This document shows, in pieces, positions 1 to 64,000 of a DNA stretch of 64,000 nucleotides (its first letter is position 1; the number at the start of each line of letters is the position of its first letter). Under the pieces are notes generated by a model. It saw only the letters and a list, made by a program, of their open reading frames with translations. It made no database searches and was not told the origin of the DNA. Both the position numbers and the translations under genes were made by a program. Source of the stretch: an uncultured Gammaproteobacteria bacterium (lineage in GTDB: Bacteria > Cyanobacteriota > Vampirovibrionia > LMEP-6097). Location of the stretch: NCBI GenBank assembly GCA_964512985.1, contig CAZELI010000002.1, positions 11,252-75,251 of the forward strand, in the 5' to 3' direction.

Positions 1-87
1 TTAGAATTGGAGACTGCCATCGCTGATATCCGTAACTTTGTGAGAAAGAAGGCCGTCTTAGCACCGTTATTAAAACAATTAGCGTAA
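1..87 (+). CDS. 3' end of an unidentified CDS entering from upstream of the window (partial)
   Basis: Frame 1 is open from base 1 (LELETAIADIRNFVRKKAVLAPLLKQLA) to TAA at 85-87. It is too short to identify and overlaps the argC 3' end by 9 nt. Confidence 0.3.
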   Translation, partial: LELETAIADIRNFVRKKAVLAPLLKQLA

Positions 88-1140
88 ACCAGTTTCTTCA
101 GCTAGACCAAACAATAAATTCATATTCTGTACTGCCTGTGAGGCAGCGCCTTTCATAAGGTTGTCTATGGCACAAACAATAGTTGCACGCTTGAGGCGAG
201 GATCGTACTTCACTTGCAAGAAAGCTTGATTGGTTTCTACTGCCCATTTGGTTCGTGGATAGATATCTGGAGCTAGTACTGTAACAAATTGCTCATTAGC
301 ATAACGGTTCTCATAGATCTCTCTGAGTTTCGTTTCGCTTAGATCTTCCGTAAAGCTTATATATGAAGTAGTAAGTAAACCTACCGTCATAGGAATGAGG
401 TGCGGAGAGAAGCTTAGCTGTATTTTAGTAGATGCTAGTTCTGAGAAAAACACTTCTAGTTCAGGTCCATGTCTATGACTATTAGCTAATTTATATGGTG
501 AACATGATTCATTTAGTTCTGAAAACAGTAATTCTGTAGAGGCTTGACGCCCTGCACCGCTGACACCAGATTTGCCATCAATGATTATAGAATCTAAATT
601 AATTATGCTTGAATATTTTTCAAGCAAAGGTGCTAGAGCTAATATCGCTGAACTAGTGTAACAGCCTGGGTTACCAATAACTGCTGGTCTTTTTAGTTTT
701 TTGATTTCGGAGCGTCTAAATTCTACTAAACCATAAACAGCATGTGTATTTAATTCATGATCACTGCGCTTAAAGCCATACCACTGTTCATATATAGTAA
801 GATCCCTAAATCTATAATCAGCACTAAGATCTATGAGGCTAATACCTCGCTCAATTAATGAGGGAGCATATTTATGGCAAATACCATTAGGTGTGGCAAA
901 AAATATTAAATCAATTTGTTTTGAGTTTAATGACCCTAGGTATTGATCATTAGCATCTATACATTCTAAATCTATAAGTTTGTTATATTGGGGATAGATT
1001 GTGGAAAATTTCTTTCCAGCGTATTGTTGAGATCCCAGGAAAATGATCTCGATATTGGGATGTTTAACAAGTATTGCAGCTAAAGTAGCACCAGTGTAGC
1101 CCGTGCTGCCCAATATACCAACTTTAAATTTTTGAGACAT
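79..1140 (-). CDS. argC: N-acetyl-gamma-glutamyl-phosphate reductase
   Basis: 353 aa. It has an N-terminal GSTGYTG Rossmann motif and the active-site GNPGCYTS motif typical of ArgC. Confidence 0.9.
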   Translation of the reverse strand: MSQKFKVGILGSTGYTGATLAAILVKHPNIEIIFLGSQQYAGKKFSTIYPQYNKLIDLECIDANDQYLGSLNSKQIDLIFFATPNGICHKYAPSLIERGISLIDLSADYRFRDLTIYEQWYGFKRSDHELNTHAVYGLVEFRRSEIKKLKRPAVIGNPGCYTSSAILALAPLLEKYSSIINLDSIIIDGKSGVSGAGRQASTELLFSELNESCSPYKLANSHRHGPELEVFFSELASTKIQLSFSPHLIPMTVGLLTTSYISFTEDLSETKLREIYENRYANEQFVTVLAPDIYPRTKWAVETNQAFLQVKYDPRLKRATIVCAIDNLMKGAASQAVQNMNLLFGLAEETGLR

Positions 1141-1202
1141 TAGTTAACATCTTACATTATGTATGATTTAATATAAGGAGGAAGCCTTAGGCTTGTATTG
1201 AC

Positions 1203-2855
1203 GTGCATAAAACATTAAAAAAGATAAGTTCGATTCTCTTGTGCCTTTTGGTATTTAGCTTGCCTAGTTTGGCTAGCGAAAAAGATATCAAAGTCAAAGA
1301 CGTTATTTTTAGAGATACAACTTTAACTATCAGCCATGACTCTTTCGGTGATGTTCAGTTTAAGCGTAGGATTTATGAGAACCCACCACGTTTAGTTTTT
1401 GATTTGATTAATGCTCATATGGGTCAGAGAAGTTTTGTTTTTGATTTACCTAGGGGTAATGATGTAACCAAAGTAAGAGTTGCTCAGTTTGATGATAATA
1501 CAGTACGTGTAGTAAGTGAGGCTAGAACGGTTACAGCTCTTGAGAAGATTAGTATAGAAAACATTGGGCAGAATTTATTTTTTAAATTCCATGTAAATGA
1601 TGTCGAGATTCAAGATTTAAGTTTTCTTGATGGTGATATAAGAATCACTGCTAACGGACCTATAGTACCGCGTACAATACTATTGGATAATCCAGAACGA
1701 TTAGTATTGGATTTGATCGGAGCTAAGCTCAAGAGTGAGGCTCAGGCACAGAAGTTTACAAATGGGACCGAGGTTATTAGAGTTGCTAAGTTTGATGATT
1801 CTATTGTAAGGATTGTTTTTACTGGTACTAAAACTCATAAGCGTGAAGTGCGTATTAGTAACAATGAAAGGCAATTAATAGTATTAGGTAGCGAAAGAAG
1901 TGAAGTTAAAGCAGAAACTAATCCTAATAAAATACCTAATAAAGTATTAGGTCTAAAAATTATTAAAGCTACTAAAGATGAATCTATCTATGCCGTAGAA
2001 TCAGTTAGAAAGCTTGATTATAAATTCTTGAAACTACATAATCCAGAACGATTATTAGTAGATCTTATTGGAGTTAATTTTGATGAATCTTTGGCTTCTA
2101 TTCAGTTACCACCGACCGCTCAAGTAGAGAATGTAAGATTAGGACTTGCGACTTTAGGTAGCCCTGTTACTAGAATAGTTTTTGATCTTAAGAGTAAGAA
2201 TCTATTAGAAGAGTTTAAAGAAGGTGAAGGTGGTAAAACACTTTTGATAAGAATGTTAGGTGCTGGAACCGATAAAGTCGAGGCTCTAAGCGATATAGAA
2301 GCTGCTCAGAAAAGCCTAGGAAGTTCTGTCGTAATAGATGCTGGACATGGAGGCTATGACCATGGTGCAATCTATGGAGGGCATAATGAGAAGGATGTTA
2401 CTCTGAGTTTATCTCAGAAGGTCGCAGGTTATTTAGAAGCTGCTGGGATTAAATCCTATCTAGTTAGAAATGATGATAGATTCGTTTCTTTAGCAGAAAG
2501 AGTGGAGGTCTCTAATTCCATCGACCCAAAGTTGTTTGTCTCTATTCACGTAAATGCTTTAGCAACTAATCCTAATATGGAAGGTTTGCAGACTTATTAT
2601 TACTCTCCCTCGGGATTAGAATTAGGAAACGTTATTCATAAACAATTATTGAAGGATGTTGGTATGCCAGACCAAAGAGTACGTAAGGCAGGCTTCTGGG
2701 TTATTAAACATGCTGAAGCTCCTTCTGTTTTACTTGAACTGGGTTTTATGACCAATGTTGAAGAGCGTAAAAAATTAACCAGGGATAGTTATCAGAATGA
2801 TTTAGCTAAAGCAGTAGCGAGAGGAATTATTAACTACTTGGAGGGAGCAAAGTAA
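1203..2855 (+). CDS. amiC: N-acetylmuramoyl-L-alanine amidase with repeated N-terminal AMIN-like domains
   Basis: Signal peptide, three recurrences of NP(P/E)RL(V/L)(F/L/V)DL-type AMIN motifs, and a C-terminal Amidase_3 domain (VVIDAGHGGYDHGA, SIHVNA). GTG start. Confidence 0.85.
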   Translation: MHKTLKKISSILLCLLVFSLPSLASEKDIKVKDVIFRDTTLTISHDSFGDVQFKRRIYENPPRLVFDLINAHMGQRSFVFDLPRGNDVTKVRVAQFDDNTVRVVSEARTVTALEKISIENIGQNLFFKFHVNDVEIQDLSFLDGDIRITANGPIVPRTILLDNPERLVLDLIGAKLKSEAQAQKFTNGTEVIRVAKFDDSIVRIVFTGTKTHKREVRISNNERQLIVLGSERSEVKAETNPNKIPNKVLGLKIIKATKDESIYAVESVRKLDYKFLKLHNPERLLVDLIGVNFDESLASIQLPPTAQVENVRLGLATLGSPVTRIVFDLKSKNLLEEFKEGEGGKTLLIRMLGAGTDKVEALSDIEAAQKSLGSSVVIDAGHGGYDHGAIYGGHNEKDVTLSLSQKVAGYLEAAGIKSYLVRNDDRFVSLAERVEVSNSIDPKLFVSIHVNALATNPNMEGLQTYYYSPSGLELGNVIHKQLLKDVGMPDQRVRKAGFWVIKHAEAPSVLLELGFMTNVEERKKLTRDSYQNDLAKAVARGIINYLEGAK

Positions 2856-2870
2856 TTTGCTCAGGCTAAA

Positions 2871-3617
2871 ATGAGGCTCGGTTTCTATGATTCAGGCTTG
2901 GGTGGTTTGTCTGTATTAAAAGAGTTTGTTGCTAAGTTTGGTACTAAATATTCATATAGTTATTTTGGAGATTCTGCACGTGCACCTTATGGTGACAAAA
3001 GTCCAGAACAATTAAAAAGTTATGTTTTTGAGATTGCTGAATATATGCAAGCTGATGATGTAGATATATTAATATCCGCTTGCAACACTAGCTCTATGTA
3101 TCTTGATGAGATTGATTTAAGTGATTTTAGTTTTCAAATTATTAGTTTGAGAAATGTAATGGATAAGTATTTTGCTGATAATGCTCATAAATATAAGAAT
3201 AAGCAAGTAGCATTAATGGCAACCAATGCAACTATCGATTCTGGGCGTTATAAGAATTGGCCCGTAAATATTTATCCTGTTAAATGTCCGACTATAGTTC
3301 CATTATTAGAAGATACTAAGTTAGAAGCTGCTAAAGTCGAATGGCAAAAATATCTAAAAGAACTACCAGAAGATGTCAAGGACATTATTATTGGTTGTAC
3401 GCATTTTTCTTTCTTAAACTCAACAGCAACTTCTAATTATAATTTTATTGATCCAGCAGATATAGTGCTAGAGCAATTTTCAAGTTCTATCTTTAATGAT
3501 GGAATGATTAACTATGTTAAAGATCAAACTAAACTAGAGCTTGATATTAAAATTAATTTTACTAAAGGCTCTGAAGAATATTTAAACTTGGCTACTGAAC
3601 TTTTAGGTCTGAACTAG
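2871..3617 (+). CDS. murI: glutamate racemase
   Basis: GFYDSGLGGLSV N-terminus and the two catalytic Cys motifs (SACNTSS, GCTHFSF). Confidence 0.85.
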   Translation: MRLGFYDSGLGGLSVLKEFVAKFGTKYSYSYFGDSARAPYGDKSPEQLKSYVFEIAEYMQADDVDILISACNTSSMYLDEIDLSDFSFQIISLRNVMDKYFADNAHKYKNKQVALMATNATIDSGRYKNWPVNIYPVKCPTIVPLLEDTKLEAAKVEWQKYLKELPEDVKDIIIGCTHFSFLNSTATSNYNFIDPADIVLEQFSSSIFNDGMINYVKDQTKLELDIKINFTKGSEEYLNLATELLGLN

Positions 3618-4086
3618 TGAAAGGATTAAGTCTGTCATTGATTGACAGCAGCATCTTCCCCAATATAGATCTTAGTTCTGGATCAATTATATATTGGTTA
3701 GGATCTGCTTTAAACGCTTCTCTCAGTTCTTCAAAAGATGGTTTAGTACTTAAGATCTCATAAGAACGTAATAGATCTAGTCCAACAATTAATCCGGAAT
3801 TATTGAAATTAAAGGGATTAACTTTTAAACCTAAATTCAGTGGTCCAAACTTTCTATTTAAGGAAGCTAGTTTCCTGCGAGTTTTTTTATTAGGGCTGTA
3901 GTTAGCAGTAAAGCTTTCTTTAGTTAAAACTCGCTCTGTTTGATTTAAAATTAATTTGGTCTCTATAGTTTCCTCGGAGGGAATGCTAATAATCTCTAAG
4001 GGTGTAGAACCTTCTTCTGTCGCTAAAACCGCTTGTGGACTGCTTAATAGCCATATTAAAATAAAGATATACGGGAACTTACCCAT
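3592..4086 (-). CDS. hypothetical secreted protein
   Basis: 164 aa ORF with a hydrophobic signal-like N-terminus (FILIWLLSSPQAVLA) and no recognised domain. It overlaps the murI 3' end by 26 nt. Confidence 0.4.
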   Translation of the reverse strand: MGKFPYIFILIWLLSSPQAVLATEEGSTPLEIISIPSEETIETKLILNQTERVLTKESFTANYSPNKKTRRKLASLNRKFGPLNLGLKVNPFNFNNSGLIVGLDLLRSYEILSTKPSFEELREAFKADPNQYIIDPELRSILGKMLLSINDRLNPFTSSDLKVQ

Positions 4087-4128
4087 ACCCTCTTTATACC
4101 CATATAGGATTAAGGGTGGATTATAGGC

Positions 4129-5502
4129 TTAGATTACTCTAGAAGCCGCTGCTGAACTAGAAGAAATATGTACCTTTTCTAATGCTTCTTGCTCTAGATC
4201 TCGCTCTCTATAAAAGCCTTCTAAAAGCTGTTCCTTAATAGCACAAACCTTGTTTTTATCACAAATTATAGTATTATTGCCGCCAAGCCCAGCACCACTA
4301 ATAGATGAACCATAAACCCCAGCTAGATTATTAGCAGCATATTGTAATTGATCATTAGCAATAGTGCTTGCTAAGTAGATTCCAGAATGAGATGAAATAG
4401 GTTCTTGAGGGTTGAATTTATAATTTAGTTGCTTGGCTTTATCAATAGCTTGCCAGCTTTGAGTCTTGTTGTTGTAACAATAATTAGCTTCAGCTTGGTG
4501 AGATAGATTGAGATGTTTACCTATAGCTTGAATATCTAAATGCTGCTTTAATTCTTTAACGCGGGCACCTTCCGCAAGTCCATATAATGCAAGTCCCCGT
4601 AATGATTTATCTTCTATATCTTCAAGTATTTTAAATAATTCAGCTTCAGTAAACTTATATAAAAGATCTCCAAGGAATTCACAATCATATTTATGAGAAA
4701 GTTCATTGATCTTTTTATAGGCTTTGATATTGTCATTAGCAGCTTGAAACTCAGGCAGGCTCTTGTCAGCGTTAATAAAACTAGGAGCACTGATGATTGC
4801 TAAGTCATCTGGCATTGCTCTGTATTCAACTTTTACTTGTGGAAAGAGTTTAATAAAACTAAACTGATCTTTCTTGCAGAGTAATTGTGCGCTTTGATCT
4901 CCGAGCCCGGAACTGAATCCACGAGCGTTTTCCACTTCTTGGCAGAGGGGGATAAGTTCTGTTGACTGCGACTGTTGATTAATTTCAAGTAAGGCTATTG
5001 CTGTACTAAGCATTAAAGCGTGTGATGAACTTAAACCGCCTGCTGCTGGTAAATCACTAGTGTATACAAGAACCATTCCTTGATTAGTTTTGGTTAGTTT
5101 TTGGTAGAGTGTAGCTGGATAAAATGCCCATGAAGATTTATTAATTTGATGGAGTTCATCTAATGAGAGTTCAAAGTTTTCAAAGTTTTCACTTAGATTA
5201 ACAAGTATCAATTTATTCTCATTAATTGTTTGCGCGGCTAAATAAATATCTCTATCGCCTAGAGTATAAAGTAGATCATTATTGATGTAATCGGCATGCT
5301 TACTGAGACTGATGCGTCCGGGGCATCTGGTGATAATGGTGTTTCTATTGGGATCTAATTGTGGATGTTCAAGAATTTGCTTGATTCTGGAAATCTTATG
5401 AGTGACTATATGTGGATCAGAATATTGAGCTTGAATTGAAGTAATAAAAGGACTCTTAGTGTCGTTAAGCTGTGATAAAAGCTGGGATTTGGTATAAATC
5501 AA
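4129..5502 (-). CDS. GHMP-family sugar kinase (galactokinase-like)
   Basis: PGRISLSKHADY resembles the galactokinase signature GRVNLIGEHTDY. LPAAGGLSSSHALMLS matches the GHMP ATP-binding motif. Confidence 0.7.
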   Translation of the reverse strand: MIYTKSQLLSQLNDTKSPFITSIQAQYSDPHIVTHKISRIKQILEHPQLDPNRNTIITRCPGRISLSKHADYINNDLLYTLGDRDIYLAAQTINENKLILVNLSENFENFELSLDELHQINKSSWAFYPATLYQKLTKTNQGMVLVYTSDLPAAGGLSSSHALMLSTAIALLEINQQSQSTELIPLCQEVENARGFSSGLGDQSAQLLCKKDQFSFIKLFPQVKVEYRAMPDDLAIISAPSFINADKSLPEFQAANDNIKAYKKINELSHKYDCEFLGDLLYKFTEAELFKILEDIEDKSLRGLALYGLAEGARVKELKQHLDIQAIGKHLNLSHQAEANYCYNNKTQSWQAIDKAKQLNYKFNPQEPISSHSGIYLASTIANDQLQYAANNLAGVYGSSISGAGLGGNNTIICDKNKVCAIKEQLLEGFYRERDLEQEALEKVHISSSSAAASRVI

Positions 5503-5503
5503 C

Positions 5504-5722
5504 TTAACTTTGCATTGATTGAATTTTGATTGCTTCTATAAGATCATTAGGTTCTATGCAACCTTCTTCTAATAAAATTCTTCCGATAGGATATTTTTCA
5601 TCTGCTGCTTGTTTTGCTTGGATGTCTAAAGCTTTTTGTAGATTTTCTTCTGTTAGTGCGCCTAATTGGATTAAAATTTCTCCAAGTCTATATTTCTTCT
5701 TCTCTTGTTGTTCGCCAGTCAT
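5504..5722 (-). CDS. stand-alone MshEN / T2SS-E N-terminal-like domain protein
   Basis: 72 aa made almost entirely of two tandem motifs, RLGEILIQLGALTEENLQKALDIQ and PIGRILLEEGCIEPNDLIEAIKIQ. Both match the RLGxx(L/I)(L/I)xxGx(L/I)xxxxLxxxLxxQ pattern. Confidence 0.55.
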   Translation of the reverse strand: MTGEQQEKKKYRLGEILIQLGALTEENLQKALDIQAKQAADEKYPIGRILLEEGCIEPNDLIEAIKIQSMQS

Positions 5723-5765
5723 AATTTCTATTATATTCCCAGTTTTTTTTGTTTCTATCTAAAAG

Positions 5766-5857
5766 ATGCTGTAGCGGCACCTAAAAGCACTAAAGCTTAA
5801 GGCTGCTTGGTTTCCCATCTGACCTGGTTCGCTGGCTTTTACCACCAGCTACAGCAC
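5766..5857 (-). ncRNA. ffs: signal recognition particle RNA (4.5S type)
   Basis: The minus strand reads GUGCUGUAGC...ACCAGGUCAGAUGGGAAACCAAGCAGCCUUAAGC...GCUACAGCAU. The core matches the E. coli 4.5S core ACCAGGUCAGGUCCGGAAGGAAGCAGCCAAGGC. It has a GNRA (GAAA) tetraloop and 10 bp 5'/3' terminal pairing. Confidence 0.75.
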
Positions 5858-6136
5858 TTAGGATTGTAACACATTCATTCTTTCTGCAAAGTCAGTTAAA
5901 ATAGTTACATGATTATTAGAAACTTCTAGTATTCCACCACGCACTGAAATTTGATCTTTGTTTCCATTTTCTAAAGTGTATTGCACTGGAGCTGTGTCAA
6001 GTTTTGCTTTGAAATTAGCGTGATTATATAAAATCCCAACCTCTCCAGTTTCTGTAGTTGCCACCAATTCTTTAATCTCATTTTTTAATAAGATCCCTTC
6101 TGGAGTAATAAGCTCAAAGTCAAGTAATTTAGACAT
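5858..6136 (-). CDS. atpC: F-type ATP synthase epsilon subunit, N-terminal beta-sandwich only (short form)
   Basis: 92 aa with the typical ITPEG...GEVGIL..HA....L....V......G......V.GGILEV..N.VTIL pattern. It stops just after the AE that normally precedes the C-terminal helical hairpin. Confidence 0.75.
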   Translation of the reverse strand: MSKLLDFELITPEGILLKNEIKELVATTETGEVGILYNHANFKAKLDTAPVQYTLENGNKDQISVRGGILEVSNNHVTILTDFAERMNVLQS

Positions 6137-6153
6137 ATGGATTATTATATCAT

Positions 6154-6176
6154 GCGCGCCGAAGGCGCGGAACCAC
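6154..6176. repeat. partial (right-end) copy of the 100 bp GC-rich palindromic element
   Basis: gcgcgccgaaggcgcggaaccac is identical to the right terminus of the copy at 28061-28160. Confidence 0.6.
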
Positions 6177-6217
6177 GATAAAAATGAGATTAGAAATTTT
6201 CTGCTATCCTATACTTT

Positions 6218-9004
6218 GTGTACAAGAAACTAAAATTACTAATAATAATTTGGAGCATTATGATGATGAATACAGCGGTTTTAAGCGCTAAAGAAAGCAA
6301 TAATATAAATATTAAAGGGGTAAAATTTATTAAGTCTTTTGCCGGAATTAGTGAATATCAATTAGATAATGGTCTGAAGATTTTACTTAAACCTAATACT
6401 GATGTTCCTTTATTATCCTGGCAGGTTTGGTATAAGGTTGGTAGCCGTAATGAACCTTTGAATTTAACGGGAATTGCTCACTATTTAGAGCATATAATGT
6501 TTAAAGGTACACAAACTTTCGCGAAAGGTGAGATTGCTCAGGTTATACAGCTTAAAGGTGGAGTATTTAATGCTTTCACTAGTGATGACTATACTGCTTA
6601 TTTCGAAAACTTTGCTCCTGATCAATTAGAGCTGGCTATTAAGATTGAATCTGATCGTATGCAGAATTCTAGGCTCAACGCTGAAGAAATTAATTTAGAA
6701 CGTAGCGTGATTGTCTCTGAGCTTGAAGGTAATAGAAATGATCCGAATAATATTCTATATGAAACGCTGAGAGCGACTGCTTATCAAGTGCATACTTATC
6801 GTAATCCAGTTATTGGTTGGCGTGATGATCTTGAGAATATTAATGCCGAGAACATGCGTGAGTTTTATGAGAATTATTACTATCCTGATAATGCAACTGC
6901 AATTCTTGTAGGTAATTTTGATTCGAGTGTTGCATTAAATCTAATCCAAAAATACTTTGGTAAATATAAACCTAAGAAAAATATCAGAGCGCATGCCCCT
7001 AAAGAACCTGAACAGATAGGTACTAAGAAAGTTGTAATTAAGAATGGTGGCGCTGTAAAGCTCTTGGGGATTGCCTTCCATATTCCTGAGTTCGCTCATG
7101 CAGATATACCTGCTTTAAGTATTATTGGAGATGTGGTGTTTAGTGGAATGACTAGTCATCTGTATCCTAAGTTAGTAGATACTGGATTGGTTTCTGGAAT
7201 ATCTGGTCTCGCTGAGCCTAGTCGTGATCCTGGATTGTTTAGAATCATTGCAAATATCAATGATGAAGCTGATATAGAAAAAGTTGAGCAGATAATTTAT
7301 CAAGAAATAGAAGCAGTGAAGAAGGGTATTACTGAGGAAGACTTGAAACTTGCCAAAGCTAGAGAGGAAGCGTCGTTTATCTATCAACAGGATGGTGTTT
7401 ATGATGAAGGTCTGCAGATAGGATACTTTGAATCGATTTGTAATGATTGGACTAAATATGCAACTTGGGTGAATGAGATTAATGCTGTAACTAATGAAGA
7501 TGTGATGAGAGTCGCTAAGAAATATTTCACTGAGACTAATAAAACTGTGGTGTATTTATTACCAGAAGAAGCTAATAATAGTTTACTAAAACCTGAAAAA
7601 CTCTTGGATATTGAGTTAACTAATACTACTCCAGATACAGAAGCTCATTATGGCTCAGCAACAGTGGATCCTATTAACCCAGATAAGTTGAAACAGCTTA
7701 TGAAGATTAGTCAACCTAAGTATTCTAAGGGAATTAAATATTCTAAGCTTGATCTTAATTTTAAGGAATTGGATTCTGCTATGCCTGGTGTGAAAATCTT
7801 ACATCGTCAAGATCATAGTATTCCTATAATTTATATGAATGCCTATGTTTATGGGGGTTCTGTCAATAATGGAGATGATCTTGGTCTAGCTTATTTCACT
7901 AGTAAAATGTTGTCTCGTGGTACCAAAGCTAAGGATAAATATGAGATAGCAAGGTTATTAGATCTCTATGGTGCTGATATTAGCTTTGAATCAGGGGTGG
8001 AGACTGGTAGAATCCACGTTTCTACTCTTACTAAATATGTACCTGAAGTATTTGGGATTCTTAAAGAGATGATTAGCGAGCCTCGCTTTGATACTACTGA
8101 GTTAGATAGGCTCAAAGTACAGACCATAGCGCAAATCAAACAGGAAGATGATTTCCCGCGTAAGATAGCTAAGCGTGAAATGAAACGTGCTGTATACCCT
8201 AAAAGACATCCATATTATTCATATAGTATTAGTGAAAGAGTTTCTGCTATCCAAAAAATTACTATTGATGATCTAAAGCAATTCTATAAGGCTAACTATA
8301 ATACTAATAATATTCTTGTGTCTGTAGTTGGGGACATCGATACAGCTAAAACACAAGAACTAACTCTAAGTACCTTTAAGGATTGGAATGCTGGTGGTCA
8401 GGGTAACCAGCCGCCAGTAATCCCTAATGTTGAGCTTAAAGGACCTATCGAAGAGATTATTGCTAAAGCCGATAAAACACAGACAGAGATTGTGATGGGG
8501 CATGCTTGCCATATAGATAGAATGAATCCAGATTTCTTCCCTCTCTTGATTGCTAATCAAGCCTTAGGTGGCAGTTCTTTATCTTCTAGGTTGGGAACTG
8601 TGGTTAGAGATGAGAACGGTCTTGTTTATAACGTAAGAACTTCTTTCTCTGCAACGCTTGGTGCTGGTGAGTTTGAAGTAGTTCTAGGTTGTAATCCTAA
8701 GAACACTACCAAAGCTATAGAGTTAACGAAGAAAGTTATTGGAGACTTCTTGAAAGCGGGTATCAATGCTACTGAGCTTGAAATAACGAAGTCCTATTTA
8801 ATTGGTTCTTTTGGTCCAAGAACACTTGCTAGTAATGAAGCTATTGTTGACACTTTATCTCAATTACAACTTTATAAGCTTGGCAATGATTATATTAAAA
8901 CTTATGAAGATAGGATTAACGCGATCACTTTAGAAGATGTGAATCGTGTTGCAAGAAAGTATATTCATCCTGATAAGCTTAATGTGGTGATTGTTGGGCC
9001 GTAA
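6218..9004 (+). CDS. tandem M16-family zinc peptidase (two pitrilysin-like units, PqqL-like)
   Basis: 928 aa with a signal peptide, the HxxEH zinc motif (HYLEHIMFKG) in the first unit and a second inactive-type M16 unit. GTG start. Confidence 0.85.
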   Translation: MYKKLKLLIIIWSIMMMNTAVLSAKESNNINIKGVKFIKSFAGISEYQLDNGLKILLKPNTDVPLLSWQVWYKVGSRNEPLNLTGIAHYLEHIMFKGTQTFAKGEIAQVIQLKGGVFNAFTSDDYTAYFENFAPDQLELAIKIESDRMQNSRLNAEEINLERSVIVSELEGNRNDPNNILYETLRATAYQVHTYRNPVIGWRDDLENINAENMREFYENYYYPDNATAILVGNFDSSVALNLIQKYFGKYKPKKNIRAHAPKEPEQIGTKKVVIKNGGAVKLLGIAFHIPEFAHADIPALSIIGDVVFSGMTSHLYPKLVDTGLVSGISGLAEPSRDPGLFRIIANINDEADIEKVEQIIYQEIEAVKKGITEEDLKLAKAREEASFIYQQDGVYDEGLQIGYFESICNDWTKYATWVNEINAVTNEDVMRVAKKYFTETNKTVVYLLPEEANNSLLKPEKLLDIELTNTTPDTEAHYGSATVDPINPDKLKQLMKISQPKYSKGIKYSKLDLNFKELDSAMPGVKILHRQDHSIPIIYMNAYVYGGSVNNGDDLGLAYFTSKMLSRGTKAKDKYEIARLLDLYGADISFESGVETGRIHVSTLTKYVPEVFGILKEMISEPRFDTTELDRLKVQTIAQIKQEDDFPRKIAKREMKRAVYPKRHPYYSYSISERVSAIQKITIDDLKQFYKANYNTNNILVSVVGDIDTAKTQELTLSTFKDWNAGGQGNQPPVIPNVELKGPIEEIIAKADKTQTEIVMGHACHIDRMNPDFFPLLIANQALGGSSLSSRLGTVVRDENGLVYNVRTSFSATLGAGEFEVVLGCNPKNTTKAIELTKKVIGDFLKAGINATELEITKSYLIGSFGPRTLASNEAIVDTLSQLQLYKLGNDYIKTYEDRINAITLEDVNRVARKYIHPDKLNVVIVGP
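8956..9004 (+). repeat. left copy of a 49 bp perfect direct repeat (the 3' end of the M16 peptidase gene including its stop)
   Basis: aaagtatattcatcctgataagcttaatgtggtgattgttgggccgtaa recurs exactly at 9959-10007. Confidence 0.9.
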
Positions 9005-9958
9005 GTGAGTCTTTGAATGATGTCATTAATACAAGAAATTTTTAATTTTATTTTTGCGCAACCAGGCATAGTTCAAATACTTCTCTTTACTCAAGTATTG
9101 ATTTTGATTATATTCTTACCAAGAATTCTTGTTCTATTAGTTCAATTATTTATAAAGAAAAAGAAGGTTAAAACTATAGAGTTATCGATGACCAGAGATC
9201 AGTTTATAACTTCTTTGAAAAATAAATTGTTTGAAACTAATATAAATTTTGAAAAGATTAATGCAACTAAATTTACTCTCTATGACATTTTTTCTACATT
9301 ATTTATTTTGCCAATTTTGCCATTGAAGTTATTTCTACTAATCAAGAATTTATTTTATAAGTCCAAGAGTAGTACTGAAATTGATATTGAAAAATATCTT
9401 AGAGATTTAAGTATGAAAGGATCATTTCATCTGATCTTTTTAGATAATCCAAATAGAGAGTTTGATTTTGAAAGCTATTTTACTAACAGTGATATTACTA
9501 AATATCCTTTAGCGGGAAAAATAGAGGATAACAATATAAGTCTTTATCTCACACAAAAATATCCAAATGAAAATGTTTATTTTCAACAAGATGCAAAAGC
9601 TTTTTTATATGAAATTAGAATTAAGGAGAACAGTGATCGAAATTTAGTTCTTGAATTATATAAGGAAAAATTTTGGTTTATTAGGGATGCTTTTGATATT
9701 TTATATGATAATTATTTGATAGTTATTCCTAAACATTCAACAATTAGTAAGCTAGCTATTCAGCTATTTATACTTCCTTGTTTTTTTTTCTATTGTATTT
9801 TGCAATTCCAAGCCTAAGAATTTTCTCAGTCTTACCATTAGGTTTACTTTTGTTTGATATTTATTCAACCATAAAACAATCTCAGTTAATAATGAAACAA
9901 AGAAAGTTACTAGATGAGACTGTGATCGATTTAATTACAAAATTATCAAAAAATATTT
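9005..9958 (+). mobile_element. 954 bp very AT-rich insertion bounded by the 49 bp direct repeats; no recombinase gene
   Basis: It is flanked by perfect 49 bp repeats. Its composition is visibly more AT-rich than the flanks. It carries only a membrane-protein ORF. Confidence 0.5.
9017..9817 (+). CDS. hypothetical membrane protein inside the insertion; possibly continues to 9960 after a frameshift at a T9 tract
   Basis: 266 aa ORF with hydrophobic segments. A second ORF (9778-9960) overlaps it at a run of nine T (9781-9789) in another frame. Confidence 0.4.
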   Translation: MMSLIQEIFNFIFAQPGIVQILLFTQVLILIIFLPRILVLLVQLFIKKKKVKTIELSMTRDQFITSLKNKLFETNINFEKINATKFTLYDIFSTLFILPILPLKLFLLIKNLFYKSKSSTEIDIEKYLRDLSMKGSFHLIFLDNPNREFDFESYFTNSDITKYPLAGKIEDNNISLYLTQKYPNENVYFQQDAKAFLYEIRIKENSDRNLVLELYKEKFWFIRDAFDILYDNYLIVIPKHSTISKLAIQLFILPCFFFYCILQFQA

Positions 9959-10007
9959 AAAGTATATTCATCCTGATAAGCTTAATGTGGTGATTGTTGG
10001 GCCGTAA
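9959..10007 (+). repeat. right copy of the 49 bp perfect direct repeat
   Basis: Identical to 8956-9004. It ends immediately before the stop codon of the minus-strand gene at 10008. Confidence 0.9.
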
Positions 10008-11762
10008 TTAAGGTGCTAAGTGGCTACCTTTACTAAGTACTATCAGGCTTTTGTCGTCATTAAACTCTCGAGAGTATTGTAAATATGCTTGAATAATTTT
10101 TTGAGGATTAGTACCAGCGCTTAATACTGGTGTGATAACTGAATTTAGTTGATCAAATCGAGGGGGTATAACTTCTTCACGTTTTAGCTTATCGCCTGAT
10201 TTACTTTTTAATATACCATCTGAAGCAAGAACCAAACCTTCAATATTCTTTTTATCAATAAAACAAACAGTAAATTTTGCGGGATTTTGTTTATGCCAAC
10301 CTTGACCTCGATTCACTACCCCTAAATATGATTTTACTGTACCTTCTCCTGGTATACGATCTGCCGAATTCAAAGAATTTTCAATAATCCCATTAGCATT
10401 AAAAGCAGAAGCAATAGTATCTCCAGCTGAAATTAACATCAATCTTTCACCAAGATCAATAGCCAGGGAAACTGTAGTATTTGCTTCTATAAATTCTTCT
10501 TCTTTATTTTGTGATTTTGTTTGAGTTATTCCAACTGTTTCAATTCTAGTGTTTCTTTCAAGTGGCTCAGCTTTAATCGTTGTAGGTGATTTAATAACTG
10601 TCTCTGGGATTATTTCTTCGCATCTAGATTTAATTTGATCAACTGAATCATTTAAAACTTTCATCGCATTTAGAATCGGCTTATAATCATCAATCAAAAA
10701 CGTTTTCGCAAGCTCATCTAAACTCTTATTCTGATAGAATTTCAAAGATTCATTCTCTAGTTTTTTCAAATCAATAGGTGTATAACCAGCTCTTGTTAAT
10801 GTAGTTCCTTCACCCAATTGACTATAGTCAAACTCATTCCTTCTCTGATTATGAATGTCCCTATTTTTAATAACTAATTTCATCGAACAATCACTGAATT
10901 CATCTTTTGCTAAGTTCAACCCAAGATGCTCTAAATATAAATCCTGTAATTTTTTCTTAGCGTCAATACCTGGTTTTAAGAACTGTCGTAAATTACTAGC
11001 TAATAATGTTTGATAACTATTAGCATCAAATAAATTAGAAAATAATTCTTCAACAGTGGAAATATTCAAGCCTGGTTTAGTTTTTTTTACAAATTTAGAA
11101 CCAAGCTTTTCAAAATCAGCAAACTCTAATTCATGATTTTTAACATGATCAATTACCGCATCTGCTGCGATTTTGCCAGTAGATAATTCTCTATCTAAGC
11201 CAGCTCCACTAATGCCATCTGCAACAGCTGCTAATAATACTGGAGCTTTATTAACATTAGCAGGATTTCTCTGATCTAAACCTACACAATAAGTCGCATC
11301 AGAATTATCACTAAACATTCTACGCTTACCAGCTAAACTTTCTCTCCCCACTGTGAAAGGCTGGTCTTCATTAGCTCCTAAATTGATATTTTTTGCGTTA
11401 ATTAAAATTGGATCAGCAATAGTCCTTAGTAAACGATTTGTATCTCTCAAGGCAGTGACAAAATTAATTTTAAATTTGTCATAAATACTTTTAACTCGTT
11501 CATTTTCATTTTGAACAGAATCGGTAGCTAAATTAAAAATTCCAGCTAAGCTCTCTATAAAGTTAGCAACAGATTGATTAATAATTTTGCTAATTTCAGA
11601 AAAGAACCAGGATGCATAGTCATAACTTAATCCAGAACTAGGAATATCTTTTATTTGAATTTCCTGAACAGCAGCTTTTAATTCAGGCTCAGAAAAATTT
11701 GCATTAATTAAAACCTCTTGCCATCTCGGTATTTGATTGCCAGGAATAGTAGACATGGGCAA
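10008..11762 (-). CDS. PP2C-family phosphatase-like protein with an N-terminal extension and a large internal insert
   Basis: PP2C-like motif series: AAVADGISGAG, ISAGDTIASAF, LVLASDGILKS and a C-terminal DDKSLIVLS. About 230 aa lie between the first two motifs. Confidence 0.55.
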   Translation of the reverse strand: MPMSTIPGNQIPRWQEVLINANFSEPELKAAVQEIQIKDIPSSGLSYDYASWFFSEISKIINQSVANFIESLAGIFNLATDSVQNENERVKSIYDKFKINFVTALRDTNRLLRTIADPILINAKNINLGANEDQPFTVGRESLAGKRRMFSDNSDATYCVGLDQRNPANVNKAPVLLAAVADGISGAGLDRELSTGKIAADAVIDHVKNHELEFADFEKLGSKFVKKTKPGLNISTVEELFSNLFDANSYQTLLASNLRQFLKPGIDAKKKLQDLYLEHLGLNLAKDEFSDCSMKLVIKNRDIHNQRRNEFDYSQLGEGTTLTRAGYTPIDLKKLENESLKFYQNKSLDELAKTFLIDDYKPILNAMKVLNDSVDQIKSRCEEIIPETVIKSPTTIKAEPLERNTRIETVGITQTKSQNKEEEFIEANTTVSLAIDLGERLMLISAGDTIASAFNANGIIENSLNSADRIPGEGTVKSYLGVVNRGQGWHKQNPAKFTVCFIDKKNIEGLVLASDGILKSKSGDKLKREEVIPPRFDQLNSVITPVLSAGTNPQKIIQAYLQYSREFNDDKSLIVLSKGSHLAP

Positions 11763-11854
11763 AATAATACCATGATTTTAATAGTTGCCTAGGAGTGGAA
11801 ATACCTACTAAATCAAGGTTTTATAATAATTGAGTTTTTGAAAGAAGCTAACTA

Positions 11855-12394
11855 CTACTCACCTAATTCAGAACCAGATGACTTATCAAGAGTAAAGTCA
11901 GAGGCTTTGACAGTTTTGAGGAATTCTTTAAATTCTTTACGTGCTTCGGGATTAGAGATAGGGTCTATTTGATCTTCGCTGTCTTGCAAGACTTCCATCT
12001 GACCACAAACATCTTCGATAATTTTCTCAGATACGAATATAGAAGCTTCTAGTCTAAGAGCAATGGAGATAGCATCGCTAGGTCTTGCATCGATTGCCAT
12101 TGAGGCACCGTCTTTGTCATTTAAAATTATTGATGCAAAGAAAGTAGATTCTTCATATGAATTAATTTCGATACAGTCTACTTCTGCTTCAAGTGAATCG
12201 ATCATGTCTACCATTAAATCGTGTGTCATAGGGCGTTCTGTTTCTGCTCCAGTAAGACCACGTGCGATAGCTTGTGCCTCAGCTTGTCCAATCCAAATCG
12301 GTAGTGTGTGTTTACGCTGGGCATCGTTGAGGATGACCAGAGGTATATTGGTTCTAACGTCTAGTGCGACGCCGGTAACGAACATCTCAAGCAT
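11855..12394 (-). CDS. bifunctional nuclease family protein (DUF151/BFN)
   Basis: LPIWIGQAEAQAIA, RPMTHDLM and DARPSDAISIALR motifs are characteristic of the family. Confidence 0.7.
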   Translation of the reverse strand: MLEMFVTGVALDVRTNIPLVILNDAQRKHTLPIWIGQAEAQAIARGLTGAETERPMTHDLMVDMIDSLEAEVDCIEINSYEESTFFASIILNDKDGASMAIDARPSDAISIALRLEASIFVSEKIIEDVCGQMEVLQDSEDQIDPISNPEARKEFKEFLKTVKASDFTLDKSSGSELGE

Positions 12395-12446
12395 GCAAAT
12401 TTTATACCCTGCTGAAATATTGATATCGCTAGGTACTATAAATGAT

Positions 12447-13949
12447 CTAGATAATAAGGGTTGAAGCTAGCTGAATTACTTTTATCAAGGCCCCAGCTTT
12501 ATTATAGGTTTCTTGGAGTTCTTTTATTGGCTCAGAATCAGCGACTATACCAGCTCCAGCTTGCACTTCCACAGAATCTGGAGTGATTAATAAAGTACGA
12601 ATCATAATGGCACTATCCACCATTCCGTCTAGTCCAAAATATCCAATTGTGCCACCATAAGGACCTCTAGCTTCTTTCTCTAGAGAAGTGATAATTTTTA
12701 TTGCTTCTATTTTAGGAGCGCCACTAAGAGTACCAGCTGGGAAGCAAGCTTGTAGTAATTTTAGTCCTGCTTTAAGTCCTAGGGATTTTTTGATCTTGCC
12801 TAATACAGAGCTAACTATATGCAGTACGTGAGAATACTTCTCTACTATCATGCTCTGGGCGACTTGAATTGAGCCGTTCTCGCAAACTCTTCCTAGGTCG
12901 TTTCTAGCTAAATCCATGAGCATAACATGCTCGGCTATCTCCTTGGGATCGTTTAATAATTTATCAGTTAGGGCATTATCCTCTAGTTCATTAGCACCAC
13001 GTTTATAAGTACCTGCTATAGGACGTATCTCTGCTTCTAAAAACTCTTGACCTAATGAGTCCTGTTTATGAGTTGCTTTAACTAACATTTCTGGCGATGA
13101 GCCTACTAAACTCAATCTCTGATTGTTTTTCAGCTTGATATTATAAATGAATTGATATGGTGAAGGATTAACAGTTCTTAGAATTCTATAGACTTTCAGT
13201 GGATCAACTTTAACCTTTCTTGATAATTTATGTGAGAGTACTACTTGGAATATATCTCCTTCCTTAATGTGTTGCTTGGCTTGGATTACCATCTGCTGAA
13301 ACTCATTAGATCCAGTATTAGACTGAAACTCATTAACATCAACTTGAATGTTTTCATTAATAGCGAGTCGCTTTAGATTAGTTTTCTGATCAATTAATTC
13401 TTTAATTTGATTGATTGCTTTAATAGAATCATTATAAGTATTCTCTAGGTATAGATTATCGTTAATTTTAGATTTATCTATAAGAGAATTAACTACTATA
13501 TAGAACTTATTACTCACATTGTCAAAGACAATCAATGAACCAGCTAGAGCCATATACATCTGCGGATAGATAGATGTTTTCATTTTTAAACTTGGTTCTA
13601 TGTTTTGTATAGATTCAAAGGAGAAATAACCTACATAACCTTGGTGAAAGAAAGGTAATTGTGTGCTTGCTAAATTTAAGGTTTCAAGCTTAGTTTCAAG
13701 TAGTTTATAAGGATTACCCTCATAAGCTTCTATGATTTCTAAAGCTTTATATCCTACAAAGCTATAGCGTCCAATCTTCTCTCCACCAATAACCGATTCA
13801 AATAAAAATGTACCTGAACCACTAGCTTCTAATTTAGAGTATATGGATACAGGAGTGTCTAAGTCAGCAAGTACTTCAATCCAATTAGTGACTAGGCTCT
13901 GTTTGCTAGCTAATGCTTTAAATTTTTCTAAGTCTATGCCAAAGGACAT
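12447..13949 (-). CDS. trpE: anthranilate synthase component I
   Basis: 500 aa with a chorismate-binding C-terminal domain (GTLSGAPKIEAIKII, RGPYGGTIGYF, GAGIVADS). Confidence 0.9.
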   Translation of the reverse strand: MSFGIDLEKFKALASKQSLVTNWIEVLADLDTPVSIYSKLEASGSGTFLFESVIGGEKIGRYSFVGYKALEIIEAYEGNPYKLLETKLETLNLASTQLPFFHQGYVGYFSFESIQNIEPSLKMKTSIYPQMYMALAGSLIVFDNVSNKFYIVVNSLIDKSKINDNLYLENTYNDSIKAINQIKELIDQKTNLKRLAINENIQVDVNEFQSNTGSNEFQQMVIQAKQHIKEGDIFQVVLSHKLSRKVKVDPLKVYRILRTVNPSPYQFIYNIKLKNNQRLSLVGSSPEMLVKATHKQDSLGQEFLEAEIRPIAGTYKRGANELEDNALTDKLLNDPKEIAEHVMLMDLARNDLGRVCENGSIQVAQSMIVEKYSHVLHIVSSVLGKIKKSLGLKAGLKLLQACFPAGTLSGAPKIEAIKIITSLEKEARGPYGGTIGYFGLDGMVDSAIMIRTLLITPDSVEVQAGAGIVADSEPIKELQETYNKAGALIKVIQLASTLII

Positions 13950-13995
13950 GGTGGCTTTATTATAGCTTGTTGATTAAGAGTTTAGAGAATTATTC

Positions 13996-14020
13996 ATTAG
14001 GCAACTTTTTTCTTGGTATG
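13996..14020. repeat. left copy of a 25 bp imperfect direct repeat (24/25)
   Basis: attaggcaacttttttcttggtatg matches attaggtaacttttttcttggtatg at 16158-16182. This copy covers the 3' end of the antitoxin gene. Confidence 0.7.
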
Positions 14021-14308
14021 AAGAAGTTTACTAATAAGCTTGGGTGCCCTCTGAATACAAATTAGATATGAAGCAACACTGTGATCTGGAGAATTCACTC
14101 CCTGTTCCCATTTCCTGAGTGTCTCTAATGAGAAGCCAAAAGTTGTAGAAAAAGCCTGCTGAGTCATCTTAAGTGATCTACGGATTTTTTTTACATCAAT
14201 ACCTTTTCTTACGGTTCTTACAGAGCTTGGGTTGGCAAGAGCTTCTTCAATAGACTCTATTAGTTCTTCACCTAAGGATTTTTCTTGTTTTATCTTTTTG
14301 GTTGACAT
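13997..14308 (-). CDS. XRE/NadS-type helix-turn-helix antitoxin
   Basis: 103 aa with the HTH segment IRRSLKMTQQAFSTTFGFSLETLRKWEQG. It lies 2 nt downstream of the toxin ORF. Confidence 0.75.
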   Translation of the reverse strand: MSTKKIKQEKSLGEELIESIEEALANPSSVRTVRKGIDVKKIRRSLKMTQQAFSTTFGFSLETLRKWEQGVNSPDHSVASYLICIQRAPKLISKLLHTKKKVA

Positions 14309-14310
14309 AA

Positions 14311-14646
14311 TTATTCTTTAAATTGTTTAATTAATTTAGGGATTAGTTTCTTGAGTTGATTTCTTTCCGCATCAGATATATTTTCTTTTTTAGTTTTCTC
14401 GTATGTCCCTATCATTATAATTAAAAGTCCTTTTGAGTAATGATATAGTATCCTTAATCCCCCACTTTTACCTCTATGACTATGTTGAGATTGCCATCGA
14501 AGTTTCCTAACACCACCAGTTCCGCTTATAATTTTTCCTGCGTCAGGATATTGCATTAGGTAGTCATATAGATTCTCTAAATCTCCAAGACTAAGTACAT
14601 CACTTGAATCCTTTATGAATTTAGCTGTGGTTTTAATAGTAATCAT
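14311..14646 (-). CDS. RelE/HigB-2-like type II toxin
   Basis: 111 aa. GGVRKLRW...GKSGGLRILYHY is the motif typical of HigB-2/DUF1044-type toxins. Toxin-first order as in hig systems. Confidence 0.7.
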   Translation of the reverse strand: MITIKTTAKFIKDSSDVLSLGDLENLYDYLMQYPDAGKIISGTGGVRKLRWQSQHSHRGKSGGLRILYHYSKGLLIIMIGTYEKTKKENISDAERNQLKKLIPKLIKQFKE

Positions 14647-14655
14647 ACTTTTCAG

Positions 14656-14688
14656 ATGGTATGATATACTACTAGTATGTTATACCAT
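14656..14688. promoter_or_regulatory. 33 bp near-perfect palindrome upstream of the toxin gene (putative operator), overlapping an extended -10-like TGGTATAAC on the minus strand
   Basis: atggtatgatatactactagtatgttataccat has 14 of 16 arm positions complementary around centre 14672. It lies 10 nt upstream of the toxin ATG. Confidence 0.45.
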
Positions 14689-14829
14689 ATTTTTTCAATT
14701 TAAAACAATTTAGGTTATAAAATAAGTTAATATTTTGCCATTGGTACCAGATTTTAACAGAGCTTTCTCTTAAAAATAAAAATTTGCGGGATTTACGTTA
14801 AACTATGAAAGCCTTATTGGGTGATTATT

Positions 14830-15354
14830 TTAAAATATTGCGGACGCTTGTGACGTCTGAGCGCACATAGGAATCTTTTTTATTAATCTAAAAGCAAAAA
14901 TACATAAGCTAATTCCTAAAGCAAAATTTAGAATTATATCAATTAAAAATCCTGGAATAGCTCCAAATAAAGGGTTTGTGTTTGATATAGGATATAGTGG
15001 ACTCATATCTTTATCATATAAACAACTAACAAAAAAGACACCGAGAGTACCTAATGTACTACCAAATAAAATAGAGGACCAAGAACTGGTGAACTTTAAT
15101 ATACTAGCAATTAACTTAGTAATGAGAATAGTGAGAATTAAATATATCAAGGCACCTGGAAGTTTACTAAATAAGCTTGGTGGTTCACCAACTTCGTATG
15201 CTCCAATTAAATAAATTATTTCTGCACAGATCATTATTAGAGCAACACAGTAAGAGGTAAATGAAAAATGTTTTGTAAATATTGCTTTGAAGAATAATGC
15301 TGGAGCAAAGCAAATCAATAAACCATAAATTAAAAGGAATAAAACTTTTATCAT
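14830..15354 (-). CDS. hypothetical polytopic membrane protein (candidate immunity partner)
   Basis: 174 aa with about 5 hydrophobic helices. Its start overlaps the stop of the upstream ORF by 4 nt (translational coupling). Confidence 0.45.
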   Translation of the reverse strand: MIKVLFLLIYGLLICFAPALFFKAIFTKHFSFTSYCVALIMICAEIIYLIGAYEVGEPPSLFSKLPGALIYLILTILITKLIASILKFTSSWSSILFGSTLGTLGVFFVSCLYDKDMSPLYPISNTNPLFGAIPGFLIDIILNFALGISLCIFAFRLIKKIPMCAQTSQASAIF

Positions 15355-16007
15355 CCTAAATTATTCTCCCCTATTCCATCTAATTTAGACATTGGTGTTT
15401 CAATATCATTAATAAGTGCAACTGTATAACCAGGATATTCACCTGAGTTGATTTTATTAACAAACTCTTCCCTGTACATTGTAAAATTTGTACTCAAATC
15501 TAAAAATCTTATATTTCTACCTGTTTCACTTTCTTCAATAACTCTGACAGGTTTAACTAAATAACCTTGATAAGCTCTGGAATCTTCATCTTGATTAGTT
15601 GTAGTAATTAAACCATTATTTTCTATTTCTTTTTTCAAGGCATCTGCTAAATCTTTTTTTGAACTTGTAGAGCTGCCATATGAGCGTCCAACTTCGTTGT
15701 TCCAGAGATCCATATTTTTTTGTTCTGGTGGTTGCTTTCGAATTAAATCCCCCATCAGTTCATTGAATTGCCCTAAAAGATTAGCAGTGAGTTCATGATA
15801 TTTTTGAGTATAAACTCCACTTACATAGGCGTGACGAAAAGCATCAACATCATTATTAGAAAATGCTCCGCTATCAATATCCCAATCACCATCTGAAGTT
15901 TTAGGTAATGCTCTGATATTGTCATTAAAATATTGGTAAGCCTCATTTTGAGCTTCTTTCTTAGCATTCCATAGTTTAGCTATTTCTTCAAAAAGTGAGT
16001 TCAACAT
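15351..16007 (-). CDS. hypothetical soluble protein with a DxFRHAYxSG...NE...MDLWNNxxGR motif block (candidate toxin/enzyme)
   Basis: 218 aa ORF with conserved-looking His/Glu/Asp motifs. The C-terminal segment ends in a ...PMSKLDGIGENNLG pattern. No confident family assignment. Confidence 0.5.
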   Translation of the reverse strand: MLNSLFEEIAKLWNAKKEAQNEAYQYFNDNIRALPKTSDGDWDIDSGAFSNNDVDAFRHAYVSGVYTQKYHELTANLLGQFNELMGDLIRKQPPEQKNMDLWNNEVGRSYGSSTSSKKDLADALKKEIENNGLITTTNQDEDSRAYQGYLVKPVRVIEESETGRNIRFLDLSTNFTMYREEFVNKINSGEYPGYTVALINDIETPMSKLDGIGENNLG

Positions 16008-16157
16008 GGTAACTCCATTGTAACATTAGCCATTTTATTCTTCTACTGACTTTCGAGTTTGAAAGCCTTTGTATATAAGGTTTTCAGGAAAATATTAATA
16101 GTAATATTGTAGTTAAATTTCTTTAATAATATGGGTTGATTTATATAGGTGGTTTTA

Positions 16158-16182
16158 ATTAGGTAACTTTTTTCTTGGTATG
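16158..16182. repeat. right copy of the 25 bp imperfect direct repeat
   Basis: attaggtaacttttttcttggtatg lies in non-coding DNA between the island and secA. Confidence 0.7.
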
Positions 16183-16241
16183 TAACCGATCACCAAAGTA
16201 ATTATTTTGAAAAGGTAACAGGAGCGTGTGAAGTCAGAACG

Positions 16242-19115
16242 TTACCTAACCCCTTTGGTTTCTACTTTAGCTCCTACAAGTTTAGCTTTCTCACTTACTA
16301 TCTGAGCATGGTAGAGCAGTGATACAGTGTTCTTTCTGATTTCCACTAGTAAATTATCAAACATATCAAAACTTTCACGCTTATATTCTATAAGCGGGTC
16401 TTTTTGTCCGTAACCTTGTAAGTGAATACCTTCCTTAAGTGAGTCCATAGAATGAATATGGCTGATCCACTTAGAATCTATAACATGAAGCATGATTTGT
16501 CTTTCTGCTTCGCGTAGTATCTCAGCTCCTAACGTTGCTTCCTTGTTAGTATAAATTCGTTGCGCTGAAGTTTTCACTTGGTGCATTAATGCTTCAAAAT
16601 TAGCATCGTCAGCTGTTTCGCCGATATCAATACCAGTCATTATATCTTCGGTAAAATCAGCCTTGAGTGATTCAAACAGCTTGGTAATAGCGCTTGGACC
16701 TTGGCTATCATCGTACCAAAGTTCCTTGGGGGTATTAGGAGTGATCTGAGCTAAAACCAAAGTCTCTATATGCTCATCTATCATGTCAAGTATATGAGCA
16801 TGTATATCCTGCCCCTCAAGGATTTCTCTCCGCTCTCTATAAATTACTTCTCTTTGGGTATTAATGACATCGTCGTATTGTAAGACATGCTTACGTATAT
16901 CAAAGTTATGAGCTTCAACTTTCTTCTGAGAGTTATTGATAGCACCAGTGATGATACTTGCTTCTATTGGTAGATCTTCATCAGCCTTAAGCATATTCAT
17001 TACCGATACTACTTTCTCACCACCAAAGATTCTCATCAAGCTATCTTCAAGCGATAGATAAAACTTAGACGCTCCAGGATCACCTTGACGACCGCATCTA
17101 CCTCTAAGCTGATTGTCTATTCTTCTACTTTCGTGCCTCTCACTACCTATTACATAGAGACCACCTTCTTCGATAATTTTCTTTTGCGCTTCAAGATTAA
17201 CAGTGTTGTAATCGGGACTCTCTGGGTCACTAGAAAGATGTCCGCCGAGTATGATGTCGGTACCACGACCTGCCATGTTCGTAGCGATAGTGACAGCACC
17301 AAGCTTTCCTGCTTCTCTAATAATCTGCGCTTCTTTCTTGTGATGCTTAGCGTTAAGGACGTTAGCATTGATACCCTTGCGAATAGCTGCTAAGACCATT
17401 ACCACTTTCTCGAAGCTCTCTATGGCGAACTTCAAGTCTTCACTTGGCTTAGCAATGCTTACTGAAATGAAGTCTATGATTGGTTTAATGTTCTCAGGGC
17501 TTAGGTTGCCAGGTTTATCCAGAACTTTAAGAGCAGCAGCATCTAACTCTATCTTATTAGATTTGAGTTGACGTTGGAGCCGATCTATTCTAAATTGCAG
17601 AACATTTAATGCAGTATTAGGTTTAGTAAGAATATTAGCTAAATATTCTGATTTCTCGATACTAGTAGTACCTACTAAGGTAGGGGTTCCCTGATTATGA
17701 GCCTCTACTATATCTTCCGCTATCGCAAAAAACTTAGCTGCTTCTGTTTTATAAACTACATCATTGAGATCTATTCTGATACAAGGTTTATTAGTTGGAA
17801 TAGTAAGAACTCCAAGGTTATAAATTTTCTCAAACTCTTCAGCTTCAGTAGTTGCTGTACCAGTCATACCGCCAAGTTTAGGATATAGCCTAAATAAGTT
17901 TTGGAAAGTGATACTTGCCATAGTAAGGGTTTCGTCTTGAATTGGCACGCCTTCTTTCGCTTCTACAGCTTGATGTAAGCCATCTGACCATCGACGACCT
18001 TCCATTAAACGTCCAGTGAATTCATCAACTATGACGATTTCTTTTTTGCCATTTTTTTCGCTTTTCTTCACGATATAGTCAGTGTCTGCGATAAATAATT
18101 CTTTAGCACGCAAGGCTTGAATCAAATGATGGGCTAGGTTTAATTCTGGATCCCATAGATCAGTAACTTTTAATATAGATTCAGCTTGTTTAATACCAGC
18201 ATCTGTAAGAATCACATTGCGAGCCTTCTCATCGACATAGTAATGTGAGTCAGCTGAAGTATCTTTCTCTCCAGTGCCACGTTTCATTTGTTTCACGGTT
18301 TTGCTCATGGCTTGATAAACCTCACCCTTGCGAGCATCTGGCATACCACTAATGATTAATGGAGTACGAGCTTCATCTATAAGAATACTGTCTACCTCGT
18401 CTATGATTGCCATGTAGTATGGCTTTTGGACGCAATCATTGATCTCTGTTTCCATATTGTCACGGAGATAATCAAACCCAAACTCATTATTAGTACCGTA
18501 AGTGATGTCACTGGCATAAGCTTCCTGACGAGCTTTAGAGTTCTTGCCAGAAATAATTAAACCAACACTTAAACCAAGAAATTTATATAGTCTACCCATC
18601 CACTCAGAGTCCCGTTGAGCTAAGTAATCATTGACGGTAATTACATGTACACCTCGTGCTGCTAAGGCATTCAGGTAAGCAGGTAAAGTACAAACCAAAG
18701 TCTTACCCTCGCCAGTTTGCATCTCAGATATGCCACCACGATGTAACTGTATTCCACCAATTAACTGCACATCAAAATGACGCATTTTAAGTACACGTCT
18801 AGCAGCTTCTCTACAAACTGCAAACGCTTCTGGTAATATTTCTTCCAAGATTTCTTTTAGGGCTTTATCATGGCTGGTTCTAACTTGACCAGGCATTTTA
18901 GGGACATCATCCTTGATAAGTTTTTCGAATGGAGTTTCGCTGATTCTAACTTGAATTTTTGATTGAAATTCACGAGTTTTGGCTTTAAGTTCTTCGTCGT
19001 TTAGAGTTTGTATTTGTGGTTCTAAAGAATTGATCTGTTCAACAATGGGCTTTATCTTGTCTAGGATCTTTTTATTTGGGTCACCTGTGAAAATTTGTAG
19101 TACTTGGTCGAGCAT
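16242..19115 (-). CDS. secA: preprotein translocase ATPase SecA
   Basis: 957 aa with DEAD-like motor motifs (MQTGEGKTLV, IDEVDSILIDEARTPLIIS, TNMAGRGTDI). Confidence 0.95.
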   Translation of the reverse strand: MLDQVLQIFTGDPNKKILDKIKPIVEQINSLEPQIQTLNDEELKAKTREFQSKIQVRISETPFEKLIKDDVPKMPGQVRTSHDKALKEILEEILPEAFAVCREAARRVLKMRHFDVQLIGGIQLHRGGISEMQTGEGKTLVCTLPAYLNALAARGVHVITVNDYLAQRDSEWMGRLYKFLGLSVGLIISGKNSKARQEAYASDITYGTNNEFGFDYLRDNMETEINDCVQKPYYMAIIDEVDSILIDEARTPLIISGMPDARKGEVYQAMSKTVKQMKRGTGEKDTSADSHYYVDEKARNVILTDAGIKQAESILKVTDLWDPELNLAHHLIQALRAKELFIADTDYIVKKSEKNGKKEIVIVDEFTGRLMEGRRWSDGLHQAVEAKEGVPIQDETLTMASITFQNLFRLYPKLGGMTGTATTEAEEFEKIYNLGVLTIPTNKPCIRIDLNDVVYKTEAAKFFAIAEDIVEAHNQGTPTLVGTTSIEKSEYLANILTKPNTALNVLQFRIDRLQRQLKSNKIELDAAALKVLDKPGNLSPENIKPIIDFISVSIAKPSEDLKFAIESFEKVVMVLAAIRKGINANVLNAKHHKKEAQIIREAGKLGAVTIATNMAGRGTDIILGGHLSSDPESPDYNTVNLEAQKKIIEEGGLYVIGSERHESRRIDNQLRGRCGRQGDPGASKFYLSLEDSLMRIFGGEKVVSVMNMLKADEDLPIEASIITGAINNSQKKVEAHNFDIRKHVLQYDDVINTQREVIYRERREILEGQDIHAHILDMIDEHIETLVLAQITPNTPKELWYDDSQGPSAITKLFESLKADFTEDIMTGIDIGETADDANFEALMHQVKTSAQRIYTNKEATLGAEILREAERQIMLHVIDSKWISHIHSMDSLKEGIHLQGYGQKDPLIEYKRESFDMFDNLLVEIRKNTVSLLYHAQIVSEKAKLVGAKVETKGVR

Positions 19116-19170
19116 AGGCTTTAAATTATAGCATTTTACCTGAATTTATAAGGAGAAGGGCTCTATCTAT

Positions 19171-19281
19171 CGTCATCCTGAGGAGCCTGCGAAGCAGGCG
19201 ACGTCAGGATCCACTCATACGAATAGTCTATTAATAAAAGTGGATCCTTACGGTCGGGCTTTGCCCTCCCTCAGGATGACG
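19171..19281. repeat. 111 bp nested palindromic element
   Basis: Outer arms are cgtcatcctgagg / cctcaggatgacg. An inner hairpin is gcctgc-gaa-gcaggc. A second inverted pair is aggatccact / agtggatcct. Confidence 0.6.
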
Positions 19282-19289
19282 GAGTGAGT

Positions 19290-20300
19290 TTATCTCCTAT
19301 CTGCTAACTCTCTAAGATATTTATAAGTAGTAATTTCCTCATCAGTAAGTTTCTTAGGAATATCTATAGAAATATGTACGTAATGGTCACCAAGTACTTC
19401 TCCGTGAGAGTTTTTAAGTCCCTTATCTCTGAGCCTTAGTATTCTGCCGTTGTTGGTATTTTGAGGGATCACTAATTCTACCACTTCTTCAAGCGTAGGA
19501 ATCTTTTTAGTACAGCCTAATACAGCTTCTTGTGGCTCTATAGTTATCTCACTATGAACATCATCTCCATCAATCCAAAACTTATCATGCTCTTTAAGCT
19601 TAACTATTAAATATAAATCACCATTAATACCACCGTTGGTTCCAGCTTTGCCTTCGCTTGCGACTTTGATCTTAGTACCAGTTCTTACACCAGCAGGAAT
19701 ACTTACTTCTAATCTTCTTACTTGTTTACCTGTATTTGTGATCTCTATTTTACGAATACAGCCATGATAAGCATCTTCGAGACTTAATTCAATCTCCATC
19801 TCAAAATCTTCACCACGTGAAGGTTTTTTCTTAGGAGCTTCTTGTTCAGGATTAACAACTTTTTCTTTTTGTTTACCAAAAAACATCTCAAAGAAATCAC
19901 TAAAACTTTCATCTTTTTTGTTATTAGTGTTGTAAGGGGCTTGAGCAGAGGCTTTGGCTGCGGTAGATTTTTCTCTGAGTTCTTGTTCTTTTTGTTTATA
20001 GAAATCAGCAAATGAGCTATAGTTAGAATACATTTTTTGCTGTTTGAAGTTTTGAGATTTATTACCAGAGAATGCATTAGTGGAATTGCTCATATTAGAG
20101 TATAAATAGTCGTAGCGACTTCTTTTTGTTTTATCCTGAAGTACCTCATGGGCTTCATTGATTTCTTTAAATTTTTCTTCTGATCCACCTTCAGTATCTG
20201 GGTGATATTTTTTAGCTAATTTTTTATATGCGTCTTTTATCTCTTTATCATCAGAGTCTTTTTTTACACCGAGTACTTTGTAATAATCTTTGAAATCCAT
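19290..20300 (-). CDS. DnaJ-family co-chaperone without a zinc finger (CbpA-like)
   Basis: J domain (DYYKVLGV...KKYHPD), a low-complexity linker and C-terminal DnaJ substrate-binding domains. No CxxCxGxG repeats. Confidence 0.8.
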   Translation of the reverse strand: MDFKDYYKVLGVKKDSDDKEIKDAYKKLAKKYHPDTEGGSEEKFKEINEAHEVLQDKTKRSRYDYLYSNMSNSTNAFSGNKSQNFKQQKMYSNYSSFADFYKQKEQELREKSTAAKASAQAPYNTNNKKDESFSDFFEMFFGKQKEKVVNPEQEAPKKKPSRGEDFEMEIELSLEDAYHGCIRKIEITNTGKQVRRLEVSIPAGVRTGTKIKVASEGKAGTNGGINGDLYLIVKLKEHDKFWIDGDDVHSEITIEPQEAVLGCTKKIPTLEEVVELVIPQNTNNGRILRLRDKGLKNSHGEVLGDHYVHISIDIPKKLTDEEITTYKYLRELADRR

Positions 20301-20316
20301 AAAGCAGTACTAAAGA

Positions 20317-21033
20317 CTATTTCGCTGTGGAATAGACTCTGCTTAATATTATGCCCGTTGCTACTGAAACATTCAGACTTTCAAAAGCTATAGGAATGTG
20401 AATTTGAAAATCGCAGTGCTTGAGAATATTATCACTAAGTCCTTTTCCTTCATTTCCTACTAGAACTACTGATTTTTTATCAAAATCTAACTTGTATAAA
20501 TCTTGTGAATTATCTTGAGATACGTTTGAGCCATAAATCCAAAACCCATTCTTCTTAAGTTTTTCAATGCAGTTAACAATATTAGTAACTCTTACTATTG
20601 GTAATTTAAGAGCGGCACCAGCACTAGTACTAATTACAGTATTGTTTACTGGAGAGCCTTTATGCTTAGTGATTACTATCGCATCAACATTAAAAGCGTA
20701 AGCTGTTCTAATAATGGCTCCCAGATTATGTGGGTCTTCAATGTTTACTGGTATCAGGATTTTTTGTATTTGTTCTTGTTCTAAGAAGCTTTCTTCGTGA
20801 ATTGTAATGGGAGCTATCTCTGCAATTACTGATCTATGTTCTGCCCCATTTGCGATACGATCTAGATCTTTCTTCTCTAGTTTAATGATAGGGATTTTTT
20901 TTGCACGAGCTTTCTCTTCGATCTCTTGTAAACGTGGATTAGGATGATTGCTTATCCATATTTTATTGATAGATAAATTAGAATCTAAGCACTCGATGAC
21001 AGCATTTTTACCAAATATTTTTTCTTCATTCAC
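20317..21033 (-). CDS. rlmB: SpoU/TrmH-family RNA 2'-O-methyltransferase (RlmB-like)
   Basis: N-terminal substrate-binding domain plus SpoU motifs (HNLGAIIRTA, LVGNEGKGLS, LNVSVATGI). Confidence 0.75.
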   Translation of the reverse strand: MNEEKIFGKNAVIECLDSNLSINKIWISNHPNPRLQEIEEKARAKKIPIIKLEKKDLDRIANGAEHRSVIAEIAPITIHEESFLEQEQIQKILIPVNIEDPHNLGAIIRTAYAFNVDAIVITKHKGSPVNNTVISTSAGAALKLPIVRVTNIVNCIEKLKKNGFWIYGSNVSQDNSQDLYKLDFDKKSVVLVGNEGKGLSDNILKHCDFQIHIPIAFESLNVSVATGIILSRVYSTAK

Positions 21034-21041
21034 TTTTCTTA

Positions 21042-23273
21042 TTAAGGTGCAGATGCAGGTTCTGCTTCATTCTCTGCTGGAGCTGTATTAGTATCAGTTT
21101 CGCTAGCACTAGTATCAATTTTAAAATGTTTAGGTTTTGGTGCTATGCGAGGTTTAGCTTGGTAGTTTGTGTTTTGGTTTGCGCTTTGTTTTTCAGTTTC
21201 TTCACGGATACTTCTAAGTTGTTTATCTTCTTTGGATAATTTCTTACGAAGAGTCGAGAACCCACTATCATGTTCTTGTGTTTGACTTGCATCAGTGTCT
21301 GGCATAGGTGATACTTCGGTAGGTTCGGTACCTGGTACGAATCTTTTAAATACTGGGTTTGGGGTAGATTCATTAGCTAGCAATCCTGTAAGTGGATCAA
21401 TAGCTACTAGATTATAGTTACTAGAAAAAGTGAAAGCTCGAGAAGGTTTAGGTTTAGCCTCATAAAGCTGAGTCATATATTCTTTCCAGATCCAAGCTGG
21501 TGTACTTCCACCTGTGGCGTATCTAGAATACACTTCATTGTTTCTCTCGTTACCACACCAGACTGTGGTTACATAGTCTGTGGTAAATCCCGTAAACCAA
21601 ATATCTCTACTACCATCAGCGGTGCCCGTCTTGCCTGCTATAACTCTGCCTGGAATTTGTGCCATAGCTCCTGTTCCGAACTTAACTACATCCTCCATAA
21701 TGTTTACTAATTGGGCTACATACATCTCAGGCAGACTGTTCTTGGCAACAGGCTTATTTAGCTCCAAAACTCGTCCTTGACTGTCTGTTATTTTACGAAT
21801 AAGTATCGGATCTATTTCAACACCACCTCTAGCAAACGTTGCATATGCAGTAGCCAGTTCTAATGGGGTTACTGCTTGAGCGCCAAGAGCAAGAGATAAA
21901 TGTGGTTCAAGTTTGGTCTTGATACCAGCCTTATGAGCTGTATCTATAATGTTGTTCATGCCAGCCTTCATTGCAACTTTAATTGCTGGAATATTTCTTG
22001 AGAATATTAATGCTGCTCTTGCAGTAATAGGTCCGTGGAATTCGTTATCAAAGTTACTTGGTTGCCAGTAACCAGATGCTTGCGAGACGTCAGGTATTCT
22101 CAGTGGCTCATCTTCAATAATAGTGCTTGGATCTATTACCCCATTCATGAATGCTGTTAAATACACAAACGGCTTGATTGCACTACCAATAGTATGAGGA
22201 TTAGTTGCTCTATTGTATTGGTATTGCCAGTAATTACCTACTCCCCCTACTAGAACTCTGATTTCAGCAGTAGGTACATCTAGAGTTACAATCGCTCCTT
22301 GGTTAATCCCTGCGGCTGCATTTGCAATTCCAGTCTCTAAGGCTCTTTGAGCCAATTCTTGTGCTACTGGATCTAATCCTGTATAAACTTTTAGTCCTTT
22401 AGATTTAAGATCGTTACGATTAAAGCGCTTAGTTAATTCTTGTTCGACGTAACTGAAGTAGTAGGGAAATACAGACATATTTCCTTGAGAGCGTTTGAAG
22501 TTGATCTTAGCTGCTTTAGCTTTATCATAATCTGCTTTGTTTATATAGCCATGTTCATACATCTTATCTAAGACATAATGTTGCCTATTCATTGCGGCTT
22601 CTAAATTCTTGGATAAATAGCTTGGTGCCGTAAGTAATCCTGCAAGATATGCTGATTCTTCTATATTGAGCCGGGAAGCTGGTTTGGAGAAGTAACGTTG
22701 AGCTGCTCTTTCAATACCGTAGGCAAGATTACCGAAATATACTTGGTTTAAATAAAGTTCTAGAATTTTTTCTTTAGAGTATTTAGCTTCTACTTCAAAT
22801 GCGATTAATAATTCAAGAATTTTACGACTTAAAGTTCTCTTATATCTTTCATCTTCCTTGATGAAAAGGTTCTTTACCATTTGCTGAGATATGGTACTTC
22901 CACCCTGCACTACTCTTCCTGCTTTAATGTTAGTCGCTAATGCACGTAACACTGATGTGAGGCTGAATCCAGAGTGATGAAAGAAGTCACTATCTTCTGC
23001 TGCTAAAACTGCTTGTTTGGTATAGTCTGAAATCTGTGCAAGTTTAATTACTTGTCTATCTTCTTTACCTTGCAGCACTCCAACAAAGCTATCTTTATAG
23101 TCATAAATTTCAATACTGCCAATGGGTTGATAATCCTCCAGACTTGAAAGATCTGGAGCTCCCATGATTGCTCCTAGTACTGGTACTACTACCCTTAAAC
23201 TTAAAGGTATGCCAATAAAAATCACAAAAATAGCAATAATGATTTTTATGGCAAGATCTCGATTTAATGACAT
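21042..23273 (-). CDS. mrcA: class A penicillin-binding protein (glycosyltransferase/transpeptidase)
   Basis: GT51 motifs (EDSDFFHHSGF, GGSTISQQ), transpeptidase motifs SAIKPF and KTGT, and a low-complexity C-terminal tail. Confidence 0.9.
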   Translation of the reverse strand: MSLNRDLAIKIIIAIFVIFIGIPLSLRVVVPVLGAIMGAPDLSSLEDYQPIGSIEIYDYKDSFVGVLQGKEDRQVIKLAQISDYTKQAVLAAEDSDFFHHSGFSLTSVLRALATNIKAGRVVQGGSTISQQMVKNLFIKEDERYKRTLSRKILELLIAFEVEAKYSKEKILELYLNQVYFGNLAYGIERAAQRYFSKPASRLNIEESAYLAGLLTAPSYLSKNLEAAMNRQHYVLDKMYEHGYINKADYDKAKAAKINFKRSQGNMSVFPYYFSYVEQELTKRFNRNDLKSKGLKVYTGLDPVAQELAQRALETGIANAAAGINQGAIVTLDVPTAEIRVLVGGVGNYWQYQYNRATNPHTIGSAIKPFVYLTAFMNGVIDPSTIIEDEPLRIPDVSQASGYWQPSNFDNEFHGPITARAALIFSRNIPAIKVAMKAGMNNIIDTAHKAGIKTKLEPHLSLALGAQAVTPLELATAYATFARGGVEIDPILIRKITDSQGRVLELNKPVAKNSLPEMYVAQLVNIMEDVVKFGTGAMAQIPGRVIAGKTGTADGSRDIWFTGFTTDYVTTVWCGNERNNEVYSRYATGGSTPAWIWKEYMTQLYEAKPKPSRAFTFSSNYNLVAIDPLTGLLANESTPNPVFKRFVPGTEPTEVSPMPDTDASQTQEHDSGFSTLRKKLSKEDKQLRSIREETEKQSANQNTNYQAKPRIAPKPKHFKIDTSASETDTNTAPAENEAEPASAP

Positions 23274-24058
23274 AAACAGGAATATTCTAACTCAAGAAAG
23301 CGACCCTCAGTTAAATTATCTAAAATAATAATATTCTGGATAATATTGTTCAACTCCTGATACTTTTTCAATGCTAGATTACTAATCCTTATTCTATAGA
23401 TGTCTATGACTTCATTGCCTAAGGCCTTGACCATTTCCCTTATTTGTCTTTTATAACCTTGTTTCAATATAGTAGTAAATTGCTTAGCTTGAATTTTTTT
23501 TATATTGCATGGCATAGTTGTGACAACTTCCATACCATCTTCTAGTGTGATTTTTACTCCACTTGCAAACTTATCCAAAAATATATTATCCAGGTTGTCT
23601 CTGCAAGTTACTAGATATTCTTTCTCGTGTTGATGTTTAGGATGAGTTAATTTCTGCGTCAAGTCTCCATCGTTAGTAAGTAGTATTAATCCTCTAGAGT
23701 CTTTATCTAATCTACCGATAGGATAAATCTTATGAGATATGATTTTTTCAATTAAACCCTTACTAAGAGATTGATCTGGATTGGCTAATAAGTAATCAAT
23801 AATATTATCGGGATCTTCTTCGCTGCAAGTACAGACCACTCCAGGAGGTTTATTGAAAGCAATATATATTTTCTCGATATTGGTTTGTTCTTGAAAACTT
23901 AACTCTTGGTCACGATATTTAATATGATCCCCAGCTTGCAGCAATTGTCCAAGCTTAGCACTAACACCATTAACTAAAACCTCACCATCAGTGATGGCTT
24001 GATCGATCTCTCTTCGAGAGCCGAGTCCTTGGTTTGCTAAGTATTTGTTGATGCGCAT
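23264..24058 (-). CDS. S4-domain pseudouridine synthase (RsuA/RluF family)
   Basis: S4 domain (MRINKYLANQGLGSRREID) and the catalytic GRLDKDSRGLILLTNDG motif. I prefer the internal ATG at 24058 over the track start at 24097. Confidence 0.8.
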   Translation of the reverse strand: MRINKYLANQGLGSRREIDQAITDGEVLVNGVSAKLGQLLQAGDHIKYRDQELSFQEQTNIEKIYIAFNKPPGVVCTCSEEDPDNIIDYLLANPDQSLSKGLIEKIISHKIYPIGRLDKDSRGLILLTNDGDLTQKLTHPKHQHEKEYLVTCRDNLDNIFLDKFASGVKITLEDGMEVVTTMPCNIKKIQAKQFTTILKQGYKRQIREMVKALGNEVIDIYRIRISNLALKKYQELNNIIQNIIILDNLTEGRFLELEYSCLCH

Positions 24059-24078
24059 TGTAGTTTGTTCAGAATGTT

Positions 24079-24507
24079 CTAATGACAAAAGCTCCAATGA
24101 TTATTTATTCCATCATAAATCAGTATGCCTAATGCAAGAAAGTCTCTACCAATTAAAGCATCATATGGTTGCTCTTCCAAATGAACTCCACATACTTGTA
24201 GATTGAAGGGAACATCACCCGTTGCTTGAAAGAAGATGGTGACATCATATAAAAATTGTTCTGATCTACCGCTTGGCGTGAAAATGGTTTTTTTATCATG
24301 AGGGACTAATCCTAGTTCCTCAGCAATTGTTACGTCAACGCAAGTATTTGTGCATCCTGTGTCTATCAATCCATGTACTTGTTTGTGAGGAATTTGCTTA
24401 TTTTCTTTTTGAAAAATCTGAATAATAGGAATTGGCGGCATGACAGTCACGTTCATGTATGGACCATCTATTTGTAAATTATTAGAATTTTGACTCGTTA
24501 TAGACAC
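24079..24507 (-). CDS. retropepsin-like (clan AA) aspartic protease
   Basis: 142 aa with the LIDTGCT (D-T-G) catalytic motif and an ALIGRDFL flap-like motif. Confidence 0.65.
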   Translation of the reverse strand: MSITSQNSNNLQIDGPYMNVTVMPPIPIIQIFQKENKQIPHKQVHGLIDTGCTNTCVDVTIAEELGLVPHDKKTIFTPSGRSEQFLYDVTIFFQATGDVPFNLQVCGVHLEEQPYDALIGRDFLALGILIYDGINNHWSFCH

Positions 24508-24539
24508 AGTTTCGCGATGCTCATGATAGCACGCCCATT

Positions 24540-24785
24540 CTATGTGCCGACTTGTCCGAATACAAGTGGCTTACTAAAATTCAATACAGTATTTTGTTCA
24601 TTGATATCTCTTACGAGAAATGGTTGATTCCCATACTTCTCAATACCTTGTTTAAGAGCATCCTGCCTATTAAGCCATACTCCCAAAATTTCTTTATCCT
24701 TAATTACCACAAACCCACCCTGAGGATTTACCTGTTTTAATGAAGGTAAATTTTCTTTTAAAGTTTTAAGTTCCTGTTCAAACAT
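24540..24785 (-). CDS. small hypothetical protein upstream of the aspartic protease
   Basis: 81 aa ORF on the same strand, 32 nt upstream of the protease gene. Confidence 0.4.
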   Translation of the reverse strand: MFEQELKTLKENLPSLKQVNPQGGFVVIKDKEILGVWLNRQDALKQGIEKYGNQPFLVRDINEQNTVLNFSKPLVFGQVGT

Positions 24786-24863
24786 ACAAGCTGTACCTAT
24801 TATACCCTGATTTGGATTGTGTTTGGGTTAAAATTTAGCTTCTATTTGGCTTATACTTAAAAC

Positions 24864-25986
24864 ATGTCCGATCTTTCTGAACAAACCTATGATTTAAATG
24901 AACTTAAGCTTCGTTACTCTTCACTAAAGGAGTATCTTTGACCAAGAAGAGGTCAAAAAAGAGATAGCAGATTTAGAAGCTGAGATGTCTGCGCCGGGGT
25001 TTTGGGATGATACCAATGCTGCACAAGCCAAATCACAAACTCTTGCACAAAAGAAAAATCAATTAGGACAATTTCAAAGTTGGAACAAGCGTCTACAAGA
25101 TATCTTGGATATGGAAGAGTTTCAATCCTCTTCTTCTGATAATGAAGAGAAGCTGCAATATCAAGCAATGATTTTAGATGAGTATTTGTCTTTAAGTAAA
25201 GAATTTAAGGTTTTTGAATTTCAAAAAATGATGTCAGGTGACTATGATAAGTCTGATGCCATAGTTTCTATTAACGCAGGTGCCGGTGGTACGGACGCGC
25301 AGGACTGGGCGGAAATGCTGCTTCGGATGTATACTCGTTGGGCAGAGAATTACCGAAGTTATACTGTTGAATTGTTAGAACGTTCTGATGGAGAGGAAGC
25401 TGGGATTAAATCAGCTACTATAAAGGTGACTGGTCCTTATGCTTATGGATATTTAAGTGCAGAGAAAGGTGTGCATCGTTTAGTACGTAAATCTCCGTTT
25501 AAATCTTCTGCTGACTCTAGGCAAACGAGCTTTGCTGGTTTAGAAGTTACGCCAGTAGTAGCTGATATGTCTAAGATCATTGAGCTTGAGGAAAAAGATC
25601 TTGAGATAGATACAATGCGTTCTGGTGGTGCTGGTGGACAAAACGTTAATAAAGTAGAAACGGCAGTGCGTGTTAAACATATACCAAGCGGCATAGTGGT
25701 GAAATGTACTCAGCAGCGTAGTCAGATGCAGAATAAAGCTAGTGCTTTAGACCTTATTCGTTCCAAGCTACTTGCAATTAAAGAAGCTGAGCAAAAAGCC
25801 AAAATTATTGAGCTTAAAGGGGAATCGGTATCTGCTTCTTGGGGAAACGCTATAAGATCCTATGTTCTAGATGAAGGTAGGGTGAAAGATGTTCGTACTA
25901 AATATGAGACTCGTGATGTGGAATCTGTTCTAAATGGCGATATTGATGCTTTTATAGAGGCATATTTAAGACAAGAAGCGAAGTAA
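24864..25986 (+). CDS. prfB: peptide chain release factor 2, requires programmed +1 frameshift at 24936-24942
   Basis: ATG at 24864 opens a 25-codon frame ending ...AAG GAG TAT CTT TGA C. The +1 frame continues [24 protein letters not shown] into the long ORF, which carries [17 protein letters not shown] (GGQ). An SD-like AGGAG lies upstream of CTT TGA C. Confidence 0.9.
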
Positions 25987-26021
25987 AGTGTCCAAGTGGC
26001 TTAGTGACAGGGTGGCTGAGT
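25987..26021. repeat. single arm of the octamer-repeat element, just after the prfB stop
   Basis: agtgtccaagtggcttagtgacagggtggctgagt shows an 8 nt periodic AGTGnCnn pattern like the arms at 39299, 45732 and 53079. Confidence 0.45.
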
Positions 26022-26114
26022 AATAAAATGAGTAACTATTTAGATACTTAACTGAACCTTAACTTACTTATGTTTATCTATGTCTAAGCATGGTAAGGCC
26101 TTCTCAGCTTCATC

Positions 26115-26567
26115 ATGGGGGAAGAGGACAGGAGAAATAATATAATGGCAGCGATTAACTCAACATTACAGTTAGCAAAGATTAGGAGTCAGATTGACAC
26201 TCAGCAACAGATTGTCGCTGATTTAGAGTCTGCATTGCAAGCCTCTATTTTAGGATCCCCTAACAGTCTTACACAGGGATCACTTGGAGATATAGTTGAT
26301 GATGTCCAAAAAACCTATGACAGTGTCGTAGGCGGTAGTTTTTTAGGAGCCGCTTTTAAAAGAGGTGTTGAGGAGTTCGTTAAAGATGCTAGTGGTAAAG
26401 TGCCTGATATGCACAAGATCGTACCAGAGCAAGATGTTATAAGAAGTATGCTTTATCAAGCAAGAGCACTTCTTGGTGAATTGAGAGTTGAAGAGCAGGG
26501 TTGGAATATAGAAGTACAAGAAGAAAAGGCTCGTAAAAAAGAATTAAATGAATTTGCTAAAGGCTAA
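26115..26567 (+). CDS. hypothetical protein, paralogue of the ORF at 31563-31841
   Basis: 150 aa. Its C-terminus ARALLGELRVEEQGWNIEVQEEKARKKELNEFAK aligns with VRELLGNARINQQFWMEVAKADKEAYKKANELIK of the other ORF. Confidence 0.5.
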   Translation: MGEEDRRNNIMAAINSTLQLAKIRSQIDTQQQIVADLESALQASILGSPNSLTQGSLGDIVDDVQKTYDSVVGGSFLGAAFKRGVEEFVKDASGKVPDMHKIVPEQDVIRSMLYQARALLGELRVEEQGWNIEVQEEKARKKELNEFAKG

Positions 26568-26576
26568 TCTATAGAT

Positions 26577-27440
26577 TTATATCTCATAACCTTTCATTAG
26601 TATTTTAAGTTTTTGTAATACCTTCATATGTAACTGTGAAGCTCGTGATTCAGAGACTCCCAGTACTTCACCAATCTCTCTAAATGTAAGCTTTTGATAA
26701 TGATATAAGGCTACTACTATTCTCTCTCTTGGATTGAGTGAGTCTATTGCTTTAGCTAATTTATCTTTTAATATATTCTGATCAGTGTATTCTTCTTGGC
26801 TTTGATCTTCAGAAGCAAGGTTATCTACTAAGGCAACTTTAGATTCTTCAAAAGGTCTAGTAGCTTCTGTTGAATCTAATGAGAAAATAAGTGCACTAGC
26901 TTCAGTCTTGATCTGTCTTAAATCTTCGGAGTCTATATTAAGAGCTGTTTTAACTTCAGTATCATTAGGAGCCCTACCGAATTGTCTTTCAAGCTTGGCT
27001 ACTGCTTCATTAAAGCGTTTAACCCTTGTTCTACCTGTTCTACTTAGGAAGTCTCTTGATCTTAAGAAGTCAAGAATCTCTCCTCTTACTCTATTAATCG
27101 CAAAAGTTTCAAAGGAGCATTTTTGCTGAGGATTAAATCTATCTACAGCTTCTATTAAGCCAATAGTACCGTAACCTAGTAAATCTTCTCTATCAAAGTC
27201 TGCTGTTTCGATATATGGAAAACGACCAATGACCCAATTAACAATATAGGCATAGCGTCTAATAAGTTGCTCTCTAATTTGGCCAGGTTTGTTTTGAGTG
27301 GTGTAGCGATTCCAGATGCGCATAGACTCCTCTCTGTCGCGCACATTAGCGGGGGCAATCTGAGCAAGAGTCTGAGAGTCTACTGGACTCTTCCTTGCTG
27401 AAGCTATTATTGGATCGTTGTCTATGGTTTTTTTCATCAT
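26577..27440 (-). CDS. fliA: sigma-70 family sigma factor of the FliA/sigma-28 type
   Basis: Region 2 (GYGTIGLIEAVDRFNPQQKCSFETFAINRVRGEILDFLR) and region 4.2 HTH (LTFREIGEVLGVSESRASQLHMKVLQKLK). Confidence 0.8.
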   Translation of the reverse strand: MMKKTIDNDPIIASARKSPVDSQTLAQIAPANVRDREESMRIWNRYTTQNKPGQIREQLIRRYAYIVNWVIGRFPYIETADFDREDLLGYGTIGLIEAVDRFNPQQKCSFETFAINRVRGEILDFLRSRDFLSRTGRTRVKRFNEAVAKLERQFGRAPNDTEVKTALNIDSEDLRQIKTEASALIFSLDSTEATRPFEESKVALVDNLASEDQSQEEYTDQNILKDKLAKAIDSLNPRERIVVALYHYQKLTFREIGEVLGVSESRASQLHMKVLQKLKILMKGYEI

Positions 27441-27454
27441 TTATATCTTTTTTT

Positions 27455-27817
27455 TTAAATTACCTGTAACTTTGCTTGTCTAATTGCTATCTGTTCTTCT
27501 ATGTATCTTTTTCGCTCATCTCTTTTTCGTTTTATGTCACCGAGTCTTTTTCTTTGCATATGAGCCCCTGAAACACTCCCAAGGCAATAACCAACTAAAG
27601 CGAACACCAATGAGACTAAGAAGCTTTGATAGAGAGCTTCCAGAATTTGAATACTGATGGCATCTTTAGTAGCGATTGAGCAGGTATAATGGATTGCTAG
27701 AGATAGTGACCACGCAAGGATTGCAAGCTTCACAGAAATATTTCTATACGCCTTAAGTTCACTCATCAATGTTTCTTTGAGTAATCCTCCGCTTTCTAAT
27801 ATGCCTTGTGTTGCCAA
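27455..27817 (-). CDS. hypothetical membrane protein upstream of fliA
   Basis: 120 aa with two hydrophobic helices followed by a basic coiled tail. It lies 14 nt upstream of fliA on the same strand. Confidence 0.4.
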   Translation of the reverse strand: MATQGILESGGLLKETLMSELKAYRNISVKLAILAWSLSLAIHYTCSIATKDAISIQILEALYQSFLVSLVFALVGYCLGSVSGAHMQRKRLGDIKRKRDERKRYIEEQIAIRQAKLQVI

Positions 27818-28060
27818 ATTAAACTGTCTCCAAGGGGTTTATTCCAATAAAGGCTATATGTGGTAAGTCCCTCTTATGCATGAAATTTTCAAGTAAAAAT
27901 CCAATAATAGAACTACTAATCTAGTCCTAAAGTCCAGTTAATGAGCTATTTAGATTAATCACAATAGAGAGGAGGGCTGATTATGATTATGGTGAGGTAA
28001 AGGATTAGAACTAACTGCTTATTTATATTTTTATTTAAAATCCCAATTTAGGAAGGGAAA

Positions 28061-28160
28061 GTGGGTTCCGCCGCTTCGCGGCGTTTGCGCTGCGCGCGGC
28101 TGAATGAAAGAAATTATTTAGTAGTCCGCAGGGCGAACCGCGCCGAAGGCGCGGAACCAC
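28061..28160. repeat. 100 bp GC-rich palindromic MITE-like element, copy 1
   Basis: gtgggttccgccgcttcgcggcgtttgcgctgcgcgcggc...AT-rich centre...agtccgcagggcgaaccgcgccgaaggcgcggaaccac. The termini are inverted (GGTTCCGC / GCGGAACC). Internal hairpins are gccgc-ttcg-gcggc and cgcgcc-gaa-ggcgcg. Confidence 0.85.
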
Positions 28161-28217
28161 AATATAAATAAAATCTAGAAATAGAATTGATAAGGCGATG
28201 ATTAGAAGGATTGCTTA

Positions 28218-29090
28218 TTAATCTATAAATAATAATGGTGTTAAAAAGCCGTCTAGGATTACTATTCCTACTATGACTAAAGCTGTGGCCTTAGTAGTCG
28301 TGAGTCCTACTTCTTTAGCTCCTCCACTACAATTAAGTCCCATAGTAACGCTTATTAATAATGCATAAAGGCAAAATACTTCAGTCTTGATTAATGGATA
28401 AAAATATTCTTTAAGACCTATATTCGCCCATGCAGAGTCGAGAAATTCTGCAAACTCTAGATTGATTACTAACTTAGCGACTAGCATTCCAGCAAACATG
28501 CTAACCATGGCTGCTATAGCAAGTATAAAAGGAGCTAATAGTATAGTTGCTAATACTGTAGGAACTAGTAAGAAATATAAAGGATCAATCTTAAGTACTC
28601 GAAGTACGTCAATTTGTTCTGTGACTTTCATAGTCGAGATTTCCGCTGTAAGTGCTGTACCACATCTGGCTGCTATCGCAAAGGCAATGAAAGTAGGAAT
28701 AATTTCGCGCAGGTTAGCTAATGCAATAAGCGCACCTACTAGTTCTCTACCGCCATGTTTAGTTAATTCAATTGCAGTATTATAAGTTAGTATCATACTT
28801 GCTAGTGAACAAAGAGCTATAACCATTAATATGGATTCATAGCCAATGAATAATAACTTAGAGACTAATTGCTCTTTTTGGATTTCACCACGGATTATAT
28901 ATCTAAAAGATTTAAGTAAGTATAAGATCGCTGATCCTAAAACCTCCAGGAAATTAGCTTTGTCTGAGGGAGTGGTAGTTAGATTTAACACTGATGCTAT
29001 AAAATTGTAGCGTATTCCCTGAAACTCAAGTTCATCATATAATAACTTAAGGTGCCAGACAAAAAGCACAATTACATAACTCACAACCAT
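28218..29090 (-). CDS. mlaE: MlaE/Ttg2B-type ABC transporter permease
   Basis: The central motif AARCGTALTAEISTMKVTEQIDVLRVLKIDPLYFLLVPTVLA is typical of MlaE. The true start is probably downstream of the track start, which overlaps the bamA ORF. Confidence 0.75.
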   Translation of the reverse strand: MVVSYVIVLFVWHLKLLYDELEFQGIRYNFIASVLNLTTTPSDKANFLEVLGSAILYLLKSFRYIIRGEIQKEQLVSKLLFIGYESILMVIALCSLASMILTYNTAIELTKHGGRELVGALIALANLREIIPTFIAFAIAARCGTALTAEISTMKVTEQIDVLRVLKIDPLYFLLVPTVLATILLAPFILAIAAMVSMFAGMLVAKLVINLEFAEFLDSAWANIGLKEYFYPLIKTEVFCLYALLISVTMGLNCSGGAKEVGLTTTKATALVIVGIVILDGFLTPLLFID

Positions 29091-31046
29091 ATTTCATTAA
29101 GTCAAGGCTCATTTTATAGCTGCTTCTTAGTGTTGGTTTTGTTTTGTTTGGCTTTGCCTTCTTTTGCAGAAGCGGAGGAAAATTATCAAGGTTTAGTATC
29201 TGAAATAAGAATTAGTGGTAACAGACTAGTAGATGATTCTGCAATCATTGAACAAATAAGGACTTATCCAGGTCGGTCGTTTTCTAGAGATATAGTGATT
29301 GAAGATCTTAAGCGGATCAATGAGATGGGTTATTTTGTTGCTAAAAGTGTTGAAGCCAGACCTTACCAAAAACCAGACGGCAGCATAATTCTAGAATATA
29401 TTGTCGTAGAGAATCCTCCTATCACTGATTTAGTAGTCTATGGTAATACTTTGGTAGGAGAACTCGATAGCTTCTCTTACTTTAATGGTTTGGTCGGGAA
29501 ACCGGAAAACGCTAAATTAATCTCTGAAAGAATTCAAAAGCTAGAGAGAGAATACTACTCAAAGGGCTATATAGTAGCGAGGGTAAAAGATATAGATTTA
29601 GATGAAAGTGGTCTTCTAAAAATTTATATTGATGAAGGCACTATCACTGAAATCCAATATGTTGGTAATAATTTGACTAGAACAAGTTACTTGAAACATA
29701 TAGTCTCTAATACCCAAGCTAATGAACCATATAATGAAGCTAAGTTTGCTAAGGATTATAAGAAGCTCCAAGGCTCGGGCTATTTTGAAAACGTCACCCG
29801 AGTCGTGAAACCTAATGCTGATGGGGAAGGTTACATACTTGAGATCCAGGTAAAAGAGAAGGAGAAATTTACTAGCCTAGGATTAGGAGGTGGTGTTAAC
29901 TCCTCTGCAGGTTTGTTTGGTAATGCTAATTTCTCTAAGGGTAATATTAAAGGCAAGGGAGAAACTTTAAATATTAATGCCATTCTAGGAAGTGGTTATG
30001 GAGCTGGTTCTACGTTTAACACTAATAGTAATCTAGTTCGTACTGGTAGATATACCTCTATTAGTGCATCCTATACTTCTCCGTTCTTTAAAGATAGCGA
30101 TTATATGCTTAAGGAGTTTATTAATTACTCTAAAGGACCTAATTTTACAGTGGATCTTTCTGAGCAGAGCTTGCTTTCAGCTGGTGCCTCTGTATCTAGA
30201 GCTATTGATGATAATCAAAGTATTAGTTATGGAAGCTCTTTAAACTTAATTAATGTGAAGGACAGAGATAGAAAGACTTATATAAATGAAGTGGCTGATA
30301 ATATTTTAGAGGTAGATCATCTTACTAATAGAGATCTCTTCAATGCAGATCCAGATCAATTTCTTGGTGGTAAGAGAGCTATTGCTCTTGCAGAAGCACG
30401 TGCTTTAAGAGACAGCCAGATTGTTAAAGGTAATTTTATAGACTTCACTACTAATTATGCTTATCAAGATTTAGATGATAATTCTAGACCACGAGAGGGT
30501 TTTAAGTTTAGAGCGGGTATGACTCCTACACTAGGACGCGGTGATGTAACAAGCTTCACTAAGCTACATGGAAGTGCTACTCGTTTTATACCATTGCCAT
30601 GGAGATCGACTTTTATATTTAATGTGCGTGGTGATTATGGTCTGCTCGGTACTATTCCACAGTTCTCTAAATTTAGATTGGGGACTAGCACTGGTGTTAG
30701 AGGCTATCGCCAATTTACAGAATTAGGTGTGGGTGATAAATTATTGATTTCTACTGCTGAATATAGAACTCCTATATATAATGTGATCCCTCCATTACAG
30801 AAATTCAAGCTGCTCAAGAATGTCGACTTTGCTTTATTTGCAGACGCAGGAGTTGTTGGTGGTGATAGTAGATTGAACTTAATTACTGATAGATTATCGC
30901 GCGCTGGGGCTGTTGGCTTTGGTATAAGAGTGAATGTCCCATTAGTTGGGGCCTTAAGGTTTGATGTGGGCTTCCCTTTAGTTAAAGCTCTTACAAATAA
31001 TACGAAATTATATAGATTTAACTTTGGTCCAGCGAATTTCTATTAA
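29052..31046 (+). CDS. bamA: Omp85/BamA-family outer membrane protein assembly factor
   Basis: Signal peptide, POTRA-like repeats (ISEIRISGNRLVDDSAI...) and a C-terminal beta-barrel with alternating aromatic pattern ending ...FNFGPANFY. Confidence 0.8.
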   Translation: MPDKKHNYITHNHISLSQGSFYSCFLVLVLFCLALPSFAEAEENYQGLVSEIRISGNRLVDDSAIIEQIRTYPGRSFSRDIVIEDLKRINEMGYFVAKSVEARPYQKPDGSIILEYIVVENPPITDLVVYGNTLVGELDSFSYFNGLVGKPENAKLISERIQKLEREYYSKGYIVARVKDIDLDESGLLKIYIDEGTITEIQYVGNNLTRTSYLKHIVSNTQANEPYNEAKFAKDYKKLQGSGYFENVTRVVKPNADGEGYILEIQVKEKEKFTSLGLGGGVNSSAGLFGNANFSKGNIKGKGETLNINAILGSGYGAGSTFNTNSNLVRTGRYTSISASYTSPFFKDSDYMLKEFINYSKGPNFTVDLSEQSLLSAGASVSRAIDDNQSISYGSSLNLINVKDRDRKTYINEVADNILEVDHLTNRDLFNADPDQFLGGKRAIALAEARALRDSQIVKGNFIDFTTNYAYQDLDDNSRPREGFKFRAGMTPTLGRGDVTSFTKLHGSATRFIPLPWRSTFIFNVRGDYGLLGTIPQFSKFRLGTSTGVRGYRQFTELGVGDKLLISTAEYRTPIYNVIPPLQKFKLLKNVDFALFADAGVVGGDSRLNLITDRLSRAGAVGFGIRVNVPLVGALRFDVGFPLVKALTNNTKLYRFNFGPANFY

Positions 31047-31136
31047 ATAATTTTCTGATCAAACCCATAAAACTTGGATCGGGTTTGGGTTCCGCGATTT
31101 TTTTTAGCTTTCCCTTAATCTTTCAATATATAATAC

Positions 31137-31496
31137 ATGTTATTATTAAGCCCTATGTCAAATCAAGATGAATTAAAAGATATTAATCAGGCAATGAGCG
31201 AAGACCAGCCAAAAGAAGAAATTACTGAATTAAGTGATGAGGCTAGGATTGCTTTTGCTTTATATCTCGATGTAATGAAAGAAGGTAAAGTAACCAAAGA
31301 TGGTACTAGAATACCCCCTCTAAATACTCATAAGATCTCTAGATTGGCAGAAGTTAACGCTAAACAAGTATCTAAAGGTTTTGATAGATTGAGAACCAAG
31401 GGTTTCCTCAATAATGATGATAATGGTGATTTATATATTCCTGATATTATAGCGTTTGAAGATTGGCTTAAATCAGAAGGTGCTGCCATCGTTTAA
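31137..31496 (+). CDS. hypothetical protein with a possible winged-helix DNA-binding segment
   Basis: 119 aa. The segment HKISRLAEVNAKQVSKGFDRLRTKGFL resembles a wHTH recognition helix plus wing. Confidence 0.4.
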   Translation: MLLLSPMSNQDELKDINQAMSEDQPKEEITELSDEARIAFALYLDVMKEGKVTKDGTRIPPLNTHKISRLAEVNAKQVSKGFDRLRTKGFLNNDDNGDLYIPDIIAFEDWLKSEGAAIV

Positions 31497-31562
31497 GAAT
31501 ATAAGTTTTATTTCTTTTCCGTTAACCAAAGCATAAACTTCATAGTTTATATATACTGCATC

Positions 31563-31841
31563 ATGGCAATATATCAACATGTTCCGTATATAAACCCTGC
31601 TGAAAGAATGGCTGACGCAGAGGCTCTCGTCTCCCAGACACAAGCAGATAACGCATTTGCTGAGCAATTACAACAACAAGCAATATTAGGAGTTGGTGAT
31701 GCGCAAGCAGCAAGACAGTTACTCGCAGTAGTAAGAGAGCTCTTGGGTAATGCAAGAATCAATCAACAATTTTGGATGGAAGTCGCTAAGGCTGACAAAG
31801 AAGCTTACAAGAAAGCAAACGAACTTATTAAGAGTACATAA
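31563..31841 (+). CDS. hypothetical protein, short paralogue of 26115-26567
   Basis: 92 aa with shared QxxILG and RxLLGxxR(I/V)xxQxW...EV...K.A.KK..NE motifs. Antisense ORFs of similar length exist, but the paralogy supports the plus strand. Confidence 0.5.
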   Translation: MAIYQHVPYINPAERMADAEALVSQTQADNAFAEQLQQQAILGVGDAQAARQLLAVVRELLGNARINQQFWMEVAKADKEAYKKANELIKST

Positions 31842-31850
31842 AGGATAGAT

Positions 31851-32327
31851 ATGATAACTTACAACAACGCACCGCCAGAAACTAATTACCTGGACTGGGA
31901 ATTACAAGCAGACTTCAACGATCGTGCATTAAAACAGCTCTCTGCAAGTAACTTTCAGGATATTTTCAATATGACGAAGAGAATTTCTGAAGTTGAAACT
32001 AAGATGGGTAAGATTAAGTTTCGTGCTCAGGGTATCGGTGGTATGCTCGGTATCGCTGCTGGAGCTATGGGTGGTCCACTTGGTAGTGTTATCGGATTTG
32101 GTGTAGGTAGATCTATTGGTGGATTTGTTGGTAATGCATTGTCTAATAAATACTATGGCGAAGAGCAGATGACTATTAATGAGAACCTATTCATGGCTCG
32201 CCAAAGAGACACTCAGATCAAATATATGATTGGTGAATTTGACGGACTTCAAAGCACTCTTGGAACTCTACGTCAGAACGCCATCAACGACGATAAGAAA
32301 ATCATACAGGACATGATGGTCCTATAG
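31851..32327 (+). CDS. hypothetical glycine-zipper membrane protein
   Basis: 158 aa with the central segment GIGGMLGIAAGAMGGPLGSVIGFGVGRSIGGFVG. It starts 9 nt after the preceding ORF. Confidence 0.45.
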   Translation: MITYNNAPPETNYLDWELQADFNDRALKQLSASNFQDIFNMTKRISEVETKMGKIKFRAQGIGGMLGIAAGAMGGPLGSVIGFGVGRSIGGFVGNALSNKYYGEEQMTINENLFMARQRDTQIKYMIGEFDGLQSTLGTLRQNAINDDKKIIQDMMVL

Positions 32328-32363
32328 TATTTAACAATTCTCCCTCCCTCCCAAAAATAAAAG

Positions 32364-32390
32364 GACCAGCTTTCGGGCTGGTCTTTTTAT
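32364..32390 (+). terminator. rho-independent terminator
   Basis: A gaccagc-tttcgg-gctggtc hairpin followed by TTTTTATTT, 37 nt after the stop at 32327. Confidence 0.7.
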
Positions 32391-32458
32391 TTGTAGTAAT
32401 TACGTAACTATTCAGATCTTTATGTATATTTCTATTTTATCCCTAGAACCGGGATGGG

Positions 32459-32558
32459 GTGGGGTTCCGCCGCTTCGCGGCGTTTGCGCTGCGCGCGGCT
32501 TAATATAATGAATTATTTAGCAGTCCGCAGGACAAACGCGCCGAAGGCGCGTAATCAC
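32459..32558. repeat. 100 bp GC-rich palindromic element, copy 2 (degenerate right terminus)
   Basis: The left half is identical to copy 1 (ggttccgccgcttcgcggcgtttgcgctgcgcgcggct). The right end reads gcgtaatcac instead of gcggaaccac. Confidence 0.85.
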
Positions 32559-32617
32559 AACATAAAATGAAATTTAGATAAATCAATGATTATTTGATTA
32601 GCTGAGTAGTTACGTAA

Positions 32618-33145
32618 TTATTTCTTTGGATAATTTAAAGGTTGATTTAATTCATCAACAGGCCCAATGTAATCCTTGCGTAGCGGGAATCCTTCCCATT
32701 TATCTGGGTTGAGTATTCTAGTGAGATTAGGATGTCCTTCGTACTCTATGCCAATCATGTCGTAAGCTTCACGTTCTTGCCAATTAGCACTTGCAAATAT
32801 ATCTGTAAGGCTTGGCACTATTGGTTTATTACGCGGTACTGTTACTTTCAATGCTACAGCGGCTCTAGCCGAACCATCTATACCAAGATTCTCTAATCTA
32901 GTGATAGATTGATAACCATCTTTAACTTCAAGTGCTGTTATAAAATTTAAGAAATCTAACTTTTTAGATTTCTTAAGATCTTTACAAGCTTGCACTAAGT
33001 CCGCTGCTTCTATTGCAATCATCTCTGTGCCACTCTTATCGTTGCCAAGAGCTTTGATCTTAAGACCTTTTTCTTTTAGAAAATTTCCAAACTCACCAAA
33101 TTCTATAGCTGGAGTTTCTGCTGCTACTGCTGCTGTTTCTGACAT
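32618..33145 (-). CDS. nuoC: NADH-quinone oxidoreductase subunit C / NdhJ-like
   Basis: 175 aa with the 30 kDa subunit signature region ANWQEREAYDMIGIEYEGHPNLTRIL. Confidence 0.85.
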   Translation of the reverse strand: MSETAAVAAETPAIEFGEFGNFLKEKGLKIKALGNDKSGTEMIAIEAADLVQACKDLKKSKKLDFLNFITALEVKDGYQSITRLENLGIDGSARAAVALKVTVPRNKPIVPSLTDIFASANWQEREAYDMIGIEYEGHPNLTRILNPDKWEGFPLRKDYIGPVDELNQPLNYPKK

Positions 33146-33201
33146 AATCTATAGAATAACATTGGAATAGAATTTGTTGTATGTATTAATAGATTAGATT
33201 G

Positions 33202-33618
33202 TTACATGTTGCCACTGGAAAGAAATTCATCTGGGGTCATTACTGGAAGTTTAGACAATTTAAAGTCTTTTTTGTTACGAGTAATGATGCAATCTACTTT
33301 TCCTCTTAAAGCGGTAAAATATTGAACAGCATCTTCAAAATCCTTAAATTCTGAGTTTAAAGCTAAGTCAATTTCTTCATTATTGGAAGCAATAATATCA
33401 ATGATTGATCTTAATTTAGTCAAGTTAGCCTTAACTTGTTTTGGAGGCGCTTGTTGAGATAGAAAATAATTAACATTAGTAAAAACTACTGCAGAAGAAA
33501 ATGCTTTTAATCTTTCTCTATAGGCAAGTTCTAAAATTTTAGCGGAAGATTCATAAAATGATTTTCTAGCCAAGAAAAAATCCAAAATTACATCAGAATC
33601 AATAAAAACTTTTCTCAT
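33202..33618 (-). CDS. vapC: PIN-domain toxin (VapC-like)
   Basis: 138 aa with an N-terminal FIDSDVILDF acidic motif and a C-terminal ITRNKKDF. It overlaps the upstream antitoxin ORF by 1 nt. Confidence 0.8.
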   Translation of the reverse strand: MRKVFIDSDVILDFFLARKSFYESSAKILELAYRERLKAFSSAVVFTNVNYFLSQQAPPKQVKANLTKLRSIIDIIASNNEEIDLALNSEFKDFEDAVQYFTALRGKVDCIITRNKKDFKLSKLPVMTPDEFLSSGNM

Positions 33619-33872
33619 TACCTGTTACCATATTTTTTTTGAATGGCGGCTTTAATTTCTTTTTTATAATTACCAGAGGTCTTGATATTTTTAAATGCAC
33701 CTCCCATCTCCGCAACTATGCCTGTGGGAGTAATATCTTCCTTAGAATCAGAAACTAATAATAAAAAATAATTTTCAACTAAATCTGAAATATTTTGGTC
33801 TGTTTTAGTTGCATATTTCTTAACCCTTTGTATTATATTTTCATTAATACTCAAAGTCAATTTCTTGTTCAT
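33618..33872 (-). CDS. small antitoxin-like protein (VapB position)
   Basis: 84 aa ORF directly upstream of and overlapping the PIN gene. Confidence 0.6.
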   Translation of the reverse strand: MNKKLTLSINENIIQRVKKYATKTDQNISDLVENYFLLLVSDSKEDITPTGIVAEMGGAFKNIKTSGNYKKEIKAAIQKKYGNR

Positions 33873-33900
33873 ACGTATAATTATACCATTTTCGTACGTA
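33872..33900 (-). promoter_or_regulatory. putative vapB promoter/operator: extended -10 TGGTATAAT (minus strand, 33880-33888) flanked by two TACGTA hexamers
   Basis: tacgta occurs at 33872-33877 and 33895-33900. The -10 ends 7 nt before the ATG (33870-33872), which implies a leaderless or near-leaderless mRNA. Confidence 0.4.
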
Positions 33901-33988
33901 CAGTAAACTTCCCTAACCTAATTTAAATAGAAATTTATATATATTTATATATTGTGCCTTCTATAATTATTTGTTATTGTCTTGAGCT

Positions 33989-34591
33989 ATGGAGTTAATA
34001 TCATTGCAGGGATTGGGTAAAGTTTTTAGTCATTTGGCAAAAACTAACCCTATTTTAGTTCAGGATTTTCGCGATAATGTCCATCAGGTATCCGCTATTC
34101 TAAAAGCACCGCCTGCTCATCAAAGAGACCCTGCGCCAACTGCTAAATTTTTATCAGAACTTTTTAAGCCTCGTGAGGGTTGCCCCTTTGTCGGAATTTC
34201 TAGTAGCTTATTAGATGGTAGTACTAGGTATTTCTCTAACTTTAACCCAATAAAATTAAATTCAATATATCTTGATAATCCAAAGTTGTTTCTAGACAAT
34301 GAAAATCTTCTTAAGAGAGTTATTAGTATAACTGTTGATCATAAAAATGATAAGCATAGTTATTTTCACTTTCATTTGGGAGATGATCAAGCTTGTTGTC
34401 TTGAAGTTACGGAGTTGAATAATCAAACGGATCCTTATCAGGCGGCAACTGTTTGTCTTAATAAAGGTACGGAAGTTAAGGTTGATATAGAACATGGTCC
34501 AGCAGTTTCGCTAGCTGATAGTAATTTATCGAGATTGTTGATTATGAAAGATTCTTTATTGCTCCAACGAGAGCTTGCTCAAGCTAACTAA
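33989..34591 (+). CDS. hypothetical protein
   Basis: 200 aa ORF with no recognised motif. It is on the opposite strand to the flanking ndh/vap genes and overlaps the nuoB 3' end by 8 nt. Confidence 0.35.
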
Positions 34592-35204
34592 TTATTAGCC
34601 CAGTCTCTTCATCTACATCTCTAGTCTTGTTTTCGTGGGCGATAGCGATAGCTCTACGCTCTGCAAGCTTCTCACGACGGATCTTGCGTTGGAGTGTGAA
34701 GAGCCCATGTAATAAACCTTCTGGACGAGGCGGGCAGCCAGGTACATAAACGTCTACAGGAATAATTCTATCTACACCCTGTACTACTGAATAGCTGTCA
34801 TGAAACATGCCACCAGTAATGGTGCAAGCTCCCATAGCGATAACGTATTTAGGTTCTGGAAGTTGTTGATAGAGTCTTACTAAAGCAGGTGCCATTTTAC
34901 GAGTAATGGTTCCAGCTGTAATGATCAGGTCTGCTTGTCTTGGTGTTGCGCGAAATACTTCTGAACCAAATCTAGAGATATCAAACTTAGACATACCCAC
35001 TGACATCATCTCGATAGCACAGCAAGAAGTACCAAAAGTAAGCGGCCAAACACTATTAGATCTAGCCCAATTATAAATACTATCTAGGAAGCCACCAACA
35101 GTAGTGACAATTAAGTTCTCCTTCAAGCCTTCAGGGACTACCAGATCCGTGCTTGGAGGAGGGGTTACCTTGCTTTCTGAAAATAGCTCTTGAATATTAG
35201 CCAT
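34584..35204 (-). CDS. nuoB: NADH-quinone oxidoreductase subunit B / NdhK-like
   Basis: 206 aa with Cys motifs for cluster N2 ([26 protein letters not shown]). Confidence 0.9.
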
Positions 35205-35239
35205 ATATATAAATTATAGCAATTTAGGGTTTATGGCAA

Positions 35240-38197
35240 GTGCAAGGTGTTTTGTTGCATAATAATATTCAAGTGCAAACAACAACTAAACCCACCTTAT
35301 TATTAATTGATGGCAGTAATTTAGCATTTCGCATGTATTTTGCTCTAGAGATGAGTAATTTACGTGATTCTCAGGGTAAGCCAACTTGGGCAGTATATGG
35401 AACGCTTAAAGCTTTATTTGATGTTATTGAGTTTGCTAAGCCAAGTGCCGCCGCTGTAGCGTTTGACCTACCTGAGCCTACTCATAGACATGTGATTTTT
35501 GATGAATATAAGGCAAACCGTCCTGATGAGATGCCAGATGATTTACAGTTGCAATGGGAAGTTATTAAAGAAAGCTTTCGTCGTTTCCATATACCAGTAC
35601 TAGAAGAGCCTGGCTATGAAGCAGATGACCTTATTGGGATTATGGCCAAAAAGGCTGAGCGAGAGGGTTACCATGTGGTAATACTTTCTGGTGATAAAGA
35701 TCTATTCCAATTAATTAACGAGAATATAGAGATGGCTGTACCACAGCGCGGTGGTGGTCTGGAGATATTTACACCCGAGCATGTGCTTGAGAAGATGGGC
35801 GTACATCCTTATCAAGTCCCAGATTATAAGGGCATTGCTGGAGACAGTTCTGACAATATTCCTGGAGTGAAAGGTCTAGGTCCTAAAGCTGCTACTACTT
35901 TACTTGGGGCTTATAAAACACTTGAAGGAATTTATGAAAATATCGATAAAGTAGGACCACCGAAGACTAAGGAGAAGCTTGTTGAGCAAGAAGATTCAGC
36001 GCGTATGTCTAAGCATATAGCAACGATTATTCTTGATGCTTCAGGTGTGAAAAATACCGATCTTACTCTGAGTCATTGCCATCTTGATATGCCTCATACT
36101 GATAATTTAATTCAGTTTCTAAAAGATCTACAATTTTTCTCAATACTTAAACGTTTACCCATGATACTTAAGCCTTTTAATAATGGTGAGATGGCAAAAG
36201 TAGACGTTGGAGATCTTCCTGAAATGGTTGGTAATTCCAGCTTCGCTAGCGCTTCGCAGGACAAGCAAAGATCCGCAGCAAGCAGTGAACAATCTGACTA
36301 TGAACCTGTGGATAGAAGGGTTGTAAGTGATCCTAAGAATTTAGATAAATGGGATACGGTAGAAAAAGAGATCACAGATTTAGAAGTCAAGCCTTTTATT
36401 ATTATCGATGAAATAGGTTTAAATTCTTTAATTAAAGAATTAGAGCTAGTGGATTTCTATGCTATAGACCTAGAGACAGATGGACTAAACACACTTAATT
36501 GTGAGATAGTTGGTTGGGCGCTAGCTTATGGAACTAAGACTTTTTATATACCAGTACTACACCAGGGGGTAAAACAGTTAAGTCCTAAACTAGTTATAGA
36601 AAAACTTCGAATAATACTCGAAGATTCAAGCAAATTACAGATTATTCAAAATGCTAAATTCGAGCAAAAAATACTTAAGCGCTTAAGTATTAAAACCCAT
36701 AGTAACTTCTTTGATACTATGCTTGCAAGCTATGTCGACAACCCTTCTAATAAACATGGACTCAAGATTCAATCTAAGAGAATCTTTGCGCAGAGAATGA
36801 TTGAGTATGAAACTCTCACTGGTACAGGTCGTAAACAAATTACTATTGATCAAGTGCCTTTGGATAAGGTTGCAGCTTATGCTGCCGCTGATGCTTATAT
36901 GACTCTTAAGCTCTATGATTATTATTCTACTAAGCTTGATGCACGTGAACAGAAGCTGCTGAAAGAATTAGAGTTTCCTCTTGTAGAAGTACTTCGAGAT
37001 CTTGAGTTAGCTGGAATTAGTTTAGATGTGGGATTTCTGAAAGACTTAAGCGTCGATATTCGCCAGAAGATTAATATTGTTGAGAAGCAAATATTTGAGC
37101 ATACTCTAGAAGTGTTTAATATATCTTCTCCTAAACAACTAAGTACCATTCTTTATGAGAAGATGAAGCTGCCTACTGTTGGTAAGAAAACTAAAGCTGG
37201 AGGCTATTCTACAGATATGGGTACACTCGAGACTATCTTACAAGATTATGAACTTGACGCTAAGCAAACTCAATTAATAAATGACATAGTTGAATACCGC
37301 ACTCTGACTAAATTAGCTTCTACTTATATAGATAGCTTACCGACACTGGTTAGTAAAGAAACCAATAGATTACACTCGGACTTTAATCAAGTGGTTACTG
37401 CTACTGGTAGATTGAGTTCTAGTAATCCTAATCTCCAGAATATTCCTATTAAATCAGAATATGGTAGAAAGATTCGTAGGGCTTTTGTTGCTTGTGATGC
37501 TGATCATGTGCTTATAAGTGCAGATTATTCACAAATAGAACTGAGAGTATTAGCGCATATGGCAAATGAACCTGCCCTTATAGAAGCCTTTAGTCAGGGA
37601 CAGGATATACATAGTAGAACTGCCATGGAGATCTTTGGAATTACAGAAGATCAGGTCACTAGTGATCAGCGCCGTGTCGGTAAGACCCTTAACTTCGCTC
37701 TAATTTATATGCAGGGACCTTATGCTACAGCTAAACAGCTAGGTATAACAATGTCTGAAGCGAAAGGGTTTATTGATAAGTATTTTAATGCTTTCAAACA
37801 TATCAAACCCTTTATGGATACGACGCTTAAGGCTGCTCACGAGAATGAATATACCGAGACTATGTTTGGGCGTCGTCGCTACTTCCGTAATATTAATAGT
37901 CCTAATAAAGCTCTAATGAAGGAAGAAGAAAGACAAGCTTTTAATGCTGCGCTTCAAGGTACAGCTGCTGACATCATGAAGCAAGCGATGATTAATCTTT
38001 ATTTCAAGCTAAACCAGAAGCAGCTTAAATCACAGATTATTCTTCAGGTACACGATGAATTGATCTTAGAAGTGCCGAGAGATGAGGTAGATGAAGTTAA
38101 AGCTTTGGTAGTTCAAGAGATGTCTAATGCAGCTAAACTCAATGTACCACTTAAGGTAGATATTGGTGTAGGAGAGAATTGGTTAGACTGTGATTAG
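35240..38197 (+). CDS. polA: DNA polymerase I
   Basis: 985 aa with a 5'-nuclease domain (LLLIDGSNLAFR, GIAGDSSDNIPGV), a 3'-5' exo domain (AIDLETDGL) and polymerase motifs (ADYSQIELRVLAH, RRVGKTLNFALIYM, QVHDELI). Confidence 0.95.
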   Translation: MQGVLLHNNIQVQTTTKPTLLLIDGSNLAFRMYFALEMSNLRDSQGKPTWAVYGTLKALFDVIEFAKPSAAAVAFDLPEPTHRHVIFDEYKANRPDEMPDDLQLQWEVIKESFRRFHIPVLEEPGYEADDLIGIMAKKAEREGYHVVILSGDKDLFQLINENIEMAVPQRGGGLEIFTPEHVLEKMGVHPYQVPDYKGIAGDSSDNIPGVKGLGPKAATTLLGAYKTLEGIYENIDKVGPPKTKEKLVEQEDSARMSKHIATIILDASGVKNTDLTLSHCHLDMPHTDNLIQFLKDLQFFSILKRLPMILKPFNNGEMAKVDVGDLPEMVGNSSFASASQDKQRSAASSEQSDYEPVDRRVVSDPKNLDKWDTVEKEITDLEVKPFIIIDEIGLNSLIKELELVDFYAIDLETDGLNTLNCEIVGWALAYGTKTFYIPVLHQGVKQLSPKLVIEKLRIILEDSSKLQIIQNAKFEQKILKRLSIKTHSNFFDTMLASYVDNPSNKHGLKIQSKRIFAQRMIEYETLTGTGRKQITIDQVPLDKVAAYAAADAYMTLKLYDYYSTKLDAREQKLLKELEFPLVEVLRDLELAGISLDVGFLKDLSVDIRQKINIVEKQIFEHTLEVFNISSPKQLSTILYEKMKLPTVGKKTKAGGYSTDMGTLETILQDYELDAKQTQLINDIVEYRTLTKLASTYIDSLPTLVSKETNRLHSDFNQVVTATGRLSSSNPNLQNIPIKSEYGRKIRRAFVACDADHVLISADYSQIELRVLAHMANEPALIEAFSQGQDIHSRTAMEIFGITEDQVTSDQRRVGKTLNFALIYMQGPYATAKQLGITMSEAKGFIDKYFNAFKHIKPFMDTTLKAAHENEYTETMFGRRRYFRNINSPNKALMKEEERQAFNAALQGTAADIMKQAMINLYFKLNQKQLKSQIILQVHDELILEVPRDEVDEVKALVVQEMSNAAKLNVPLKVDIGVGENWLDCD

Positions 38198-38671
38198 ACT
38201 ACTAATAAACTCTTCGATTGAAATTTTGGTACTTACAAACCTCAACCCTAAGCCATCCCAGGTATAAACTAATTGTTGAGTATTGCCAGCATCTACCCAG
38301 CAATAGACCTTAATCTCACTGGCATCAATAGTGCGCTCTAGAATTAGTTCAAAACTTGGATCTGCTGGTTCAAAGCGATAACTCTGAACATCTGATTCTA
38401 AGAAGGATTGAATACCGCTGGTGAAAGCTTCAAGTTCATTGTATGGTTCAATCGATAATGCAAATTTACCTATCTCACCAATGGTTCCTAAAGCAGTAAT
38501 TGCCTGGCGGTTTTTAGAGGAGAATTTATAAGTCTCTTGCCCCATATGAAAAACTATTTCATAATTTAACCAAGTAGCCTTATCAATAGAAACTCTTTCA
38601 AGTAAATTAAACTCTAGGCTTACTTTAGAATTAGTATCATTATTGTCGTTGGTACAATGAAGTGTGGGCAT
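38183..38671 (-). CDS. hypothetical protein downstream of lpxB
   Basis: 162 aa ORF. Its start codon overlaps the lpxB stop (38671) and its 3' end overlaps polA by 15 nt. Confidence 0.4.
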   Translation of the reverse strand: MPTLHCTNDNNDTNSKVSLEFNLLERVSIDKATWLNYEIVFHMGQETYKFSSKNRQAITALGTIGEIGKFALSIEPYNELEAFTSGIQSFLESDVQSYRFEPADPSFELILERTIDASEIKVYCWVDAGNTQQLVYTWDGLGLRFVSTKISIEEFISSLITV

Positions 38672-39921
38672 TATTTCAAAATCTCTTCCGCTACTAATCT
38701 TGCAGTATTGTATCCGCTAAGCTTACTCTTTAATTCAGACAAATCAGTTTTAATTTTCTGGTAATAAGCACTATAAGCTCCGTTCTTTTCAAACCAAGAC
38801 TCTGTTTCTGTTACAAAGTTTTTAACGTTAGCCTCATACTGTAAAAATTCTTTAATTATATACTTACCTGCAATAATATTAGCTAAGCCAGCCATAGTGA
38901 TAGTTCTGAAACATAGATAGAGAAGGTAATTGAATAAATTAGACCTGTAACTAAGGAAGTAAGGAGTAGTATAAAGTGCGGCTTCTAGTGTTACTGTTCC
39001 TGAGCAAAGCCAGAGTGCATCAGCGGCTGAGAGTAATTTATGATTAGAACTGAGCATATCTTGTGATTCTAATATTTCGATATGATGACTTTGTTTTCCT
39101 TCAAGTGCCATATTTAAAGGTGTTTTAAGCCCACATTGCTCTAGAAGTGATTTACTTATCGTTGGAGCTTTAGCTAGGATAAATCTAAAATTAATTTCTG
39201 GGTTTCTTTTAATTAACTGCTCTGATGCTTGAATCATTAGTGGAAGCATTTCTTTGATTTCCGCTTTGCGACTGCCAGGAAATAATCCTATTAATGTTTG
39301 AGTGGCTGAGTGGCTGGGTGCTTGGGTGACTGTATTGATTGATAGCCCTCTTCTATATTGGATTTCACCAAATTGCCTCAGAAATTCTTCTTTATTGATT
39401 GGTTTAGCAAGCGAGTCTAAGACTGGGTTTCCTACGTATTTGTATGGAATGCCAGATTTCTGATAGAGCTTTTCTTCTAAGGGTAAAGTACAAAGAACTT
39501 TATCTATATATTTCTTGATGTTATTGATACGCCAAGGTCTAGATGCCCAGATTTGGGGTGCGATAAATTCTATGATTTTAATTTCAGAAGATTGTTTTTT
39601 AATTGCTTGAGCGAGTTGTAAATTAAATCCACCATAATCTACAAGTAAGACTATATCTGGCTTCCAGTTTATAATTTCTGTCGCTATTTCTTGTTTCAGT
39701 GAAAGTATGGTAGAGATATTGGCGATAACTTCACTGATACCAGAGAAACCATAATCTCGGTAATCTTTAATTACTTTCACTCCTAGTTCTTCTAGTATCT
39801 CTGAGCCAAAGGCTCTAATCTCTGCTTCTGGACAGAGTTTGAAGATTTCTATTACAACTCTAGAAGCATGACTCTCGCCGCTTAACTCCCCGCATGAAAT
39901 AAATACTTTTGGTTTAGTCAT
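38671..39921 (-). CDS. lpxB: lipid-A-disaccharide synthase
   Basis: 416 aa with an N-terminal ISCGELSGESHASRVV motif and GT19 family architecture. It contains an octamer-repeat insertion (VTQAPSHSATQT). Confidence 0.85.
   Translation of the reverse strand: MTKPKVFISCGELSGESHASRVVIEIFKLCPEAEIRAFGSEILEELGVKVIKDYRDYGFSGISEVIANISTILSLKQEIATEIINWKPDIVLLVDYGGFNLQLAQAIKKQSSEIKIIEFIAPQIWASRPWRINNIKKYIDKVLCTLPLEEKLYQKSGIPYKYVGNPVLDSLAKPINKEEFLRQFGEIQYRRGLSINTVTQAPSHSATQTLIGLFPGSRKAEIKEMLPLMIQASEQLIKRNPEINFRFILAKAPTISKSLLEQCGLKTPLNMALEGKQSHHIEILESQDMLSSNHKLLSAADALWLCSGTVTLEAALYTTPYFLSYRSNLFNYLLYLCFRTITMAGLANIIAGKYIIKEFLQYEANVKNFVTETESWFEKNGAYSAYYQKIKTDLSELKSKLSGYNTARLVAEEILK
39299..39331. repeat. single-arm octamer-repeat element inside lpxB
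   Basis: tgagtggc tgagtggc tgggtgct tgggtgac t. Read on the gene strand it encodes VTQAPSHSATQT. Confidence 0.6.
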
Positions 39922-40381
39922 GACTTTCCTGTGAGGGTTGAGCGTATGTTGCGGCTATATTGCGCATCATAGTAAACGTATTCATAAAACCATTAGCCCG
40001 CGATGCTGTTAAGGTTTGACTTAAGCCCATACCCTCAATGAATCCAGGGTCAATTCTTAGGATCTCGTCAGGACTATAACCACTCATGCCTTCTACTAAA
40101 AGAGCTAGTAATCCAAGTACTAAGTGTGAATTCGACCAACCTTCATAAAATATTAGATTATCCTGAAATTTTCCTCGTATATAGGTGAGTGAGGCGCAGC
40201 CTTTTACTTGGTTTTCTTCGGTCTTATATTCTTCTGGATAAGGGGCTAGTTTCTTGCCAAGCTGAATAATTCTTTCAAAGCGTTTAGTCTTATCATCGAT
40301 CTTCGCGAATTGTTGATAGCGTTTTTCTAGGGTAGGGGTTAATTTATATGGATTATCCAAGATTTGTTTCGGCATCAACAT
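39914..40381 (-). CDS. sufE: SufE-like cysteine desulfuration protein
   Basis: 155 aa with VKGCASLTY (the conserved Cys loop of SufE/CsdE) and a C-terminal RANGFMN motif. Confidence 0.75.
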   Translation of the reverse strand: MLMPKQILDNPYKLTPTLEKRYQQFAKIDDKTKRFERIIQLGKKLAPYPEEYKTEENQVKGCASLTYIRGKFQDNLIFYEGWSNSHLVLGLLALLVEGMSGYSPDEILRIDPGFIEGMGLSQTLTASRANGFMNTFTMMRNIAATYAQPSQESHD

Positions 40382-41039
40382 CGATGGCTACATCATCCCA
40401 GTGATTTGTTGCCTTTTTACTCCCGGATTTAAATATTAGCTTATCTTTGAACCTATTTTTCAAGTTAACAAAAACCTCTTTAATTTTACGTTTAACTTCA
40501 AAATCTTCACTTAATGATACAAAGGTACTCGGTCCAGCCTGCATTTCGACATCTAATAAATCTCCCAAAGCTTGAAATAATGCTCTGAACTTGATTCTAT
40601 CAAAACTATAATCTCTAAACGTTATCTCATGACTTAAGTCAAAGGCTTCCATAAACTGTAATATTTCTGCTGTACTAATAGTTCGGTCAAATTTAATTAA
40701 ATTGCGTAAGGAAATAGGTAGATTTTCGAATTCTTCCAGACTATAGTCATAAGCAAGGATTTCCTTTAAACGCCTTCCTTTAATAATGCGCCTGATATCC
40801 TTCCTGAGTTCATAGAGGTAGCGACTATTAATTAATTGAGAGACTGCTCCATAGTATTGGCTTTGTGGAGTGACTGACTCCACAGCGAGTGGAGTTACTG
40901 GTCTAATATTACTGATAGGCTGTATTGATCTTATGTAATGATTATTAATATGTGGTGTTTTAAGCGAATTACGCTCAGGATGATGACCAGAATTAAAATT
41001 ATGGGGAAGGATATACATAATAAGAGGTTCCTGAGACAA
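40353..41039 (-). CDS. hypothetical protein
   Basis: 228 aa ORF with no recognised motif. It overlaps the sufE start by 29 nt. Confidence 0.4.
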   Translation of the reverse strand: MSQEPLIMYILPHNFNSGHHPERNSLKTPHINNHYIRSIQPISNIRPVTPLAVESVTPQSQYYGAVSQLINSRYLYELRKDIRRIIKGRRLKEILAYDYSLEEFENLPISLRNLIKFDRTISTAEILQFMEAFDLSHEITFRDYSFDRIKFRALFQALGDLLDVEMQAGPSTFVSLSEDFEVKRKIKEVFVNLKNRFKDKLIFKSGSKKATNHWDDVAIDVDAETNLG

Positions 41040-41120
41040 GGCTAAATTTGCATAAAATTACGCTTTCTTAGAGACGAAAGTTAAGCTTTATTGTTCTTCC
41101 TATGTTAAATTTATTTTAAT

Positions 41121-41194
41121 GGTGGCATAGCCAAGTGGTAAGGCAGAGGTCTGCAACACCTTTATCCCCAGTTCAAATCTGGGTGCCACCTCCA
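41121..41194 (+). tRNA. tRNA-Cys (GCA), CCA encoded
   Basis: ggtggca acceptor pairs with tgccacc. The anticodon loop cuGCAac is flanked by gaggu/accuu. The T-arm is ccccaGTTCAAATCtgggt, followed by 3' tCCA. Confidence 0.9.
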
Positions 41195-41224
41195 TTATCT
41201 TGAGTGACAGCTGCGATTATTATT

Positions 41225-42595
41225 ATGCAAGAACTAGAAGCCATAAGTCCAATAGACGGTAGATATAGAAAGAAAGTTGAATCACTTAAAACCTATTTTA
41301 GCGAAGCTGCTTTAATTCAATATAGAACTAGAGTTGAAATCGAATATTTAATCGCTTTATCAGAAACTAAGGGTTTAAACCTTAGGGCTCTTACTCAAGC
41401 TGAAAAAACTCAATTAATTAATATCTATAAGAACTTTACCCTTGCTGATGCCGAGATGGTAAAAGACAAGGAAGCTATCACTAATCATGATGTTAAGTCT
41501 GTAGAGTATTTTCTCAAGGAAAAGCTCACGGGTACTTCACTTGAAGATATCGTGGAGTGGATACACTTTGCACTTACTTCAGAAGATATCAATAATCTTG
41601 CTTACGCTTTAATGCTTAGTGAGGCTATTCATAATGAAATAATTCCAGCAATGCAAAATCTCGTATCTATAATTGATGGATTTGCTGATGCTAATAAATC
41701 TGTGTCTATGCTAGCTAGAACACATGGTCAATCTGCTTCTCCGACTACATTTGGTAAAGAGATGAAGGTCTTCAGCGCAAGATTAACAAGACAATTAGAG
41801 CAGCTTCAATCTTATAAAATTCTTGCTAAATTAAATGGTGCAACTGGTAACTATAACGCTCATATGATTGCATTCCCTAAGATTAATTGGACAAAATTCA
41901 CTTGTAAGTTTATTGATAAGTTAAACCAGGATTTAACAATTAAACTTGAAACTAATTTATTAACGACACAGATTGAGTCTCATGATACTTATGCTGAATT
42001 ATTTGATATAATTTCTCGTTTTAATACTATTCTTATTAGTTTTAATCAAGACATTTGGCGTTATATTAGTGATAACTGGGTATCCCAGAAACCTAAAGCC
42101 GGAGAAGTTGGTTCTTCAACTATGCCGCATAAGGTCAATCCTATTGACTTTGAGAATAGCGAGGGTAATCTTGGACTGGCTAATGCCTTATTCGGTTTCT
42201 TTAAATCTAAATTACCTATTTCTAGACTGCAACGTGATCTAACAGACTCGACTGTCGTTCGCAATATGGGAGTTGCATTAGCTTATTCTTTAATTGCATA
42301 TCAATCTGCTATTAAGGGACTAAGTAAAGTTTCTGTGAATGAAACTAAGATTAAAGAAGCTCTATATGATCATCCAGAAGTTATAGCTGAAGCTATCCAA
42401 ACTGTAATGCGTAGAGAAGGGAAAGCGGTTCCCTATGAGCAACTTAAAGAGCTTACTCGTGGTAAAAAAATTACTCTAGATGATTTTCAGAAGTTTATAA
42501 ACGAACTTGATGTAAATAAAGAAGTAAAAGCTGAGTTACATGCAATTAGTCCTGAGAATTACATAGGAATTGCTGTGCAATTAGTGTCTGAGTGA
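41225..42595 (+). CDS. purB: adenylosuccinate lyase
   Basis: It starts MQELEAISPIDGRY (typical PurB N-terminus) and carries the fumarate-lyase signature GSSTMPHKVNP. The track start at 41204 is a GTG only 10 nt after the tRNA, so I prefer the ATG at 41225. Confidence 0.9.
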   Translation: MQELEAISPIDGRYRKKVESLKTYFSEAALIQYRTRVEIEYLIALSETKGLNLRALTQAEKTQLINIYKNFTLADAEMVKDKEAITNHDVKSVEYFLKEKLTGTSLEDIVEWIHFALTSEDINNLAYALMLSEAIHNEIIPAMQNLVSIIDGFADANKSVSMLARTHGQSASPTTFGKEMKVFSARLTRQLEQLQSYKILAKLNGATGNYNAHMIAFPKINWTKFTCKFIDKLNQDLTIKLETNLLTTQIESHDTYAELFDIISRFNTILISFNQDIWRYISDNWVSQKPKAGEVGSSTMPHKVNPIDFENSEGNLGLANALFGFFKSKLPISRLQRDLTDSTVVRNMGVALAYSLIAYQSAIKGLSKVSVNETKIKEALYDHPEVIAEAIQTVMRREGKAVPYEQLKELTRGKKITLDDFQKFINELDVNKEVKAELHAISPENYIGIAVQLVSE

Positions 42596-42598
42596 TTG

Positions 42599-43075
42599 TC
42601 ATTTACTCGTTTTTCCTCTAACCATAGCAATAGTTCCAGTTCTGGATACTTCCTTGATGCCATAAGGTCCGAGGATTTGAATAATTGATGAGATCTTCTC
42701 ATTGTCACCAACGGCTTCTATAATAATAGAATCATCAGCTACATCAATAATGCGTGATCTGAATAGAGATGCAATTTCTATAATCTCACTACGATTAGCT
42801 CTAGAGGATACTTTAATCAATGCAAGTTCTCTATCTATAAAGCTTTGTGCAGAAAGATTAGATACTTTAATGGTGTTGATTAATTTATAAAGTTGCTTTT
42901 GAATTTGTTCAACATCAGCGATATCAGTAACTATAACCATACGGCTAAGACCATCCGTCTCCGAAGGACCAACAGTAATACTGTCTATGTTATAGCCGCG
43001 ACGACTAAACATACCAGAAATCCTAGCTAGGACACCCGATTCATTTTCGACCAAAACTGATAGTACGTTGCGCAT
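42599..43075 (-). CDS. ilvN: acetolactate synthase small (regulatory) subunit
   Basis: 158 aa with an ACT domain N-terminus VLVENESGVLARISGMFSRRGYNIDSITVG. Confidence 0.85.
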   Translation of the reverse strand: MRNVLSVLVENESGVLARISGMFSRRGYNIDSITVGPSETDGLSRMVIVTDIADVEQIQKQLYKLINTIKVSNLSAQSFIDRELALIKVSSRANRSEIIEIASLFRSRIIDVADDSIIIEAVGDNEKISSIIQILGPYGIKEVSRTGTIAMVRGKTSK

Positions 43076-43124
43076 AGTCCAGTATTACTTACCCACTGGA
43101 GCATTTATAATAGCATTTTTGAAT

Positions 43125-43529
43125 TTATTCTACTCTAATTCTGTCGACAACTGATACTACTCCAGGTAGTTCACTAACTACTCTTAATGCAAGCTCTTTC
43201 TCTGAGAAGTTGTCCACTGTGCCAGATAGGGTTACATTGCCATCATCTACTTTGAAGCTTATATCATCGTCTAACTCGTTCATACTATCGATTTTACTGT
43301 CGACATCATTACGGATAGTAGTATCATCCTTAGACACTCTAGGGGTTTGCGTTGTAGTTACTCTAGTTTCTTTGTATGAATAAGATGATTTCTCTTCTTC
43401 GTCATTAGCTTTTGCACTGTGGCTAATTCCTAATGTTAAGCAAAGAATACTTGCTATTGATAGTAATTTTGAAATTTTCATTTTGTTCTCCTTCTTGAAA
43501 TTGTTGTTATATAATTTATTATTTATCAA
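43125..43529 (-). CDS. secreted BON-domain protein
   Basis: Signal peptide plus a C-terminal VDDGNVTLSGTVDNFSEKELALRVVSELPGVVSVVDRI BON pattern. Confidence 0.6.
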   Translation of the reverse strand: MINNKLYNNNFKKENKMKISKLLSIASILCLTLGISHSAKANDEEEKSSYSYKETRVTTTQTPRVSKDDTTIRNDVDSKIDSMNELDDDISFKVDDGNVTLSGTVDNFSEKELALRVVSELPGVVSVVDRIRVE

Positions 43530-43578
43530 ATTATTTCAATACTAATTATTATAGCACAATTAGTTGATTGAAACATTT

Positions 43579-44013
43579 TTATTTTTCTTCGATTAAATCT
43601 ACTCGTAGTTGGTGGCGCCCGCCAGCAAACTCGGTATTAAGCCAAGTGTTTACAATACTTTCAGCAAGTTCTTTATCAATAAATCTTGCTCCCATAACTA
43701 AAATATTAGAGTCATTATGTTCACGGCTTAATTTAGCATATTCAACAGAAGTACAAAGCGCTGCTCTAATGCCTTCATGACGATTAGCAGCCATACTCAT
43801 ACCAATGCCACTGCCACATACTAAAATACCCCTAGCCTTAGTTGCTAAGACTTCCTTGGCGACTTGATGAGCATAGTCGGGATAATTTACAGAATCAAGT
43901 GAATTACAACCTAAGTCTTTAACTTCATATTTATTATTCTGTAGATAGTTCTTAATATGCTCTTTCAGTTCGTAGCCTGCATGATCTGAAGCTATGATTA
44001 TTTCTTCTGACAT
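43579..44013 (-). CDS. rpiB: ribose-5-phosphate isomerase B
   Basis: MSEEIIIASDHAGYELKE start and the GILVCGSGIGMSMAANR motif. I prefer the internal ATG at 44013 to the track start at 44049. Confidence 0.85.
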   Translation of the reverse strand: MSEEIIIASDHAGYELKEHIKNYLQNNKYEVKDLGCNSLDSVNYPDYAHQVAKEVLATKARGILVCGSGIGMSMAANRHEGIRAALCTSVEYAKLSREHNDSNILVMGARFIDKELAESIVNTWLNTEFAGGRHQLRVDLIEEK

Positions 44014-44093
44014 AACTATATTATATCTAATTAGTAACCACTCACCCATTAAATAATATTTTCTATTAAAAATCCTTCAAACCAGGATGGTGT

Positions 44094-44193
44094 ATGGGTT
44101 CCGCCGCTGCGCGGCGGTTGCGCTGCGCGCGGCTTGAGATATATTTTATTTCAGCAGTCCGCAGGACGAACCGCGCCGCAGGCGCGGAACCAC
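44094..44193. repeat. 100 bp GC-rich palindromic element, copy 3
   Basis: gggttccgccgctgcgcggcggttgcgctgcgcgcggc...agtccgcaggacgaaccgcgccgcaggcgcggaaccac lies between atpH and rpiB. Confidence 0.85.
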
Positions 44194-44217
44194 AAGAAAA
44201 AAATGTGTGTAACTACT

Positions 44218-44751
44218 CTAATTCAGTAATAATGCTCTTAAGTTCTTTAATTTAGCTTTAAGGCTTGAGTCTATTACTTTATTGGCCATCTGAATTTTAA
44301 TACCTGCAATTAAAGATTCATCTATCGTATTATTGATCTCGATTTTTTTCTTAAGACCAGCTTCTAAGCTAGCTCTTATATCCTCTAGTTCATGATCTTG
44401 AAGTACTGATGCTGAGCTAACTTCAGCGAGTTCTATATTGGCTCTGGATAAATAAATCTGTTTATAATTATCAGCAAGAAGTGGCACTAAAGCAATTCTA
44501 CGTTTTTCAAGTAAAACTAATAATGTATTTAAAACTTCTTTCTGTACTTTATCTTTAAAAATCTTGTTAAGTAATTGCTGTTTAACATCGCGACCGTATT
44601 GTGGATTAGCTAAGAAACTTGTTAACTCCTGAGAGCCATTGAATGTATCCTTAACTAGAATAAGATCTTCTAATACTGTTTCACCTTCTCTTAGCTCAGC
44701 AAGAGCCTCTGCGTACTTTTTAGCGATTAAATTGTCTTTTTGGCTTTGCAT
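44218..44751 (-). CDS. atpH: F-type ATP synthase delta (OSCP) subunit
   Basis: 177 aa with an IAKKYAEALAEL start and an OSCP-like C-terminus. It follows the b subunit gene. Confidence 0.8.
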   Translation of the reverse strand: MQSQKDNLIAKKYAEALAELREGETVLEDLILVKDTFNGSQELTSFLANPQYGRDVKQQLLNKIFKDKVQKEVLNTLLVLLEKRRIALVPLLADNYKQIYLSRANIELAEVSSASVLQDHELEDIRASLEAGLKKKIEINNTIDESLIAGIKIQMANKVIDSSLKAKLKNLRALLLN

Positions 44752-44769
44752 TATTTTTAAGTTAGTGTT

Positions 44770-45264
44770 TTATTTTATTTCGGCTAAATCTTGTTTTAAT
44801 TTGGACTTAATTAGAGCATCAACTTCTGATTTCTGTAATCGTAATGCTTTCTCTGTTTCTGCTAAGGCTGCATTTGCTATTTCTTTCTTGATGCTATCTA
44901 TGGCAAGTGTTTTTTGCATCTCGATTTCTTTAGCAGCGCTTAGGTTCATCTTGTCGATTTCTAATCTAGCTTCTTCCATTACTTTATATCCAAGCTTCTC
45001 AGCAGTATCCTTAGCTGTGATAACAATTCTCTCAGCCTCAAGCTTAGTCTTCTCTATTTCTTTCTCTATTTCCTGTAGTTTTAGTTCGGCAAGCTCACGT
45101 GCTTCTTTAGCTGCTGCAATTTCTCTTTCTAATTCTTGCTTGCGTTTGCTTTGGGATTCTGGTAAAAACTTGCATAATACATAAGCTACTAGACTAAAAG
45201 CCACTGCAAAATTCAGTATGTTACTGTCAAGTATTAGTTTAAATAAATTAGTTTCTTCGTGCAT
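44770..45264 (-). CDS. atpF: F-type ATP synthase b subunit
   Basis: 164 aa with a single N-terminal TM helix followed by a long charged coiled coil. Position is between b-prime and delta. Confidence 0.7.
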   Translation of the reverse strand: MHEETNLFKLILDSNILNFAVAFSLVAYVLCKFLPESQSKRKQELEREIAAAKEARELAELKLQEIEKEIEKTKLEAERIVITAKDTAEKLGYKVMEEARLEIDKMNLSAAKEIEMQKTLAIDSIKKEIANAALAETEKALRLQKSEVDALIKSKLKQDLAEIK

Positions 45265-45726
45265 TTAAGATGTAAGTGCTTCTTTAGCTCTGGGTCTTTG
45301 AATTTCACCTAATAATTTATCGACTGAGCTGCTAACTACTTCTGCTATAAGATTATCAATATTCGATCTAATCTTGTCTGACTCTCTATTCAATCCTTCT
45401 AGACTAGTATTTAACCTATCTTGAAGCTTAATCCTATTATCATCAAGAAATTTTTGCTTGTTGACATTGGCTACTGTTAAAGCTTCGGAGACTAAACTAT
45501 GAGCCTGCTCTTTTGCTTTAGTAAGAATATTACTAGGGTTCTTAGTTAGAATTTCATCTTGAATTTGCTTTTGAAGAGACTTACTCTTCTGAAGGTTTTC
45601 TGCAATGAAATTTTCTCGCTCATTAATCACTCTGGCTAATGGATCAAAGAAGCAAAGCTTCATCAAACCCAGAAATACAATGAAGCTGAGTGTGAATAAT
45701 ACTGCGGTAAAGTCTAAATTAACCAT
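45265..45726 (-). CDS. atpG: F-type ATP synthase b-prime subunit
   Basis: 153 aa with an N-terminal TM helix then PLARVINERENFIAENL, typical of b/b-prime. Position is between c and b. Confidence 0.7.
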   Translation of the reverse strand: MVNLDFTAVLFTLSFIVFLGLMKLCFFDPLARVINERENFIAENLQKSKSLQKQIQDEILTKNPSNILTKAKEQAHSLVSEALTVANVNKQKFLDDNRIKLQDRLNTSLEGLNRESDKIRSNIDNLIAEVVSSSVDKLLGEIQRPRAKEALTS

Positions 45727-45731
45727 AATAA

Positions 45732-45799
45732 AGTGTCTAAGTGTCTGAGTGTCTGGGTGGATATGTAGCAGGCACTCACAACCCAGTCACTCAGACACT
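45732..45799. repeat. complete octamer-repeat palindromic element between atpE and the b-prime gene
   Basis: agtgtcta agtgtctg agtgtctg ggtgg - loop - cactcaca acccagtc actcagac act. The arms are largely complementary (about 17 of 19 in the best register, by eye). Confidence 0.8.
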
Positions 45800-45806
45800 G
45801 CTTAAT

Positions 45807-46043
45807 TTATCCTATTTTGTAAAATAACAAAATAGACATTAGCCAAGCAAGAATACCAAGGGCTTCCGACATACCTGCAAAAATAATTGCATTAGTAAAT
45901 AAAGAACCTGTATGTTCTGGTTGTCTTGCTGCACCTTCTAACATTTTACCAGCTACATTTCCTACTCCTAGAGCTGGTCCAGTAACTCCTAAAGCTGCAA
46001 TTCCAGTACCTATTGCTAAACCTAATGTATCTAATCCTTCCAT
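45807..46043 (-). CDS. atpE: F-type ATP synthase c subunit
   Basis: 78 aa hairpin protein with a GAARQPE loop and a carboxylate in the second helix (MSEALGI). Confidence 0.9.
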   Translation of the reverse strand: MEGLDTLGLAIGTGIAALGVTGPALGVGNVAGKMLEGAARQPEHTGSLFTNAIIFAGMSEALGILAWLMSILLFYKIG

Positions 46044-46147
46044 TGATAATTTTCTCCTCGTTGCGATTATATCAAAATACCTAAAATCAGCAAGGAAATT
46101 TGTTCTGCCTTAACTAAATCATAACTTTGATTTAGTTAGATGTACTC

Positions 46148-46504
46148 ATGAATTCATTTAGTCAACAAGGATTAGATTCTATGTTTAAGGCTCAGGGTTA
46201 CGGTAGCATGCCGCTGCCACCTGGTTTACCTGATGGACAGAAGCAATTATATGGTCACATTAGTGGCGGTAATCAAGTCTCTGGTGCGACTTTTGGCGAT
46301 ACAATCAGTCACATGTTGAATCAAGCCAACGCTACTTTGGGAAAACCAGAGCAATTAACTATTGAAGCCGTTAAAACTGGCAAGGTTGACATACATGAAG
46401 TTATGATCGCCTTAGGTAAGTCTGGAGTAGCATTTAAGCTAATTACAGCAGTAACTCAAAAAATAGTTGGAGCATTTGATAAGTTAAGTAGTATGCAAGT
46501 TTAA
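46148..46504 (+). CDS. fliE: flagellar hook-basal body protein FliE
   Basis: 118 aa with C-terminal HEVMIALGKSGVAFKLITAVTQKIVGAFDKLSSMQV, matching the FliE C-terminal pattern ending in MQV. Confidence 0.75.
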   Translation: MNSFSQQGLDSMFKAQGYGSMPLPPGLPDGQKQLYGHISGGNQVSGATFGDTISHMLNQANATLGKPEQLTIEAVKTGKVDIHEVMIALGKSGVAFKLITAVTQKIVGAFDKLSSMQV

Positions 46505-46636
46505 TCTTATATAAGTAAGGTGCAATACTTGGTAAATAACATATCTTTAATTTATTCTGCTTCCTATGAGTTAATAAGGGGAATAAAATCCCTAGGCTTT
46601 TGTAACAAGGAAGCTGGAGAATAAACGCGCAAAATC

Positions 46637-48373
46637 ATGGCAGGCGAGGTCACAACAGGACAAGATTTAGATTTAGGTACAGGTGGAATAGCTGGCCCTA
46701 AAACCGCTGGTGTGCAGGGATTTTTTCAAGATATTTTTACAGATCCACAAAAACGTATATATGCAATTATTGCAGGTGTTGTTCTTTTGGCATTGTTTAG
46801 TTTTATGATTTTTTCTGTACCTAAATCAGATGAGAATAAAGGTAAATTAGTTAACTTAGTTCAAGAAACAGATCAAGCTAGAGCATTTGAAATAGTTGCC
46901 AAACTTAAGTCAGTAAACATCGACGCTAAAGTTGGTCCAGGTGAGAGACCGGGCGACTACACAGTGCAAGTTTATGAGAAAGCCGTAGAAAGTTCTTACT
47001 TAGCATTGGCTAGAACTAATTTATTGCAAGATGATGATTACGGTTTGTTTGATTCTAATGATTGGGCATCGAGTGATTATGACAAACGCATCAAGCTATC
47101 ACGTGCTATTAATGGTGATCTTTCAAGAATTCTCTCACGTATGGATGGACTTAAGTCCGCTATTGTTAGGGTTAACATCCCTGAACAACAAATATTTACT
47201 GAGTTACAGTCAGCAACAACAGCAACTGTACAGATTGAGTTATTAAATGAAGGTGATGAGTTAACTAAGTCTCAAATCAAAAGTATTGTAAATTTACTTA
47301 GAGGTTATGTTCCTAATCTTGATAAAGAGAAGATTTCTATCGTAGATACTCAAGGACGTAACTATAATATTTTTAAAGAAGATGATGAATCTGACACTGA
47401 GAACTATATTGATGAAGTAGAAAGAGTTAATAAGCTCATTAAAGAGAGAGTAGCTAAATATTTAGATGTAGTTTTAGGTCCTAAAAATTATGAAGTAAGT
47501 ATCAGTGCTTCAGTTAGTCGCGAGAAAGTAGAACAACAAGAAACTTTATATAAAGAAGGTGCAGTTGGTTCAAGACATACTGATTCAGAGGTACTAGTCG
47601 CTGGTTCTAATCCTAATGTGGCTGGACCAGGCGGTGGCGGTAATAGTAAAGATTATAGTTCTCAATCTGTGAATGAAACATTGCTTCCAAGTTTTGAACA
47701 GAAGCAAGTAACTTATTTACCAGGTCGCGTTACTAAAGTAACAGTAGCACTTGCAGTAGATAAAACTATACCAACTATGATCTCACTATCTCAATTACGT
47801 GAGAGTGTTGCTGCGGTGATTGGACCAGAAGCTACAGCTGAAGATGTGAAGCTTACTATTATTGATATGAATGCAATGAATGCTAATGCTGGTGCTATAG
47901 CTGTCGCTAAACCTACTTTCATTCAGCATATAAGTAATTTCTTCCGTGGTGGTATTTGGAGTGTCATCATGAAGATCTTTACTATAATCGCTATCATTAT
48001 CGGTTTACTATTAGTGGCAATTATAAGTCTAAATTTCTTAAGTGCAGCTGCTAATAAGAATTATACGGAGGTTGATCCAAGCTTAGCTAATGAGTTTGGT
48101 CAAGTGATGAATGATGAAGCTGGTGGAGTAGATTATGGTGAAGCTGCAGCTTTAGCTCAACAAGAAGCGCTCCTGAAAGAAATGATGGGAGAGTCTTTTG
48201 AACCGACTGCAATACCAAAGGGACAAGCTAGTTCTTACTCAAGTGAGAATCCAGTAGAGCAAGAAGATAAAATGCAGTTTGATAATTTATTGAATAATTT
48301 TCAGTCAGTGGCTAGTAGCAAGCCAGATATACTGGCGCGCAAAATACAAATGTGGCTGGAAGAAGATTCTTAA
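46637..48373 (+). CDS. fliF: flagellar MS-ring protein FliF
   Basis: 578 aa with an N-terminal TM helix, the LSRILSRMDGLKSAIVRVNIPEQQIF (YscJ/FliF) motif, a second TM helix near residue 440 and a C-terminal cytoplasmic tail. Confidence 0.85.
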   Translation: MAGEVTTGQDLDLGTGGIAGPKTAGVQGFFQDIFTDPQKRIYAIIAGVVLLALFSFMIFSVPKSDENKGKLVNLVQETDQARAFEIVAKLKSVNIDAKVGPGERPGDYTVQVYEKAVESSYLALARTNLLQDDDYGLFDSNDWASSDYDKRIKLSRAINGDLSRILSRMDGLKSAIVRVNIPEQQIFTELQSATTATVQIELLNEGDELTKSQIKSIVNLLRGYVPNLDKEKISIVDTQGRNYNIFKEDDESDTENYIDEVERVNKLIKERVAKYLDVVLGPKNYEVSISASVSREKVEQQETLYKEGAVGSRHTDSEVLVAGSNPNVAGPGGGGNSKDYSSQSVNETLLPSFEQKQVTYLPGRVTKVTVALAVDKTIPTMISLSQLRESVAAVIGPEATAEDVKLTIIDMNAMNANAGAIAVAKPTFIQHISNFFRGGIWSVIMKIFTIIAIIIGLLLVAIISLNFLSAAANKNYTEVDPSLANEFGQVMNDEAGGVDYGEAAALAQQEALLKEMMGESFEPTAIPKGQASSYSSENPVEQEDKMQFDNLLNNFQSVASSKPDILARKIQMWLEEDS

Positions 48374-48402
48374 AATGAAAAGTGAGAGGAGTAGGGTTAT
48401 AA

Positions 48403-48777
48403 ATGAAATTAGAAAGAAAATTAAAATCCTTAGCACTAATTCTTAGATCGTTACCTCCTTCAATTCAGAAAGCGATTTTTGAACAATTACCATTACCCCT
48501 GGTACAACGTATTAGTGATGTGGACTTAACTATAGATGAAACCTTATCTCAAGAAGATTGGGATTATTTCGCTCAATCTTGGCCTGAGTTCTATAAGCTA
48601 ATAGAGAATGTTAGGCATGAATCTAAATTAGAGAGGAGTCATGAATATCTCGAATCTGAAAGACCTAAAGTGAGAGAGTATATTGAGTATCGTTTAAATA
48701 AACGCAATAATAGACCTAATCTTTCTCATGCCATTGCCAGAATAATTGATGAAATGGTCTTGGAGTTTAAGTCGTAG
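48403..48777 (+). CDS. short helical protein in the fliG position; possible FliG N-terminal-domain-only protein
   Basis: 124 aa at the synteny position between fliF and fliH. It has a helical repeat pattern (LALILRSLPPSIQKAIFEQLPLPLVQRIS) resembling FliG-N. There is no middle or C-terminal torque domain. Confidence 0.4.
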   Translation: MKLERKLKSLALILRSLPPSIQKAIFEQLPLPLVQRISDVDLTIDETLSQEDWDYFAQSWPEFYKLIENVRHESKLERSHEYLESERPKVREYIEYRLNKRNNRPNLSHAIARIIDEMVLEFKS

Positions 48778-50126
48778 TGATTATCAAGCGAAAAATTCTC
48801 AAGTCTATTTATGGTGAGGATATTCTTCCCTTAGATTTGAAATTAGTTACTAAACTACAACCGAAGCAATTTGATAGTAATTCTTCTCCGCATCAAGCAC
48901 AAGAGCAATCTATAGATGCATTGGCTGAAGATCTAGTACAAGCGAGGGTAGATGAGTTATATGCTCAGAAAGAAGCTGAAGTAGCTGAGATCGAAAAGCA
49001 AGCTCAAGCAGATATTCAGAAGGCACTAGATGATTCTAAGGTTCTTGCGCAGCAGATCTTAGATGATGCGCAGCTTCAAGCTAATAATTTAACTAATCAG
49101 GCTTTAGCCGTGATTGAGAAGCAGAAACAAGAGATTAGTAAGCTAGCTAAAACTGAATCTGAGCGAGGTTTCAAGGAGGGCATGGCAAAAGCCGATATTT
49201 ATATCCGCGACTTGATGAAAATGCTTGCTAGTTTTAATAATGCCAAAAAAGATATTTTATTAGAAGTGAAGAATGAAATTGCTAGCCTTGCAATCCATGT
49301 AGTAAGGCAAATATTCAAAAGAGAAGTACAAATTAATCCTGAACTGCTGGAAGAGCAAATACTTAAAGCAGTAAACCTTGTTTCTGATGGTAAAGGAATC
49401 ATTCAGGTTTATCTTAATCCAATAGATCAGGCTAAGGCAGTTTTTCTAGAACAGAATTTGTCTAAACTTATTGATGAGTCTATAAAGTTAATATTCTTAA
49501 AGGACGAAACTGTCGATGAAGGTTCTTGTATTATCAATACTAAAGGTGGCAGCTTAGATGTAAGTTTTTCAAGCCAAATTGAGCTAATAAAAGTTGCCTT
49601 TGAAATGTATTTAGGGCATAAAATTGAAGAGATCCCTGAACCTAATGAGTTGAGTGGGTCCGATCAAGCAGAGACAGAATCAATGCGAGTAGATCCAGAT
49701 AAAATTATAAAAACTAAATTCGGCCCGATTAAAGAGCCATCAGATGAAGACCTTGAAATGATAGAACTTGAAGCGGATGAGTTTGATGATCTTATTATTG
49801 ATGATGATTTAGATGCCTTACTTAAAGAAGTAATGATGGAAGATGGTGCTGATATTAAAGATGAAGATGTTATAAAAACCGATGATGATATACCCCTTTC
49901 GGAAATTGAAGATGAAAATTATAATAAGAATGATAAAAATGAGGAGGAGATAACATTGAGTTACGATGATGATGACGATAGTTTAGACCTCGATGAGGAT
50001 AAAGACGATTTAGCTGACGATGATGATTTAGATCTTGATATGGATGAGTTTGATGAACTTGCTGATGATCCAGAAGCTGGTGGAGATGATGATTCTGGCA
50101 TGGATGAGCGTTTCCCAGAGTACTAA
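48777..50126 (+). CDS. fliH: FliH-like flagellar export regulator with a long acidic C-terminal extension
   Basis: An N-terminal coiled coil (AQKEAEVAEIEKQAQADIQKALDD) is followed by the FliH/NtpE-like core (ERGFKEGMAKA...IASLAIHVVRQIFKREV) and about 165 aa of D/E-rich tail. GTG start overlapping the previous stop. Confidence 0.65.
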   Translation: MIIKRKILKSIYGEDILPLDLKLVTKLQPKQFDSNSSPHQAQEQSIDALAEDLVQARVDELYAQKEAEVAEIEKQAQADIQKALDDSKVLAQQILDDAQLQANNLTNQALAVIEKQKQEISKLAKTESERGFKEGMAKADIYIRDLMKMLASFNNAKKDILLEVKNEIASLAIHVVRQIFKREVQINPELLEEQILKAVNLVSDGKGIIQVYLNPIDQAKAVFLEQNLSKLIDESIKLIFLKDETVDEGSCIINTKGGSLDVSFSSQIELIKVAFEMYLGHKIEEIPEPNELSGSDQAETESMRVDPDKIIKTKFGPIKEPSDEDLEMIELEADEFDDLIIDDDLDALLKEVMMEDGADIKDEDVIKTDDDIPLSEIEDENYNKNDKNEEEITLSYDDDDDSLDLDEDKDDLADDDDLDLDMDEFDELADDPEAGGDDDSGMDERFPEY

Positions 50127-50704
50127 AACACTTGAGTAACTGTTTCTACTATATCTGGCACTTCAGCAAGTAGTGCACGTTCTACTCCCATCTTCATAGT
50201 CATAAGTGCGCTAGGACAAGTACCACAAGCGCCAACCATGCGTAAGCGTACATCAGTTCCTACTAAGTCTACAAATTCAATATTACCGCCATCAGAAACT
50301 AAAGCAGGACGAATCTTGTCTAGTACCGCTTCTATGCGCGCTCTAGTGTCACCTTCAGCACCAGGCTTGACTTCAGCAATAGCTGGTTTATTAGCTTCAG
50401 CCCAACTACGCATATCATCGATAGAAGTCTTGATGATGTTCTTAATTTCCATGTGAACATCTTTCCAATTAATATGTTCTTCTTTGTCAACAGTAACGAA
50501 GTTTGACATGATAAATACTTTGATTACACCTTCAATGCCAAACAAGCTTTCTGCAAGTTTATTACCAGCTGTTTGGGCTTCCTTGATACTTAGGTAACTC
50601 AAGGATTGAGGGTAAGGGTATAGAGTCTCACTTGAGATAAATTTAAGCGAGTTAGGATTAGGGGTATATTCAGCGCGAACTGTTACTTCTAGAGAGTTGG
50701 TCAT
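50123..50704 (-). CDS. nfuA: Nfu-type Fe-S cluster scaffold (Nfu_N + NifU C-terminal domain)
   Basis: TPNPNSLKF N-domain and GGNIEFVDL...GACGTCPSALMTMKMGVERAL CxxC motif. Confidence 0.8.
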   Translation of the reverse strand: MTNSLEVTVRAEYTPNPNSLKFISSETLYPYPQSLSYLSIKEAQTAGNKLAESLFGIEGVIKVFIMSNFVTVDKEEHINWKDVHMEIKNIIKTSIDDMRSWAEANKPAIAEVKPGAEGDTRARIEAVLDKIRPALVSDGGNIEFVDLVGTDVRLRMVGACGTCPSALMTMKMGVERALLAEVPDIVETVTQVF

Positions 50705-50763
50705 AATTAGTATTGTAGCATTTTATTGACTTTCTTAGGTATTTTATAGTTCTTTACATTTAT

Positions 50764-50846
50764 AACTACTATAGAATATATAGCCTAACTACTATAAATT
50801 ATATAGTGCAACTACTATAAAAAATATGGTATAACTACTATATATA
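50764..50846 (+). repeat. four phased 23 bp direct repeats directly upstream of the fic start codon
   Basis: aactactata starts at 50764, 50787, 50810 and 50833, an exact 23 bp spacing. The units also share downstream A/T-rich similarity (aactactata-r-aa-w-atata). Confidence 0.75.
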
Positions 50847-52322
50847 ATGGTTAACCTTAAGGAACTAGAACGAGATGCTAAAGTTTGGCTCAATAAGGAG
50901 CTCAAGAAATCTAGAATTGTATTTGAGAAGCAAACAATACCAAGTGAAATATATAACTATCTTAAAACTAAATCTTTAATTGCTGATCTTACAAAACAAT
51001 ATGTTTTTATTAAATCAGAATATGATAATGAAATAAATGCTTTTCGTAATAATTTCTGGTTGATAATTTTTCAATATCTAAATTTAGCCTTTGATAATAA
51101 TTGGTATTTAACTGGTCATTATGCTTATAAATTTATGGTGGAAGATTTTAGTCTAGCAAGTAAACAGTTAACAATATCTACGCAAGCTAAATCCAATCGT
51201 ATGCTTAGTTTACTTGATGGTGTTCAGATACTTGCTAGCTATGATAAAGATTTTGAAAGTAAGCCTTTAATTAGTAAAAGTTTCTTTGATGAAAAGATTG
51301 AATTATTAAAACCAGAATATTTATTAATCAATTCTAGTAAAAATGATTACCATAATTATAAATCTGAATTAATATCTATTATTAAAAGTTCTGAACGTGA
51401 TGAAGCTTATATAGTGAATTACTTTACAGAAAACAGTTCACCAGTTTTACTTACAAGATTAATAGGAGCACTTAGAGATTTAGAAGACTTTACTCTTAGG
51501 ATTGAGCTTGAAGAGTTGCTTAAGCTCTCTGGCACACAGATTAAGATAGAGAGTCCTTTTGATAGTTTTATTCTACTAGAATCAAGTGAAAGACCTGCCT
51601 ATCTTGCTAGGTTTGAGATATCGATGACTAAAGCGATAGAAACCCTATCTAAGCTGAAAAAACCAAAGCGTTTAAGTAAGAGATTTACTGTTGAAGATCT
51701 CGATGCGATAGTTATCGATGAAACCTACCATAGTTTAACCATAGAGGGTTATACCGTAACTCGTGCTTTAATTGAATTTTTACAAAACGAAGAATCCTTA
51801 AATAATGCTAGTGAACTACGAGATCAACTGGCTGCTAAGGGTTTTATGAATGCTCTTGCTTATATTCGTAAATTGATTACGGCTAAATTTGTTATTCATG
51901 AAAATCTAGCAAAAAAACTCTTCGAAGAACTCTGGAAACCTAGTATTAATGCTGGTTCTATTAATACTAAGTTTGATATTTATCGTAAACATATGGTGGC
52001 TATTAAAGGCGCGCAGTATGTGCCACCTAGTCATGAGAAAGTACCTTATATGATAGATGAGGTTTTTGATTATGCTCGTAAGATTACTAATGGATTTGAG
52101 CTGGCAATATTCTTGCATTATTTTTATGTGGGAGTACATCCTCACGCTGACGGTAATGGACGTATTTCTCGTTTCTTGATGAACCTTGCTTTGATCCAGG
52201 ATAAATATCATTGGCTTACTATTCCGTCTGAAGATCGTAAGAATTATTTTGGTGCTTTAGAACGCTCTCAGTTAGAGGATGATATTAGTTATTTTGCGGA
52301 GTATATTGTTAGTCAATATTAA
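50847..52322 (+). CDS. fic: Fic-domain protein with an internal inhibitory-helix motif
   Basis: The active-site motif HPHADGNGRISRF follows the HxFx(D/E)GNGRxxR pattern. An upstream SLTIEG matches the (S/T)xxxE(G/N) auto-inhibition motif. A large N-terminal region of about 290 aa is unassigned. Confidence 0.8.
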   Translation: MVNLKELERDAKVWLNKELKKSRIVFEKQTIPSEIYNYLKTKSLIADLTKQYVFIKSEYDNEINAFRNNFWLIIFQYLNLAFDNNWYLTGHYAYKFMVEDFSLASKQLTISTQAKSNRMLSLLDGVQILASYDKDFESKPLISKSFFDEKIELLKPEYLLINSSKNDYHNYKSELISIIKSSERDEAYIVNYFTENSSPVLLTRLIGALRDLEDFTLRIELEELLKLSGTQIKIESPFDSFILLESSERPAYLARFEISMTKAIETLSKLKKPKRLSKRFTVEDLDAIVIDETYHSLTIEGYTVTRALIEFLQNEESLNNASELRDQLAAKGFMNALAYIRKLITAKFVIHENLAKKLFEELWKPSINAGSINTKFDIYRKHMVAIKGAQYVPPSHEKVPYMIDEVFDYARKITNGFELAIFLHYFYVGVHPHADGNGRISRFLMNLALIQDKYHWLTIPSEDRKNYFGALERSQLEDDISYFAEYIVSQY

Positions 52323-52352
52323 AAGCTGTTATGATATCTAACGAGATTATTA

Positions 52353-55040
52353 ATGAACGAATATAACCCTAAATTAATTGAAGCTAAATGGCAAAAACTC
52401 TGGGAAGAGTCTGGTATCTATAAGTTTGACGATAAACCTGATAATGCTAAGCGTTTTTATTCACTAGTAATGTTTCCTTATCCTTCTGGGAATTTGCATA
52501 TGGGGCATATGCGAGTTTATACAGTTTCGGATTTGATTTCCCGTTATAAAACGATGCAAGGTTATAAGGTACTTAATCCTATGGGCTTTGATGCTTTTGG
52601 TTTGCCAGCAGAGAACGCTGCTATCGAGCGTGGTGTACATCCAGGCAAGTGGACTGACTCAAACATCGCTTATATGCGTGATGAGCAGCTTAAACGCATG
52701 GGTACTAGCTATGACTGGTCGCGTGAGGTGATTTCTTGTCACGAAGATTACTATAAATGGACTCAATATTTATTTCTCAAGTTATACGAGAAGGGATTAG
52801 CCTATCAGAAAGAAGCGCCAGTGAACTGGTGTCCAGAATGTAACACGGTACTTGCTAATGAGCAGGTAGAAGATGGCATGTGCTGGCGCCATACTAATAC
52901 TCCCGTAAATAAACGCATGATGAAGCAATGGTTCTTGCGCATCACTGATTATGCAGAAGAATTACTTAATGACCTAGATAAGTTAGAACACTGGCCTGAA
53001 AGCGTTAAGACTATGCAACGTAATTGGATAGGGCGTAGTGTCGGTGCTGAAATTGATTTTGAAATTTGTCAAAGTGGCGGAGTGTCTGAGTGTCTGAGCG
53101 ACAGAGTAACTGACCCAGCCACCCAGTCACCCAGCCACTCAATTACAGTTTATACTACTAGACCTGATACGGTTTATGGAGTGACTTATATGGTGCTTGC
53201 ACCAGAACATAAATTAGTTAAAGGACTTACTACTAAGGATCGCCTTGCAGAAGTAGAAACATATATTAAAGAGTCTTCTAGTAAGTCTGAGATAGAGCGT
53301 ACTGCTGAAGGTCGCAAGAAGACTGGAGTCTTTACTGGCGCTTATTGTATTAATCCTTATACTGAAGAAAAAATTCCAGTATGGATAGCAGATTATGCTT
53401 TAGTAGATTACGGTACTGGTGCGGTGATGGCAGTGCCTGCACATGATGATAGAGATTGGGAGTTTGCAAAGGAATTTGGATTGCCGGTAAGGGAGGTAAT
53501 TAGAGTGACCGAGTGTCCGAGTGTCCGAGTGTCTGAAAGTTCAGTCACTCAGTCACCCAGCCACTCAGTCACTAAAAATGCTTACACTGGTCCTGGAACA
53601 ATGATCAACAGCCAACAGTTTAATGGTCTGGATAATGAAACTGCTAAGCAGAAGATCGTAAAATATGGCTCAGAGCAAGGCTTTGCGCGAGAGACTGTTA
53701 AATATAGATTACGCGATTGGTTGATTAGTCGTCAGAGATATTGGGGTTGTCCGATTCCATTAGTAGAAGCTGAATCAGGCGAGATAGTAGCTGTCCCTTA
53801 TGAATCGCTTCCAGTGAAGCTTCCATTAGATATAGACTTTAGCCTTGCTAAGTCTGAAGGTGGTTCTATATTGGCTAATAAACCTGATTGGTATAATGTC
53901 ACTCTTCCTGATGGACGTAAGGCTAAGCGCATCACTGATACTATGGATACTTTCATGTGTTCATCATGGTATTTCTTGCGTTATCCTGATGCTCATAATT
54001 TAGAGAAGCCATTTGCTAAAGATCAAGTGTTTCCTGTTGATCAATATGTGGGTGGTATTGAACATGCGATCTTACATCTCTTGTATTCTAGGTTTTTTAC
54101 TAAGGCATTACGTGATTGTGGGATGCTAGATTTCTCGGAACCTTTTACTAGATTGCTTTCTCAAGGGATGGTAGTTAAGTATTCAGAGAAAGAAAACAAG
54201 ATAGTGAAGATGTCTAAATCTCGCGGGAATGTTGTGGGTACTAATGAGTTCTTTGATGAATATGGTGCAGATGCAGCTAGATTGTTTATATTATTCGCTG
54301 CTCCAGTAGAAGCTGAAGTAGAGTGGGTTGATGAAGGAGCCCAAGGGCAATATAGATTTATTAATAGAGTTTGGAGGATGTATGCTGCGTTGAGTTCGGC
54401 ATTTAATACGACCTCATCTAGTGAAGAAATCGACTTTAATGCTCTTTCTCCAGCTAATCAAGAGATTCTCCGTATTTTTCATTTTACGCTTAAGTCTATT
54501 ACTGAGGATCTTAGTCCTGAGCGTAATGGCTTTAATACTGCGATTGCTCGTATGTTTGAGTTTGTGAATGCAATGTACAAGTATATGAACGCAAAGGGCT
54601 TTGATGTAGGTAAAGGTATATTAAATGATGAAGATAGTTTAGTAGTGAAACATGTTCTGGTGAATTTTATTAAAACACTTGCACCGTTCACGCCACACTT
54701 AGCAGAGGAACTATGGCAAATATATAGTGTCCGATTGACTGAGAGTCTGAGTGACCGGAACCCAGTCACCCAGTCACCTAGTCACTTAGTCACTAATTCT
54801 GTACACTTGCAACGTTGGCCTATATATAATCCTAATTATTTAGAATCTAAGACTGTTAATTTAGTATTGCAAATCAAAGGTAAAAAAGTAGATGTTATAG
54901 AAATAGCTAAAGACCTCTCAGAGAAAGACCTTGAGCAATTAGCTATGGATAATGAGAAGATGAAGAAACGTTTAGAAGGATTGGATATTAAGAAGGTTAT
55001 TATAGTACCAAATAAATTAGTTAATGTGGTAGCAGGTTAA
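52353..55040 (+). CDS. leuS: leucyl-tRNA synthetase carrying three in-frame repeat-element insertions
   Basis: 895 aa with HMGH ([11 protein letters not shown]) and KMSKS motifs plus a CP1 editing domain (TTRPDT). Confidence 0.95.
53079..53140. repeat. octamer-repeat palindromic element inside leuS, copy 1
   Basis: ggagtgtc tgagtgtc tgagcgac agagtaac tgacccag ccacccag tcacccag ccactc. It encodes [21 protein letters not shown] just before the conserved TVYTTRPDT. Confidence 0.8.
53503..53573. repeat. octamer-repeat palindromic element inside leuS, copy 2
   Basis: gagtgacc gagtgtcc gagtgtcc gagtgtct gaaagttca gtcactca gtcaccca gccactca gtcact. It encodes [23 protein letters not shown]. Confidence 0.8.
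54726..54794. repeat. octamer-repeat palindromic element inside leuS, copy 3
   Basis: agtgtccgattgactgagagtctgagtgaccggaacccagtcacccagtcacctagtcacttagtcact encodes [23 protein letters not shown]. Confidence 0.8.
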
Positions 55041-55043
55041 TTT

Positions 55044-55997
55044 ATGTTCATGAGAATTTTGAAAACAGTATTTAAGGTTTATATATTAATAGTTTTGCTG
55101 AGTACTCAAGTCTCTGCTAGAACTCTAACTACCCATCCTGTAACTAAAACTGAAACTACAGCTACAGTAATAAGTCCTTCTACTATTGTTTCTTTTGATC
55201 TAGATGAAACTTTAGTTGAATCTAATCATCTAACTAAAACTGAATTAAAGAAGGCTAAAGATCTAGGCTATGAGATTAAGACTACGGTTAATGGTCAGGA
55301 CTATGTGTTACGTCCAGGCGCCATGGAACTATTAGAATTCGCTAAGTCACAGGGTTTTACGTTGATGCTCTTTACTCATAATCTTCATAGTTATGCAGAA
55401 GATATATTAGAAAGTTCAGGCATGGCTGAGTATTTTACTAATATCAAATCGCATGAAGATGTAATTAAACCTTATAATGTTGATTTTACGAAGTACCCTA
55501 ATCATCGTAATAGAACTTATCCACAAAAATCCCCGTTAGAGGTCTATACTGTTGATTTATATAAAGCTTTTTTTGTGAATGGTTTTGCACGTATGCAAGG
55601 TGAGCACAATATTCAGAGCTATATACCATCTATCAATGCTGCCAAATATCCACCTCTCTATGGAGCAAGAGTTCATATTGATAACAGTAAAGAACATGTT
55701 GATAAACCTCTGGATTTTGTTGGCATATTAGTCGAACCTTTCTGTGCTAATAAAATAGAACCCCAAGACGCTAATGGTCACTATCTTTGGGTAGAGAAAT
55801 TAAAATCAGATTTAATATACCTCAAAGAGCATAATTGGGTAGAGCTTTATAAGCTTAAATACAAGAAAGAACCTATTGTTGATGAAGTCGAAATTCAATC
55901 TCTAGAACAACTTCCTAAATATCTTCTGAATTATTCCGCTGTCTCTATCCTTGGTCAATGCACCACTGCCAATGATTTGGATCTGTGCGTTAGCTAA
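55044..55997 (+). CDS. secreted HAD-superfamily phosphatase of the FCP1/NIF-like type
   Basis: Signal peptide and the DxDxT motif in FDLDETLVES. The last 96 nt overlap the flgH 3' end, so the true stop and C-terminus are uncertain. Confidence 0.55.
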   Translation: MFMRILKTVFKVYILIVLLSTQVSARTLTTHPVTKTETTATVISPSTIVSFDLDETLVESNHLTKTELKKAKDLGYEIKTTVNGQDYVLRPGAMELLEFAKSQGFTLMLFTHNLHSYAEDILESSGMAEYFTNIKSHEDVIKPYNVDFTKYPNHRNRTYPQKSPLEVYTVDLYKAFFVNGFARMQGEHNIQSYIPSINAAKYPPLYGARVHIDNSKEHVDKPLDFVGILVEPFCANKIEPQDANGHYLWVEKLKSDLIYLKEHNWVELYKLKYKKEPIVDEVEIQSLEQLPKYLLNYSAVSILGQCTTANDLDLCVS

Positions 55998-56564
55998 TTT
56001 ATAGCTTGGTACTTCGTTGTTGGAGTCTATGTCTTTAGGGAAGATGATGCCTCTAACATAAAGACTTTTAGTCTCGCCTTCCATGAGTATTTGTCTAGAA
56101 CCTTCTACTATCATATTGCCGCTTTCTGGGTCTATCTCTACAACTAAGCAACTCACCATTGCTGTAAATCGTTCTTGATTGTTTACTGATATATCTCTAA
56201 GATTTCTTCTAGAATAATTCACAGGTAATGCAAAATTAGTAAGCATATTAGCTACGTCATTAGTGTCAGGTGTAAGTGAACTGGTAACGGTCATAGCCAT
56301 CTGGAAAATTAAATTAGCATCGCTACGGACATCATTATCTAAAGTAACTTCTGCATTCTTAATAGATTCAACGTTTTCTACTATCTTGACGGTTACTACA
56401 TCACCGACATTCTTAGCGATGAAAGCTTCTATGTAACCTCTTGGGGCTCTGCTTATAGAATTGTTTCTAATGCCACCGCCATCTAATAGCGATACCGATT
56501 CTACTGGACTTAATAGTAACCAGCAGTTAACTAGCACAAATAAATTAAAGAGTGTTTTGCGCAC
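55902..56564 (-). CDS. flgH: flagellar L-ring lipoprotein FlgH
   Basis: 220 aa with the VGDVVTVKIVENVES motif, IVEGSRQILMEGETKSLYVRGIIFPKDIDSNNEVPSYKLANAQIQIIGSG and a C-terminal GIIQKIFRKLF, matching the FlgH pattern. Confidence 0.8.
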   Translation of the reverse strand: MRKTLFNLFVLVNCWLLLSPVESVSLLDGGGIRNNSISRAPRGYIEAFIAKNVGDVVTVKIVENVESIKNAEVTLDNDVRSDANLIFQMAMTVTSSLTPDTNDVANMLTNFALPVNYSRRNLRDISVNNQERFTAMVSCLVVEIDPESGNMIVEGSRQILMEGETKSLYVRGIIFPKDIDSNNEVPSYKLANAQIQIIGSGALTKDRDSGIIQKIFRKLF

Positions 56565-56593
56565 TAAATAAGTTATACCTTTGCTTGTATTGC

Positions 56594-57316
56594 CTATACT
56601 AGGTTATTTGTATTAGAAGCAAGCTTGCATGCTCCCCATAATGTAGGATACTCTAGGGTAGATTTTTGGATTTTTAGATCATAAACTAGGACTTGGGATA
56701 AATAAGACATGGCTTCTTGAATAATAGGCTCTATTTCTGTATCCCAGTTTTGGGTAGCTTTGGAGCCACCTATAACTATAATCTGCGGGGAGAATAAACA
56801 GGCTAAATTAATCAAAGTGTCTTTAAGAGAATTAGCTGTGGTAGTGAAGCTAAGGCGTAGCGCTGGAGAATAGTCTGTAGTAAATATTTCTCCATCTTTA
56901 TACAAGCCAGCACTAAATCCAGTTCCCATATTTATATAAAGTACACTAATGAATTGATTCTTTAATCCATATATAGCTTCGCCACTTGCAGCCAGTTCTA
57001 CGTCAGTAGCTAAAGATACTGGAAGCTTTGTGAGCTTAGAGATTTCTTGCCATAATGGATAACCAATATATTGAGGAAGATTAATGCTTTGTCTTAGAAC
57101 CTGCTCAGAGTCCCAGAAGCCAGCAGCACCAACTCCTATCTGAGATATATTTTCTAATTTAATATTTTTAATTTCTTCGCTAAATTTTTTTATAAACTCT
57201 TGAGGAGTTGGAGGAGTTTCATATTTAATAAGTTGTTTGAGCTTTTGAGATTCAAACAAACCTATTCTTGTATAAGTACCACCCAGGTCTACTGTTATTG
57301 CTCTGCCATTGACCAA
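56594..57316 (-). CDS. ROK/ASKHA-type sugar kinase-like protein (short)
   Basis: VDLGGTYTRIGLF phosphate-1 motif, GVGAAGFWD, and ATDVELAASGEAIYG resembling the ROK xNDANAAALGE motif. It lacks the usual C-terminal Zn motif. Confidence 0.5.
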   Translation of the reverse strand: MVNGRAITVDLGGTYTRIGLFESQKLKQLIKYETPPTPQEFIKKFSEEIKNIKLENISQIGVGAAGFWDSEQVLRQSINLPQYIGYPLWQEISKLTKLPVSLATDVELAASGEAIYGLKNQFISVLYINMGTGFSAGLYKDGEIFTTDYSPALRLSFTTTANSLKDTLINLACLFSPQIIVIGGSKATQNWDTEIEPIIQEAMSYLSQVLVYDLKIQKSTLEYPTLWGACKLASNTNNLV

Positions 57317-59262
57317 AATTTCTCATCTCCGATATAGAGTATACCTGAATTAACAATAGTATTAGCATGCCTCCCAAGTGTCTCAAGGTTAAGTAAAACT
57401 TTCGGTGATTTCTTAGTGGCTGAACAAATGACAAACTGCGGTTTGGTTAGTTCTACTAAAGTATTCAAGTAAATATCGCTCTCTTTAAGATTAGGAAGAA
57501 TTAGTAAATTAACTTCTTTAATATTATCAACTAAACCATTGAGATCCTTTAGGGAATTACGTTTCTTGATAATGAGAGTGTCTAGATTATTGACTTTGAG
57601 GTATTTATAATTGATTGTTTTGTCTTCTAAGATTTGTTCTAATTCTTTGTTCCCTTGTATCTTACCGTCTTTTATTATTAGCTTAACAATATTAGATGGA
57701 CATAAATTAATGGCTAATATCATTGCAATAGAGCTGATAATAATGCTTGCTCTAATATATTTATCGTTGAATAGTCTTTTAAAGATCCGAATAATAAAAT
57801 CATCTAATTTATCATCTTGAGATATAGTGTCGTTTATTACGAGGTCAGTCTTATTAAAAATACTATAAGCAGTCAGATTAAAAGCTATTATTAAAAATAT
57901 AAATGTTTCTGCATTGACATTTACATGGGAGTCTATACAAGGTAAATAGTTAGAGAGTTCTAGTAAATATTTAAAGAAATTAAGTAGCGGTTCTATAATG
58001 AAACAGAGTCCTAGAAAGGAAGTTACTGTTAGTACTGAAAATAAAGGTGCAAGTAAGAGGTTTGCAAGTATAGACCAAGCTTGCAGAGTATCAAAGTAGT
58101 ACATTATTAATGGAAGTAATAATATTTGGACGGCAATAGTTACTGATATAACTTCTTTAAAATAAGATGGAATGTAATTTACTTCCTTTAGTTTATTATT
58201 GATGCGCGGTGTCCAAATTAAGATAGCTAAAGTTGCCAGATAGCTTAATTGAAAACCAATGTCAAAGATAGTATAGGGATCGATTATGAGTAATATTGTT
58301 GCCAAGTAAATAAGGAAGTGCATGCTGCGCGGTTTACGCTTCATGAGACTAAGAATTAGAAATGCAGTAATTAATATATCTGCTCTAACGATTGATGCAC
58401 TAAATCCTGCTAAACCCGTATAAATAAAGCTGGCAACGATGATAATCGGAGCGGAGATTTGTGGTTTGAGTTTGAGAATATTAGCGATCCAGGTCAGCAT
58501 CAAGCTCAGCAACATTAAATTAAATCCTGATGCTGAGAATAAATGTCCTAAACCTAAATTAAAGATTGCGGGAACGATTCTTGGAGGTATCTCAACTACT
58601 TGTGAGCCTAAGACTAGGCTGGTGACGATTTGAGCATTCTCTGGACTTAGATATCTGCTGAAATATCTTTGAATATAGCCTTGCATTTCTTGTAGCCAAG
58701 AGTTCTTGTGACTAATGTAGGCGACATCTTTATTAGTAGCTTGATAAAATACTTTATCTTTCTTGTAAATCTTAGCTCTATTGCTTTTAAGTTTTTCTAA
58801 TGTGAAATTTTTACTAGATTCTAATCCAACAACATCATTAATGCTCAAACCCTTACTAGAATCGCTTTTTGCTAGGATTCTGTATGGTAAAAATATTTCA
58901 CGTATTTTCTCTTTTAGGTCAGGATCCTTAGCTTTAAGTTCAATAATAAAATCAGATTTAAAGAATTTTTCACGAGGATTGTTAATAATGAGGCAATAAT
59001 AATCTCCGCTGCGAATTTTATTGTTGATAATATTTTCGATATCCTGGAATTCTAGTTGTTCTGATCGTAGATTATAGTTAAAGAACACTAGTAGAAAAGC
59101 GATAAAGGTGCTGATAATTTCTTTCTTACGATGTGCCAGTGAAGTAAATACCGTCGTAGAAATAAATAAGCAAACTACTCCTGCAAGCAAAACTCTATAA
59201 TCTCCCAATACAAAATATATGGAGCCGATTATAGTGCCAATGGCAATCGCAAATAAGGACAT
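57295..59262 (-). CDS. comEC: ComEC/Rec2-family competence membrane protein
   Basis: 655 aa polytopic protein with the competence-domain motif LGLGHLFSASGFNLMLLS. I did not see an HxHxDH metallo-beta-lactamase motif in the C-terminal region. Confidence 0.7.
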   Translation of the reverse strand: MSLFAIAIGTIIGSIYFVLGDYRVLLAGVVCLFISTTVFTSLAHRKKEIISTFIAFLLVFFNYNLRSEQLEFQDIENIINNKIRSGDYYCLIINNPREKFFKSDFIIELKAKDPDLKEKIREIFLPYRILAKSDSSKGLSINDVVGLESSKNFTLEKLKSNRAKIYKKDKVFYQATNKDVAYISHKNSWLQEMQGYIQRYFSRYLSPENAQIVTSLVLGSQVVEIPPRIVPAIFNLGLGHLFSASGFNLMLLSLMLTWIANILKLKPQISAPIIIVASFIYTGLAGFSASIVRADILITAFLILSLMKRKPRSMHFLIYLATILLIIDPYTIFDIGFQLSYLATLAILIWTPRINNKLKEVNYIPSYFKEVISVTIAVQILLLPLIMYYFDTLQAWSILANLLLAPLFSVLTVTSFLGLCFIIEPLLNFFKYLLELSNYLPCIDSHVNVNAETFIFLIIAFNLTAYSIFNKTDLVINDTISQDDKLDDFIIRIFKRLFNDKYIRASIIISSIAMILAINLCPSNIVKLIIKDGKIQGNKELEQILEDKTINYKYLKVNNLDTLIIKKRNSLKDLNGLVDNIKEVNLLILPNLKESDIYLNTLVELTKPQFVICSATKKSPKVLLNLETLGRHANTIVNSGILYIGDEKFWSMAEQ

Positions 59263-59293
59263 GGTTCTATTATAGTTGATGCTATTAAGAAGT

Positions 59294-60397
59294 TTAATAG
59301 ACGTCTCTACAATATCTTTGTGTATCTTTCAGATCTTTAATATAAGCTTCTGCATTTTTGCCATGCATACCAATTATTTGTTGTAATACTGTATCTACGT
59401 CTTTTGCCATGCGTCTAGCATCACCGCAAACATAGAAGTAAGCGCCATTCTCTAGCCATTGAAATATTTTATTAGCCTGTTCTTCCATTCTGTTTTGCAC
59501 ATAGAATTTTTGTTCTTGATCACGGGAGAATGCAGTAGTGATTTCGGTACCATATTTAGCTTTATAAGCTTCAAGCTCATCTCCATAGATATAATCGTAA
59601 GCTTGTCTTTGATCACCAAAGAATAACCAATCCTTGCCTACCTTCATACCCTGGTCACGCTGCCAATTACGTTCTTCAATAAAAGCTCTAAACGGTGCAA
59701 TACCAGTCCCAGGTCCAACCATAATAATATTGGTCTCTGGATTTTCTGGTAACCTGAATTTATCATTGACATGCAAGTATATTTTAAGTTTCTTTTCATT
59801 CAATGGAACTCTTTCAGAAAGATAGTTTGAGCAAACTCCTAATACTTTTTGTCCATTGACCTCGGTATCAACTCTAGCGATACATAGTTGTACTTCTTGT
59901 GGGTGTGCTTTAAGTGAGCTAGCTATAGAATAAGCTCTGGCTTGTAGTTTAGATGAGTTCTCAGCTACTTCATTAGTTCCTAGTATAAGGCTACTATGTT
60001 CATTCTTAAGTTCTTTAATTAAAGCTGGCACTGAATAACCATTGAACCTTTCGTTCATTGTTGCTACATCTATTGCAGTATTGAGTTTAGTTTCAATTAT
60101 TTTATAAAGCTTATTGCTCACTCGGGTGATATTAACATCTTGAGTAAATCTTCTAAGTTCTTCTGCTTTATCATTATCAAGCTTAAGCAGTGACAATAAT
60201 TCATTGACTAAATTGATTTCGTTTTCTGGATAAACATATAGCGAATCCCCAGGTTTGTATTCTATGTCAGAACCTTTAAGACTGATAGAGAAGTGTCTGG
60301 TATCTTTACTAGAACCTGGATTATTGAGTTTATAGTTCTCAATTAACTCCGTCACAAAGGGAGTATCTTTGGTATAAGTCTGGGTGGCTGTAGACAT
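59294..60397 (-). CDS. CysJ/CPR-type FAD- and NADPH-binding reductase module (no flavodoxin domain)
   Basis: RAYSIASS (FAD-binding RxYS), GPGTGIAPFRAF, FYVCGD, and a C-terminal RYCRDVY like the sulfite reductase flavoprotein. Confidence 0.75.
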   Translation of the reverse strand: MSTATQTYTKDTPFVTELIENYKLNNPGSSKDTRHFSISLKGSDIEYKPGDSLYVYPENEINLVNELLSLLKLDNDKAEELRRFTQDVNITRVSNKLYKIIETKLNTAIDVATMNERFNGYSVPALIKELKNEHSSLILGTNEVAENSSKLQARAYSIASSLKAHPQEVQLCIARVDTEVNGQKVLGVCSNYLSERVPLNEKKLKIYLHVNDKFRLPENPETNIIMVGPGTGIAPFRAFIEERNWQRDQGMKVGKDWLFFGDQRQAYDYIYGDELEAYKAKYGTEITTAFSRDQEQKFYVQNRMEEQANKIFQWLENGAYFYVCGDARRMAKDVDTVLQQIIGMHGKNAEAYIKDLKDTQRYCRDVY

Positions 60398-60460
60398 AGT
60401 TACAATTTACCCCTAGTTTGCTAAAAAATCACTGGCTTAGTTTCAATCTTGCTGTAAAAA

Positions 60461-61906
60461 CTAGATTTTTGCTTTAATATCTAAAATAATACGCTTTAGT
60501 GCGCCTGCGCTTGGTAATTTAGACTGTAGCTGTCCATTTACGGTTTTAATAGAATGAATAATTGAGCTGTGTTTTCTACCACCGAAGTATTCTCCTATTC
60601 TTGAATAACTAATTTCTAGTAACTCATGACTAAGATATATTGCAATATGCCTTGCTCTGGTTATATCTTGTAGTCTTTTCTTGCTTATTAGGTCTTTATT
60701 CTTCAGTGAGAAATAATCTGCGACTGTTGAGCTTATTTTTTCTATGCTTAAACCTTTATTGCGAGGTTCACTTATACCACCAAATAATCTTGCAATAAGC
60801 TCGTCATCTACGTTCTCACCTGCAAAGTTCTTGTATGCAGAGATTTGGTAGAGAGCGGCTTCTAGCTCTCTAATGCTTTCTGGGTATTTTCTAGCGATAG
60901 TTTCAGCATAGATTTCATTGATTTCTATCTTAGAAGCTTGTGACTTGTTTTGCAAGATGGAGATTCTGTCAGTGAAGCTTGGCGAACTGATTTGACTTAA
61001 TAATGATGACTTGATTTTATTGTTTAAATTATTGCTGAGTTTGATTTCATCAATGTTTCTTTGTGCAGCGATGATAACCTTAGCGCCAGAACTAATTAAG
61101 GCATCAAAGGTATATAAGAACTCTTCTTGGCAAGTTTTCTTCCCTTCAAGAAACTGAAAATCATCAAACAATAATAAATCTAGATTGCGATATTGGTTTC
61201 TGAATTCTTGAGTTTGATTTCTTTGGATAGAAATTATAAGTTCATTAGTGAACTCTTCTGCTTTCACATATCTCACTCTCATTCCCGAATCGATTTCAGT
61301 GACTGAATTACCAAGTGCATGTAGTAAGTGTGTTTTGCCTAAGCCTGGTGCTGAATATATAAATAATGAATTGTAAAACCCTGAACCATTCTCTACGATT
61401 GCTTTTGAGAAGTTGATTGCAGATTGATTGAATTCTGCTTGATAAAGATTATTAAAGTTATATTTAGGCTCGAGTTTTGTTTTAGCTTTGCGAAATTGTG
61501 TGTTAACGGGATTAATTTTATCTAATGATGTATTGATAGTAGCTAAGCTTACTTGCACTTGATCTGAGCTTCTTAGTTCGTTTATTGAATAATCTAGATT
61601 CGGTTCAATCACTATGCGCAAAGCAAGAGCCTGAGCCATAACTTCGGTGATAGCTGCTTGTATTTCTTTTTGGTAGCTTTGTATTAAGAAATTACGTGTA
61701 AACTCGTTTCTGACAGCGACTACGGCTTCTGTTTCATTAATAGAACTTAATAAAGTTGGTCTAATCCAAGTCTGGAAGCTCGGTTTACGGATTTTTTTCT
61801 CAAGAACCAAGAGAACCTTAAGCCATATCTCATTTATTCTAGGATCTATGGCAGGGGTTAACCCTAGCATCGGGGATGCTTGGTGTTCAATTTGGTTTTT
61901 AATCAT
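60461..61906 (-). CDS. dnaA: chromosomal replication initiator DnaA
   Basis: 481 aa with AAA+ motifs (APGLGKTHLLHA, LLLFDDFQFL) and a domain IV HTH (RARHIAIYLSHELLEISYSRIGEYFGGRKHSSIIHS). Confidence 0.95.
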   Translation of the reverse strand: MIKNQIEHQASPMLGLTPAIDPRINEIWLKVLLVLEKKIRKPSFQTWIRPTLLSSINETEAVVAVRNEFTRNFLIQSYQKEIQAAITEVMAQALALRIVIEPNLDYSINELRSSDQVQVSLATINTSLDKINPVNTQFRKAKTKLEPKYNFNNLYQAEFNQSAINFSKAIVENGSGFYNSLFIYSAPGLGKTHLLHALGNSVTEIDSGMRVRYVKAEEFTNELIISIQRNQTQEFRNQYRNLDLLLFDDFQFLEGKKTCQEEFLYTFDALISSGAKVIIAAQRNIDEIKLSNNLNNKIKSSLLSQISSPSFTDRISILQNKSQASKIEINEIYAETIARKYPESIRELEAALYQISAYKNFAGENVDDELIARLFGGISEPRNKGLSIEKISSTVADYFSLKNKDLISKKRLQDITRARHIAIYLSHELLEISYSRIGEYFGGRKHSSIIHSIKTVNGQLQSKLPSAGALKRIILDIKAKI

Positions 61907-62071
61907 TATCAGACTTATTTAGCTCTTACAATCACCGAGCAAGTTTCCTTGCTTGGGCTTACTAATATAGCAGCTTAGACTTAAATCTGTCTCTAAGAAA
62001 TATTTAACTTGCTCTTCTTGATAATTTAGCTGGTAGCTAATTTTTGTTAAGTACTTAACCATTCTTTAACC

Positions 62072-62563
62072 TTGAGTTTTTACACTAGAGCTGTAATGGG
62101 AATTAGCTTTAATTCTGCTTTTAATAATCAGGCTGGCCGCCAGGAAGCTGGTTTGATATTGAAAGGGGCAACCCAGAGACCACCGAGACCCAAGAATGAA
62201 AAATTTGATCCAATAGATGCAGACTATGTATCAGTTGCAGCTTCAATTGTTAACCCTGATGCAGATTCAAAAAATAAAAAACAACAACAAGCTTTTAATG
62301 ACAAACCACGTTTTGGAAATGATAAAAATATGTTCCAAGCAAGACAACAAATTTCAGGCTTTGACAGAAGCTTAGCTAATCGTAGTTCTACTCCAGTAGA
62401 AGCTTTGGAGCAAAAAGTTGATAGCTTACAACAACAAGTTTCATTAATGCAAGGTCAAATAGCTTCTTTAATCGGATCTAAATTGGGGAACCCTGAACAA
62501 CGGGGCTTGAAGCAAGCAATATCTGCAAATAATCAAGACGGAACGACTCTAGGAATGGCATAA
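62072..62563 (+). CDS. hypothetical Q/N-rich protein
   Basis: 163 aa ORF with a TTG start in the track (an internal ATG at 62096 is possible). It has a coiled-coil-like C-terminal half and no recognised domain. Confidence 0.35.
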   Translation: MSFYTRAVMGISFNSAFNNQAGRQEAGLILKGATQRPPRPKNEKFDPIDADYVSVAASIVNPDADSKNKKQQQAFNDKPRFGNDKNMFQARQQISGFDRSLANRSSTPVEALEQKVDSLQQQVSLMQGQIASLIGSKLGNPEQRGLKQAISANNQDGTTLGMA

Positions 62564-62590
62564 ACAGAGTCTTGCATTATAATGTAAGCT

Positions 62591-63757
62591 ATGCAAAAAG
62601 TTTCCTTAGTTGATTTCGCTGGTCTTGAAGGCTTACTTTCTCCTGAAGAAGTTTTGATAATGAATAGTACTCGTGACTTTGTGAATAAAGAAATTATTCC
62701 TATTATTGATGATTGTTTTTTAGAAGATAGGTTTCCATCAGAAATTATTCCTAAGCTTGGTGAGATGGGATTCTTGGGCGCGCCAATAGAGGGCTATGCT
62801 TGTCCTGGTATAGGCTATGTCTCTTATGGTTTGATCAATATGATGCTCGAGGCTGGTGACTCAGCAATGCGTTCTTTTAATTCTGTACAAACCTCGCTGG
62901 TAATGTTTCCTATCTCTCACTTCGGATCTGAAGAGCAGAAGAGTAAATGGCTACCAAAGCTTGCTCAAGGTACTGCCATAGGTTGCTTTGGTCTGACTGA
63001 GCCAGATCATGGTTCTAATCCTTCTGATATGGAAACTCGCGCTGTGAAGATTGCTGAGGGCTACAAGCTCAATGGTTCTAAGATGTGGATTACTAATGGT
63101 TCTGTAGCTGATATAGCTGTAGTCTGGGCTAAGCTTGATGGCAATATTCGTGGCTTTTTGGTAGAGAAGGACACTCCAGGATTTTCTACGCGCCTCATGA
63201 CTAGAAAGCTTTCGCTAAGAGCTTCTGTGACGTCTGAGTTGATCTTTAATGATTGTATTATTCCTGCTGGTAATATATTGGAAAAAACCGACGGACTTAA
63301 ATCCGCGTTCATGTGTCTTAATTCAGCGCGTCTTGGTATCGCTTGGGGTTCTATTGGGGCTGCTATGGTTTGCTATAAGACTGCGCTAGATTACTCTTTA
63401 ACCCGAGTACAGTTTAATAATCAGCCTATTGCCTCACATCAATTAATTCAAGAGAGTCTTGCTGAGATGATTACAGAAATCACTAAGGCTCAGTTCTTAA
63501 CTCTGCATATTACTAGATTAAAAGAGCAGGGTAAAATTAAACCCGAGCATGTCTCCATGCTTAAACGTAACAATGTACGTATGGCTCTTAATGTAGCTCG
63601 AAAATCAAGGGACATCCTGGGTGCCAATGGCATTTCCGCAGAATATCCCGTAATGAGACATATGTGTAACCTTGAGTCTGTGCTGACATATGAAGGTACT
63701 GAGAACATACACACTCTGGTAATTGGTAAGTCGCTCACGGGGATTTCAGCTTTCTGA
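62591..63757 (+). CDS. gcdH: acyl-CoA dehydrogenase of the glutaryl-CoA dehydrogenase type
   Basis: 388 aa with CFGLTEPDHGSNP and a C-terminal YEGTENIHTLVIGKSLTGISAF closely resembling GCDH. Confidence 0.85.
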   Translation: MQKVSLVDFAGLEGLLSPEEVLIMNSTRDFVNKEIIPIIDDCFLEDRFPSEIIPKLGEMGFLGAPIEGYACPGIGYVSYGLINMMLEAGDSAMRSFNSVQTSLVMFPISHFGSEEQKSKWLPKLAQGTAIGCFGLTEPDHGSNPSDMETRAVKIAEGYKLNGSKMWITNGSVADIAVVWAKLDGNIRGFLVEKDTPGFSTRLMTRKLSLRASVTSELIFNDCIIPAGNILEKTDGLKSAFMCLNSARLGIAWGSIGAAMVCYKTALDYSLTRVQFNNQPIASHQLIQESLAEMITEITKAQFLTLHITRLKEQGKIKPEHVSMLKRNNVRMALNVARKSRDILGANGISAEYPVMRHMCNLESVLTYEGTENIHTLVIGKSLTGISAF

Positions 63758-64000
63758 TTTTCCGTGTTTCCCTTCAGACGCCTCGAGATCAAGTTCAAAA
63801 CCACACCGGTCTCCCCCCTCAACTCATGCTTCTTAATATAATCTTTCCCCTAAAAGGACTAGTCTTAACGGTTTAGAGTAGGTGTTTTTATTATTTAAAA
63901 TTAATTCATTAACCTAGAGTTAACCTCGATACGAAAGTTTTACGAATTTTTTGTGATTCTCGCTCACTCCCTAATCCTCAAAGCTCTTCGAAGTCAAGCT

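Follow-up and report, generated by a model that had tools for sequence, protein, structure and literature searches.

The stretch of DNA analysed here (64 kb, hereafter the window) belongs to a streamlined uncultured relative of Cyanobacteria (Melainabacteria-like) and contains a gene for an M16 peptidase that is followed by an AT-rich insert, a convergent gene designated PP2C-like, and a gene encoding a bifunctional nuclease (BFN) domain (Table 1). The PP2C-like label refers to a sub-threshold Pfam match (PP2C_2, E 0.005, 16.8 bits against a cut-off of 24). A 49-nt sequence, AAAGTATATTCATCCTGATAAGCTTAATGTGGTGATTGTTGGGCCGTAA, designated R, flanks the insert on both sides. The two copies show 0 mismatches and are the only ones in the window, and two or more matches of R were never obtained in 100 dinucleotide-preserving shuffles. 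The identity ends sharply at both extremities, the adjoining bases being G versus T on the left as well as on the right. The right end of R is the last base of the peptidase stop codon, and the gene is restored with nothing extra. The second copy is directly followed by the TTA triplet at 10008-10010, which is the stop codon of the minus-strand 584-aa ORF. Of the features described in the original prediction, the perfect duplication of the peptidase 3' end, the abutment of its second copy on the convergent stop codon, the AT-richness of the intervening DNA (24.6% GC versus 35.9% for the window), and the integrity of the peptidase coding end were all confirmed. The unit added to the chromosome is therefore 1003 bp in length, comprising the 954-bp cassette and one additional copy of R.

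Table 1. Positions of features at the insertion locus (numbering of the window).
Feature	Position	Strand	Description
M16 (insulinase-type) peptidase gene, 928 aa	6218..9004	+	Pfam Peptidase_M16 E 4e-43, Peptidase_M16_C E 5e-67
R copy 1	8956..9004		Coincides with the peptidase 3' end (49 nt, TAA stop codon included)
AT-rich insert	9005..9958	+	954 bp, 24.6% GC; missing from L039, L002, L003, and L006
ORF266, 5' part of the cassette gene	9017..9817	+	N-terminal transmembrane helix and central soluble region
ORF60, 3' part of the cassette gene	9778..9960	+	C-terminal transmembrane hairpin
T9 homopolymer, frameshift site	9781..9789	+	Seen in the sequence
R copy 2	9959..10007		Non-coding; between the cassette stop and the PP2C-like stop
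PP2C-like gene, 584 aa	10008..11762	-	Weak PP2C_2 Pfam match
Spacer, 92 nt	11763..11854	-	Upstream of the PP2C-like gene; conserved in L039
BFN (bifunctional nuclease domain) gene	11855..12394	-	Pfam BFN_dom, E 4e-38

The insert differs in composition from its surroundings, with a GC content well below that of core genes (35-41%) and a GC3 of 0.20 versus 0.26-0.33 in host genes. It contains a 266-codon stop-free stretch (ORF266), compared with an average of 60 and at most 130 codons in 2000 shuffles, and the ATG codon of this ORF is located 12 nt past the peptidase stop. A second reading frame, ORF60, overlaps the end of ORF266 at a run of nine T. A tenth T, or a -1 slip on T_TTT_TTT, would fuse ORF266 and ORF60 into a 314-aa protein. 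The TAA stop codon of ORF60 (9958-9960) begins with the last base of the insert and is completed by the first two of R. Searches among billions of proteins identified a single homolog of the cargo, P0005, present in L042 and L043; the fused ORFs align with it end to end (aa 162-308 against 61-204, E 2e-23), and the alignment crosses T9. Because the fused ORFs align with this sole homolog, the insert is an orphan membrane-protein gene split into ORF266 and ORF60 by a frameshift at T9. The T9 run is also present in an independent Logan contig (L001). Thus, the earlier assignment of a membrane protein to the insert was correct as to the type of protein, but had missed that the gene is broken. The cassette gene is promoterless, and ORF266 did not match any Pfam, PHROG, or PADLOC family. 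A cargo family limited to two members, together with the low GC and GC3, indicates a foreign origin for the insert. No second copy of the insert was detected in the window, and no duplication was found to flank P0005 in L042 or L043.

Independent assemblies were used to evaluate the structure of the locus. Contig L001 (SRR7369907; the same contig was present in 5 runs) corresponds to positions 8975-9988 of the window, i.e. to the insert extended by exactly k-1 = 30 nt of each R copy, as obtained in a k=31 assembly. Contig L044, with the PP2C-like gene, likewise includes exactly 30 nt of R at its end. Both insert/R junctions are therefore present in independent k=31 contigs from five runs. These contigs fit two topologies since the k=31 graph, a loop on R, is identical for the integrated state and for a circle coexisting with an empty site. 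The chromosome might accordingly be empty, with the 1003-bp unit existing as a free circle or as a variable number of tandem copies and the loop having been threaded once by an assembler for which k below 49 is ambiguous. A repeat-flanked assembler artefact does exist at this site in the sister species L003, in which the assembly graph breaks at the same base and a 55-nt overlap ending at the stop codon surrounds 100 N. We nevertheless consider such a misrepresentation improbable. The reads from five runs join the insert to R on both sides, excluding a chimera with unrelated DNA, and P0001 and P0002 are each found on three NCBI/ENA contigs, the longest of 141,649 bp (for P0002, two contigs are in the 20-50 kb class and one, the 141,649-bp contig, is in the 50-200 kb class). 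In addition, the maximum k of common assemblers is not 49, and longer k-mers or read pairs probably spanned R. Finally, if the unit did exist as a free circle, the 49 bp that it has in common with the chromosome would imply the recombination mechanism that we favour below.

The empty site anticipated by the original prediction, with the peptidase stop followed by that of the PP2C-like gene, was found in the closest relative, L039 (100% and 95% aa identity to the window for BFN and TrpE, respectively). In this genome, the peptidase TAA is directly followed by the TTA of the PP2C-like stop, and R is present as a single copy (...GGGCCGTAA joined at the gene boundary to TTAAGGTGCTAAGTGGCTACC) that differs from the R of the window at 2 of 49 positions. 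Comparison of the two sites indicates that the 1003-bp unit entered the zero-length junction of the convergent peptidase and PP2C-like genes, leaving both genes intact. An empty-site allele of the same strain was not found in any sample searched. The insert was missing from all four relatives compared (L039, L002, L003, and L006). Orthologs of the peptidase, which is encoded by the target gene, are 90, 89, and 83% identical (aa) in L002, L003, and L006, respectively, and share the common end ...KYIHPDKLNVV(I/V)VGP*, showing that the C-terminus was not altered by the insertion. The locus thus provides an insertion with defined boundaries, an empty site, and, as had been proposed, a recent date: dS between the window and L039 is ca. 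0.33, and the absence of any difference between the 49-nt R copies places the insertion within roughly the last 30% of the time since the split from L039.

This dating bears on the possibility that the cassette is ancestral, i.e. that it predates the split between the window and L039 and was lost precisely from the latter by recombination between the R copies. Deletion between 49-bp direct repeats would generate the exact sequence of L039, and gene conversion, already raised in the original prediction, could have kept the copies of the window identical. However, ca. 10 differences between the R copies are expected for a duplication as old as the split, and the probability of observing none falls below 0.05 beyond ca. 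30% of the age of the split. An ancestral cassette is also difficult to reconcile with its absence from the four relatives and with a GC content of 24.6% without amelioration, and it would leave the origin of the duplication unexplained. We therefore regard this scenario as very unlikely.

The same boundary had already accommodated an earlier addition. An ortholog of the PP2C-like gene (P0003, 71% aa identity) is present at the same position in L039, and the gene is missing from L002, L003, and L006. Since the BFN stop codon lies 2-3 nt away from the peptidase stop codon in the latter three genomes, BFN is, by this comparison, the ancestral convergent neighbour of the peptidase gene, and the PP2C-like gene is an older lineage-specific addition made right after the peptidase stop. 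The convergent gene described in the original prediction is thus present, although its label is sub-threshold and its own status as an earlier insertion had been overlooked. This gene is fast-evolving (dN/dS of 0.43 versus 0-0.08 in neighbours at similar dS) and has a GC3 of 0.19. The 92-nt spacer upstream from it forms the far end of a 2.85-kb region missing in L002, L003, and L006. A decayed third copy of R was not detected in this spacer, beyond the PP2C-like gene. A promoter-like site, identified by consensus match only, is located upstream from the PP2C-like gene on the minus strand (11791-11764).

The perfect direct repeats raised the question of the machinery responsible for the insertion. 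No integrase, recombinase, or transposase was detected by comparing with Pfam 65 ORFs of the window, comprising nearly all ORFs of at least 110 aa and several shorter ones, in agreement with the original prediction for integrases and recombinases. The flanks of L002, L003, L004, L006, and L039 were also devoid of recombinase genes. Searches of relatives, viral contigs, phages, plasmids, and metagenomes revealed neither a parent element nor another cassette that uses R, and no proviral or viral contig carried the R site; the search for other copies of the cassette or of the 49-bp sequence, which the original prediction had proposed, thus returned nothing there or elsewhere in the window. Similarity to PHROGs was limited to E values of at least 0.017, blastn against 50,697 phage records gave no match, and IMG/VR contained no relatives. 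A remnant of a prophage or phage satellite was rejected on the basis of the absence of phage-family genes and of similarity to phage genomes. The only matches at gathering score obtained with Rfam in the window were tRNA-Cys and SRP RNA.

The repeat itself did not display the features of a recombinase site. It contains no dyad symmetry or hairpin (MFE of 0 kcal/mol), its only palindrome being the 8-bp TAAGCTTA, and R with its flanks folded no better than shuffled sequences on either strand (z of +1.3 to -0.3). The nucleotide conservation of R is at the 54th percentile of the peptidase gene, revealing no extra constraint in comparison to its other parts. Arm-type sites would not fit, since 12 nt are available to the left of the ORF and 0 nt to the right. 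The locus shares with att-bounded elements direct repeats encompassing the target-gene 3' end, the regeneration of the gene, the 49/49 identity of the copies, and an unoccupied attB in L039; a cognate tyrosine or serine recombinase was absent from the window and from the flanks of the relatives, as were inverted recombinase-binding repeats around a spacer from R. Consequently, the proposal that the two copies form an att-site pair generated by site-specific integration was not sustained as such, all the more because a de novo duplication accounts for their identity equally well.

Assignment to a classical class of mobile DNA was most improbable, even though direct repeats flank the insert and its single promoterless ORF is as tightly fitted as in a cassette. 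The insert was not assigned to insertion sequences, MITEs, or transposons with a long target-site duplication: the duplication is 49 bp instead of short and of fixed length, no terminal inverted repeats were found (score within the range of shuffled sequences, p = 0.29), and there is no transposase domain. An integron gene cassette was rejected based on the lack of an attC-type hairpin at R, which remains unfolded, and of IntI in the window. A group I or group II intron, or another structured RNA, was rejected since Rfam provided no match at positions 8000-12500 even at E ≤ 1. A second copy in the window was also lacking.

We tentatively favour, with somewhat less than even confidence, a reciprocal recombination between R carried by a circular cassette and the chromosomal R, as would apply to cis-mobilizable elements (CIMEs). 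The cassette would first have existed as a small circle with its own copy of R. A single Campbell-type crossover, presumably within R, would regenerate the peptidase 3' end and leave R on both sides; integration of a circular molecule by a single crossover has been documented to leave a copy of the homologous segment on either side of the inserted DNA (PMC3240628). The crossover would be catalysed in trans, either by a site-specific recombinase whose gene lies on a helper element or in another part of the genome, or by the homologous recombination system of the host. The cassette would thus behave as an element without an integrase, located between attL and attR at a gene 3' end (CIME-like or satellite), the newest element adjoining the target gene and the older PP2C-like addition being displaced outward, and recombination between the R copies would excise it precisely, restoring a site of the L039 type. 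Several observations argue for this mechanism. R ends at the last base of the stop codon, resembling the identity blocks of elements whose targets are gene 3' ends; for a random 49-bp target duplication including the gene junction, we estimate that this extreme position would be reached in only ca. 2 of 50 cases. The insert comprises almost exactly one ORF, the compact layout of mobile cassettes and an unlikely one for a random fragment. The same boundary was used earlier by the PP2C-like gene, and the graph of L003 breaks at the same base. In line with accretion at att sites, where newer elements are nearest to the target gene (PMC5704250; tycheposon preprint 10.1101/2020.12.28.424599), the younger element is the closest to the peptidase gene. 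On the opposite side, no recombinase is encoded in the 64 kb or in the flanks of relatives, R lacks a dyad, a hairpin, extra conservation, and space for arm sites, and there is neither a decayed third R, nor a duplication around P0005, nor another R-bearing element. The model leaves unexplained how the first circle acquired R, and requires 100% identity between the R of the element and a lineage-specific coding sequence, which already differs at 2 of 49 positions in L039. It also relies on a single instance, without a same-strain empty-site allele.

The main rival, a less probable but serious one, is an illegitimate insertion that occurred once and duplicated its target de novo, in which case both copies of R derive from the target and neither a recombinase nor a mobile element is involved. 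A foreign fragment might have been captured at a break with nicks staggered by 49 nt, followed by fill-in, or else template switching (FoSTeS/MMBIR-like) might have led the nascent strand to leave after the TAA, to copy a foreign template, and to re-enter 49 nt behind. The DNA could have been taken up by a ComEC competence system, since ComEC is encoded at 57295-59262, or be left over from a phage or plasmid. The perfect identity of a lineage-specific coding sequence would then be automatic, being accounted for as well as by an att pair, and the lack of a recombinase, of terminal inverted repeats, and of site features in R would be expected. This is the only such event in the window, no repeat-flanked copy of the cargo family was found elsewhere, the frameshifted cargo is not obviously under selection, and microhomologies of 2-3 nt may exist (TAA at the left junction, AA at the right). 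With an intergenic space of 0 nt, insertions that duplicate the junction would be those that survive selection. However, a 49-bp duplication is far beyond the usual range for transposases or end-joining, and the ends of the fragment match the start region of an ORF and its stop codon, a coincidence hardly expected of random ends. The location of the right end of R exactly at the gene junction would occur in ca. 4% of random placements, and neither the reuse of this boundary by the PP2C-like gene nor the graph break in L003 would be explained. A further reading is rather doubtful: the peptidase 3' end could be the attachment site of an undescribed trans-acting system of this Melainabacteria genus, shuttling in and out single-gene circles made of one ORF and a copy of the 49-bp gene end.

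Comparison with characterized systems revealed partial similarities. One CIME example is that of S. thermophilus fda. CIMEs are remnants that have no integrase and lie between attL and attR at a target-gene 3' end, where elements accrete (Guedon et al. 2017, PMC5704250). As in CIMEs, the direct repeats include the end of a protein-coding gene, this end is regenerated, no integration genes are present inside, and the newer element adjoins the target gene with older material further out. Unlike CIMEs, the insert is ca. 1 kb in length, with a single ORF and no non-coding arms; no parent ICE or IME, integrase, or third att copy was found, and R lacks the features of a recombinase site. Tycheposons and genomic islands of Prochlorococcus (Hackl et al., bioRxiv 10.1101/2020.12.28.424599) offer a parallel in a streamlined genome related to Cyanobacteria, in which a fixed site accumulates flexible genes, with partial copies of the target-gene 3' end on their flanks, and incoming elements push older ones inward into the island. 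Tycheposons rely on tyrosine recombinases and target tRNA genes, whereas the present locus has no recombinase, a protein-coding target, and an "island" of two genes. Campbell-type single crossovers (SCO events, PMC3240628) produce the same homology-insert-homology arrangement with identical copies and need no element-encoded enzyme, although the duplications described, obtained with engineered plasmids, were of 109-950 bp versus 49 bp here.

The cassette also resembles those of integrons in that one promoterless ORF and a short recombination site fill the unit and a circular intermediate is postulated; the ORF is probably expressed by read-through from upstream. Unlike integron cassettes, it is associated with no IntI, attI, attC, or cassette array, and R is the coding sequence of a housekeeping gene without hairpin potential. 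A length of 49 bp is close to the lower limit for RecA-dependent recombination. The duplications made by transposases and casposases, as well as the CRISPR repeat duplication made by Cas1-Cas2, are likewise derived from the target by staggered cleavage and fill-in and consist of identical copies. Transposase target-site duplications are typically of 2-15 bp and Cas1-Cas2 inserts spacers of ca. 30 bp, compared with 954 bp here, and the locus differs from all these events by the absence of terminal inverted repeats, transposase, and Cas1.

As a single event involving a broken cargo gene, this insertion is of limited general importance. It nonetheless offers a clean and datable case of a streamlined uncultured relative of Cyanobacteria gaining a gene without recognisable mobile-element machinery, with a known empty site, boundaries defined to the base, and both neighbouring genes preserved by the 49-bp duplication. 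If a trans-acting system shuttling single-gene circles did exist, it would amount to an integron-like exchange of cassettes without an integron platform or attC hairpins, and the older PP2C-like gene and the break in L003 would be further products of the same system. If the duplication arose de novo, it would show that illegitimate recombination or template switching in bacteria can produce target duplications of unusual length. If R is a functional attachment site, the cassette would represent the smallest kind of att-bounded cargo element and the peptidase 3' end a new integration hotspot in a protein-coding gene.

The final 49 nucleotides of the 928-aa M16 peptidase ORF, stop codon included, occur twice with 0 mismatches and are otherwise unique in the whole window (repeat R, AAAGTATATTCATCCTGATAAGCTTAATGTGGTGATTGTTGGGCCGTAA). 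Two R matches were found in no dinucleotide shuffle. The second copy directly abuts the stop codon of a convergent 584-aa ORF, which matches PP2C_2 only below threshold. The GC content of the 954 bp between the copies is 24.6%, versus 35.9% for the window and 35–41% for core genes. The sequence thus bears out the original prediction of a perfect duplication of the peptidase gene 3' end, with AT-rich DNA between the copies and the second copy touching the PP2C-like gene.

No fold is predicted for R (MFE 0), whose only palindrome is 8 bp long; R was rejected as an attC-like or dif-like site, such structures being absent from it. Among orthologs, R showed no nucleotide conservation in excess of the remainder of the gene. 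The degenerate R pattern gave 0 matches in metagenomes, as did R and degenerate R in viral contigs. A decayed third R on the far side of the PP2C-like gene was also rejected (p = 0.19 and 0.49, not significant). Elsewhere in the window, a 28-nt sequence overlapping the 3' end (stop region) of an antitoxin gene is repeated with 93% identity.

Positions of features in the window
Feature	Position	Remark
R, copy 1	8956-9004	peptidase gene 3' end
Insert (cassette)	9005-9958	954 bp
ORF266	9017-9817	5' part of cassette gene
T9 run	9781-9789	in ORF266/ORF60 overlap
ORF60	9778-9960	3' part of cassette gene
R, copy 2	9959-10007	
PP2C-like gene	10008-11762	
Extra DNA relative to L002, L003 and L006	9006-11855	2.85 kb
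RelE-like + MqsA/HTH-like toxin-antitoxin pair	13997-14646	adjoins trpE; same pair in L039
28-nt repeat	13993-14020; 16155-16182	
atpC	5858-6136	
SRP RNA gene	5762-5858	begins where atpC ORF stops
~110-nt repeat family	28063-28174; 32462-32572; 44096-44207	partial copy 6155-6190
leuS	52353-55040	
leuS palindromic elements	53063-53146; 53502-53580; 54724-54801	
Units like leuS elements	25985-26018; 39291-39316; 45730-45806	
comEC	57295-59262	competence channel
dnaA	60461-61906	

The insert had been said to encode only a membrane protein. Its sole gene does specify a predicted membrane protein (N-terminal helix, soluble middle and C-terminal hairpin), but this gene is frameshifted at the T9 run. 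An extra T, or -1 slippage on T_TTT_TTT, fuses ORF266 and ORF60 into a protein of 314 aa. The 266-codon open frame far exceeds chance in DNA of 24.6% GC (maximum of 130 codons in 2000 shuffles). An ATG lies 12 nt past the peptidase stop, and R contributes its first two bases to the TAA; in essence, the insert is a single promoterless ORF. P0005 (208 aa) was the sole homolog returned when 1.8 billion representatives were scanned in full with HMMER, and no further one came from a profile search across 5.8 billion proteins. The fused protein aligns with P0005 over residues 162–308 (E 2e-23), and the N-termini are alignable too. These alignments, the former of which runs across the frameshift, show that the insert holds a single gene; its frameshift is shared by this genome and the Logan contig. 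The protein belongs to no family of Pfam, PHROGs or PADLOC, its profile found no relatives in viral contigs, and the cassette DNA matched no phage or plasmid. At a pLDDT of 43.7, the AlphaFold2 model was unfit for a fold search.

The P0005 gene is carried by another uncultured bacterium (GCA_964420165.1; L042, 6001-6627, and L043, 1132-1758). It follows an unrelated gene, for 5-formyltetrahydrofolate cyclo-ligase, at a distance of 3 nt, in a region of low GC (~26%) ahead of a convergent gene. This locus was rejected as a second repeat-flanked case since neither L042 nor L043 contains a flanking duplication. The window cassette protein is longer than P0005 by ~90 aa.

Scanning genomes with the peptidase and metagenomes with BFN, together with looking up homologs of the PP2C-like protein, yielded five informative relatives. 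The closest, L039 (amino acid identities of 100% for BFN, 95% for TrpE and 96% for the peptidase C-terminus; dS ~0.33), displays the order trpE, BFN, PP2C-like gene (71% aa) and peptidase 3' end. Its junction reads ...GTAGGGCCGTAA|TTAAGGTGCTAAGTGGCTACC..., with one R differing from that of the window at 2 of 49 positions. The predicted empty site, in which the peptidase stop lies directly at the PP2C-like stop, is therefore present in L039. In the more distant relatives L002, L003 and L006 (peptidase identities of 90%, 89% and 83%), the BFN stop is located 2–3 nt past the peptidase stop, and both the cassette and the PP2C-like gene are absent from the locus.

By this distribution, the PP2C-like gene was added earlier, directly after the peptidase stop, and vertically inherited since; the cassette is a later addition at the same boundary, displacing the PP2C-like gene outward. 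The latter gene (4085-5839 in L039) is lineage-specific and fast-evolving: its products are 71–73% identical between the window and L039, versus 95–100% for the neighbours, its dS is similar to theirs, and its dN/dS is 0.43 versus 0–0.08. Its GC3 is 0.19. Only three relatives were found among 5.8 billion proteins, and in L040 (87-3406) and L041 two distant homologs (32%) lie in tandem upstream of secE-nusG. An integrase beside the peptidase gene was sought in the distant relative L004 and rejected, as only LpxB, SufE and similar genes are found there, a gene content that reflects rearrangement. The MAGs of L002 and L003 are labelled 'uncultured Gammaproteobacteria'. Their peptidases are 62–63% identical to those of the 'Candidatus Melainabacteria' MAGs L004 and L005, in which the upstream GHMP-kinase-like gene, atpC and the peptidase gene occur in the same order, suggesting that the label is wrong.

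If the duplication were as old as the split between the window and L039, ~10 differences would be expected between the R copies, one coding and the other drifting freely (dS ~0.33). The probability of zero differences falls below 0.05 for an event older than ~30% of the time since that split, in agreement with the predicted recency. The Logan contig L001 (1014 bp, SRR7369907; identical in five runs) corresponds to window positions 8975-9988 and so comprises the insert flanked on each side by exactly 30 nt of R, the overhang expected where a repeat breaks a k=31 unitig. The PP2C-like gene of the window itself is on the Logan contig L044, which also stops exactly 30 nt inside R. In the sequencing reads, therefore, R adjoins the insert at both ends. 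The cassette and PP2C-like proteins were each found in three NCBI/ENA contigs, the longest of 141,649 bp. Exact look-ups of the peptidase, the 584-aa PP2C-like form, BFN and the cassette protein returned no record, probably owing to other start codons picked by gene callers. No literature was found for the SRA accessions.

In L003 (CAYPGT010000030; MAG SRP150892_co2_480), positions 9733-9942 hold 100 N between exact 55-nt duplicates ending at the peptidase stop. This 55-mer, at the same gene end, is the only long exact bracketing repeat elsewhere in 368 kb of related loci, and 55 is a SPAdes k value. The gap is probably an assembly-graph branch in the co-assembly at that base rather than a sequenced insert; it points to structural heterogeneity at the exact base of the window insertion.

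Other repeats were observed in the window. Within the intact leuS ORF (895 aa) lie three palindromic elements, each composed of octamer repeats, (GAGTGTCT)n then (CAGTCACC)n. The first adds ~25 aa in frame (VGAEIDFEI[[25 protein letters not shown]][10 protein letters not shown]) and forms a hairpin (-29 kcal/mol, z -3.4). It looks as if a small palindromic repeat had been inserted in frame, repeatedly, within a housekeeping gene; the elements recall Rickettsia palindromic elements and cyanobacterial STRR repeats. A REP/MITE-like family of GC-rich intergenic repeats (~110 nt; genome 36% GC), which corresponds to no Rfam family, forms a long hairpin (-57 kcal/mol, z -5.6). The atpC gene encodes an epsilon subunit of 92 aa, the beta-sandwich domain alone, versus 143 aa in L002, L003 and L004; the window thus lacks ~180 nt encoding the C-terminal helical (regulatory) domain. 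The presence of comEC makes DNA uptake plausible. The dnaA gene lies ~50 kb from the insertion site, which is therefore near the replication origin and away from the terminus/dif region.

A real and recent insertion, with a confirmed empty site, is very probable; its mechanism is less certain. As predicted, no integrase or recombinase, nor any transposase, was found within the 64-kb window (65 ORFs against Pfam, nearly all ORFs of at least 110 aa), which is core chromosome (dnaA, polA, secA, leuS, flagellar genes, ComEC). We tentatively favor recombination of a circular cassette carrying R with the chromosomal R, by a Campbell-type crossover that an enzyme would catalyze in trans, as for a cis-mobilizable element (CIME). 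Single-crossover integration of a circle duplicates the homologous segment (PMC3240628). Counted toward R-mediated recombination were the L003 55-mer that ends at the same stop codon, the end of R at the exact end of the stop codon, the compact unit of one ORF plus site, and the boundary used twice with the newest element nearest the target gene. This last arrangement resembles accretion at att sites, where the newest element is proximal to the target gene (PMC5704250; 10.1101/2020.12.28.424599).

The main rival, which we regard as possible if doubtful, is a one-off illegitimate insertion that duplicated 49 bp of the target de novo, through either a staggered break followed by fill-in or a template switch. 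It accounts more economically for the perfect identity of R and for every negative result, but leaves the exact boundaries and the site reuse unexplained. An artefact of assembly topology is improbable given the reads joining the insert to R; it was retained as a minor rival because in a k=31 graph the integrated state would look the same as a circle alongside an empty site. Loss of an ancestral cassette in L039 would also account for the empty site there, and is improbable since the zero differences between the R copies argue against it, unless gene conversion is invoked. A classical class of mobile element is very unlikely. Terminal inverted repeats were not detected, no second copy of the insert was found in the window, an intron or other RNA was rejected on the lack of an Rfam family, and no similar elements were found in viral contigs, phages or plasmids.

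Concerning the predicted att-site duplication, the R boundary, the empty site and the reuse fit the R-mediated crossover that we favor, but the insert differs from att-bounded integrative elements by two defining features, a cognate recombinase and site architecture. As the event stands alone and its orphan cargo is frameshifted, the finding carries modest weight. Because these two defining tests failed, the insert is to be described as working like an att-bounded element, not filed as one.

Follow-up and report, generated by a model that had tools for sequence, protein, structure and literature searches.

The secA–trpE islet

The DNA analysed here, a stretch of 64,000 nt (the window) from an assembly of 2.31 Mb (G000), carries a small accessory islet between the core genes secA and trpE. 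Four co-directional genes are present, which encode a toxin, an antitoxin, a DUF6973 protein of 218 aa and a polytopic membrane protein whose gene overlaps that of the DUF6973 protein (Table 1). The islet has a GC content of 28–34%, as opposed to 37–44% in secA, and includes non-coding stretches at 14647–14829 and 16008–16154. In 13 related genomes from 11 other genera, the secA and trpE matches are only about 0–84 nt apart. The gene content, the long AT-rich non-coding stretches and the accessory nature of the locus had been proposed in an earlier, sequence-only reading; domain and PDB matches, base composition and the synteny comparison bear these points out.

Table 1. Features of the secA–trpE islet and its flanks, in window positions
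Feature	Position	Strand	Remarks
trpE	12447..13949	-	flanking core gene; upstream region kept in genus from ~13971
DR_L, left repeat copy	13993..14020	-	antitoxin native 3′ end: HTKKKVA + stop + 4 nt past stop
Antitoxin gene, 103 aa	13997..14308	-	HTH_3 / NadS / MqsA-C-like
Toxin gene, 111 aa	14311..14646	-	PF06296 (RelE family); relative of Vibrio cholerae HigB-2
33-nt palindrome	14656..14688		immediately upstream of toxin start; kept in G002 copy
Leader 3′ half (AACGTAAATCCCGCAAATTTTT...)	14738..14817	-	nhmmer, G000:C5 leader query positions 168–247
Short duplication TGAAAGCCTT (minus strand AAGGCTTTCA), TA-side copy	14806..14815		brackets nested insertion
Polytopic membrane protein, 174 aa	14830..15354	-	YdjM-like; overlaps DUF6973 gene
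DUF6973 protein, 218 aa	15351..16007	-	stand-alone conserved family
Short duplication TGAAAGCCTT, secA-side copy	16060..16069		brackets nested insertion
Leader 5′ half	16065..16156	-	nhmmer, G000:C5 leader query positions 82–174; abuts DR_R
DR_R, right repeat copy	16155..16182	-	attached to no ORF
Unique 13-nt spacer TGGTGATCGGTTA	16183..16195	-	between post-stop motif and DR_R
Post-stop stem-loop motif GGTAAC-N21-GTTACC-TTTTCAAAATAATTACTT	16196..16246	-	overlaps secA stop codon
secA	16242..19115	-	flanking core gene

The toxin–antitoxin cassette

The toxin–antitoxin (TA) cassette consists of a leader of about 170 nt, an operator, the toxin gene and, 2 nt on, the antitoxin gene. The toxin matches PF06296 with 29.3 bits against a cut-off of 27, and the HigB-2 structures PDB 5ja8/5ja9 with an E value of 8e-8. 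The antitoxin reaches 24.9 bits with HTH_3 (cut-off 23), and the NadS and MqsA models remain under their cut-offs. The palindrome probably represents the TA operator. By toxin family, HTH antitoxin, gene order and palindrome, the module fits a predicted type II system of the HigB-2/HigA-2-like kind.

A homologous cassette is found in one of two congeners, G002 (the other is G001). Window positions 13989–14704 are 79% identical to G002:C2:49181-49894, and weaker homology extends to about 14830. The G002 cassette sits between genes of 296 aa and 458 aa; the same two genes are 14–18 nt apart in contig C7 of G000, and thus the site occupied in G002 is empty in G000. No repeat flanks the G002 TA cassette, nor is a similar repeat found within ±1.5 kb at 10 further loci of the TA family. 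These loci argue against the sequence-only reading in its proposal that the repeats mark the boundaries of the islet; relatives with the same genes but no repeats are what that reading had named as grounds for its refutation.

Scans of genome and metagenome contigs with the toxin yielded only distant relatives, at 34–57% identity, and nothing close to the islet. One Logan contig, for which five samples are listed, encodes an identical toxin and antitoxin in the same gene order. This contig is 100% identical to the window over 2,359 nt (13158–15516) and ends before DR_R, so that the repeat pair is not covered.

A second cassette nested in the leader

The leader of the TA cassette is present in two separated parts. 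When these were joined computationally, they were colinear with intact leaders; the DUF6973 gene and the membrane protein gene lie between them, bracketed by the two copies of TGAAAGCCTT. The alignments show that a two-gene cassette of 1254 nt (DUF6973 plus the YdjM-like membrane protein) interrupts the TA leader as an insertion, accompanied by a duplication of about 10 nt. The DUF6973 pair is also present at another locus in G002, and the comparison shows the TA cassette and the pair to be separate mobile units. The 2.2-kb interval is composite, a TA cassette with a second cassette in its leader, and the original view of a single 2.2-kb cassette has to be given up.

The 174-aa membrane protein shares 32% identity with the YdjM/DUF4184-like protein that accompanies DUF6973 in G002, and is without the histidines of that protein. 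The AlphaFold model of the DUF6973 protein is confident (pLDDT 89.6) and has no significant match in the PDB; the protein resembles the T6SS effector BteO only weakly (sequence E 0.044, Foldseek probability 0.30), and an exact protein look-up returned no record. Pfam and NCBIfam searches detected no mobility domain in any of the four genes of the islet, which encode no recombinase.

The direct repeat

The 25-mer ATTAGG(C/T)AACTTTTTTCTTGGTATG is found exactly as the sequence-only reading placed it, at 13996–14020 and 16158–16182, and the repeat can be extended to 28 nt with 26/28 identical positions. Within it 18 nt are exact, and both mismatches fall in the other 10 nt. With up to three mismatches allowed, there is no further copy of the 25-mer in the window and none in 100 shuffles. 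The pair is unique in the whole 2.31-Mb assembly as well, where no other copy was found, as expected if the 25-mer is no dispersed motif. The repeat is real and a chance match is excluded.

As had been noticed, the left copy covers the 3′ end of the antitoxin gene and the right copy is non-coding. DR_R reads HTKKKVT followed by a stop, in the same frame as DR_L, 60 nt downstream of the secA stop. On the minus strand, its first 18 nt are the exact antitoxin 3′ end; its final 10 nt, ACCTAATTAA, include the two mismatched positions and can be aligned to the 5′ terminus of other leader copies. The suggestion that DR_R is the remnant of a second antitoxin gene found no support: translation upstream of DR_R gives a stop followed by LHTLLLPFQNNYFGDRL with no further antitoxin remnant, in a region where the conserved post-stop motif is situated, and tblastn detected no second copy of the toxin or the antitoxin in G000.

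The antitoxin tail is homologous in G002, where the protein ends in KLLHINRKIA, and in other genera. The tail is thus native to the family, and DR_R is a copy of the cargo and not of the target. The homology shows the 28-nt repeat to be a copy of the cassette's own end. The earlier reading had likened the repeat to a 49-bp case in which a gene 3′ end is duplicated. The duplication of a 3′ end holds, but the gene is that of the cargo and not a flanking target gene, and therefore the repeat represents neither a target duplication nor an att-type identity block.

The 28-mer has no dyad or hairpin (folding z-scores of the two copies +0.45 and -1.56), Rfam has no match over 13900–16320, and a promoter and terminator scan gave nothing above chance, with no promoter at either copy. 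Readings of the repeat as attC, dif or terminator were rejected because there is no Rfam match in that region and no hairpin at either copy.

The secA–trpE junction as a hotspot

Between secA and trpE, G002 carries unrelated genes over 7.3 kb, and different genes again occupy the gap in G001 and in contig C73 of G000. The cargo thus differs between species of the genus, which marks the junction as a hotspot. No bracketing repeat was found around the junction islands of G002, G001 and C73, and none of the relatives carries the 28-mer at secA–trpE. The stem-loop motif after the secA stop is conserved, with copies also in G001 and G002. The spacer TGGTGATCGGTTA has no second copy in the genome.

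Repeat pairs elsewhere in the genome

Repeats that touch the ends of genes are unusually frequent in this genome. Isolated repeat pairs of 24–100 nt number 25, and 14 of these touch a stop codon (expected 2.2 ± 1.4); where the cargo of such pairs was checked, it consists mostly of TA/Abi modules. The 45-nt repeat that flanks a HEPN-MNT pair has a single-copy counterpart in G002 and is, by this alignment, a true target duplication. The 49-nt 3′ end of an M16 peptidase gene is likewise single-copy in G002. In a cassette of contig C9 (55 nt repeat), a short copy of the cassette's own 3′ end lies just upstream, and both copies are within the insert, a second case of the topology seen in the islet. 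The proposal of a common integration mechanism survives to the extent that 3′-end repeats around small cassettes are real; a single integration as the origin of the present islet does not.

Some candidates were set aside. What looks in G001 like a duplicated 3′ end of the M16 peptidase gene is an artefact of scaffolding, 100 N flanked by a 55-nt contig overlap. Several other repeat pairs (C17, C52) are what is left of tandem paralogues whose differences are mostly synonymous, and not cassette insertions.

Origin of the right repeat copy

We prefer, tentatively and as a little short of an even call, an account in which a TA cassette entered the hotspot, the DUF6973 pair became nested in it, and DR_R is a head-to-tail joint of TA units of which the first copy was lost. 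The HigB-2/HTH cassette would have settled at the secA–trpE junction, which collects small selfish cassettes, and the DUF6973 pair would have inserted later into the TA leader, if the order of events is read correctly. In DR_R, the final 18 nt at the 3′ end of the antitoxin gene would run into the TA leader at the leader's 5′ end, and the two may meet within an imperfect microhomology of 10 nt, GCCTAATGAA / ACCTAATTAA. Either a tandemly duplicated TA unit or a circular one would be expected to carry a joint of this kind. A deletion would then have removed the first TA copy, to leave an 18+10-nt scar and 13 nt beside the secA post-stop motif.

The position of the joint is suggested by the leader, whose homology begins at the DR_R boundary and seems to extend about 10 nt into DR_R. 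Both mismatches fall in those 10 nt and the other 18 are perfect, which supports a joint at this point within DR_R. A discrete mobile unit whose ends are defined would likewise fit the finding that the leader homology has its boundary at the joint. It should be pointed out that the model needs two events, a duplication or the integration of a circle and then a deletion, and that it leaves the 13-nt spacer unexplained. The last 10 nt of DR_R are AT-rich and their match to the leader 5′ end (3/4 other leader copies) could be fortuitous. No genome with two tandem TA copies, and no TA circle, was found.

Alternatively, a circular element of 2.16 kb with the DUF6973 gene, the membrane gene, the toxin and the antitoxin might have integrated in one step. 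Recombination, site-specific or by short homology (Campbell-type), would have joined the antitoxin 3′ end to an identical 28-nt chromosomal site and produced attL/attR-like repeats. The repeats are indeed direct, sharply bordered and unique in the genome, recombination between them would free a circle with an intact antitoxin gene, and small repeat-flanked cassettes are common here. However, the interval is composite, with the TA module and the DUF6973 pair at separate loci in G002 and the pair nested with a duplication of its own. The model would also require the chromosomal site to be a remnant of an antitoxin gene, the TA module in G002 and at the 10 other loci is without the repeat, no recombinase is encoded in the islet, and the 28-mer has neither dyad symmetry nor a stable hairpin. 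A one-step origin is thus improbable.

Equally improbable is a templated patch formed by end-joining or break repair downstream of secA, with a filler of 13 nt plus 18 nt copied from the antitoxin 3′ end and primed on the microhomology CCTAAT.AA. It would explain why only 18 exact nt are clearly derived from the antitoxin, with 13 orphan nt before them and microhomology after, and in G002:C5 a similar post-stop motif is followed directly by the leader, without the 31-nt insert. Against it, the copied stretch stops at the end of the cassette, for which a head-to-tail junction is more natural, and there is little documentation from bacteria of templated fillers as long as this.

Insertion with long target duplication, in which 28 nt that pre-existed at the site were duplicated on insertion, is very unlikely for this islet. 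The process is known for restriction–modification systems (PMC2853133), and real cases exist in the same genome, namely the 45-nt HEPN-MNT repeat and the 49-nt M16 peptidase 3′ end. Here the repeat is the native tail of the cargo antitoxin, and the tail homology in G002 largely refutes the explanation; the 28 nt would have had to finish the antitoxin reading frame by chance, no relative shows the 28-mer as a target, and the repeat is shorter than the 30-bp criterion of that work.

A resemblance without common descent, such as a promoter or UP-like A-tract that trpE and the leader both have upstream, is hardly credible: both copies do lie upstream of a minus-strand gene start, in A-rich sequence with TTGCCT/TTACCT similar to a -35 box, but the 26/28 identity with 18 exact nt (estimated genome-wide chance expectation ~0.02, no match in shuffles), the empty promoter scan at both copies and the lack of a further copy upstream of any gene all speak against it.

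Movement of small cassettes

How TA and small defence cassettes move between loci without recognizable mobile elements is poorly understood. The present genome offers a compact natural data set, with one hotspot that holds nested cassettes, an empty-site/filled-site pair for one TA cassette in two congeners, and at least eight other TA/Abi cassettes that lie between duplicated ends of genes. If the joint in DR_R reflects a circular or tandem intermediate, it supplies a concrete junction sequence that can be tested by PCR or with reads; if it does not, the locus is a hotspot islet of the ordinary kind that bears the scar of a rearrangement.

A broader idea, which we consider speculative and rather doubtful, is that TA/Abi cassettes in this genome move as promoter-to-stop units via tandem or circular intermediates, without a recombinase of their own. 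They would leave either duplications of 26–55 nt of target-gene 3′ ends or fossil head-to-tail joints, as in the islet and in C9. This would extend Kobayashi's ‘insertion with long target duplication’ beyond restriction–modification systems to TA modules, with the DR_R/leader joint as the first trace of the intermediate at the sequence level.

Comparison with known systems

Nobusato et al. (2000, Gene 259:99) reportedly described insertion with long target duplication in restriction–modification systems. The islet shares with such insertions a small addiction-type cassette without transposase or integrase and unique direct repeats of tens of bp; the repeats there often overlap a gene 3′ end, and they could support amplification or release. 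For restriction–modification systems, a repeat of more than 30 bp has been taken as a criterion (PMC2853133; Furuta, Abe and Kobayashi, 2010). By the measures of that study, the islet is well under 20 kb (2.16 kb) and holds a complete addiction module with no transposase or integrase; its repeat is 28 nt (26/28, 18 exact), under the limit of 30 bp, and is not found as a single copy at an empty site of a relative. Unlike a long target duplication, the repeat comes from the cargo, being the antitoxin tail, there is no empty site with the 28-mer, and the cargo is a TA module and not a restriction–modification system. No report of insertion with long target duplication for TA modules was found in the literature searched. 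Other islets of this genome, such as the one with the 45-nt HEPN-MNT repeat, fit the definition.

As in CIMEs, which are att-flanked remnants without an integrase, and in islands that integrate at a gene 3′ end and supply a replacement for it, the repeats hold last codons and a stop, no recombinase is encoded internally and mobilization in trans is possible. The repeated gene end is, however, that of the element and not of a host target gene, and the islet is small (0.9–2.2 kb) and composite. The repeat does not correspond to the 3′ end of a host gene as attL/attR would: 60 nt separate it from the secA stop, and on the trpE side it faces the 5′ end of that gene.

The pdif (Xer/dif-type) site has 28 bp, with two 11-bp inverted arms and a 6-bp spacer. 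In the islet repeat the corresponding arms, TTCATTAGGCA and TTCTTGGTATG, are not mutual inverted repeats. Similar in cargo are the HigB-2/HigA-2 cassettes of the Vibrio cholerae superintegron, which share the HigB-2 homologue, the toxin-first order, the HTH antitoxin and the behaviour of a mobile cassette. An attC site is an imperfect inverted repeat that forms a hairpin and is similar between neighbouring cassettes. The islet differs in having a coding repeat, with no attC-like structured site or array of similar repeats: there is no dyad and no Rfam match, and the repeat occurs only twice in the genome.

The islet resembles defence and TA hotspot islets in its conserved flanks (secA and trpE), in a cargo that differs in each congener and in TA/conflict-type genes. 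The usual explanation for such hotspots is homologous recombination in their flanks, which leaves no internal repeats. Unlike these, the secA–trpE islet has an internal scar, putatively head-to-tail, and a nested insertion that has a short duplication of its own.

The secA–trpE junction

In 11 genera other than that of the source assembly (13 genomes; one of them in a sister family), secA and trpE matches lie 0–84 nt apart on the same strand. Within the genus the gap differs. In the congener G002 it is 7.3 kb and holds four unrelated genes, and none of the ORFs there is related to the cargo of the source assembly (G000). The G002 island (L003 1196-5143) codes for a 1315-aa protein, of low complexity and with internal repeats, and has three more ORFs. 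The second congener, G001, has genes of other kinds in the gap; a Ser/Gly-rich ORF of ~240 aa is common to G001 and G002 at this hotspot. Between congeners, homology is lost within the final ~15 codons of secA and returns ~22 nt before trpE begins. No bracketing repeat is found around the islands at this junction in G002, G001 or contig C73 of G000. Because the gap varies within the genus and is near-closed elsewhere, the junction is a genus-specific hotspot and the islet accessory DNA, in line with the islet proposed from the sequence alone.

Contig C73 (L005, 2303 nt) has yet another gene set at the same junction, in which trpE is followed by ORFs of 198, 109 and 263 aa and by an LRR protein. 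The 5′ end of its trpE is identical to that of G001 over 70 aa, and this exact match suggests that the G000 bin includes another strain or species, the heterogeneity falling at this very hotspot.

Genes of the islet

Genes were assigned by Pfam, NCBIfam and PDB sequence searches (see table). The toxin scores over the cut-off for PF06296 and matches V. cholerae HigB-2 at E 8e-8 in the PDB sequence search. Homologues of DUF6973 make up a stand-alone family (~215 aa) that is widespread and has the invariant motifs D-x-D-A-F-R-H, E and M-D-x-W-N-N. The structural model is confident (pLDDT 89.6), and a PDB search with it returned nothing significant; a relationship to BteO, a T6SS effector of Bacteroides, is a faint lead. 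A small membrane-protein gene lies downstream of DUF6973 in every context examined, and toxin–antitoxin (TA) modules adjoin the pair in two examined contexts. DUF6973 and a YdjM/DUF4184-like membrane protein form a conserved two-gene module beside TA/Abi genes. The islet membrane protein has 32% identity to the G002 YdjM/DUF4184-like partner and is missing all histidines conserved in that partner. Around an AbiE pair in G000 there lie, in rearranged order, another DUF6973 copy (82% aa identity) and, apart from it, a homologue of the membrane partner.

Coordinates of the islet, related elements and gene-end repeats (window positions unless a contig is named; all islet and flanking genes are on the minus strand)
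Feature	Position	Strand	Remarks
secA	19115-16242	minus	flanking gene
DR_R (right repeat copy)	16155-16182		HTKKKVT*, in frame with antitoxin tail HTKKKVA*
DUF6973 protein	16007-15351	minus	218 aa
Polytopic membrane protein	15354-14830	minus	174 aa
Toxin	14646-14311	minus	111 aa; RelE/HigB-2 type
Antitoxin	14308-13997	minus	103 aa; HTH_3/NadS/MqsA-C-like
DR_L (left repeat copy)	13993-14020	minus	last 7 antitoxin codons, stop and 4 nt beyond
trpE	13949-12447	minus	flanking gene
DUF6973/membrane module	14830-16007; L013 1479-2627
Second DUF6973 copy/membrane-partner homologue	G000 C1:124611-125187 and C1:122499-122928
Leader copies	16065-16156 and 14738-14817; G000 C5:15231-15396
Leader copies, G002	C5 ~48800-48960; C9 ~9190-9350; C19
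Stem-loop motif copies	16196-16246; G000 C1, C5, C10 (x3), C12, C13, C15, C19, C31, C36 (x2)
Repeat, HEPN + MNT			45 nt
Repeat, MNT + HEPN-like protein	G000 C13:55336/56131		27 nt
Repeat, AbiEii + AbiEi	G000 C26:24115/25963		45 nt
Repeat, Fic protein	G000 C51:4191/5519		34 nt
Repeat, Gp49/HigB-like + HTH	G000 C5:9168/9933		30 nt
Repeat, YhcG-type nuclease	G000 C1:141326/145312		26 nt
Repeat, AAA-ATPase/PD-(D/E)XK protein			55 nt

The repeat and the TA cassette

The claimed 25-bp direct repeat is present exactly at 13996-14020 and 16158-16182, and no further copy with up to three mismatches occurs in the window, nor in 100 dinucleotide-preserving shuffles. It can be extended to 28 nt with 26/28 identity, and the 2.31-Mb, 76-contig G000 has no second such pair. 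As to whether the right copy is the remnant of a second antitoxin gene, this frame reads *LHTLLLPFQNNYFGDRL upstream of DR_R and bears no relation to the antitoxin, and therefore there is no further remnant.

A DNA search against the congeners split the islet into pieces. The TA cassette, window 13989-14704, has its counterpart at G002:C2:49181-49894 (79% identity), with weaker homology in the alignment along the whole upstream leader, up to about 14830. In G002 the neighbours of the cassette are a 296-aa gene on one side and, convergent with it, a 458-aa gene on the other; on G000:C7 the stops of the same two genes are just 14-18 nt apart, and therefore G000 shows the empty site. No repeat flanks the G002 cassette, so that a relative has these genes without the repeats, contrary to what was expected of an island boundary. 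The antitoxin-tail repeat was also not found within +/-1.5 kb of ten other loci of the TA family in the bacterial family, and thus is no hallmark of cassette mobility. The G002 antitoxin ends in ...KLLHINRKIA*. Since this C-terminus and those of other-genus homologues are similar K-rich tails, the tail in DR_L belongs natively to the antitoxin, and DR_R is copied cargo rather than a target that was there before.

A nested insertion

Window ~16061-16156 matches a dispersed non-coding element at G000:C5 and three G002 loci. The element, ~170 nt long, is a leader that precedes the genes of a family of secreted proline-rich proteins of ~648 aa; it contains CCTT..AAGG and ACGTAAATTGCGCAAATTT and is common to the TA cassette and the proline-rich protein genes, the G002 TA copy having the 3′ part only. 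With the G000:C5 leader as nhmmer query, positions 82-174 align to window 16156-16065 and positions 168-247 to window 14817-14738, and consecutive leader parts thus lie on opposite sides of the DUF6973/membrane pair. When the flanks are joined by script, they are colinear with intact leaders and the G002 TA leader, and a short duplication, AAGGCTTTCA(A/T)A, marks the insertion junctions. On these grounds the pair (1254 nt) was inserted into the TA cassette leader. At a third locus, G002 has a counterpart of the islet DUF6973 gene (68% identity); there a small YdjM/DUF4184-like membrane protein follows and an AbiE pair and pckA adjoin. Before the insertion about 908 nt separated the 28-mers, which enclosed only leader, toxin and antitoxin. 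The 2.2-kb interval, earlier taken for a single integration, is therefore composite, and that earlier interpretation lacks support.

The right repeat as a possible joint

By nhmmer, leader homology starts at window 16156, the inner edge of DR_R; for three of four other leader copies the alignment apparently runs ~10 nt further into DR_R. Those 10 nt are ACCTAATTAA, versus CCCCAATAAT, ACTTAAATAT and CTCCAACAAT in other leaders. Both mismatches between the repeat copies are confined to these 10 nt, and the other 18 nt (CATACCAAGAAAAAAGTT) are exact. Because leader homology reaches the mismatch-bearing part and the remainder is exact, DR_R looks like a joint in which 18 nt from the antitoxin 3′ end meet the leader 5′ end through an 8/10 microhomology.

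Between secA and DR_R come a conserved post-stop motif and then, directly before DR_R, 13 unique nt; in G002:C5 a motif of the same kind is followed directly by the leader. This stem-loop, GGTAAC-N21-GTTACC with a TTTCAA tail, has at least 11-13 copies in G000 and is also in G001 and G002. Its conserved ~50-nt form is GGTAAC(R)TTCYGACYTCRCACGCTCCYGTTAC(Y)..TTYAA.ATAA, in which a 6-bp stem closes an invariant 21-nt loop and the tail follows; the outer stem pair varies (G-C/A-U/G-U). The motif abuts or overlaps the stop codon of a long ORF in 5 of 11 copies examined, and has no Rfam match.

DR_R might have originated if a tandem duplication or circular form of the TA unit had created an end-to-start joint of the cassette, and the first TA copy had later been deleted to leave the present scar. 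No genome or contig with two TA copies or a circle was found. The sole other record of the exact toxin and antitoxin is a Logan contig (2,359 nt, five samples listed), 100% identical to window 13158-15516. A hotspot with nested cassettes, in which the 28-mer is a head-to-tail scar of the TA cassette, is tentatively the best overall reading, given slightly less than an even chance.

Gene-end repeats in the genome

The scan of G000 took in direct repeats of 24-100 nt that are isolated, have two copies and lie 0.3-10 kb apart; a pair was scored as stop-touching when a copy contained or abutted the stop of an ORF 100 aa or longer. There are 25 pairs, and 14 touch a stop, against 2.2 +/- 1.4 (maximum 8) in 1000 random placements. 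Cargo is listed in the table for checked pairs only, and three cases were compared with the congeners.

Outside the window, at G000:C2:138178-139018, the 3′-terminal 45 nt of a 699-aa gene are cleanly duplicated on either side of a TA pair, HEPN (129 aa) and MNT (122 aa). G002 has a single copy at the uninterrupted site (C4:107177-107220), and the gene-attached copy is nearer to the G002 sequence than the other copy is; this case is thus a true target duplication. G001 has a different insert of 1.8 kb at this site.

The 49-nt M16 peptidase gene end has one copy in G002, and this gene converges directly on a 179-aa gene in both congeners. The extra DNA in G000 (window 9005-11854) comprises a 266-aa membrane ORF and a 584-aa PP2C-like gene, with the second 49-nt copy between them. 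An apparent duplicate in G001 (L009, C30, 2152-2359) is a scaffold artefact, 100 N between a 55-nt contig-end overlap. The artefact is placed exactly at the peptidase stop, which suggests a strain-variable junction there.

At G000:C9:26355-28086 the start of a 533-aa gene (AAA-ATPase_like/PDDEXK_9) is preceded, at a distance of 27 nt, by a 55-nt copy of the gene's 3′ end that has diverged by three synonymous and three non-synonymous changes. Both copies lie within a 2.17-kb insert, in place of which G001 has 11 nt and G002 264 nt. The topology is that of the secA–trpE islet. The C17 and C52 pairs, with mostly synonymous differences, are tandem-paralogue remnants and not cassette insertions.

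Duplicated gene ends around small addiction/defence cassettes are a real feature of G000, and are of several kinds. The general idea of such repeats around small cassettes, suggested from the sequence alone, is supported; the secA–trpE islet is in a minority class with a cargo-derived repeat. The interest lies chiefly in the many G000 TA cassettes with duplicated gene ends.

Comparison with known systems

Att-type (CIME), integron attC and Xer/dif readings are ruled out by the identity of the repeated gene, the structure and the absence of dyad symmetry. For restriction-modification systems, insertion with long target duplication has been described (PMC2853133; review PMC3874152); its definition asks for repeats longer than 30 bp that align to one copy at the empty site, and for no mobility genes (PMC2853133). 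A limited search of open-access text found no report of it for TA modules. It is the closest described phenomenon, and other G000 islets fit the definition, whereas the secA–trpE islet departs from it on two points, in that its repeat is not target-derived and is 28 nt long. The islet can be looked at as a new variant among known kinds of cassette turnover.

Follow-up and report, generated by a model that had tools for sequence, protein, structure and literature searches.

A Min-Wnt gene coupled to a degenerate YdjM-like membrane protein gene as a candidate two-gene conflict module

Lipocone effectors and their known protectors

The closest described relatives of the locus analysed here belong to the Lipocone superfamily. 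Its published survey (Burroughs, Nicastro & Aravind, eLife 2025, PMC12419801) describes the SAW-clade members as soluble effectors of conflict. Min-Wnt domains combine a soluble four-helix core with a fifth helix and carry a His on helix 2, a Glu on helix 3, an Asp on helix 4 and the clade's sNxxGR motif; they serve as toxin tips in polymorphic toxins, some of them accompanied by a 4-TM immunity protein, and every immunity protein published for a Lipocone toxin is a transmembrane (TM) protein or a lipoprotein (PMC12419801). The same survey predicted computationally that a leaderless Min-Wnt–DUF3892 architecture works inside the cell as an antiviral effector whose targets are lipid II or carrier lipids, and proposed the DUF3892-like domain as its sensor or regulatory part. 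It reported this architecture for 17 loci, sporadic in 'Pseudomonadota' and lacking a conserved neighbour (supplement files 33 and 36), mentioned RTX-fused and phage-encoded Min-Wnt relatives, and listed WP_102242990.1 of Bacteriovorax stolpii as a Min-Wnt exemplar (supplement file 16) (PMC12419801). The family is also treated in Burroughs & Aravind 2020, and animal Wnt is proposed to descend from bacterial Min-Wnt domains.

Experimental knowledge comes from more distant members and from one further toxin. TelC cleaves lipid II (PMC12419801). VanZ and YfiM are Ca2+-dependent pyrophosphatases of lipid-linked oligosaccharides that need a His/Glu/Asp/Asp site, and overexpression of YfiM leads to osmotic lysis. 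BteO, a T6SS toxin of Bacteroides fragilis GA3 that is toxic only in the periplasm (PNAS 2025, PMC12541434; PDB 9UU0), is reported to be non-enzymatic, binding OmpA C-terminal domains without catalysis; its toxicity depends on six essential residues, including R143, H144, E168 and D191 (PMC12541434).

Against this background we analysed two overlapping genes in a window of 64,000 nucleotides, by which we mean the whole stretch of DNA under study, from a Melainabacteria-like genome. The Min-Wnt–DUF3892 architecture of the larger product, a protein of 218 aa, has already been described computationally (eLife 2025, PMC12419801). The lipid-head-group activity of Min-Wnt domains in conflicts is predicted only, and the locus offers a compact, easily cloned example whose catalytic residues are, by alignment, intact. 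We see about an even chance that the pair forms a conflict module made up of a toxin and its neutraliser.

An enzyme-like protein and its overlapping membrane partner

The two genes and their upstream region are laid out as follows:

15351..16007, minus strand: leaderless soluble protein of 218 aa, assigned to Min-Wnt (DUF6973, Lipocone) with a DUF3892-like C-terminus (PF22322, alignment, AF2)
14830..15354, minus strand: five-TM partner of 174 aa, assigned as degenerate YdjM/DUF457-like (BLASTP, alignment A5, Kyte-Doolittle)
15351..15354, minus strand: ATGA stop/start overlap, translational coupling (direct sequence reading)
15600..16007, minus strand: Min-Wnt domain proper, residues 1-136 (AF2 domain model and invariant residues)
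15354..15560, minus strand: C-terminal beta-rich DUF3892-like domain, residues ~150-218 (AF2 model, near-matches of homologues to PF13031)
16008..16241, minus strand: leader and intergenic region between secA and the module, containing the right islet repeat and a hairpin element

The plus strand reads TCAT at 15351-15354, that is, ATGA on the minus strand, where the stop of the 218-aa gene overlaps the start of the 174-aa gene, and the same 4-nt overlap occurs in a paralogous pair of the same genome and in two related genomes (G006 and G009). GGAG stands 8 nt ahead of the ATG of the 218-aa gene, and GGGGAG, within that gene, ahead of the ATG of the 174-aa gene. The 218-aa protein is free of hydrophobic segments in a Kyte-Doolittle scan, and its 174-aa partner has five. 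A preliminary description of this DNA had proposed the overlap, a soluble protein with a compact motif block and a partner of about five TM helices, all of which hold. It could place neither protein in a family; both can now be placed, the larger in DUF6973/Min-Wnt and the smaller as a relative of YdjM/DUF457, although neither was matched in searches of NCBIfam or by the anti-phage defence models of PADLOC.

Residues 12-130 of the 218-aa protein match DUF6973 (PF22322, 44.7 bits against a cut-off of 27), a profile that all 40 aligned homologues match as well. Our alignment A1 includes the full-length protein P0133, nearly the same sequence as the published Min-Wnt seed WP_102242990.1, so the 218-aa protein belongs to the Min-Wnt family. 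Its motif block consists of DVDAFRHAYVSGVYTQKY (residues 53-70), NELMGDL (82-88) and MDLWNNEVGRSYG (99-111). Across a 61-sequence alignment of homologues, Y24, D55, A56, R58, H59, A60, G79, E83, N98, M99, D100, N103, N104, G107, R108 and I134 are invariant, which sets the block far from chance. Homologues are uniform in length at ~215 aa (183 in one search and 559 representatives at E<=1e-3 in another), and the DUF6973 domain also stands at the N-terminus of large RTX proteins and in phage proteins. Pfam and hydropathy scans of the 218-aa protein itself reveal no signal peptide, TM helix, PAAR, LXG, RHS or RTX part, and literature searches for DUF6973 found nothing.

An AF2 model of the full-length protein has a mean pLDDT of 86.9, and one of residues 1-136 reaches a pLDDT of 92.5 and a pTM of 0.88. 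The Min-Wnt domain is modelled as five helices (2-30, 53-70, 72-90, 94-113 and 117-129), with H59 on helix 2, E83 on helix 3 and D100, N103-N104, G107 and R108, the sNxxGR motif among them, on helix 4. Sequence and model together assign the 218-aa protein to Min-Wnt in the SAW clade of the Lipocone superfamily, with a soluble four-helix core and a fifth helix. Judged by alignment, the predicted H59/E83/D100 site and the sNxxGR motif are intact. These three residues occupy the ancestral Lipocone active-site positions, so the hydrolase-type site suspected earlier from the His, Glu and Asp content stands. The fourth site residue is Asn104, as against Asp in the TelC/VanZ/YfiM-type site.

Structural comparison led to BteO. 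In a Foldseek search of the PDB with the domain-only model it was the only high-probability match (9uu0_A; probability 0.97, TM 0.46 over 81 columns, E 1.5); no SAA, Wnt or TelC entry stood among the matches listed, and the full-length model returned antibody noise only. Searched against PDB sequences, the 218-aa protein found BteO (9UU0) at E 0.044 as a single sequence, and a profile search improved this to E 2.4e-4.

The C-terminal domain is modelled by AF2 as three strands (154-159, 165-170 and 175-178), a helix (179-187) and a hairpin, and it ends in an invariant NNLG. The three-strand meander and helix agree with the published description of the DUF3892 fold. At sequence level, the domain of the 218-aa protein has no match to PF13031 at E<=10, those of two homologues fall just under the cut-off (E 3.9e-4 with 21.3 bits against 22.3, and E 0.022), and the profile is reached at E<0.01 by only 2 of 40 family members. 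A comparison by hhalign with a single DUF3892 sequence, the sole bona fide one in 301 genomes of the phylum, gave nothing. With marginal HMMER support and an agreeing predicted fold, we call the domain DUF3892-like rather than DUF3892.

The origin of the partner emerged by a single route. The 174-aa protein matches no Pfam family at E<=1, the YdjM/DUF457 family PF04307 included, and a word-based homologue search returned only the protein itself and its paralogue. The YdjM link came solely through P0123, a 163-aa protein of another genome of the same genus (G002, locus L002) encoded 3 nt after a 57%-identical Min-Wnt homologue, with which the 174-aa protein shares 32% identity (BLASTP, E 2e-22); intact relatives of the P0123 type score 33 bits on PF04307, above its cut-off of 29. 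The motifs PYH, D..E, HRFLH and SH..LD..MHHD are present in P0123 and in a solo YdjM gene on contig C1 of the source genome, and all are replaced in the 174-aa protein, in its paralogue and in the G006 and G009 partners (alignment A5). The metal motifs have been lost at four of the five loci of the clade and kept at the G002 locus. Since its His/Asp metal motifs are all replaced, we call the 174-aa partner, on sequence grounds, a pseudo-enzyme, a degenerate relative of the YdjM/DUF457 membrane metal-hydrolases. The G002 partner keeps the motifs, so a partner could also have an enzymatic role.

An accessory islet, and relatives of its Min-Wnt gene in other phyla

Four further features define the surroundings of the pair:

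14311..14646, minus strand: RelE/HigB-like toxin of a type II TA pair, islet cargo outside the two-gene module (PF06296, 29.3 bits)
13997..14308, minus strand: HTH antitoxin, MqsA/NadS-like, of the same TA pair (PF15731, PF01381; TIGR03830, NF041265)
13993..14020, no strand: left copy of a 28-nt direct repeat of family D5, encoding the antitoxin's last eight codons and its stop
16155..16182, no strand: right copy of the same repeat (D5), in the intergenic region between secA and the module

The repeat copies are 93% identical and bracket all four genes, the TA pair and the module, in an islet of 2.2 kb; the adjacency to a type II TA system within a repeat-bracketed islet, noted in the preliminary description, is confirmed by the PF06296 toxin and the HTH antitoxin. 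A repeated hairpin element lies at the secA stop, within 16008..16241. G006 and G009 lack the islet, and there secA directly adjoins trpE; at the same secA-trpE junction G002 carries a different insert, 7.3 kb long with four orphan ORFs. The empty sites and the other insert indicate that the islet was inserted at a hotspot of variable content. The 22-nt core of the repeat was found neither in the empty-site relatives G006 and G009 nor in the G002 insert, and for this reason no attB can be defined.

The source genome (G000; 2.31 Mb in 76 contigs, 87% complete) holds a second pair, on contig C1, with an enzyme 82% and a partner 72% identical to those of the window. This pair adjoins AbiEii/AbiEi-like genes, a PemK TA pair and the solo intact YdjM gene. 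DNA similarity between the loci (84%) is confined to the two genes (window 15975-14876); the duplicated unit is the two genes alone. Between the paralogous pairs, dN/dS values of 0.17 (enzyme) and 0.48 (partner) indicate purifying selection on both genes and quicker evolution of the partner. The Min-Wnt family is present in 6 of 41 related genomes, a patchy distribution that marks its members as accessory and not consistently housekeeping, and TA and Abi genes (HigBA, AbiE, PemK, VapBC) adjoin every locus of the window's clade.

These observations bear on a housekeeping reading, in which the 218-aa protein would be a quality-control pyrophosphatase for lipid-linked precursors, like YfiM or VanZ, and the 174-aa protein its membrane subunit. 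YfiM and VanZ do have physiological roles in carrier-lipid turnover, and the purifying selection on both genes would fit such a pair. We nevertheless hold this to be very improbable, given a family confined to those few related genomes and present twice in the source genome, an islet that relatives lack, TA or Abi genes beside every clade locus and the standing of soluble SAW-clade Lipocones as conflict effectors in the published survey. Nor did the family turn out to be a known non-toxic one, an outcome that had been considered earlier: DUF6973 is used as a polymorphic-toxin tip and includes the experimentally toxic BteO.

In named genomes we found 253 relatives, mostly in Bdellovibrionota and otherwise in Margulisbacteria and UBP8, with two or three copies in several genomes. 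The presence of the family beyond 'Pseudomonadota', in a Melainabacteria-like genome, Margulisbacteria and UBP8, appears to be previously unrecorded. In other phyla, about 52 of the 76 homologous loci have the gene of an unrelated small membrane protein directly upstream. In 46 of the 76 this is a same-strand gene of one 2-4-TM family (~115-160 aa) that directly precedes the Min-Wnt gene and often overlaps it by 4 nt; at three loci the membrane protein is polytopic but of another kind, and at a further three, which are marine, it is anchored by its N-terminus and apparently faces the periplasm. About a quarter of the homologous loci show no membrane partner. The upstream 2-4-TM family matches no Pfam family. 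We considered whether it is a diverged YdjM and rejected this at an hhalign probability of 0.1%; the downstream YdjM-like gene was likewise rejected as a universal partner, since it is confined to the window's own family.

One component absent from the published survey emerges from the census: a membrane partner at most loci, drawn from at least three unrelated families. A systematic membrane partner of Min-Wnt–DUF3892, and the form it takes in this Melainabacteria-like clade, a pseudo-enzyme derived from YdjM, apparently had not been recorded before. A plain tally of the next genes outward is dominated by Fic/DOC, AbiEii, HipA, HTH_37, RhuM, ResIII, N6_Mtase, Eco57I, TOTE-AEP and Bro-N. In this tally the neighbourhoods of homologues, which the preliminary description had proposed to survey for defence genes, hold TA, Abi and RM genes, with a membrane gene adjacent in most.

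Coupling this widespread to small proteins of 2-5 TM helices could also mean that the membrane protein is a sensor, anchor or release factor: a docking site, a sensor like Kiwa KwaA or a holin-like exporter. To act, a Lipocone enzyme has to gain access to the lipid head groups of the bilayer, and the G002 partner, with its YdjM metal motifs, may do more than bind. Several observations make this improbable as an alternative to neutralisation. At least three unrelated families occur in the same position, a pattern more in keeping with neutralisers that turn over rapidly than with a conserved co-factor; the partner's rate of evolution exceeds that of the enzyme; and catalytic residues have been lost from the partner at four of the five clade loci.

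A proposed mechanism and known toxin-protector systems

In the toxin-neutraliser reading, the metal-assisted site formed by His59, Glu83 and Asp100, with Asn104, would by analogy with the characterised Lipocone enzymes cleave the head group of a phosphate-linked carrier lipid, the proposed substrate being lipid II or another undecaprenyl-diphosphate-linked precursor, and cell-wall synthesis would stop. The 218-aa protein would most likely be deployed from inside the producing cell, with the DUF3892-like domain as its proposed sensor or regulatory part. Serving as antitoxin or immunity protein, the five-TM partner would keep the enzyme bound or shielded at the membrane until an insult such as phage infection sets the enzyme free. 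A neutralising role is suggested because the partner is membrane-embedded, tightly coupled, fast-evolving and replaced by non-homologous proteins between lineages, as immunity and antitoxin genes are. Intracellular, abortive-infection-like deployment is favoured by the lack of an export signal, by the lack of TssC (PF05943) and Hcp (PF05638) in the source genome as assembled (87% complete), by TA, Abi and RM neighbours and by a membrane gene that comes first at most loci. Against the module reading we count that about one locus in four has no apparent membrane partner, that the G002 partner keeps its metal motifs, that BteO is reported to be non-enzymatic, that the DUF3892 assignment is weak and that Foldseek gave no link to SAA, Wnt or TelC.

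The serious rival is an exported toxin, antibacterial or directed at prey, which would leave the producer by an unrecognised path and, like BteO and TelC, attack other cells' envelopes from outside, while a cognate membrane immunity protein, stationed on the outer side of the inner membrane as a counterpart of BtiO or TipC, shields producer and kin. Bdellovibrionota and Melainabacteria include predators, and the family is concentrated in the first of these groups and present in the lineage of the second. An intracellular target is made less likely by the two studied relatives, BteO and TelC, whose toxicity is confined to the periplasmic or outer face, and the three apparently periplasm-facing partners likewise suggest action outside the cytoplasm. 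All published immunity proteins of Lipocone toxins are TM proteins or lipoproteins, the 4-TM type found with Min-Wnt among them, and RTX-fused Min-Wnt versions are clearly secreted. We nonetheless regard export as unlikely for the 218-aa protein, which carries none of the signal peptide, TM helix, PAAR, LXG, RHS or RTX parts, in a genome without detected TssC or Hcp at its 87% completeness. The neighbours are TA, Abi and RM genes, not secretion-system genes, and the membrane gene lies upstream at most loci, whereas immunity genes of polymorphic toxins lie downstream. The published analysis, too, treats the Min-Wnt–DUF3892 architecture as intracellular (PMC12419801).

Returning to the module with a neutralising partner, we tentatively extend it beyond this clade. 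Min-Wnt–DUF3892 with its adjacent small membrane protein may be a widespread, unrecognised two-gene abortive-infection or TA system, in which, until infection is sensed, a membrane antitoxin (here a YdjM-derived pseudo-enzyme) keeps inactive, at the inner membrane, a Lipocone toxin that cleaves carrier lipids; this is possible, though we think it somewhat doubtful in such generality. If it is true, effectors of the BteO type, described as 'non-enzymatic', use the same catalytic site.

BteO and its protector BtiO are the experimentally studied pair that comes nearest. On the DUF6973 profile the aligned fragment of BteO reaches 47.4 bits. Its residues R143, H144, E168 and D191 correspond in the alignment to R58, H59, E83 and D100, all invariant, of the 218-aa protein, with H144, E168 and D191 at the Lipocone site positions. 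This alignment links a studied effector to the Lipocone superfamily. The placement of BteO in the DUF6973/Min-Wnt family appears to be unrecorded, and in the literature we searched no paper links it to Lipocone or Min-Wnt. BteO-BtiO shares with the module an arrangement of two genes, toxin and protector, and BteO is the sole solved structure that resembles our model. The differences lie in delivery and in the protector. BteO has an N-terminal TM helix and is delivered by a T6SS, whereas the 218-aa protein has a DUF3892-like domain and no TM helix, and no T6SS was detected in its genome; BteO-style delivery, which we considered, is not supported by a genome without TssC or Hcp and a protein without a TM segment. 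BtiO is a soluble periplasmic mimic of OmpA, whereas the partner in the module is a polytopic membrane protein.

TelC with TipC, and the lipid-linked-oligosaccharide pyrophosphatases VanZ, YfiM and Llp1, are related at the level of the superfamily (PMC12419801) and have in common with the 218-aa protein a His/Glu/Asp site with a further polar residue. Their substrates are the phosphate links of polyprenyl-linked precursors of the cell wall and of glycans. TelC, an LXG toxin and lipid II phosphatase of Streptococcus intermedius, is secreted by a T7SS and has a membrane-anchored immunity protein in TipC; VanZ and YfiM are integral membrane proteins. All of these enzymes belong to Lipocone families other than that of the 218-aa protein. 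Neither sequence nor Foldseek searches matched the 218-aa protein directly to TelC, VanZ, YfiM or Llp1. On the partner's side, YdjM/YbcI (DUF457, PF04307) and DUF4184, putative membrane-bound metal hydrolases, resemble the 174-aa protein in length and hydrophobic pattern. Unlike YdjM/DUF457, the 174-aa partner has no metal motifs, stays under every Pfam threshold and is coupled to a toxin-type gene. An immunity-type protein would here apparently have evolved out of a membrane hydrolase that lost its metal site.

Closest of all is the published Min-Wnt–DUF3892 architecture, with which the 218-aa protein has in common its family, its leaderless two-domain form and the H/E/D site with sNxxGR, and whose RTX-fused and phage-encoded relatives are also seen here (PMC12419801). 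The difference is the partner. The published analysis lists none for that architecture, whereas we find a membrane gene at most loci, YdjM-derived in this clade, and a candidate neutraliser in the same operon makes the published Min-Wnt prediction directly testable.

Variable cargo and repeats at the secA–trpE junction

The secA–trpE junction (window 13950–16241) is a hotspot with variable cargo: the related genomes G006 and G009 have nothing inserted there, the window has the 2.2-kb islet with the Min-Wnt (DUF6973) module, and G002 has a 7.3-kb insert (G002:C4:233021–240336, locus L106) in which none of the four ORFs (1315, 222, 237 and 372 aa) has a Pfam match. Three short elements accompany the islet:

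16202–16247, hairpin element of ~40 nt (AGGTAAC...GTTACCT), overlapping the secA stop codon
16077–16156, leader segment of about 80 nt, upstream of the Min-Wnt gene
14656–14688, near-perfect palindrome of 33 nt with a 15-bp stem, immediately preceding the gene for the RelE/HigB-like toxin

The hairpin element, which recurs in at least 10 more copies in the window's genome (85–94% identity) and in many copies in both G001 and G002, is possibly a repeat of REP-like or terminator type. Copies of the leader, 80–87% identical, lie on contig C5 of the window's genome and on three G002 contigs; cassettes may use this segment as a mobile leader or promoter element. The palindrome is probably the operator of the RelE/HigB-like toxin–antitoxin pair.

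Other settings of Min-Wnt genes

The window's genome encodes a second Min-Wnt pair on contig C1, between PEPCK and hflX (L008 5061–9724), together with a PemK-type toxin–antitoxin pair, a 244-aa orphan, AbiEii with an AbiEi-like gene and a solo YdjM-family gene with intact motifs, whose ortholog in G002, likewise intact, itself follows a Min-Wnt gene. Elsewhere, a third type of partner accompanies Min-Wnt genes (L011 3256–3693, L013 394–870 and L024 1692–2171), and several Halobacteriovoraceae/Bacteriovoracaceae loci without an upstream transmembrane gene (L069, L077, L080 and L088) have a gene of ~256 aa (about 3200–3990, minus strand) divergent to the Min-Wnt gene and 14–20 nt from it. The commonest flanking family is Metallophos, the calcineurin-like phosphoesterases (8 of 121), to which these divergent genes may belong.

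Larger DUF6973 proteins and the effector BteO

G032, a genome of the same class, encodes a tandem pair of ~430–480-aa proteins in which the DUF6973 domain is internal (L094 586–2028 and L097). Because one of the two ends in C-terminal EF-hand/RTX-like Asp-rich repeats, these proteins are likely to be secreted versions.

The DUF6973 profile also matches BteO (PDB 9UU0) at 47.4 bits, a type VI secretion effector described as 'non-enzymatic' and as binding OmpA (PMC12541434). H144, E168 and D191 of BteO, all three essential in that protein, occupy the positions of the His/Glu/Asp active site in the Lipocone superfamily. The connection between BteO and this superfamily is drawn neither in the publication on BteO nor in the one on Lipocone proteins (PMC12419801). 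The altered muropeptides and lysis might be explicable by an activity directed at lipid precursors.

Follow-up and report, generated by a model that had tools for sequence, protein, structure and literature searches.

The window, by which we mean the whole 64,000-nucleotide stretch of DNA analyzed here, encodes a bacterial SRP RNA, tRNA-Cys and dnaA, and possesses the cyanobacteria-type features of an NdhJ-like NuoC and of ATP synthase b/b′/delta genes. The best named relatives of the encoded DnaA and PolA are MAGs of Candidatus Melainabacteria, Caenarcaniphilales and Obscuribacterales; together with the cyanobacteria-type genes, these relationships point to an uncultured non-photosynthetic relative of the cyanobacteria as the host. 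The dnaA gene (60461–61906) is situated close to the right-hand boundary of the window, yet the cumulative GC skew climbs throughout and shows no switch; either replication may start at a site away from dnaA, or the skew may be weak in this organism. The window sequence is also present in independent ENA metagenome contigs.

Interspersed with the genes are five members of a repeat family, three full copies and two fragments in 64 kb, all on the plus strand. The first-pass annotation had placed three full 100-bp copies at 28061–28160, 32459–32558 and 44094–44193, and a right-end fragment at 6154–6176; each of the four was found where described, and the intergenic placement was borne out for all copies. 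Diagnostic 17–21-mers drawn from the two arms and the core block are present 3–4 times in the window, against 0.00–0.01 occurrences expected from dinucleotide shuffles. The reported contrast between GC-rich arms (64–76% GC) and AT-rich surroundings (36% GC for the window, 14–27% for the centre of the element) was equally apparent, and the two local hairpins were confirmed, with a long hairpin also present. The description of the copies as near-identical was overstated, as the pairwise core identity is 85–88%. The 100-bp length also required correction: the unit spans 183–210 bp, with ~50 bp more beyond each end originally given, and the supposed inverted termini, GTGGGTTCCGC and GCGGAACCAC, form an internal palindrome, the true ends lying ~50 bp farther out. 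Alignments between the window and 13 MAG loci are confined to the element, which in these comparisons is ~200 bp long rather than 100.

Extent and distribution of the repeat family

A modular organization emerges from the full-length copies. The unit starts with a terminal GTAACTACTCAC(C), followed by an AT-rich left module that holds a TATAAT and a small hairpin, ATCCC-N7-GGGAT; the 100-bp GC core comes next, and is followed by an AT-rich right module, ACATAAAATGAGATTTAGATAGAT..., and by the inverted terminus (C/G)TGAGTAGTTAC. Copy 2 (32404–32613, plus strand, 210 bp; nhmmer E=5e-57) is the most complete, with a left TIR GTAACTATTCAG (32404–32415), the small hairpin at 32439–32455, the GC core at 32459–32558, the AT-rich right module and a right TIR CTGAGTAGTTAC (32602–32613). 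An identical copy 2 is held by one of the independent ENA contigs (L001), and one such contig ends inside copy 2, as a repeat would. Copy 1 (28008–28205, plus strand, 198 bp; nhmmer match 28009–28200, E=5e-51) carries degenerate ends, GAACTAACTGC (28008–28018) and GCGATGATTAG (28195–28205), on either side of its GC core (28061–28160). Copy 3 (44034–44216, plus strand, 183 bp; nhmmer E=6e-51) has a short right module; its left TIR GTAACCACTCAC (44034–44045) precedes a variant of the small hairpin, ATCCT-N7-AGGAT (44072–44088), and the GC core (44094–44193), and its right TIR GTGTGTAACTAC (44205–44216) is diverged.

The two fragments are truncated at opposite ends. The right-end fragment truly reaches to ~6199 by nhmmer, and the resulting 5′-truncated remnant (6154–6199, plus strand; model positions 139–186, E=4e-7) comprises the final 23 nt of the right GC arm and part of the right module, without a TIR. 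The fifth member, a left-end fragment at 31043–31098 (plus strand), was detected by an nhmmer profile built from the full-length copies (model positions 20–72, E=0.002); this 3′-truncated remnant consists of the left module and GGGTTCCGC, then a T-run, and lies directly 3′ of the stop codon of a bamA-like gene.

The whole unit aligns to its own reverse complement, and is thus a diverged long palindrome; it comprises two ~95-bp arms around an AT-rich centre tolerant of indels and nested insertions. The centre accepts insertions of 60–110 bp, among them a nested copy of another small palindrome. This second palindromic repeat, AGACCTCTTTCGAAACCGCAGGTTTCGAAAGAGGTCT, occurs in MAG CAYPGT01 at loci L019 (~2840–2880) and L026 (~2557–2592), nested in the AT-rich centre of one copy and beside another. 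Truncated and internally deleted copies exist, and assemblies break at copies. Sequence conservation is uneven, with 85–88% identity in the GC core versus 68–75% over the whole element. A protein-coding reading was rejected: a 38-codon frame that runs through copy 2 is broken by an indel in copy 3, indels break any reading frame shared across copies, and the centre differs in length by up to ~100 bp.

A genome-collection scan with a 23-nt core pattern, covering one genome per species, returned 39 stretches, 13 of which carry the element. All 13 come from two low-GC MAGs, CAYPGT01 and CAZKAT01 (SRP150892), which together hold at least 14 copies; the remaining stretches, in records of 53–74% GC, hold only the 23-mer. 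The core pattern had no match in JGI metagenomes and viral contigs, and blastn against plasmids gave none. Two variants of the right arm, GCGGAACC and GCGTAAC, are both present in the window organism and in MAG CAYPGT01, so that the subfamilies either predate the split of the hosts or were transferred between them. A scan with a right-arm pattern added one diverged copy, on a contig of assembly JACCDV01 (L055, 4643–4759). This is a decayed member in which the right arm alone is recognizable, with 13-bp direct repeats, TTTTTTGATAGAA, on both sides, and its orientation to the upstream gene is the opposite of the usual one.

The contigs of one of these MAGs, CAYPGT0100000xx (L004–L040), were deposited as ‘uncultured Gammaproteobacteria bacterium SRP150892_co2_480’. 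Their best named TopA matches are from Melainabacteria and Caenarcaniphilales, and the CAYPGT01 TopA is 90% identical to that of the organism represented by locus L044, a melainabacterial relative. The gammaproteobacterial label is contradicted by this match, and, judged from the protein sequence, looks wrong.

Repeats of other kinds are also present in the window. Tandem-octamer hairpin elements, in which (GAGTGTCT)n is followed by the complementary (CCCAGTCA)n, lie at 25986–26018, 39291–39316, 45730–45806, 53063–53154, 53502–53580 and 54724–54801. Three of these are inside the leuS ORF (52353–55040), where the translation reads through 53063–53154 in frame; similar arrays occur within leuS of a relative (L043), and none in the CAYPGT01 loci. 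A 23-bp repeat whose core is AACTACTATA occurs four times in tandem (50764–50848) immediately 5′ of a Fic-domain gene at 50847; this core resembles the terminus GTAACTACTCA of the dispersed repeats, and the tandem repeats could be binding sites of a regulator or transposase type, or the likeness could be coincidence. Finally, a 54-bp direct repeat (8956–9009 and 9959–10012, 96% identical) duplicates the 3′ end of an M16-peptidase gene and encloses ~1 kb with an ORF (9017–9817) lacking any Pfam match; the arrangement resembles an insertion by which the end of the peptidase gene was restored.

Termini, target sites and the IS66 family

All three full copies in the window are bounded by TIRs of the type GTAACTACTCA(G/C)C; the two TIRs of copy 1 and the right TIR of copy 3 are degenerate. 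The TIR pair of copy 2, GTAACTAYTCAG...CTGAGTAGTTAC, recurs as the same motif in L004, L018, L026 and L028. At each of the three copies, an 8-bp direct repeat that matches at 7/8 positions abuts the TIRs. Copy 1 is flanked by AAGGATTA (28000–28007) and AAGGATTG (28206–28213), the latter 4 nt from the mlaE stop codon (28218–28220). Copy 2 lies between GTAATTAC (32396–32403) and GTAATTAT (32614–32621), with the nuoC stop codon (32618–32620) inside the right duplication; similarly, of the repeats TCTAATTA (44026–44033) and TCTAATTC (44217–44224) around copy 3, the right one contains the stop codon (44218–44220) of atpH, which encodes the delta subunit. We estimate that AT-rich DNA would yield a 7/8 match at one fixed position by chance with a probability of ~1e-3. 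As the mismatch always falls at position 8, the true duplication length could be 7 bp. No trace of a duplication was seen at two MAG copies that possess both TIRs, L004 (4183–4376) and L028.

Syntenic loci from relatives of the host were obtained through PolA homologues, namely L044 (PolA 89% identical) and L045 (81%). The copy 2 site is empty in both: the spacer between a 158-aa ORF and nuoC is without exactly 32395–32617, and the flanks align, including a shared bidirectional terminator. The spacer between a 120-aa ORF and mlaE likewise is without copy 1 in both relatives. A third empty site was found for the MAG copy of L028, located upstream of topA and absent in L048 and L050, two loci retrieved via TopA homologues. 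An nhmmer search detected no family members in ~95 kb from the two relatives, against five in the 64-kb window. The clean empty sites and this absence of members from relatives indicate lineage-specific insertions. Taken together, the TIRs, the 8-bp target-site duplications and the empty orthologous sites support the original view of the repeats as a dispersed, non-autonomous, MITE-like family, and the family is real and recently mobile.

The duplication length and a terminus that starts with GTAA suggested the IS66 family as a candidate, which was then tested. An IS66-family element of the Geobacillus plasmid pHTA426 has the ends GTAACTATTCAGCCC and GTATCTATTCAGCCC, is flanked on both sides by AACTCGTC as an 8-bp duplication, and encodes a 485-aa transposase that matches PF03050 and NF033517. 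A homologue from the cyanobacterium Leptolyngbya boryana (p2) carries GTAACTACTCAGG at both ends, with a perfect 8-bp duplication, ATCAGCGG, and a homologue from Bacillus thuringiensis pLM4 carries GTAACTACTCAGC at both ends. The right end of copy 2 reads GTAACTACTCAGC, identical to the pLM4 TIR at 13/13 positions, and its left end, GTAACTATTCAG, agrees with pHTA426 at 12/12; the TIR, GT(A/G)ACT(A/G)(C/T)TCAGC, agrees with L. boryana at 12/13. The duplication of the window copies, 8 bp or possibly 7, can be set beside the reference-element duplications AACTCGTC, ATCAGCGG and CCTCGATG. ISDge4 of Deinococcus geothermalis, which belongs to the ISBst12 group of the IS66 family, has TIRs GTGACTACTCAGCA and GTAACTGCTCAGCA and generates an 8-bp direct repeat (PMC12898284).

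Hence, although no named family had been recognized at first, the ends are shared with single-ORF IS66-family ISs, and we are confident that the repeats constitute a non-autonomous MITE of ~185–210 bp with TIRs of the single-ORF IS66 branch (ISBst12/ISDge4/ISGka4-like). With these ends and the matching duplication length, the MITE is presumably mobilized in trans by an IS66-family DDE transposase. The first-pass annotation had reported no transposase in the window; Pfam/NCBIfam scans, an IS66 tblastn and a Y1 phmmer search agree in finding none. It had also proposed a search for a full-length IS with matching termini. IS66-family ISs with such ends exist outside the host; across the window and the fetched loci, tblastn detected neither an IS66-family transposase nor a full-length parent, and mobilization in trans is proposed on this account. 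The transposase, encoded elsewhere in the genome, would bind the ~13-bp GTAACTACTCAGC termini and cut an AT-rich target with an 8-bp stagger, and the MITE would then integrate and leave 8-bp direct repeats behind.

The GC core, its placement and rival explanations

The 100-bp feature first reported corresponds to the GC-rich inner part of the MITE, predicted to form a hairpin of ~33 pairs. Folding of the plus strand gives a single long hairpin for the core (−54 to −62 kcal/mol, z −2.8 to −5.6); the structure of the minus strand is poorer, owing to several G-U pairs. In an alignment of nine cores, 93% of cells are paired and three pairs exhibit compensatory double changes (C-G to A-U, U-A to G-C and U-A to G-C). 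The covariation score was reached by 5/500 shuffles, and the same level is attained in 5–25% of unconstrained related-sequence alignments in the tool's trials. Uncompensated mismatches occur in several copies, and in two the long hairpin gives way to local ones. These data provide modest support for maintenance of the palindrome, with selection on RNA, selection on single-stranded DNA and hairpin-templated repair all compatible. Neither strand has an intrinsic terminator after the hairpin. We also considered, and rejected, an sRNA with its own promoter: the left module offers a TATAAT, but its −35 position coincides with the TIR or lies beyond it, and a promoter scan stayed within shuffle expectation. 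As a speculation, the TATAAT may be a remnant of the promoter of the parent transposase.

Placement relative to genes follows a pattern. In 13/17 copies, the right end faces the 3′ end of a converging gene, and copies located between co-directional genes share this right-end-to-gene-3′ orientation in 10/11–12 cases, for which our binomial estimate of chance is ~0.006–0.02. In five well-defined cases, the insertion lies 0–4 nt from a stop codon, and in L004 the TAA of the TIR itself serves as the stop codon. Copy 2 is situated between the nuoC stop codon and a bidirectional terminator (32364–32383), and should thus be transcribed within the nuoC 3′ UTR. When orientation was compared with both transcription and replication, as the first-pass annotation had suggested, gene direction fitted better than the sign of the local GC skew: the element strand has a positive skew across the entire window and a negative one in 10/13 MAG loci, and an orientation set by replication was rejected for this inconsistency. 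The bias towards stop codons and a fixed orientation could reflect either target preference or selection.

The copies lie in 3′ untranslated regions and would be co-transcribed; in the transcript, the hairpin could block 3′ exonucleases in the manner of REP or Correia sequences, or could cause pausing or termination. Extending this inferred role, the GC core might be an exapted functional module rather than inert cargo, spread behind genes by the MITE and serving, for example, to stabilize the 3′ UTR, to pause or terminate transcription or to insulate against convergent transcription. We consider this possible but rather unlikely; it would explain the higher conservation of the core relative to the whole element, the shared orientation in 10/11–12 cases and the insertions 0–4 nt from stop codons. 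The difference in conservation is not predicted by plain neutral decay of a MITE, and counts against the IS66-type MITE reading, as do the degenerate ends of copy 1, the two MAG copies with TIRs and no duplication, the recurrent mismatch at position 8, the lack of an IS66-family transposase in the searched loci and the L055 member with its lone right arm and 13-bp direct repeats.

Several other origins were weighed against the IS66-type MITE. Were the copies structured ncRNA genes or cis-regulatory 3′-UTR RNAs, kept for their RNA rather than as mobile DNA, then the very stable plus-strand fold, the three compensatory pairs among 93% paired cells, a core better conserved than its flanks and the orientation bias among co-directional copies would all follow. 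The first-pass annotation had named such a family as the outcome that would overturn its reading. However, no Rfam family matches the element at the gathering score, and at a relaxed E≤10 the best match has E≥2, far under thresholds; the covariation score is of a level seen in unconstrained alignments, and neither a canonical terminator nor a convincing promoter was found. Clean empty sites in close relatives, target duplications, truncations and nested copies fit mobile DNA. An origin as RNA genes is therefore improbable, and an RNA role is compatible with exaptation of the MITE rather than being an alternative to its origin. A very improbable origin is that of REPIN/REP-type repeats, in which two inverted GC-rich REP units in a hairpin are mobilized as single-stranded DNA by a RAYT (HUH/Y1). 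The architecture is reminiscent of this, as the GC arms are inverted copies of one ~40-nt unit, each with a 5–7-bp GC stem, that form a long hairpin at intergenic sites. RAYT-like systems are also present in the clade: L045 (19530–20655) carries a 312-aa Y1_Tnp gene (PF01797) with an HYH motif and inverted 20-bp repeats, GACGTTACTCCGTACCGTT. Those flanking repeats are nevertheless unrelated in sequence to the element, and a phmmer search of the window and of the MAG loci detected no Y1 transposase. HUH/Y1 elements have neither target duplications nor TIRs, both of which the window copies possess, and the termini match IS66-family elements; membership in the REPIN/REP-RAYT class was rejected on these grounds.

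The differences between core and outer modules invite yet another explanation, a two-layer chimera in which a small mobile element in its own right, the 100-bp GC palindrome, inserted into an AT-rich IS66-type MITE and now travels with it. There is a sharp contrast between core and modules in both GC content and conservation, the MAG copies L008 and L019 have a core without a recognizable left module, and the core remnant of L055 sits between 13-bp direct repeats. Against this stand junctions between core and modules that are the same throughout the canonical copies and the two window fragments, the absence of a duplication flanking the core, and the alignment of the whole unit with its own reverse complement. 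Furthermore, the left flank of L019 is similar to the right module in inverted form, and L039 has an internal deletion from TIR to core, which identifies these as derivatives of the full unit; we assign the chimera a very small probability. Integron attC sites were also rejected, as the arms, GGGTTCC...GGAACC, place GTT on the 5′ side and AAC on the 3′ side, the reverse of RYYYAAC...GTTRRRY; an attC cassette array was rejected because the copies lie 4–12 kb apart among housekeeping genes.

The IS66-type MITE is an ordinary kind of element that leaves general principles as they are, and represents a new family. It is previously undescribed in Melainabacteria/Vampirovibrionia, an uncultured group with barely charted mobile DNA, and it is itself tied to the single-ORF IS66 branch, about which little work has been done. 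The copies explain why assemblies of such genomes break at those sites, and they make insertion-polymorphism markers between sister lineages available. The stop-codon bias and fixed orientation offer a testable case of target choice or of selection on a transposon-borne RNA hairpin.

Comparison with known mobile elements

Correia elements (CREE/NEMIS) of Neisseria are short non-coding MITEs with TIRs that lie beside genes and are co-transcribed; their hairpins serve as substrates of RNase III and can influence both termination and the stability of mRNAs. The window family likewise consists of short non-coding MITEs with TIRs, located beside genes, folding into hairpins and predicted to be co-transcribed. 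The two differ in that Correia elements have a TA duplication and unrelated 26-bp TIRs, are not known to have a GC-rich core within an AT-rich element, and have a different or unknown transposase family. REP/BIME/REPIN sequences with their RAYTs are paired inverted GC-rich hairpin units in 3′ untranslated or intergenic positions, with possible mRNA stabilization. Paired inverted GC hairpin units, the long hairpin and the 3′-untranslated or intergenic location are common to both systems; REPINs, however, are not known to have TIRs or to duplicate their target, and they rely on a RAYT gene flanked by the repeats, whereas the window family possesses TIRs and 8-bp duplications.

The family shows the features by which MITEs are recognized: at 183–210 bp its members are under ~300–500 bp, and they are non-coding and multi-copy, with TIRs, target duplications and insertion polymorphism in the form of empty sites. 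In common with bona fide members of the single-ORF IS66 group, the TIRs start with GTAA/GTGA and are accompanied by 8-bp direct repeats. Set against the individual ISs of that group (ISDge4 and those of pHTA426, L. boryana p2 and pLM4), the MITE thus has the TIR and the 8-bp duplication in common. The ISs carry a transposase and measure ~1.5–1.6 kb, whereas the MITE, at 183–210 bp, is without a transposase gene; by-eye comparisons revealed no subterminal similarity, and, unlike in the IS66 ISs, the interior of the MITE is a GC-rich long palindrome.
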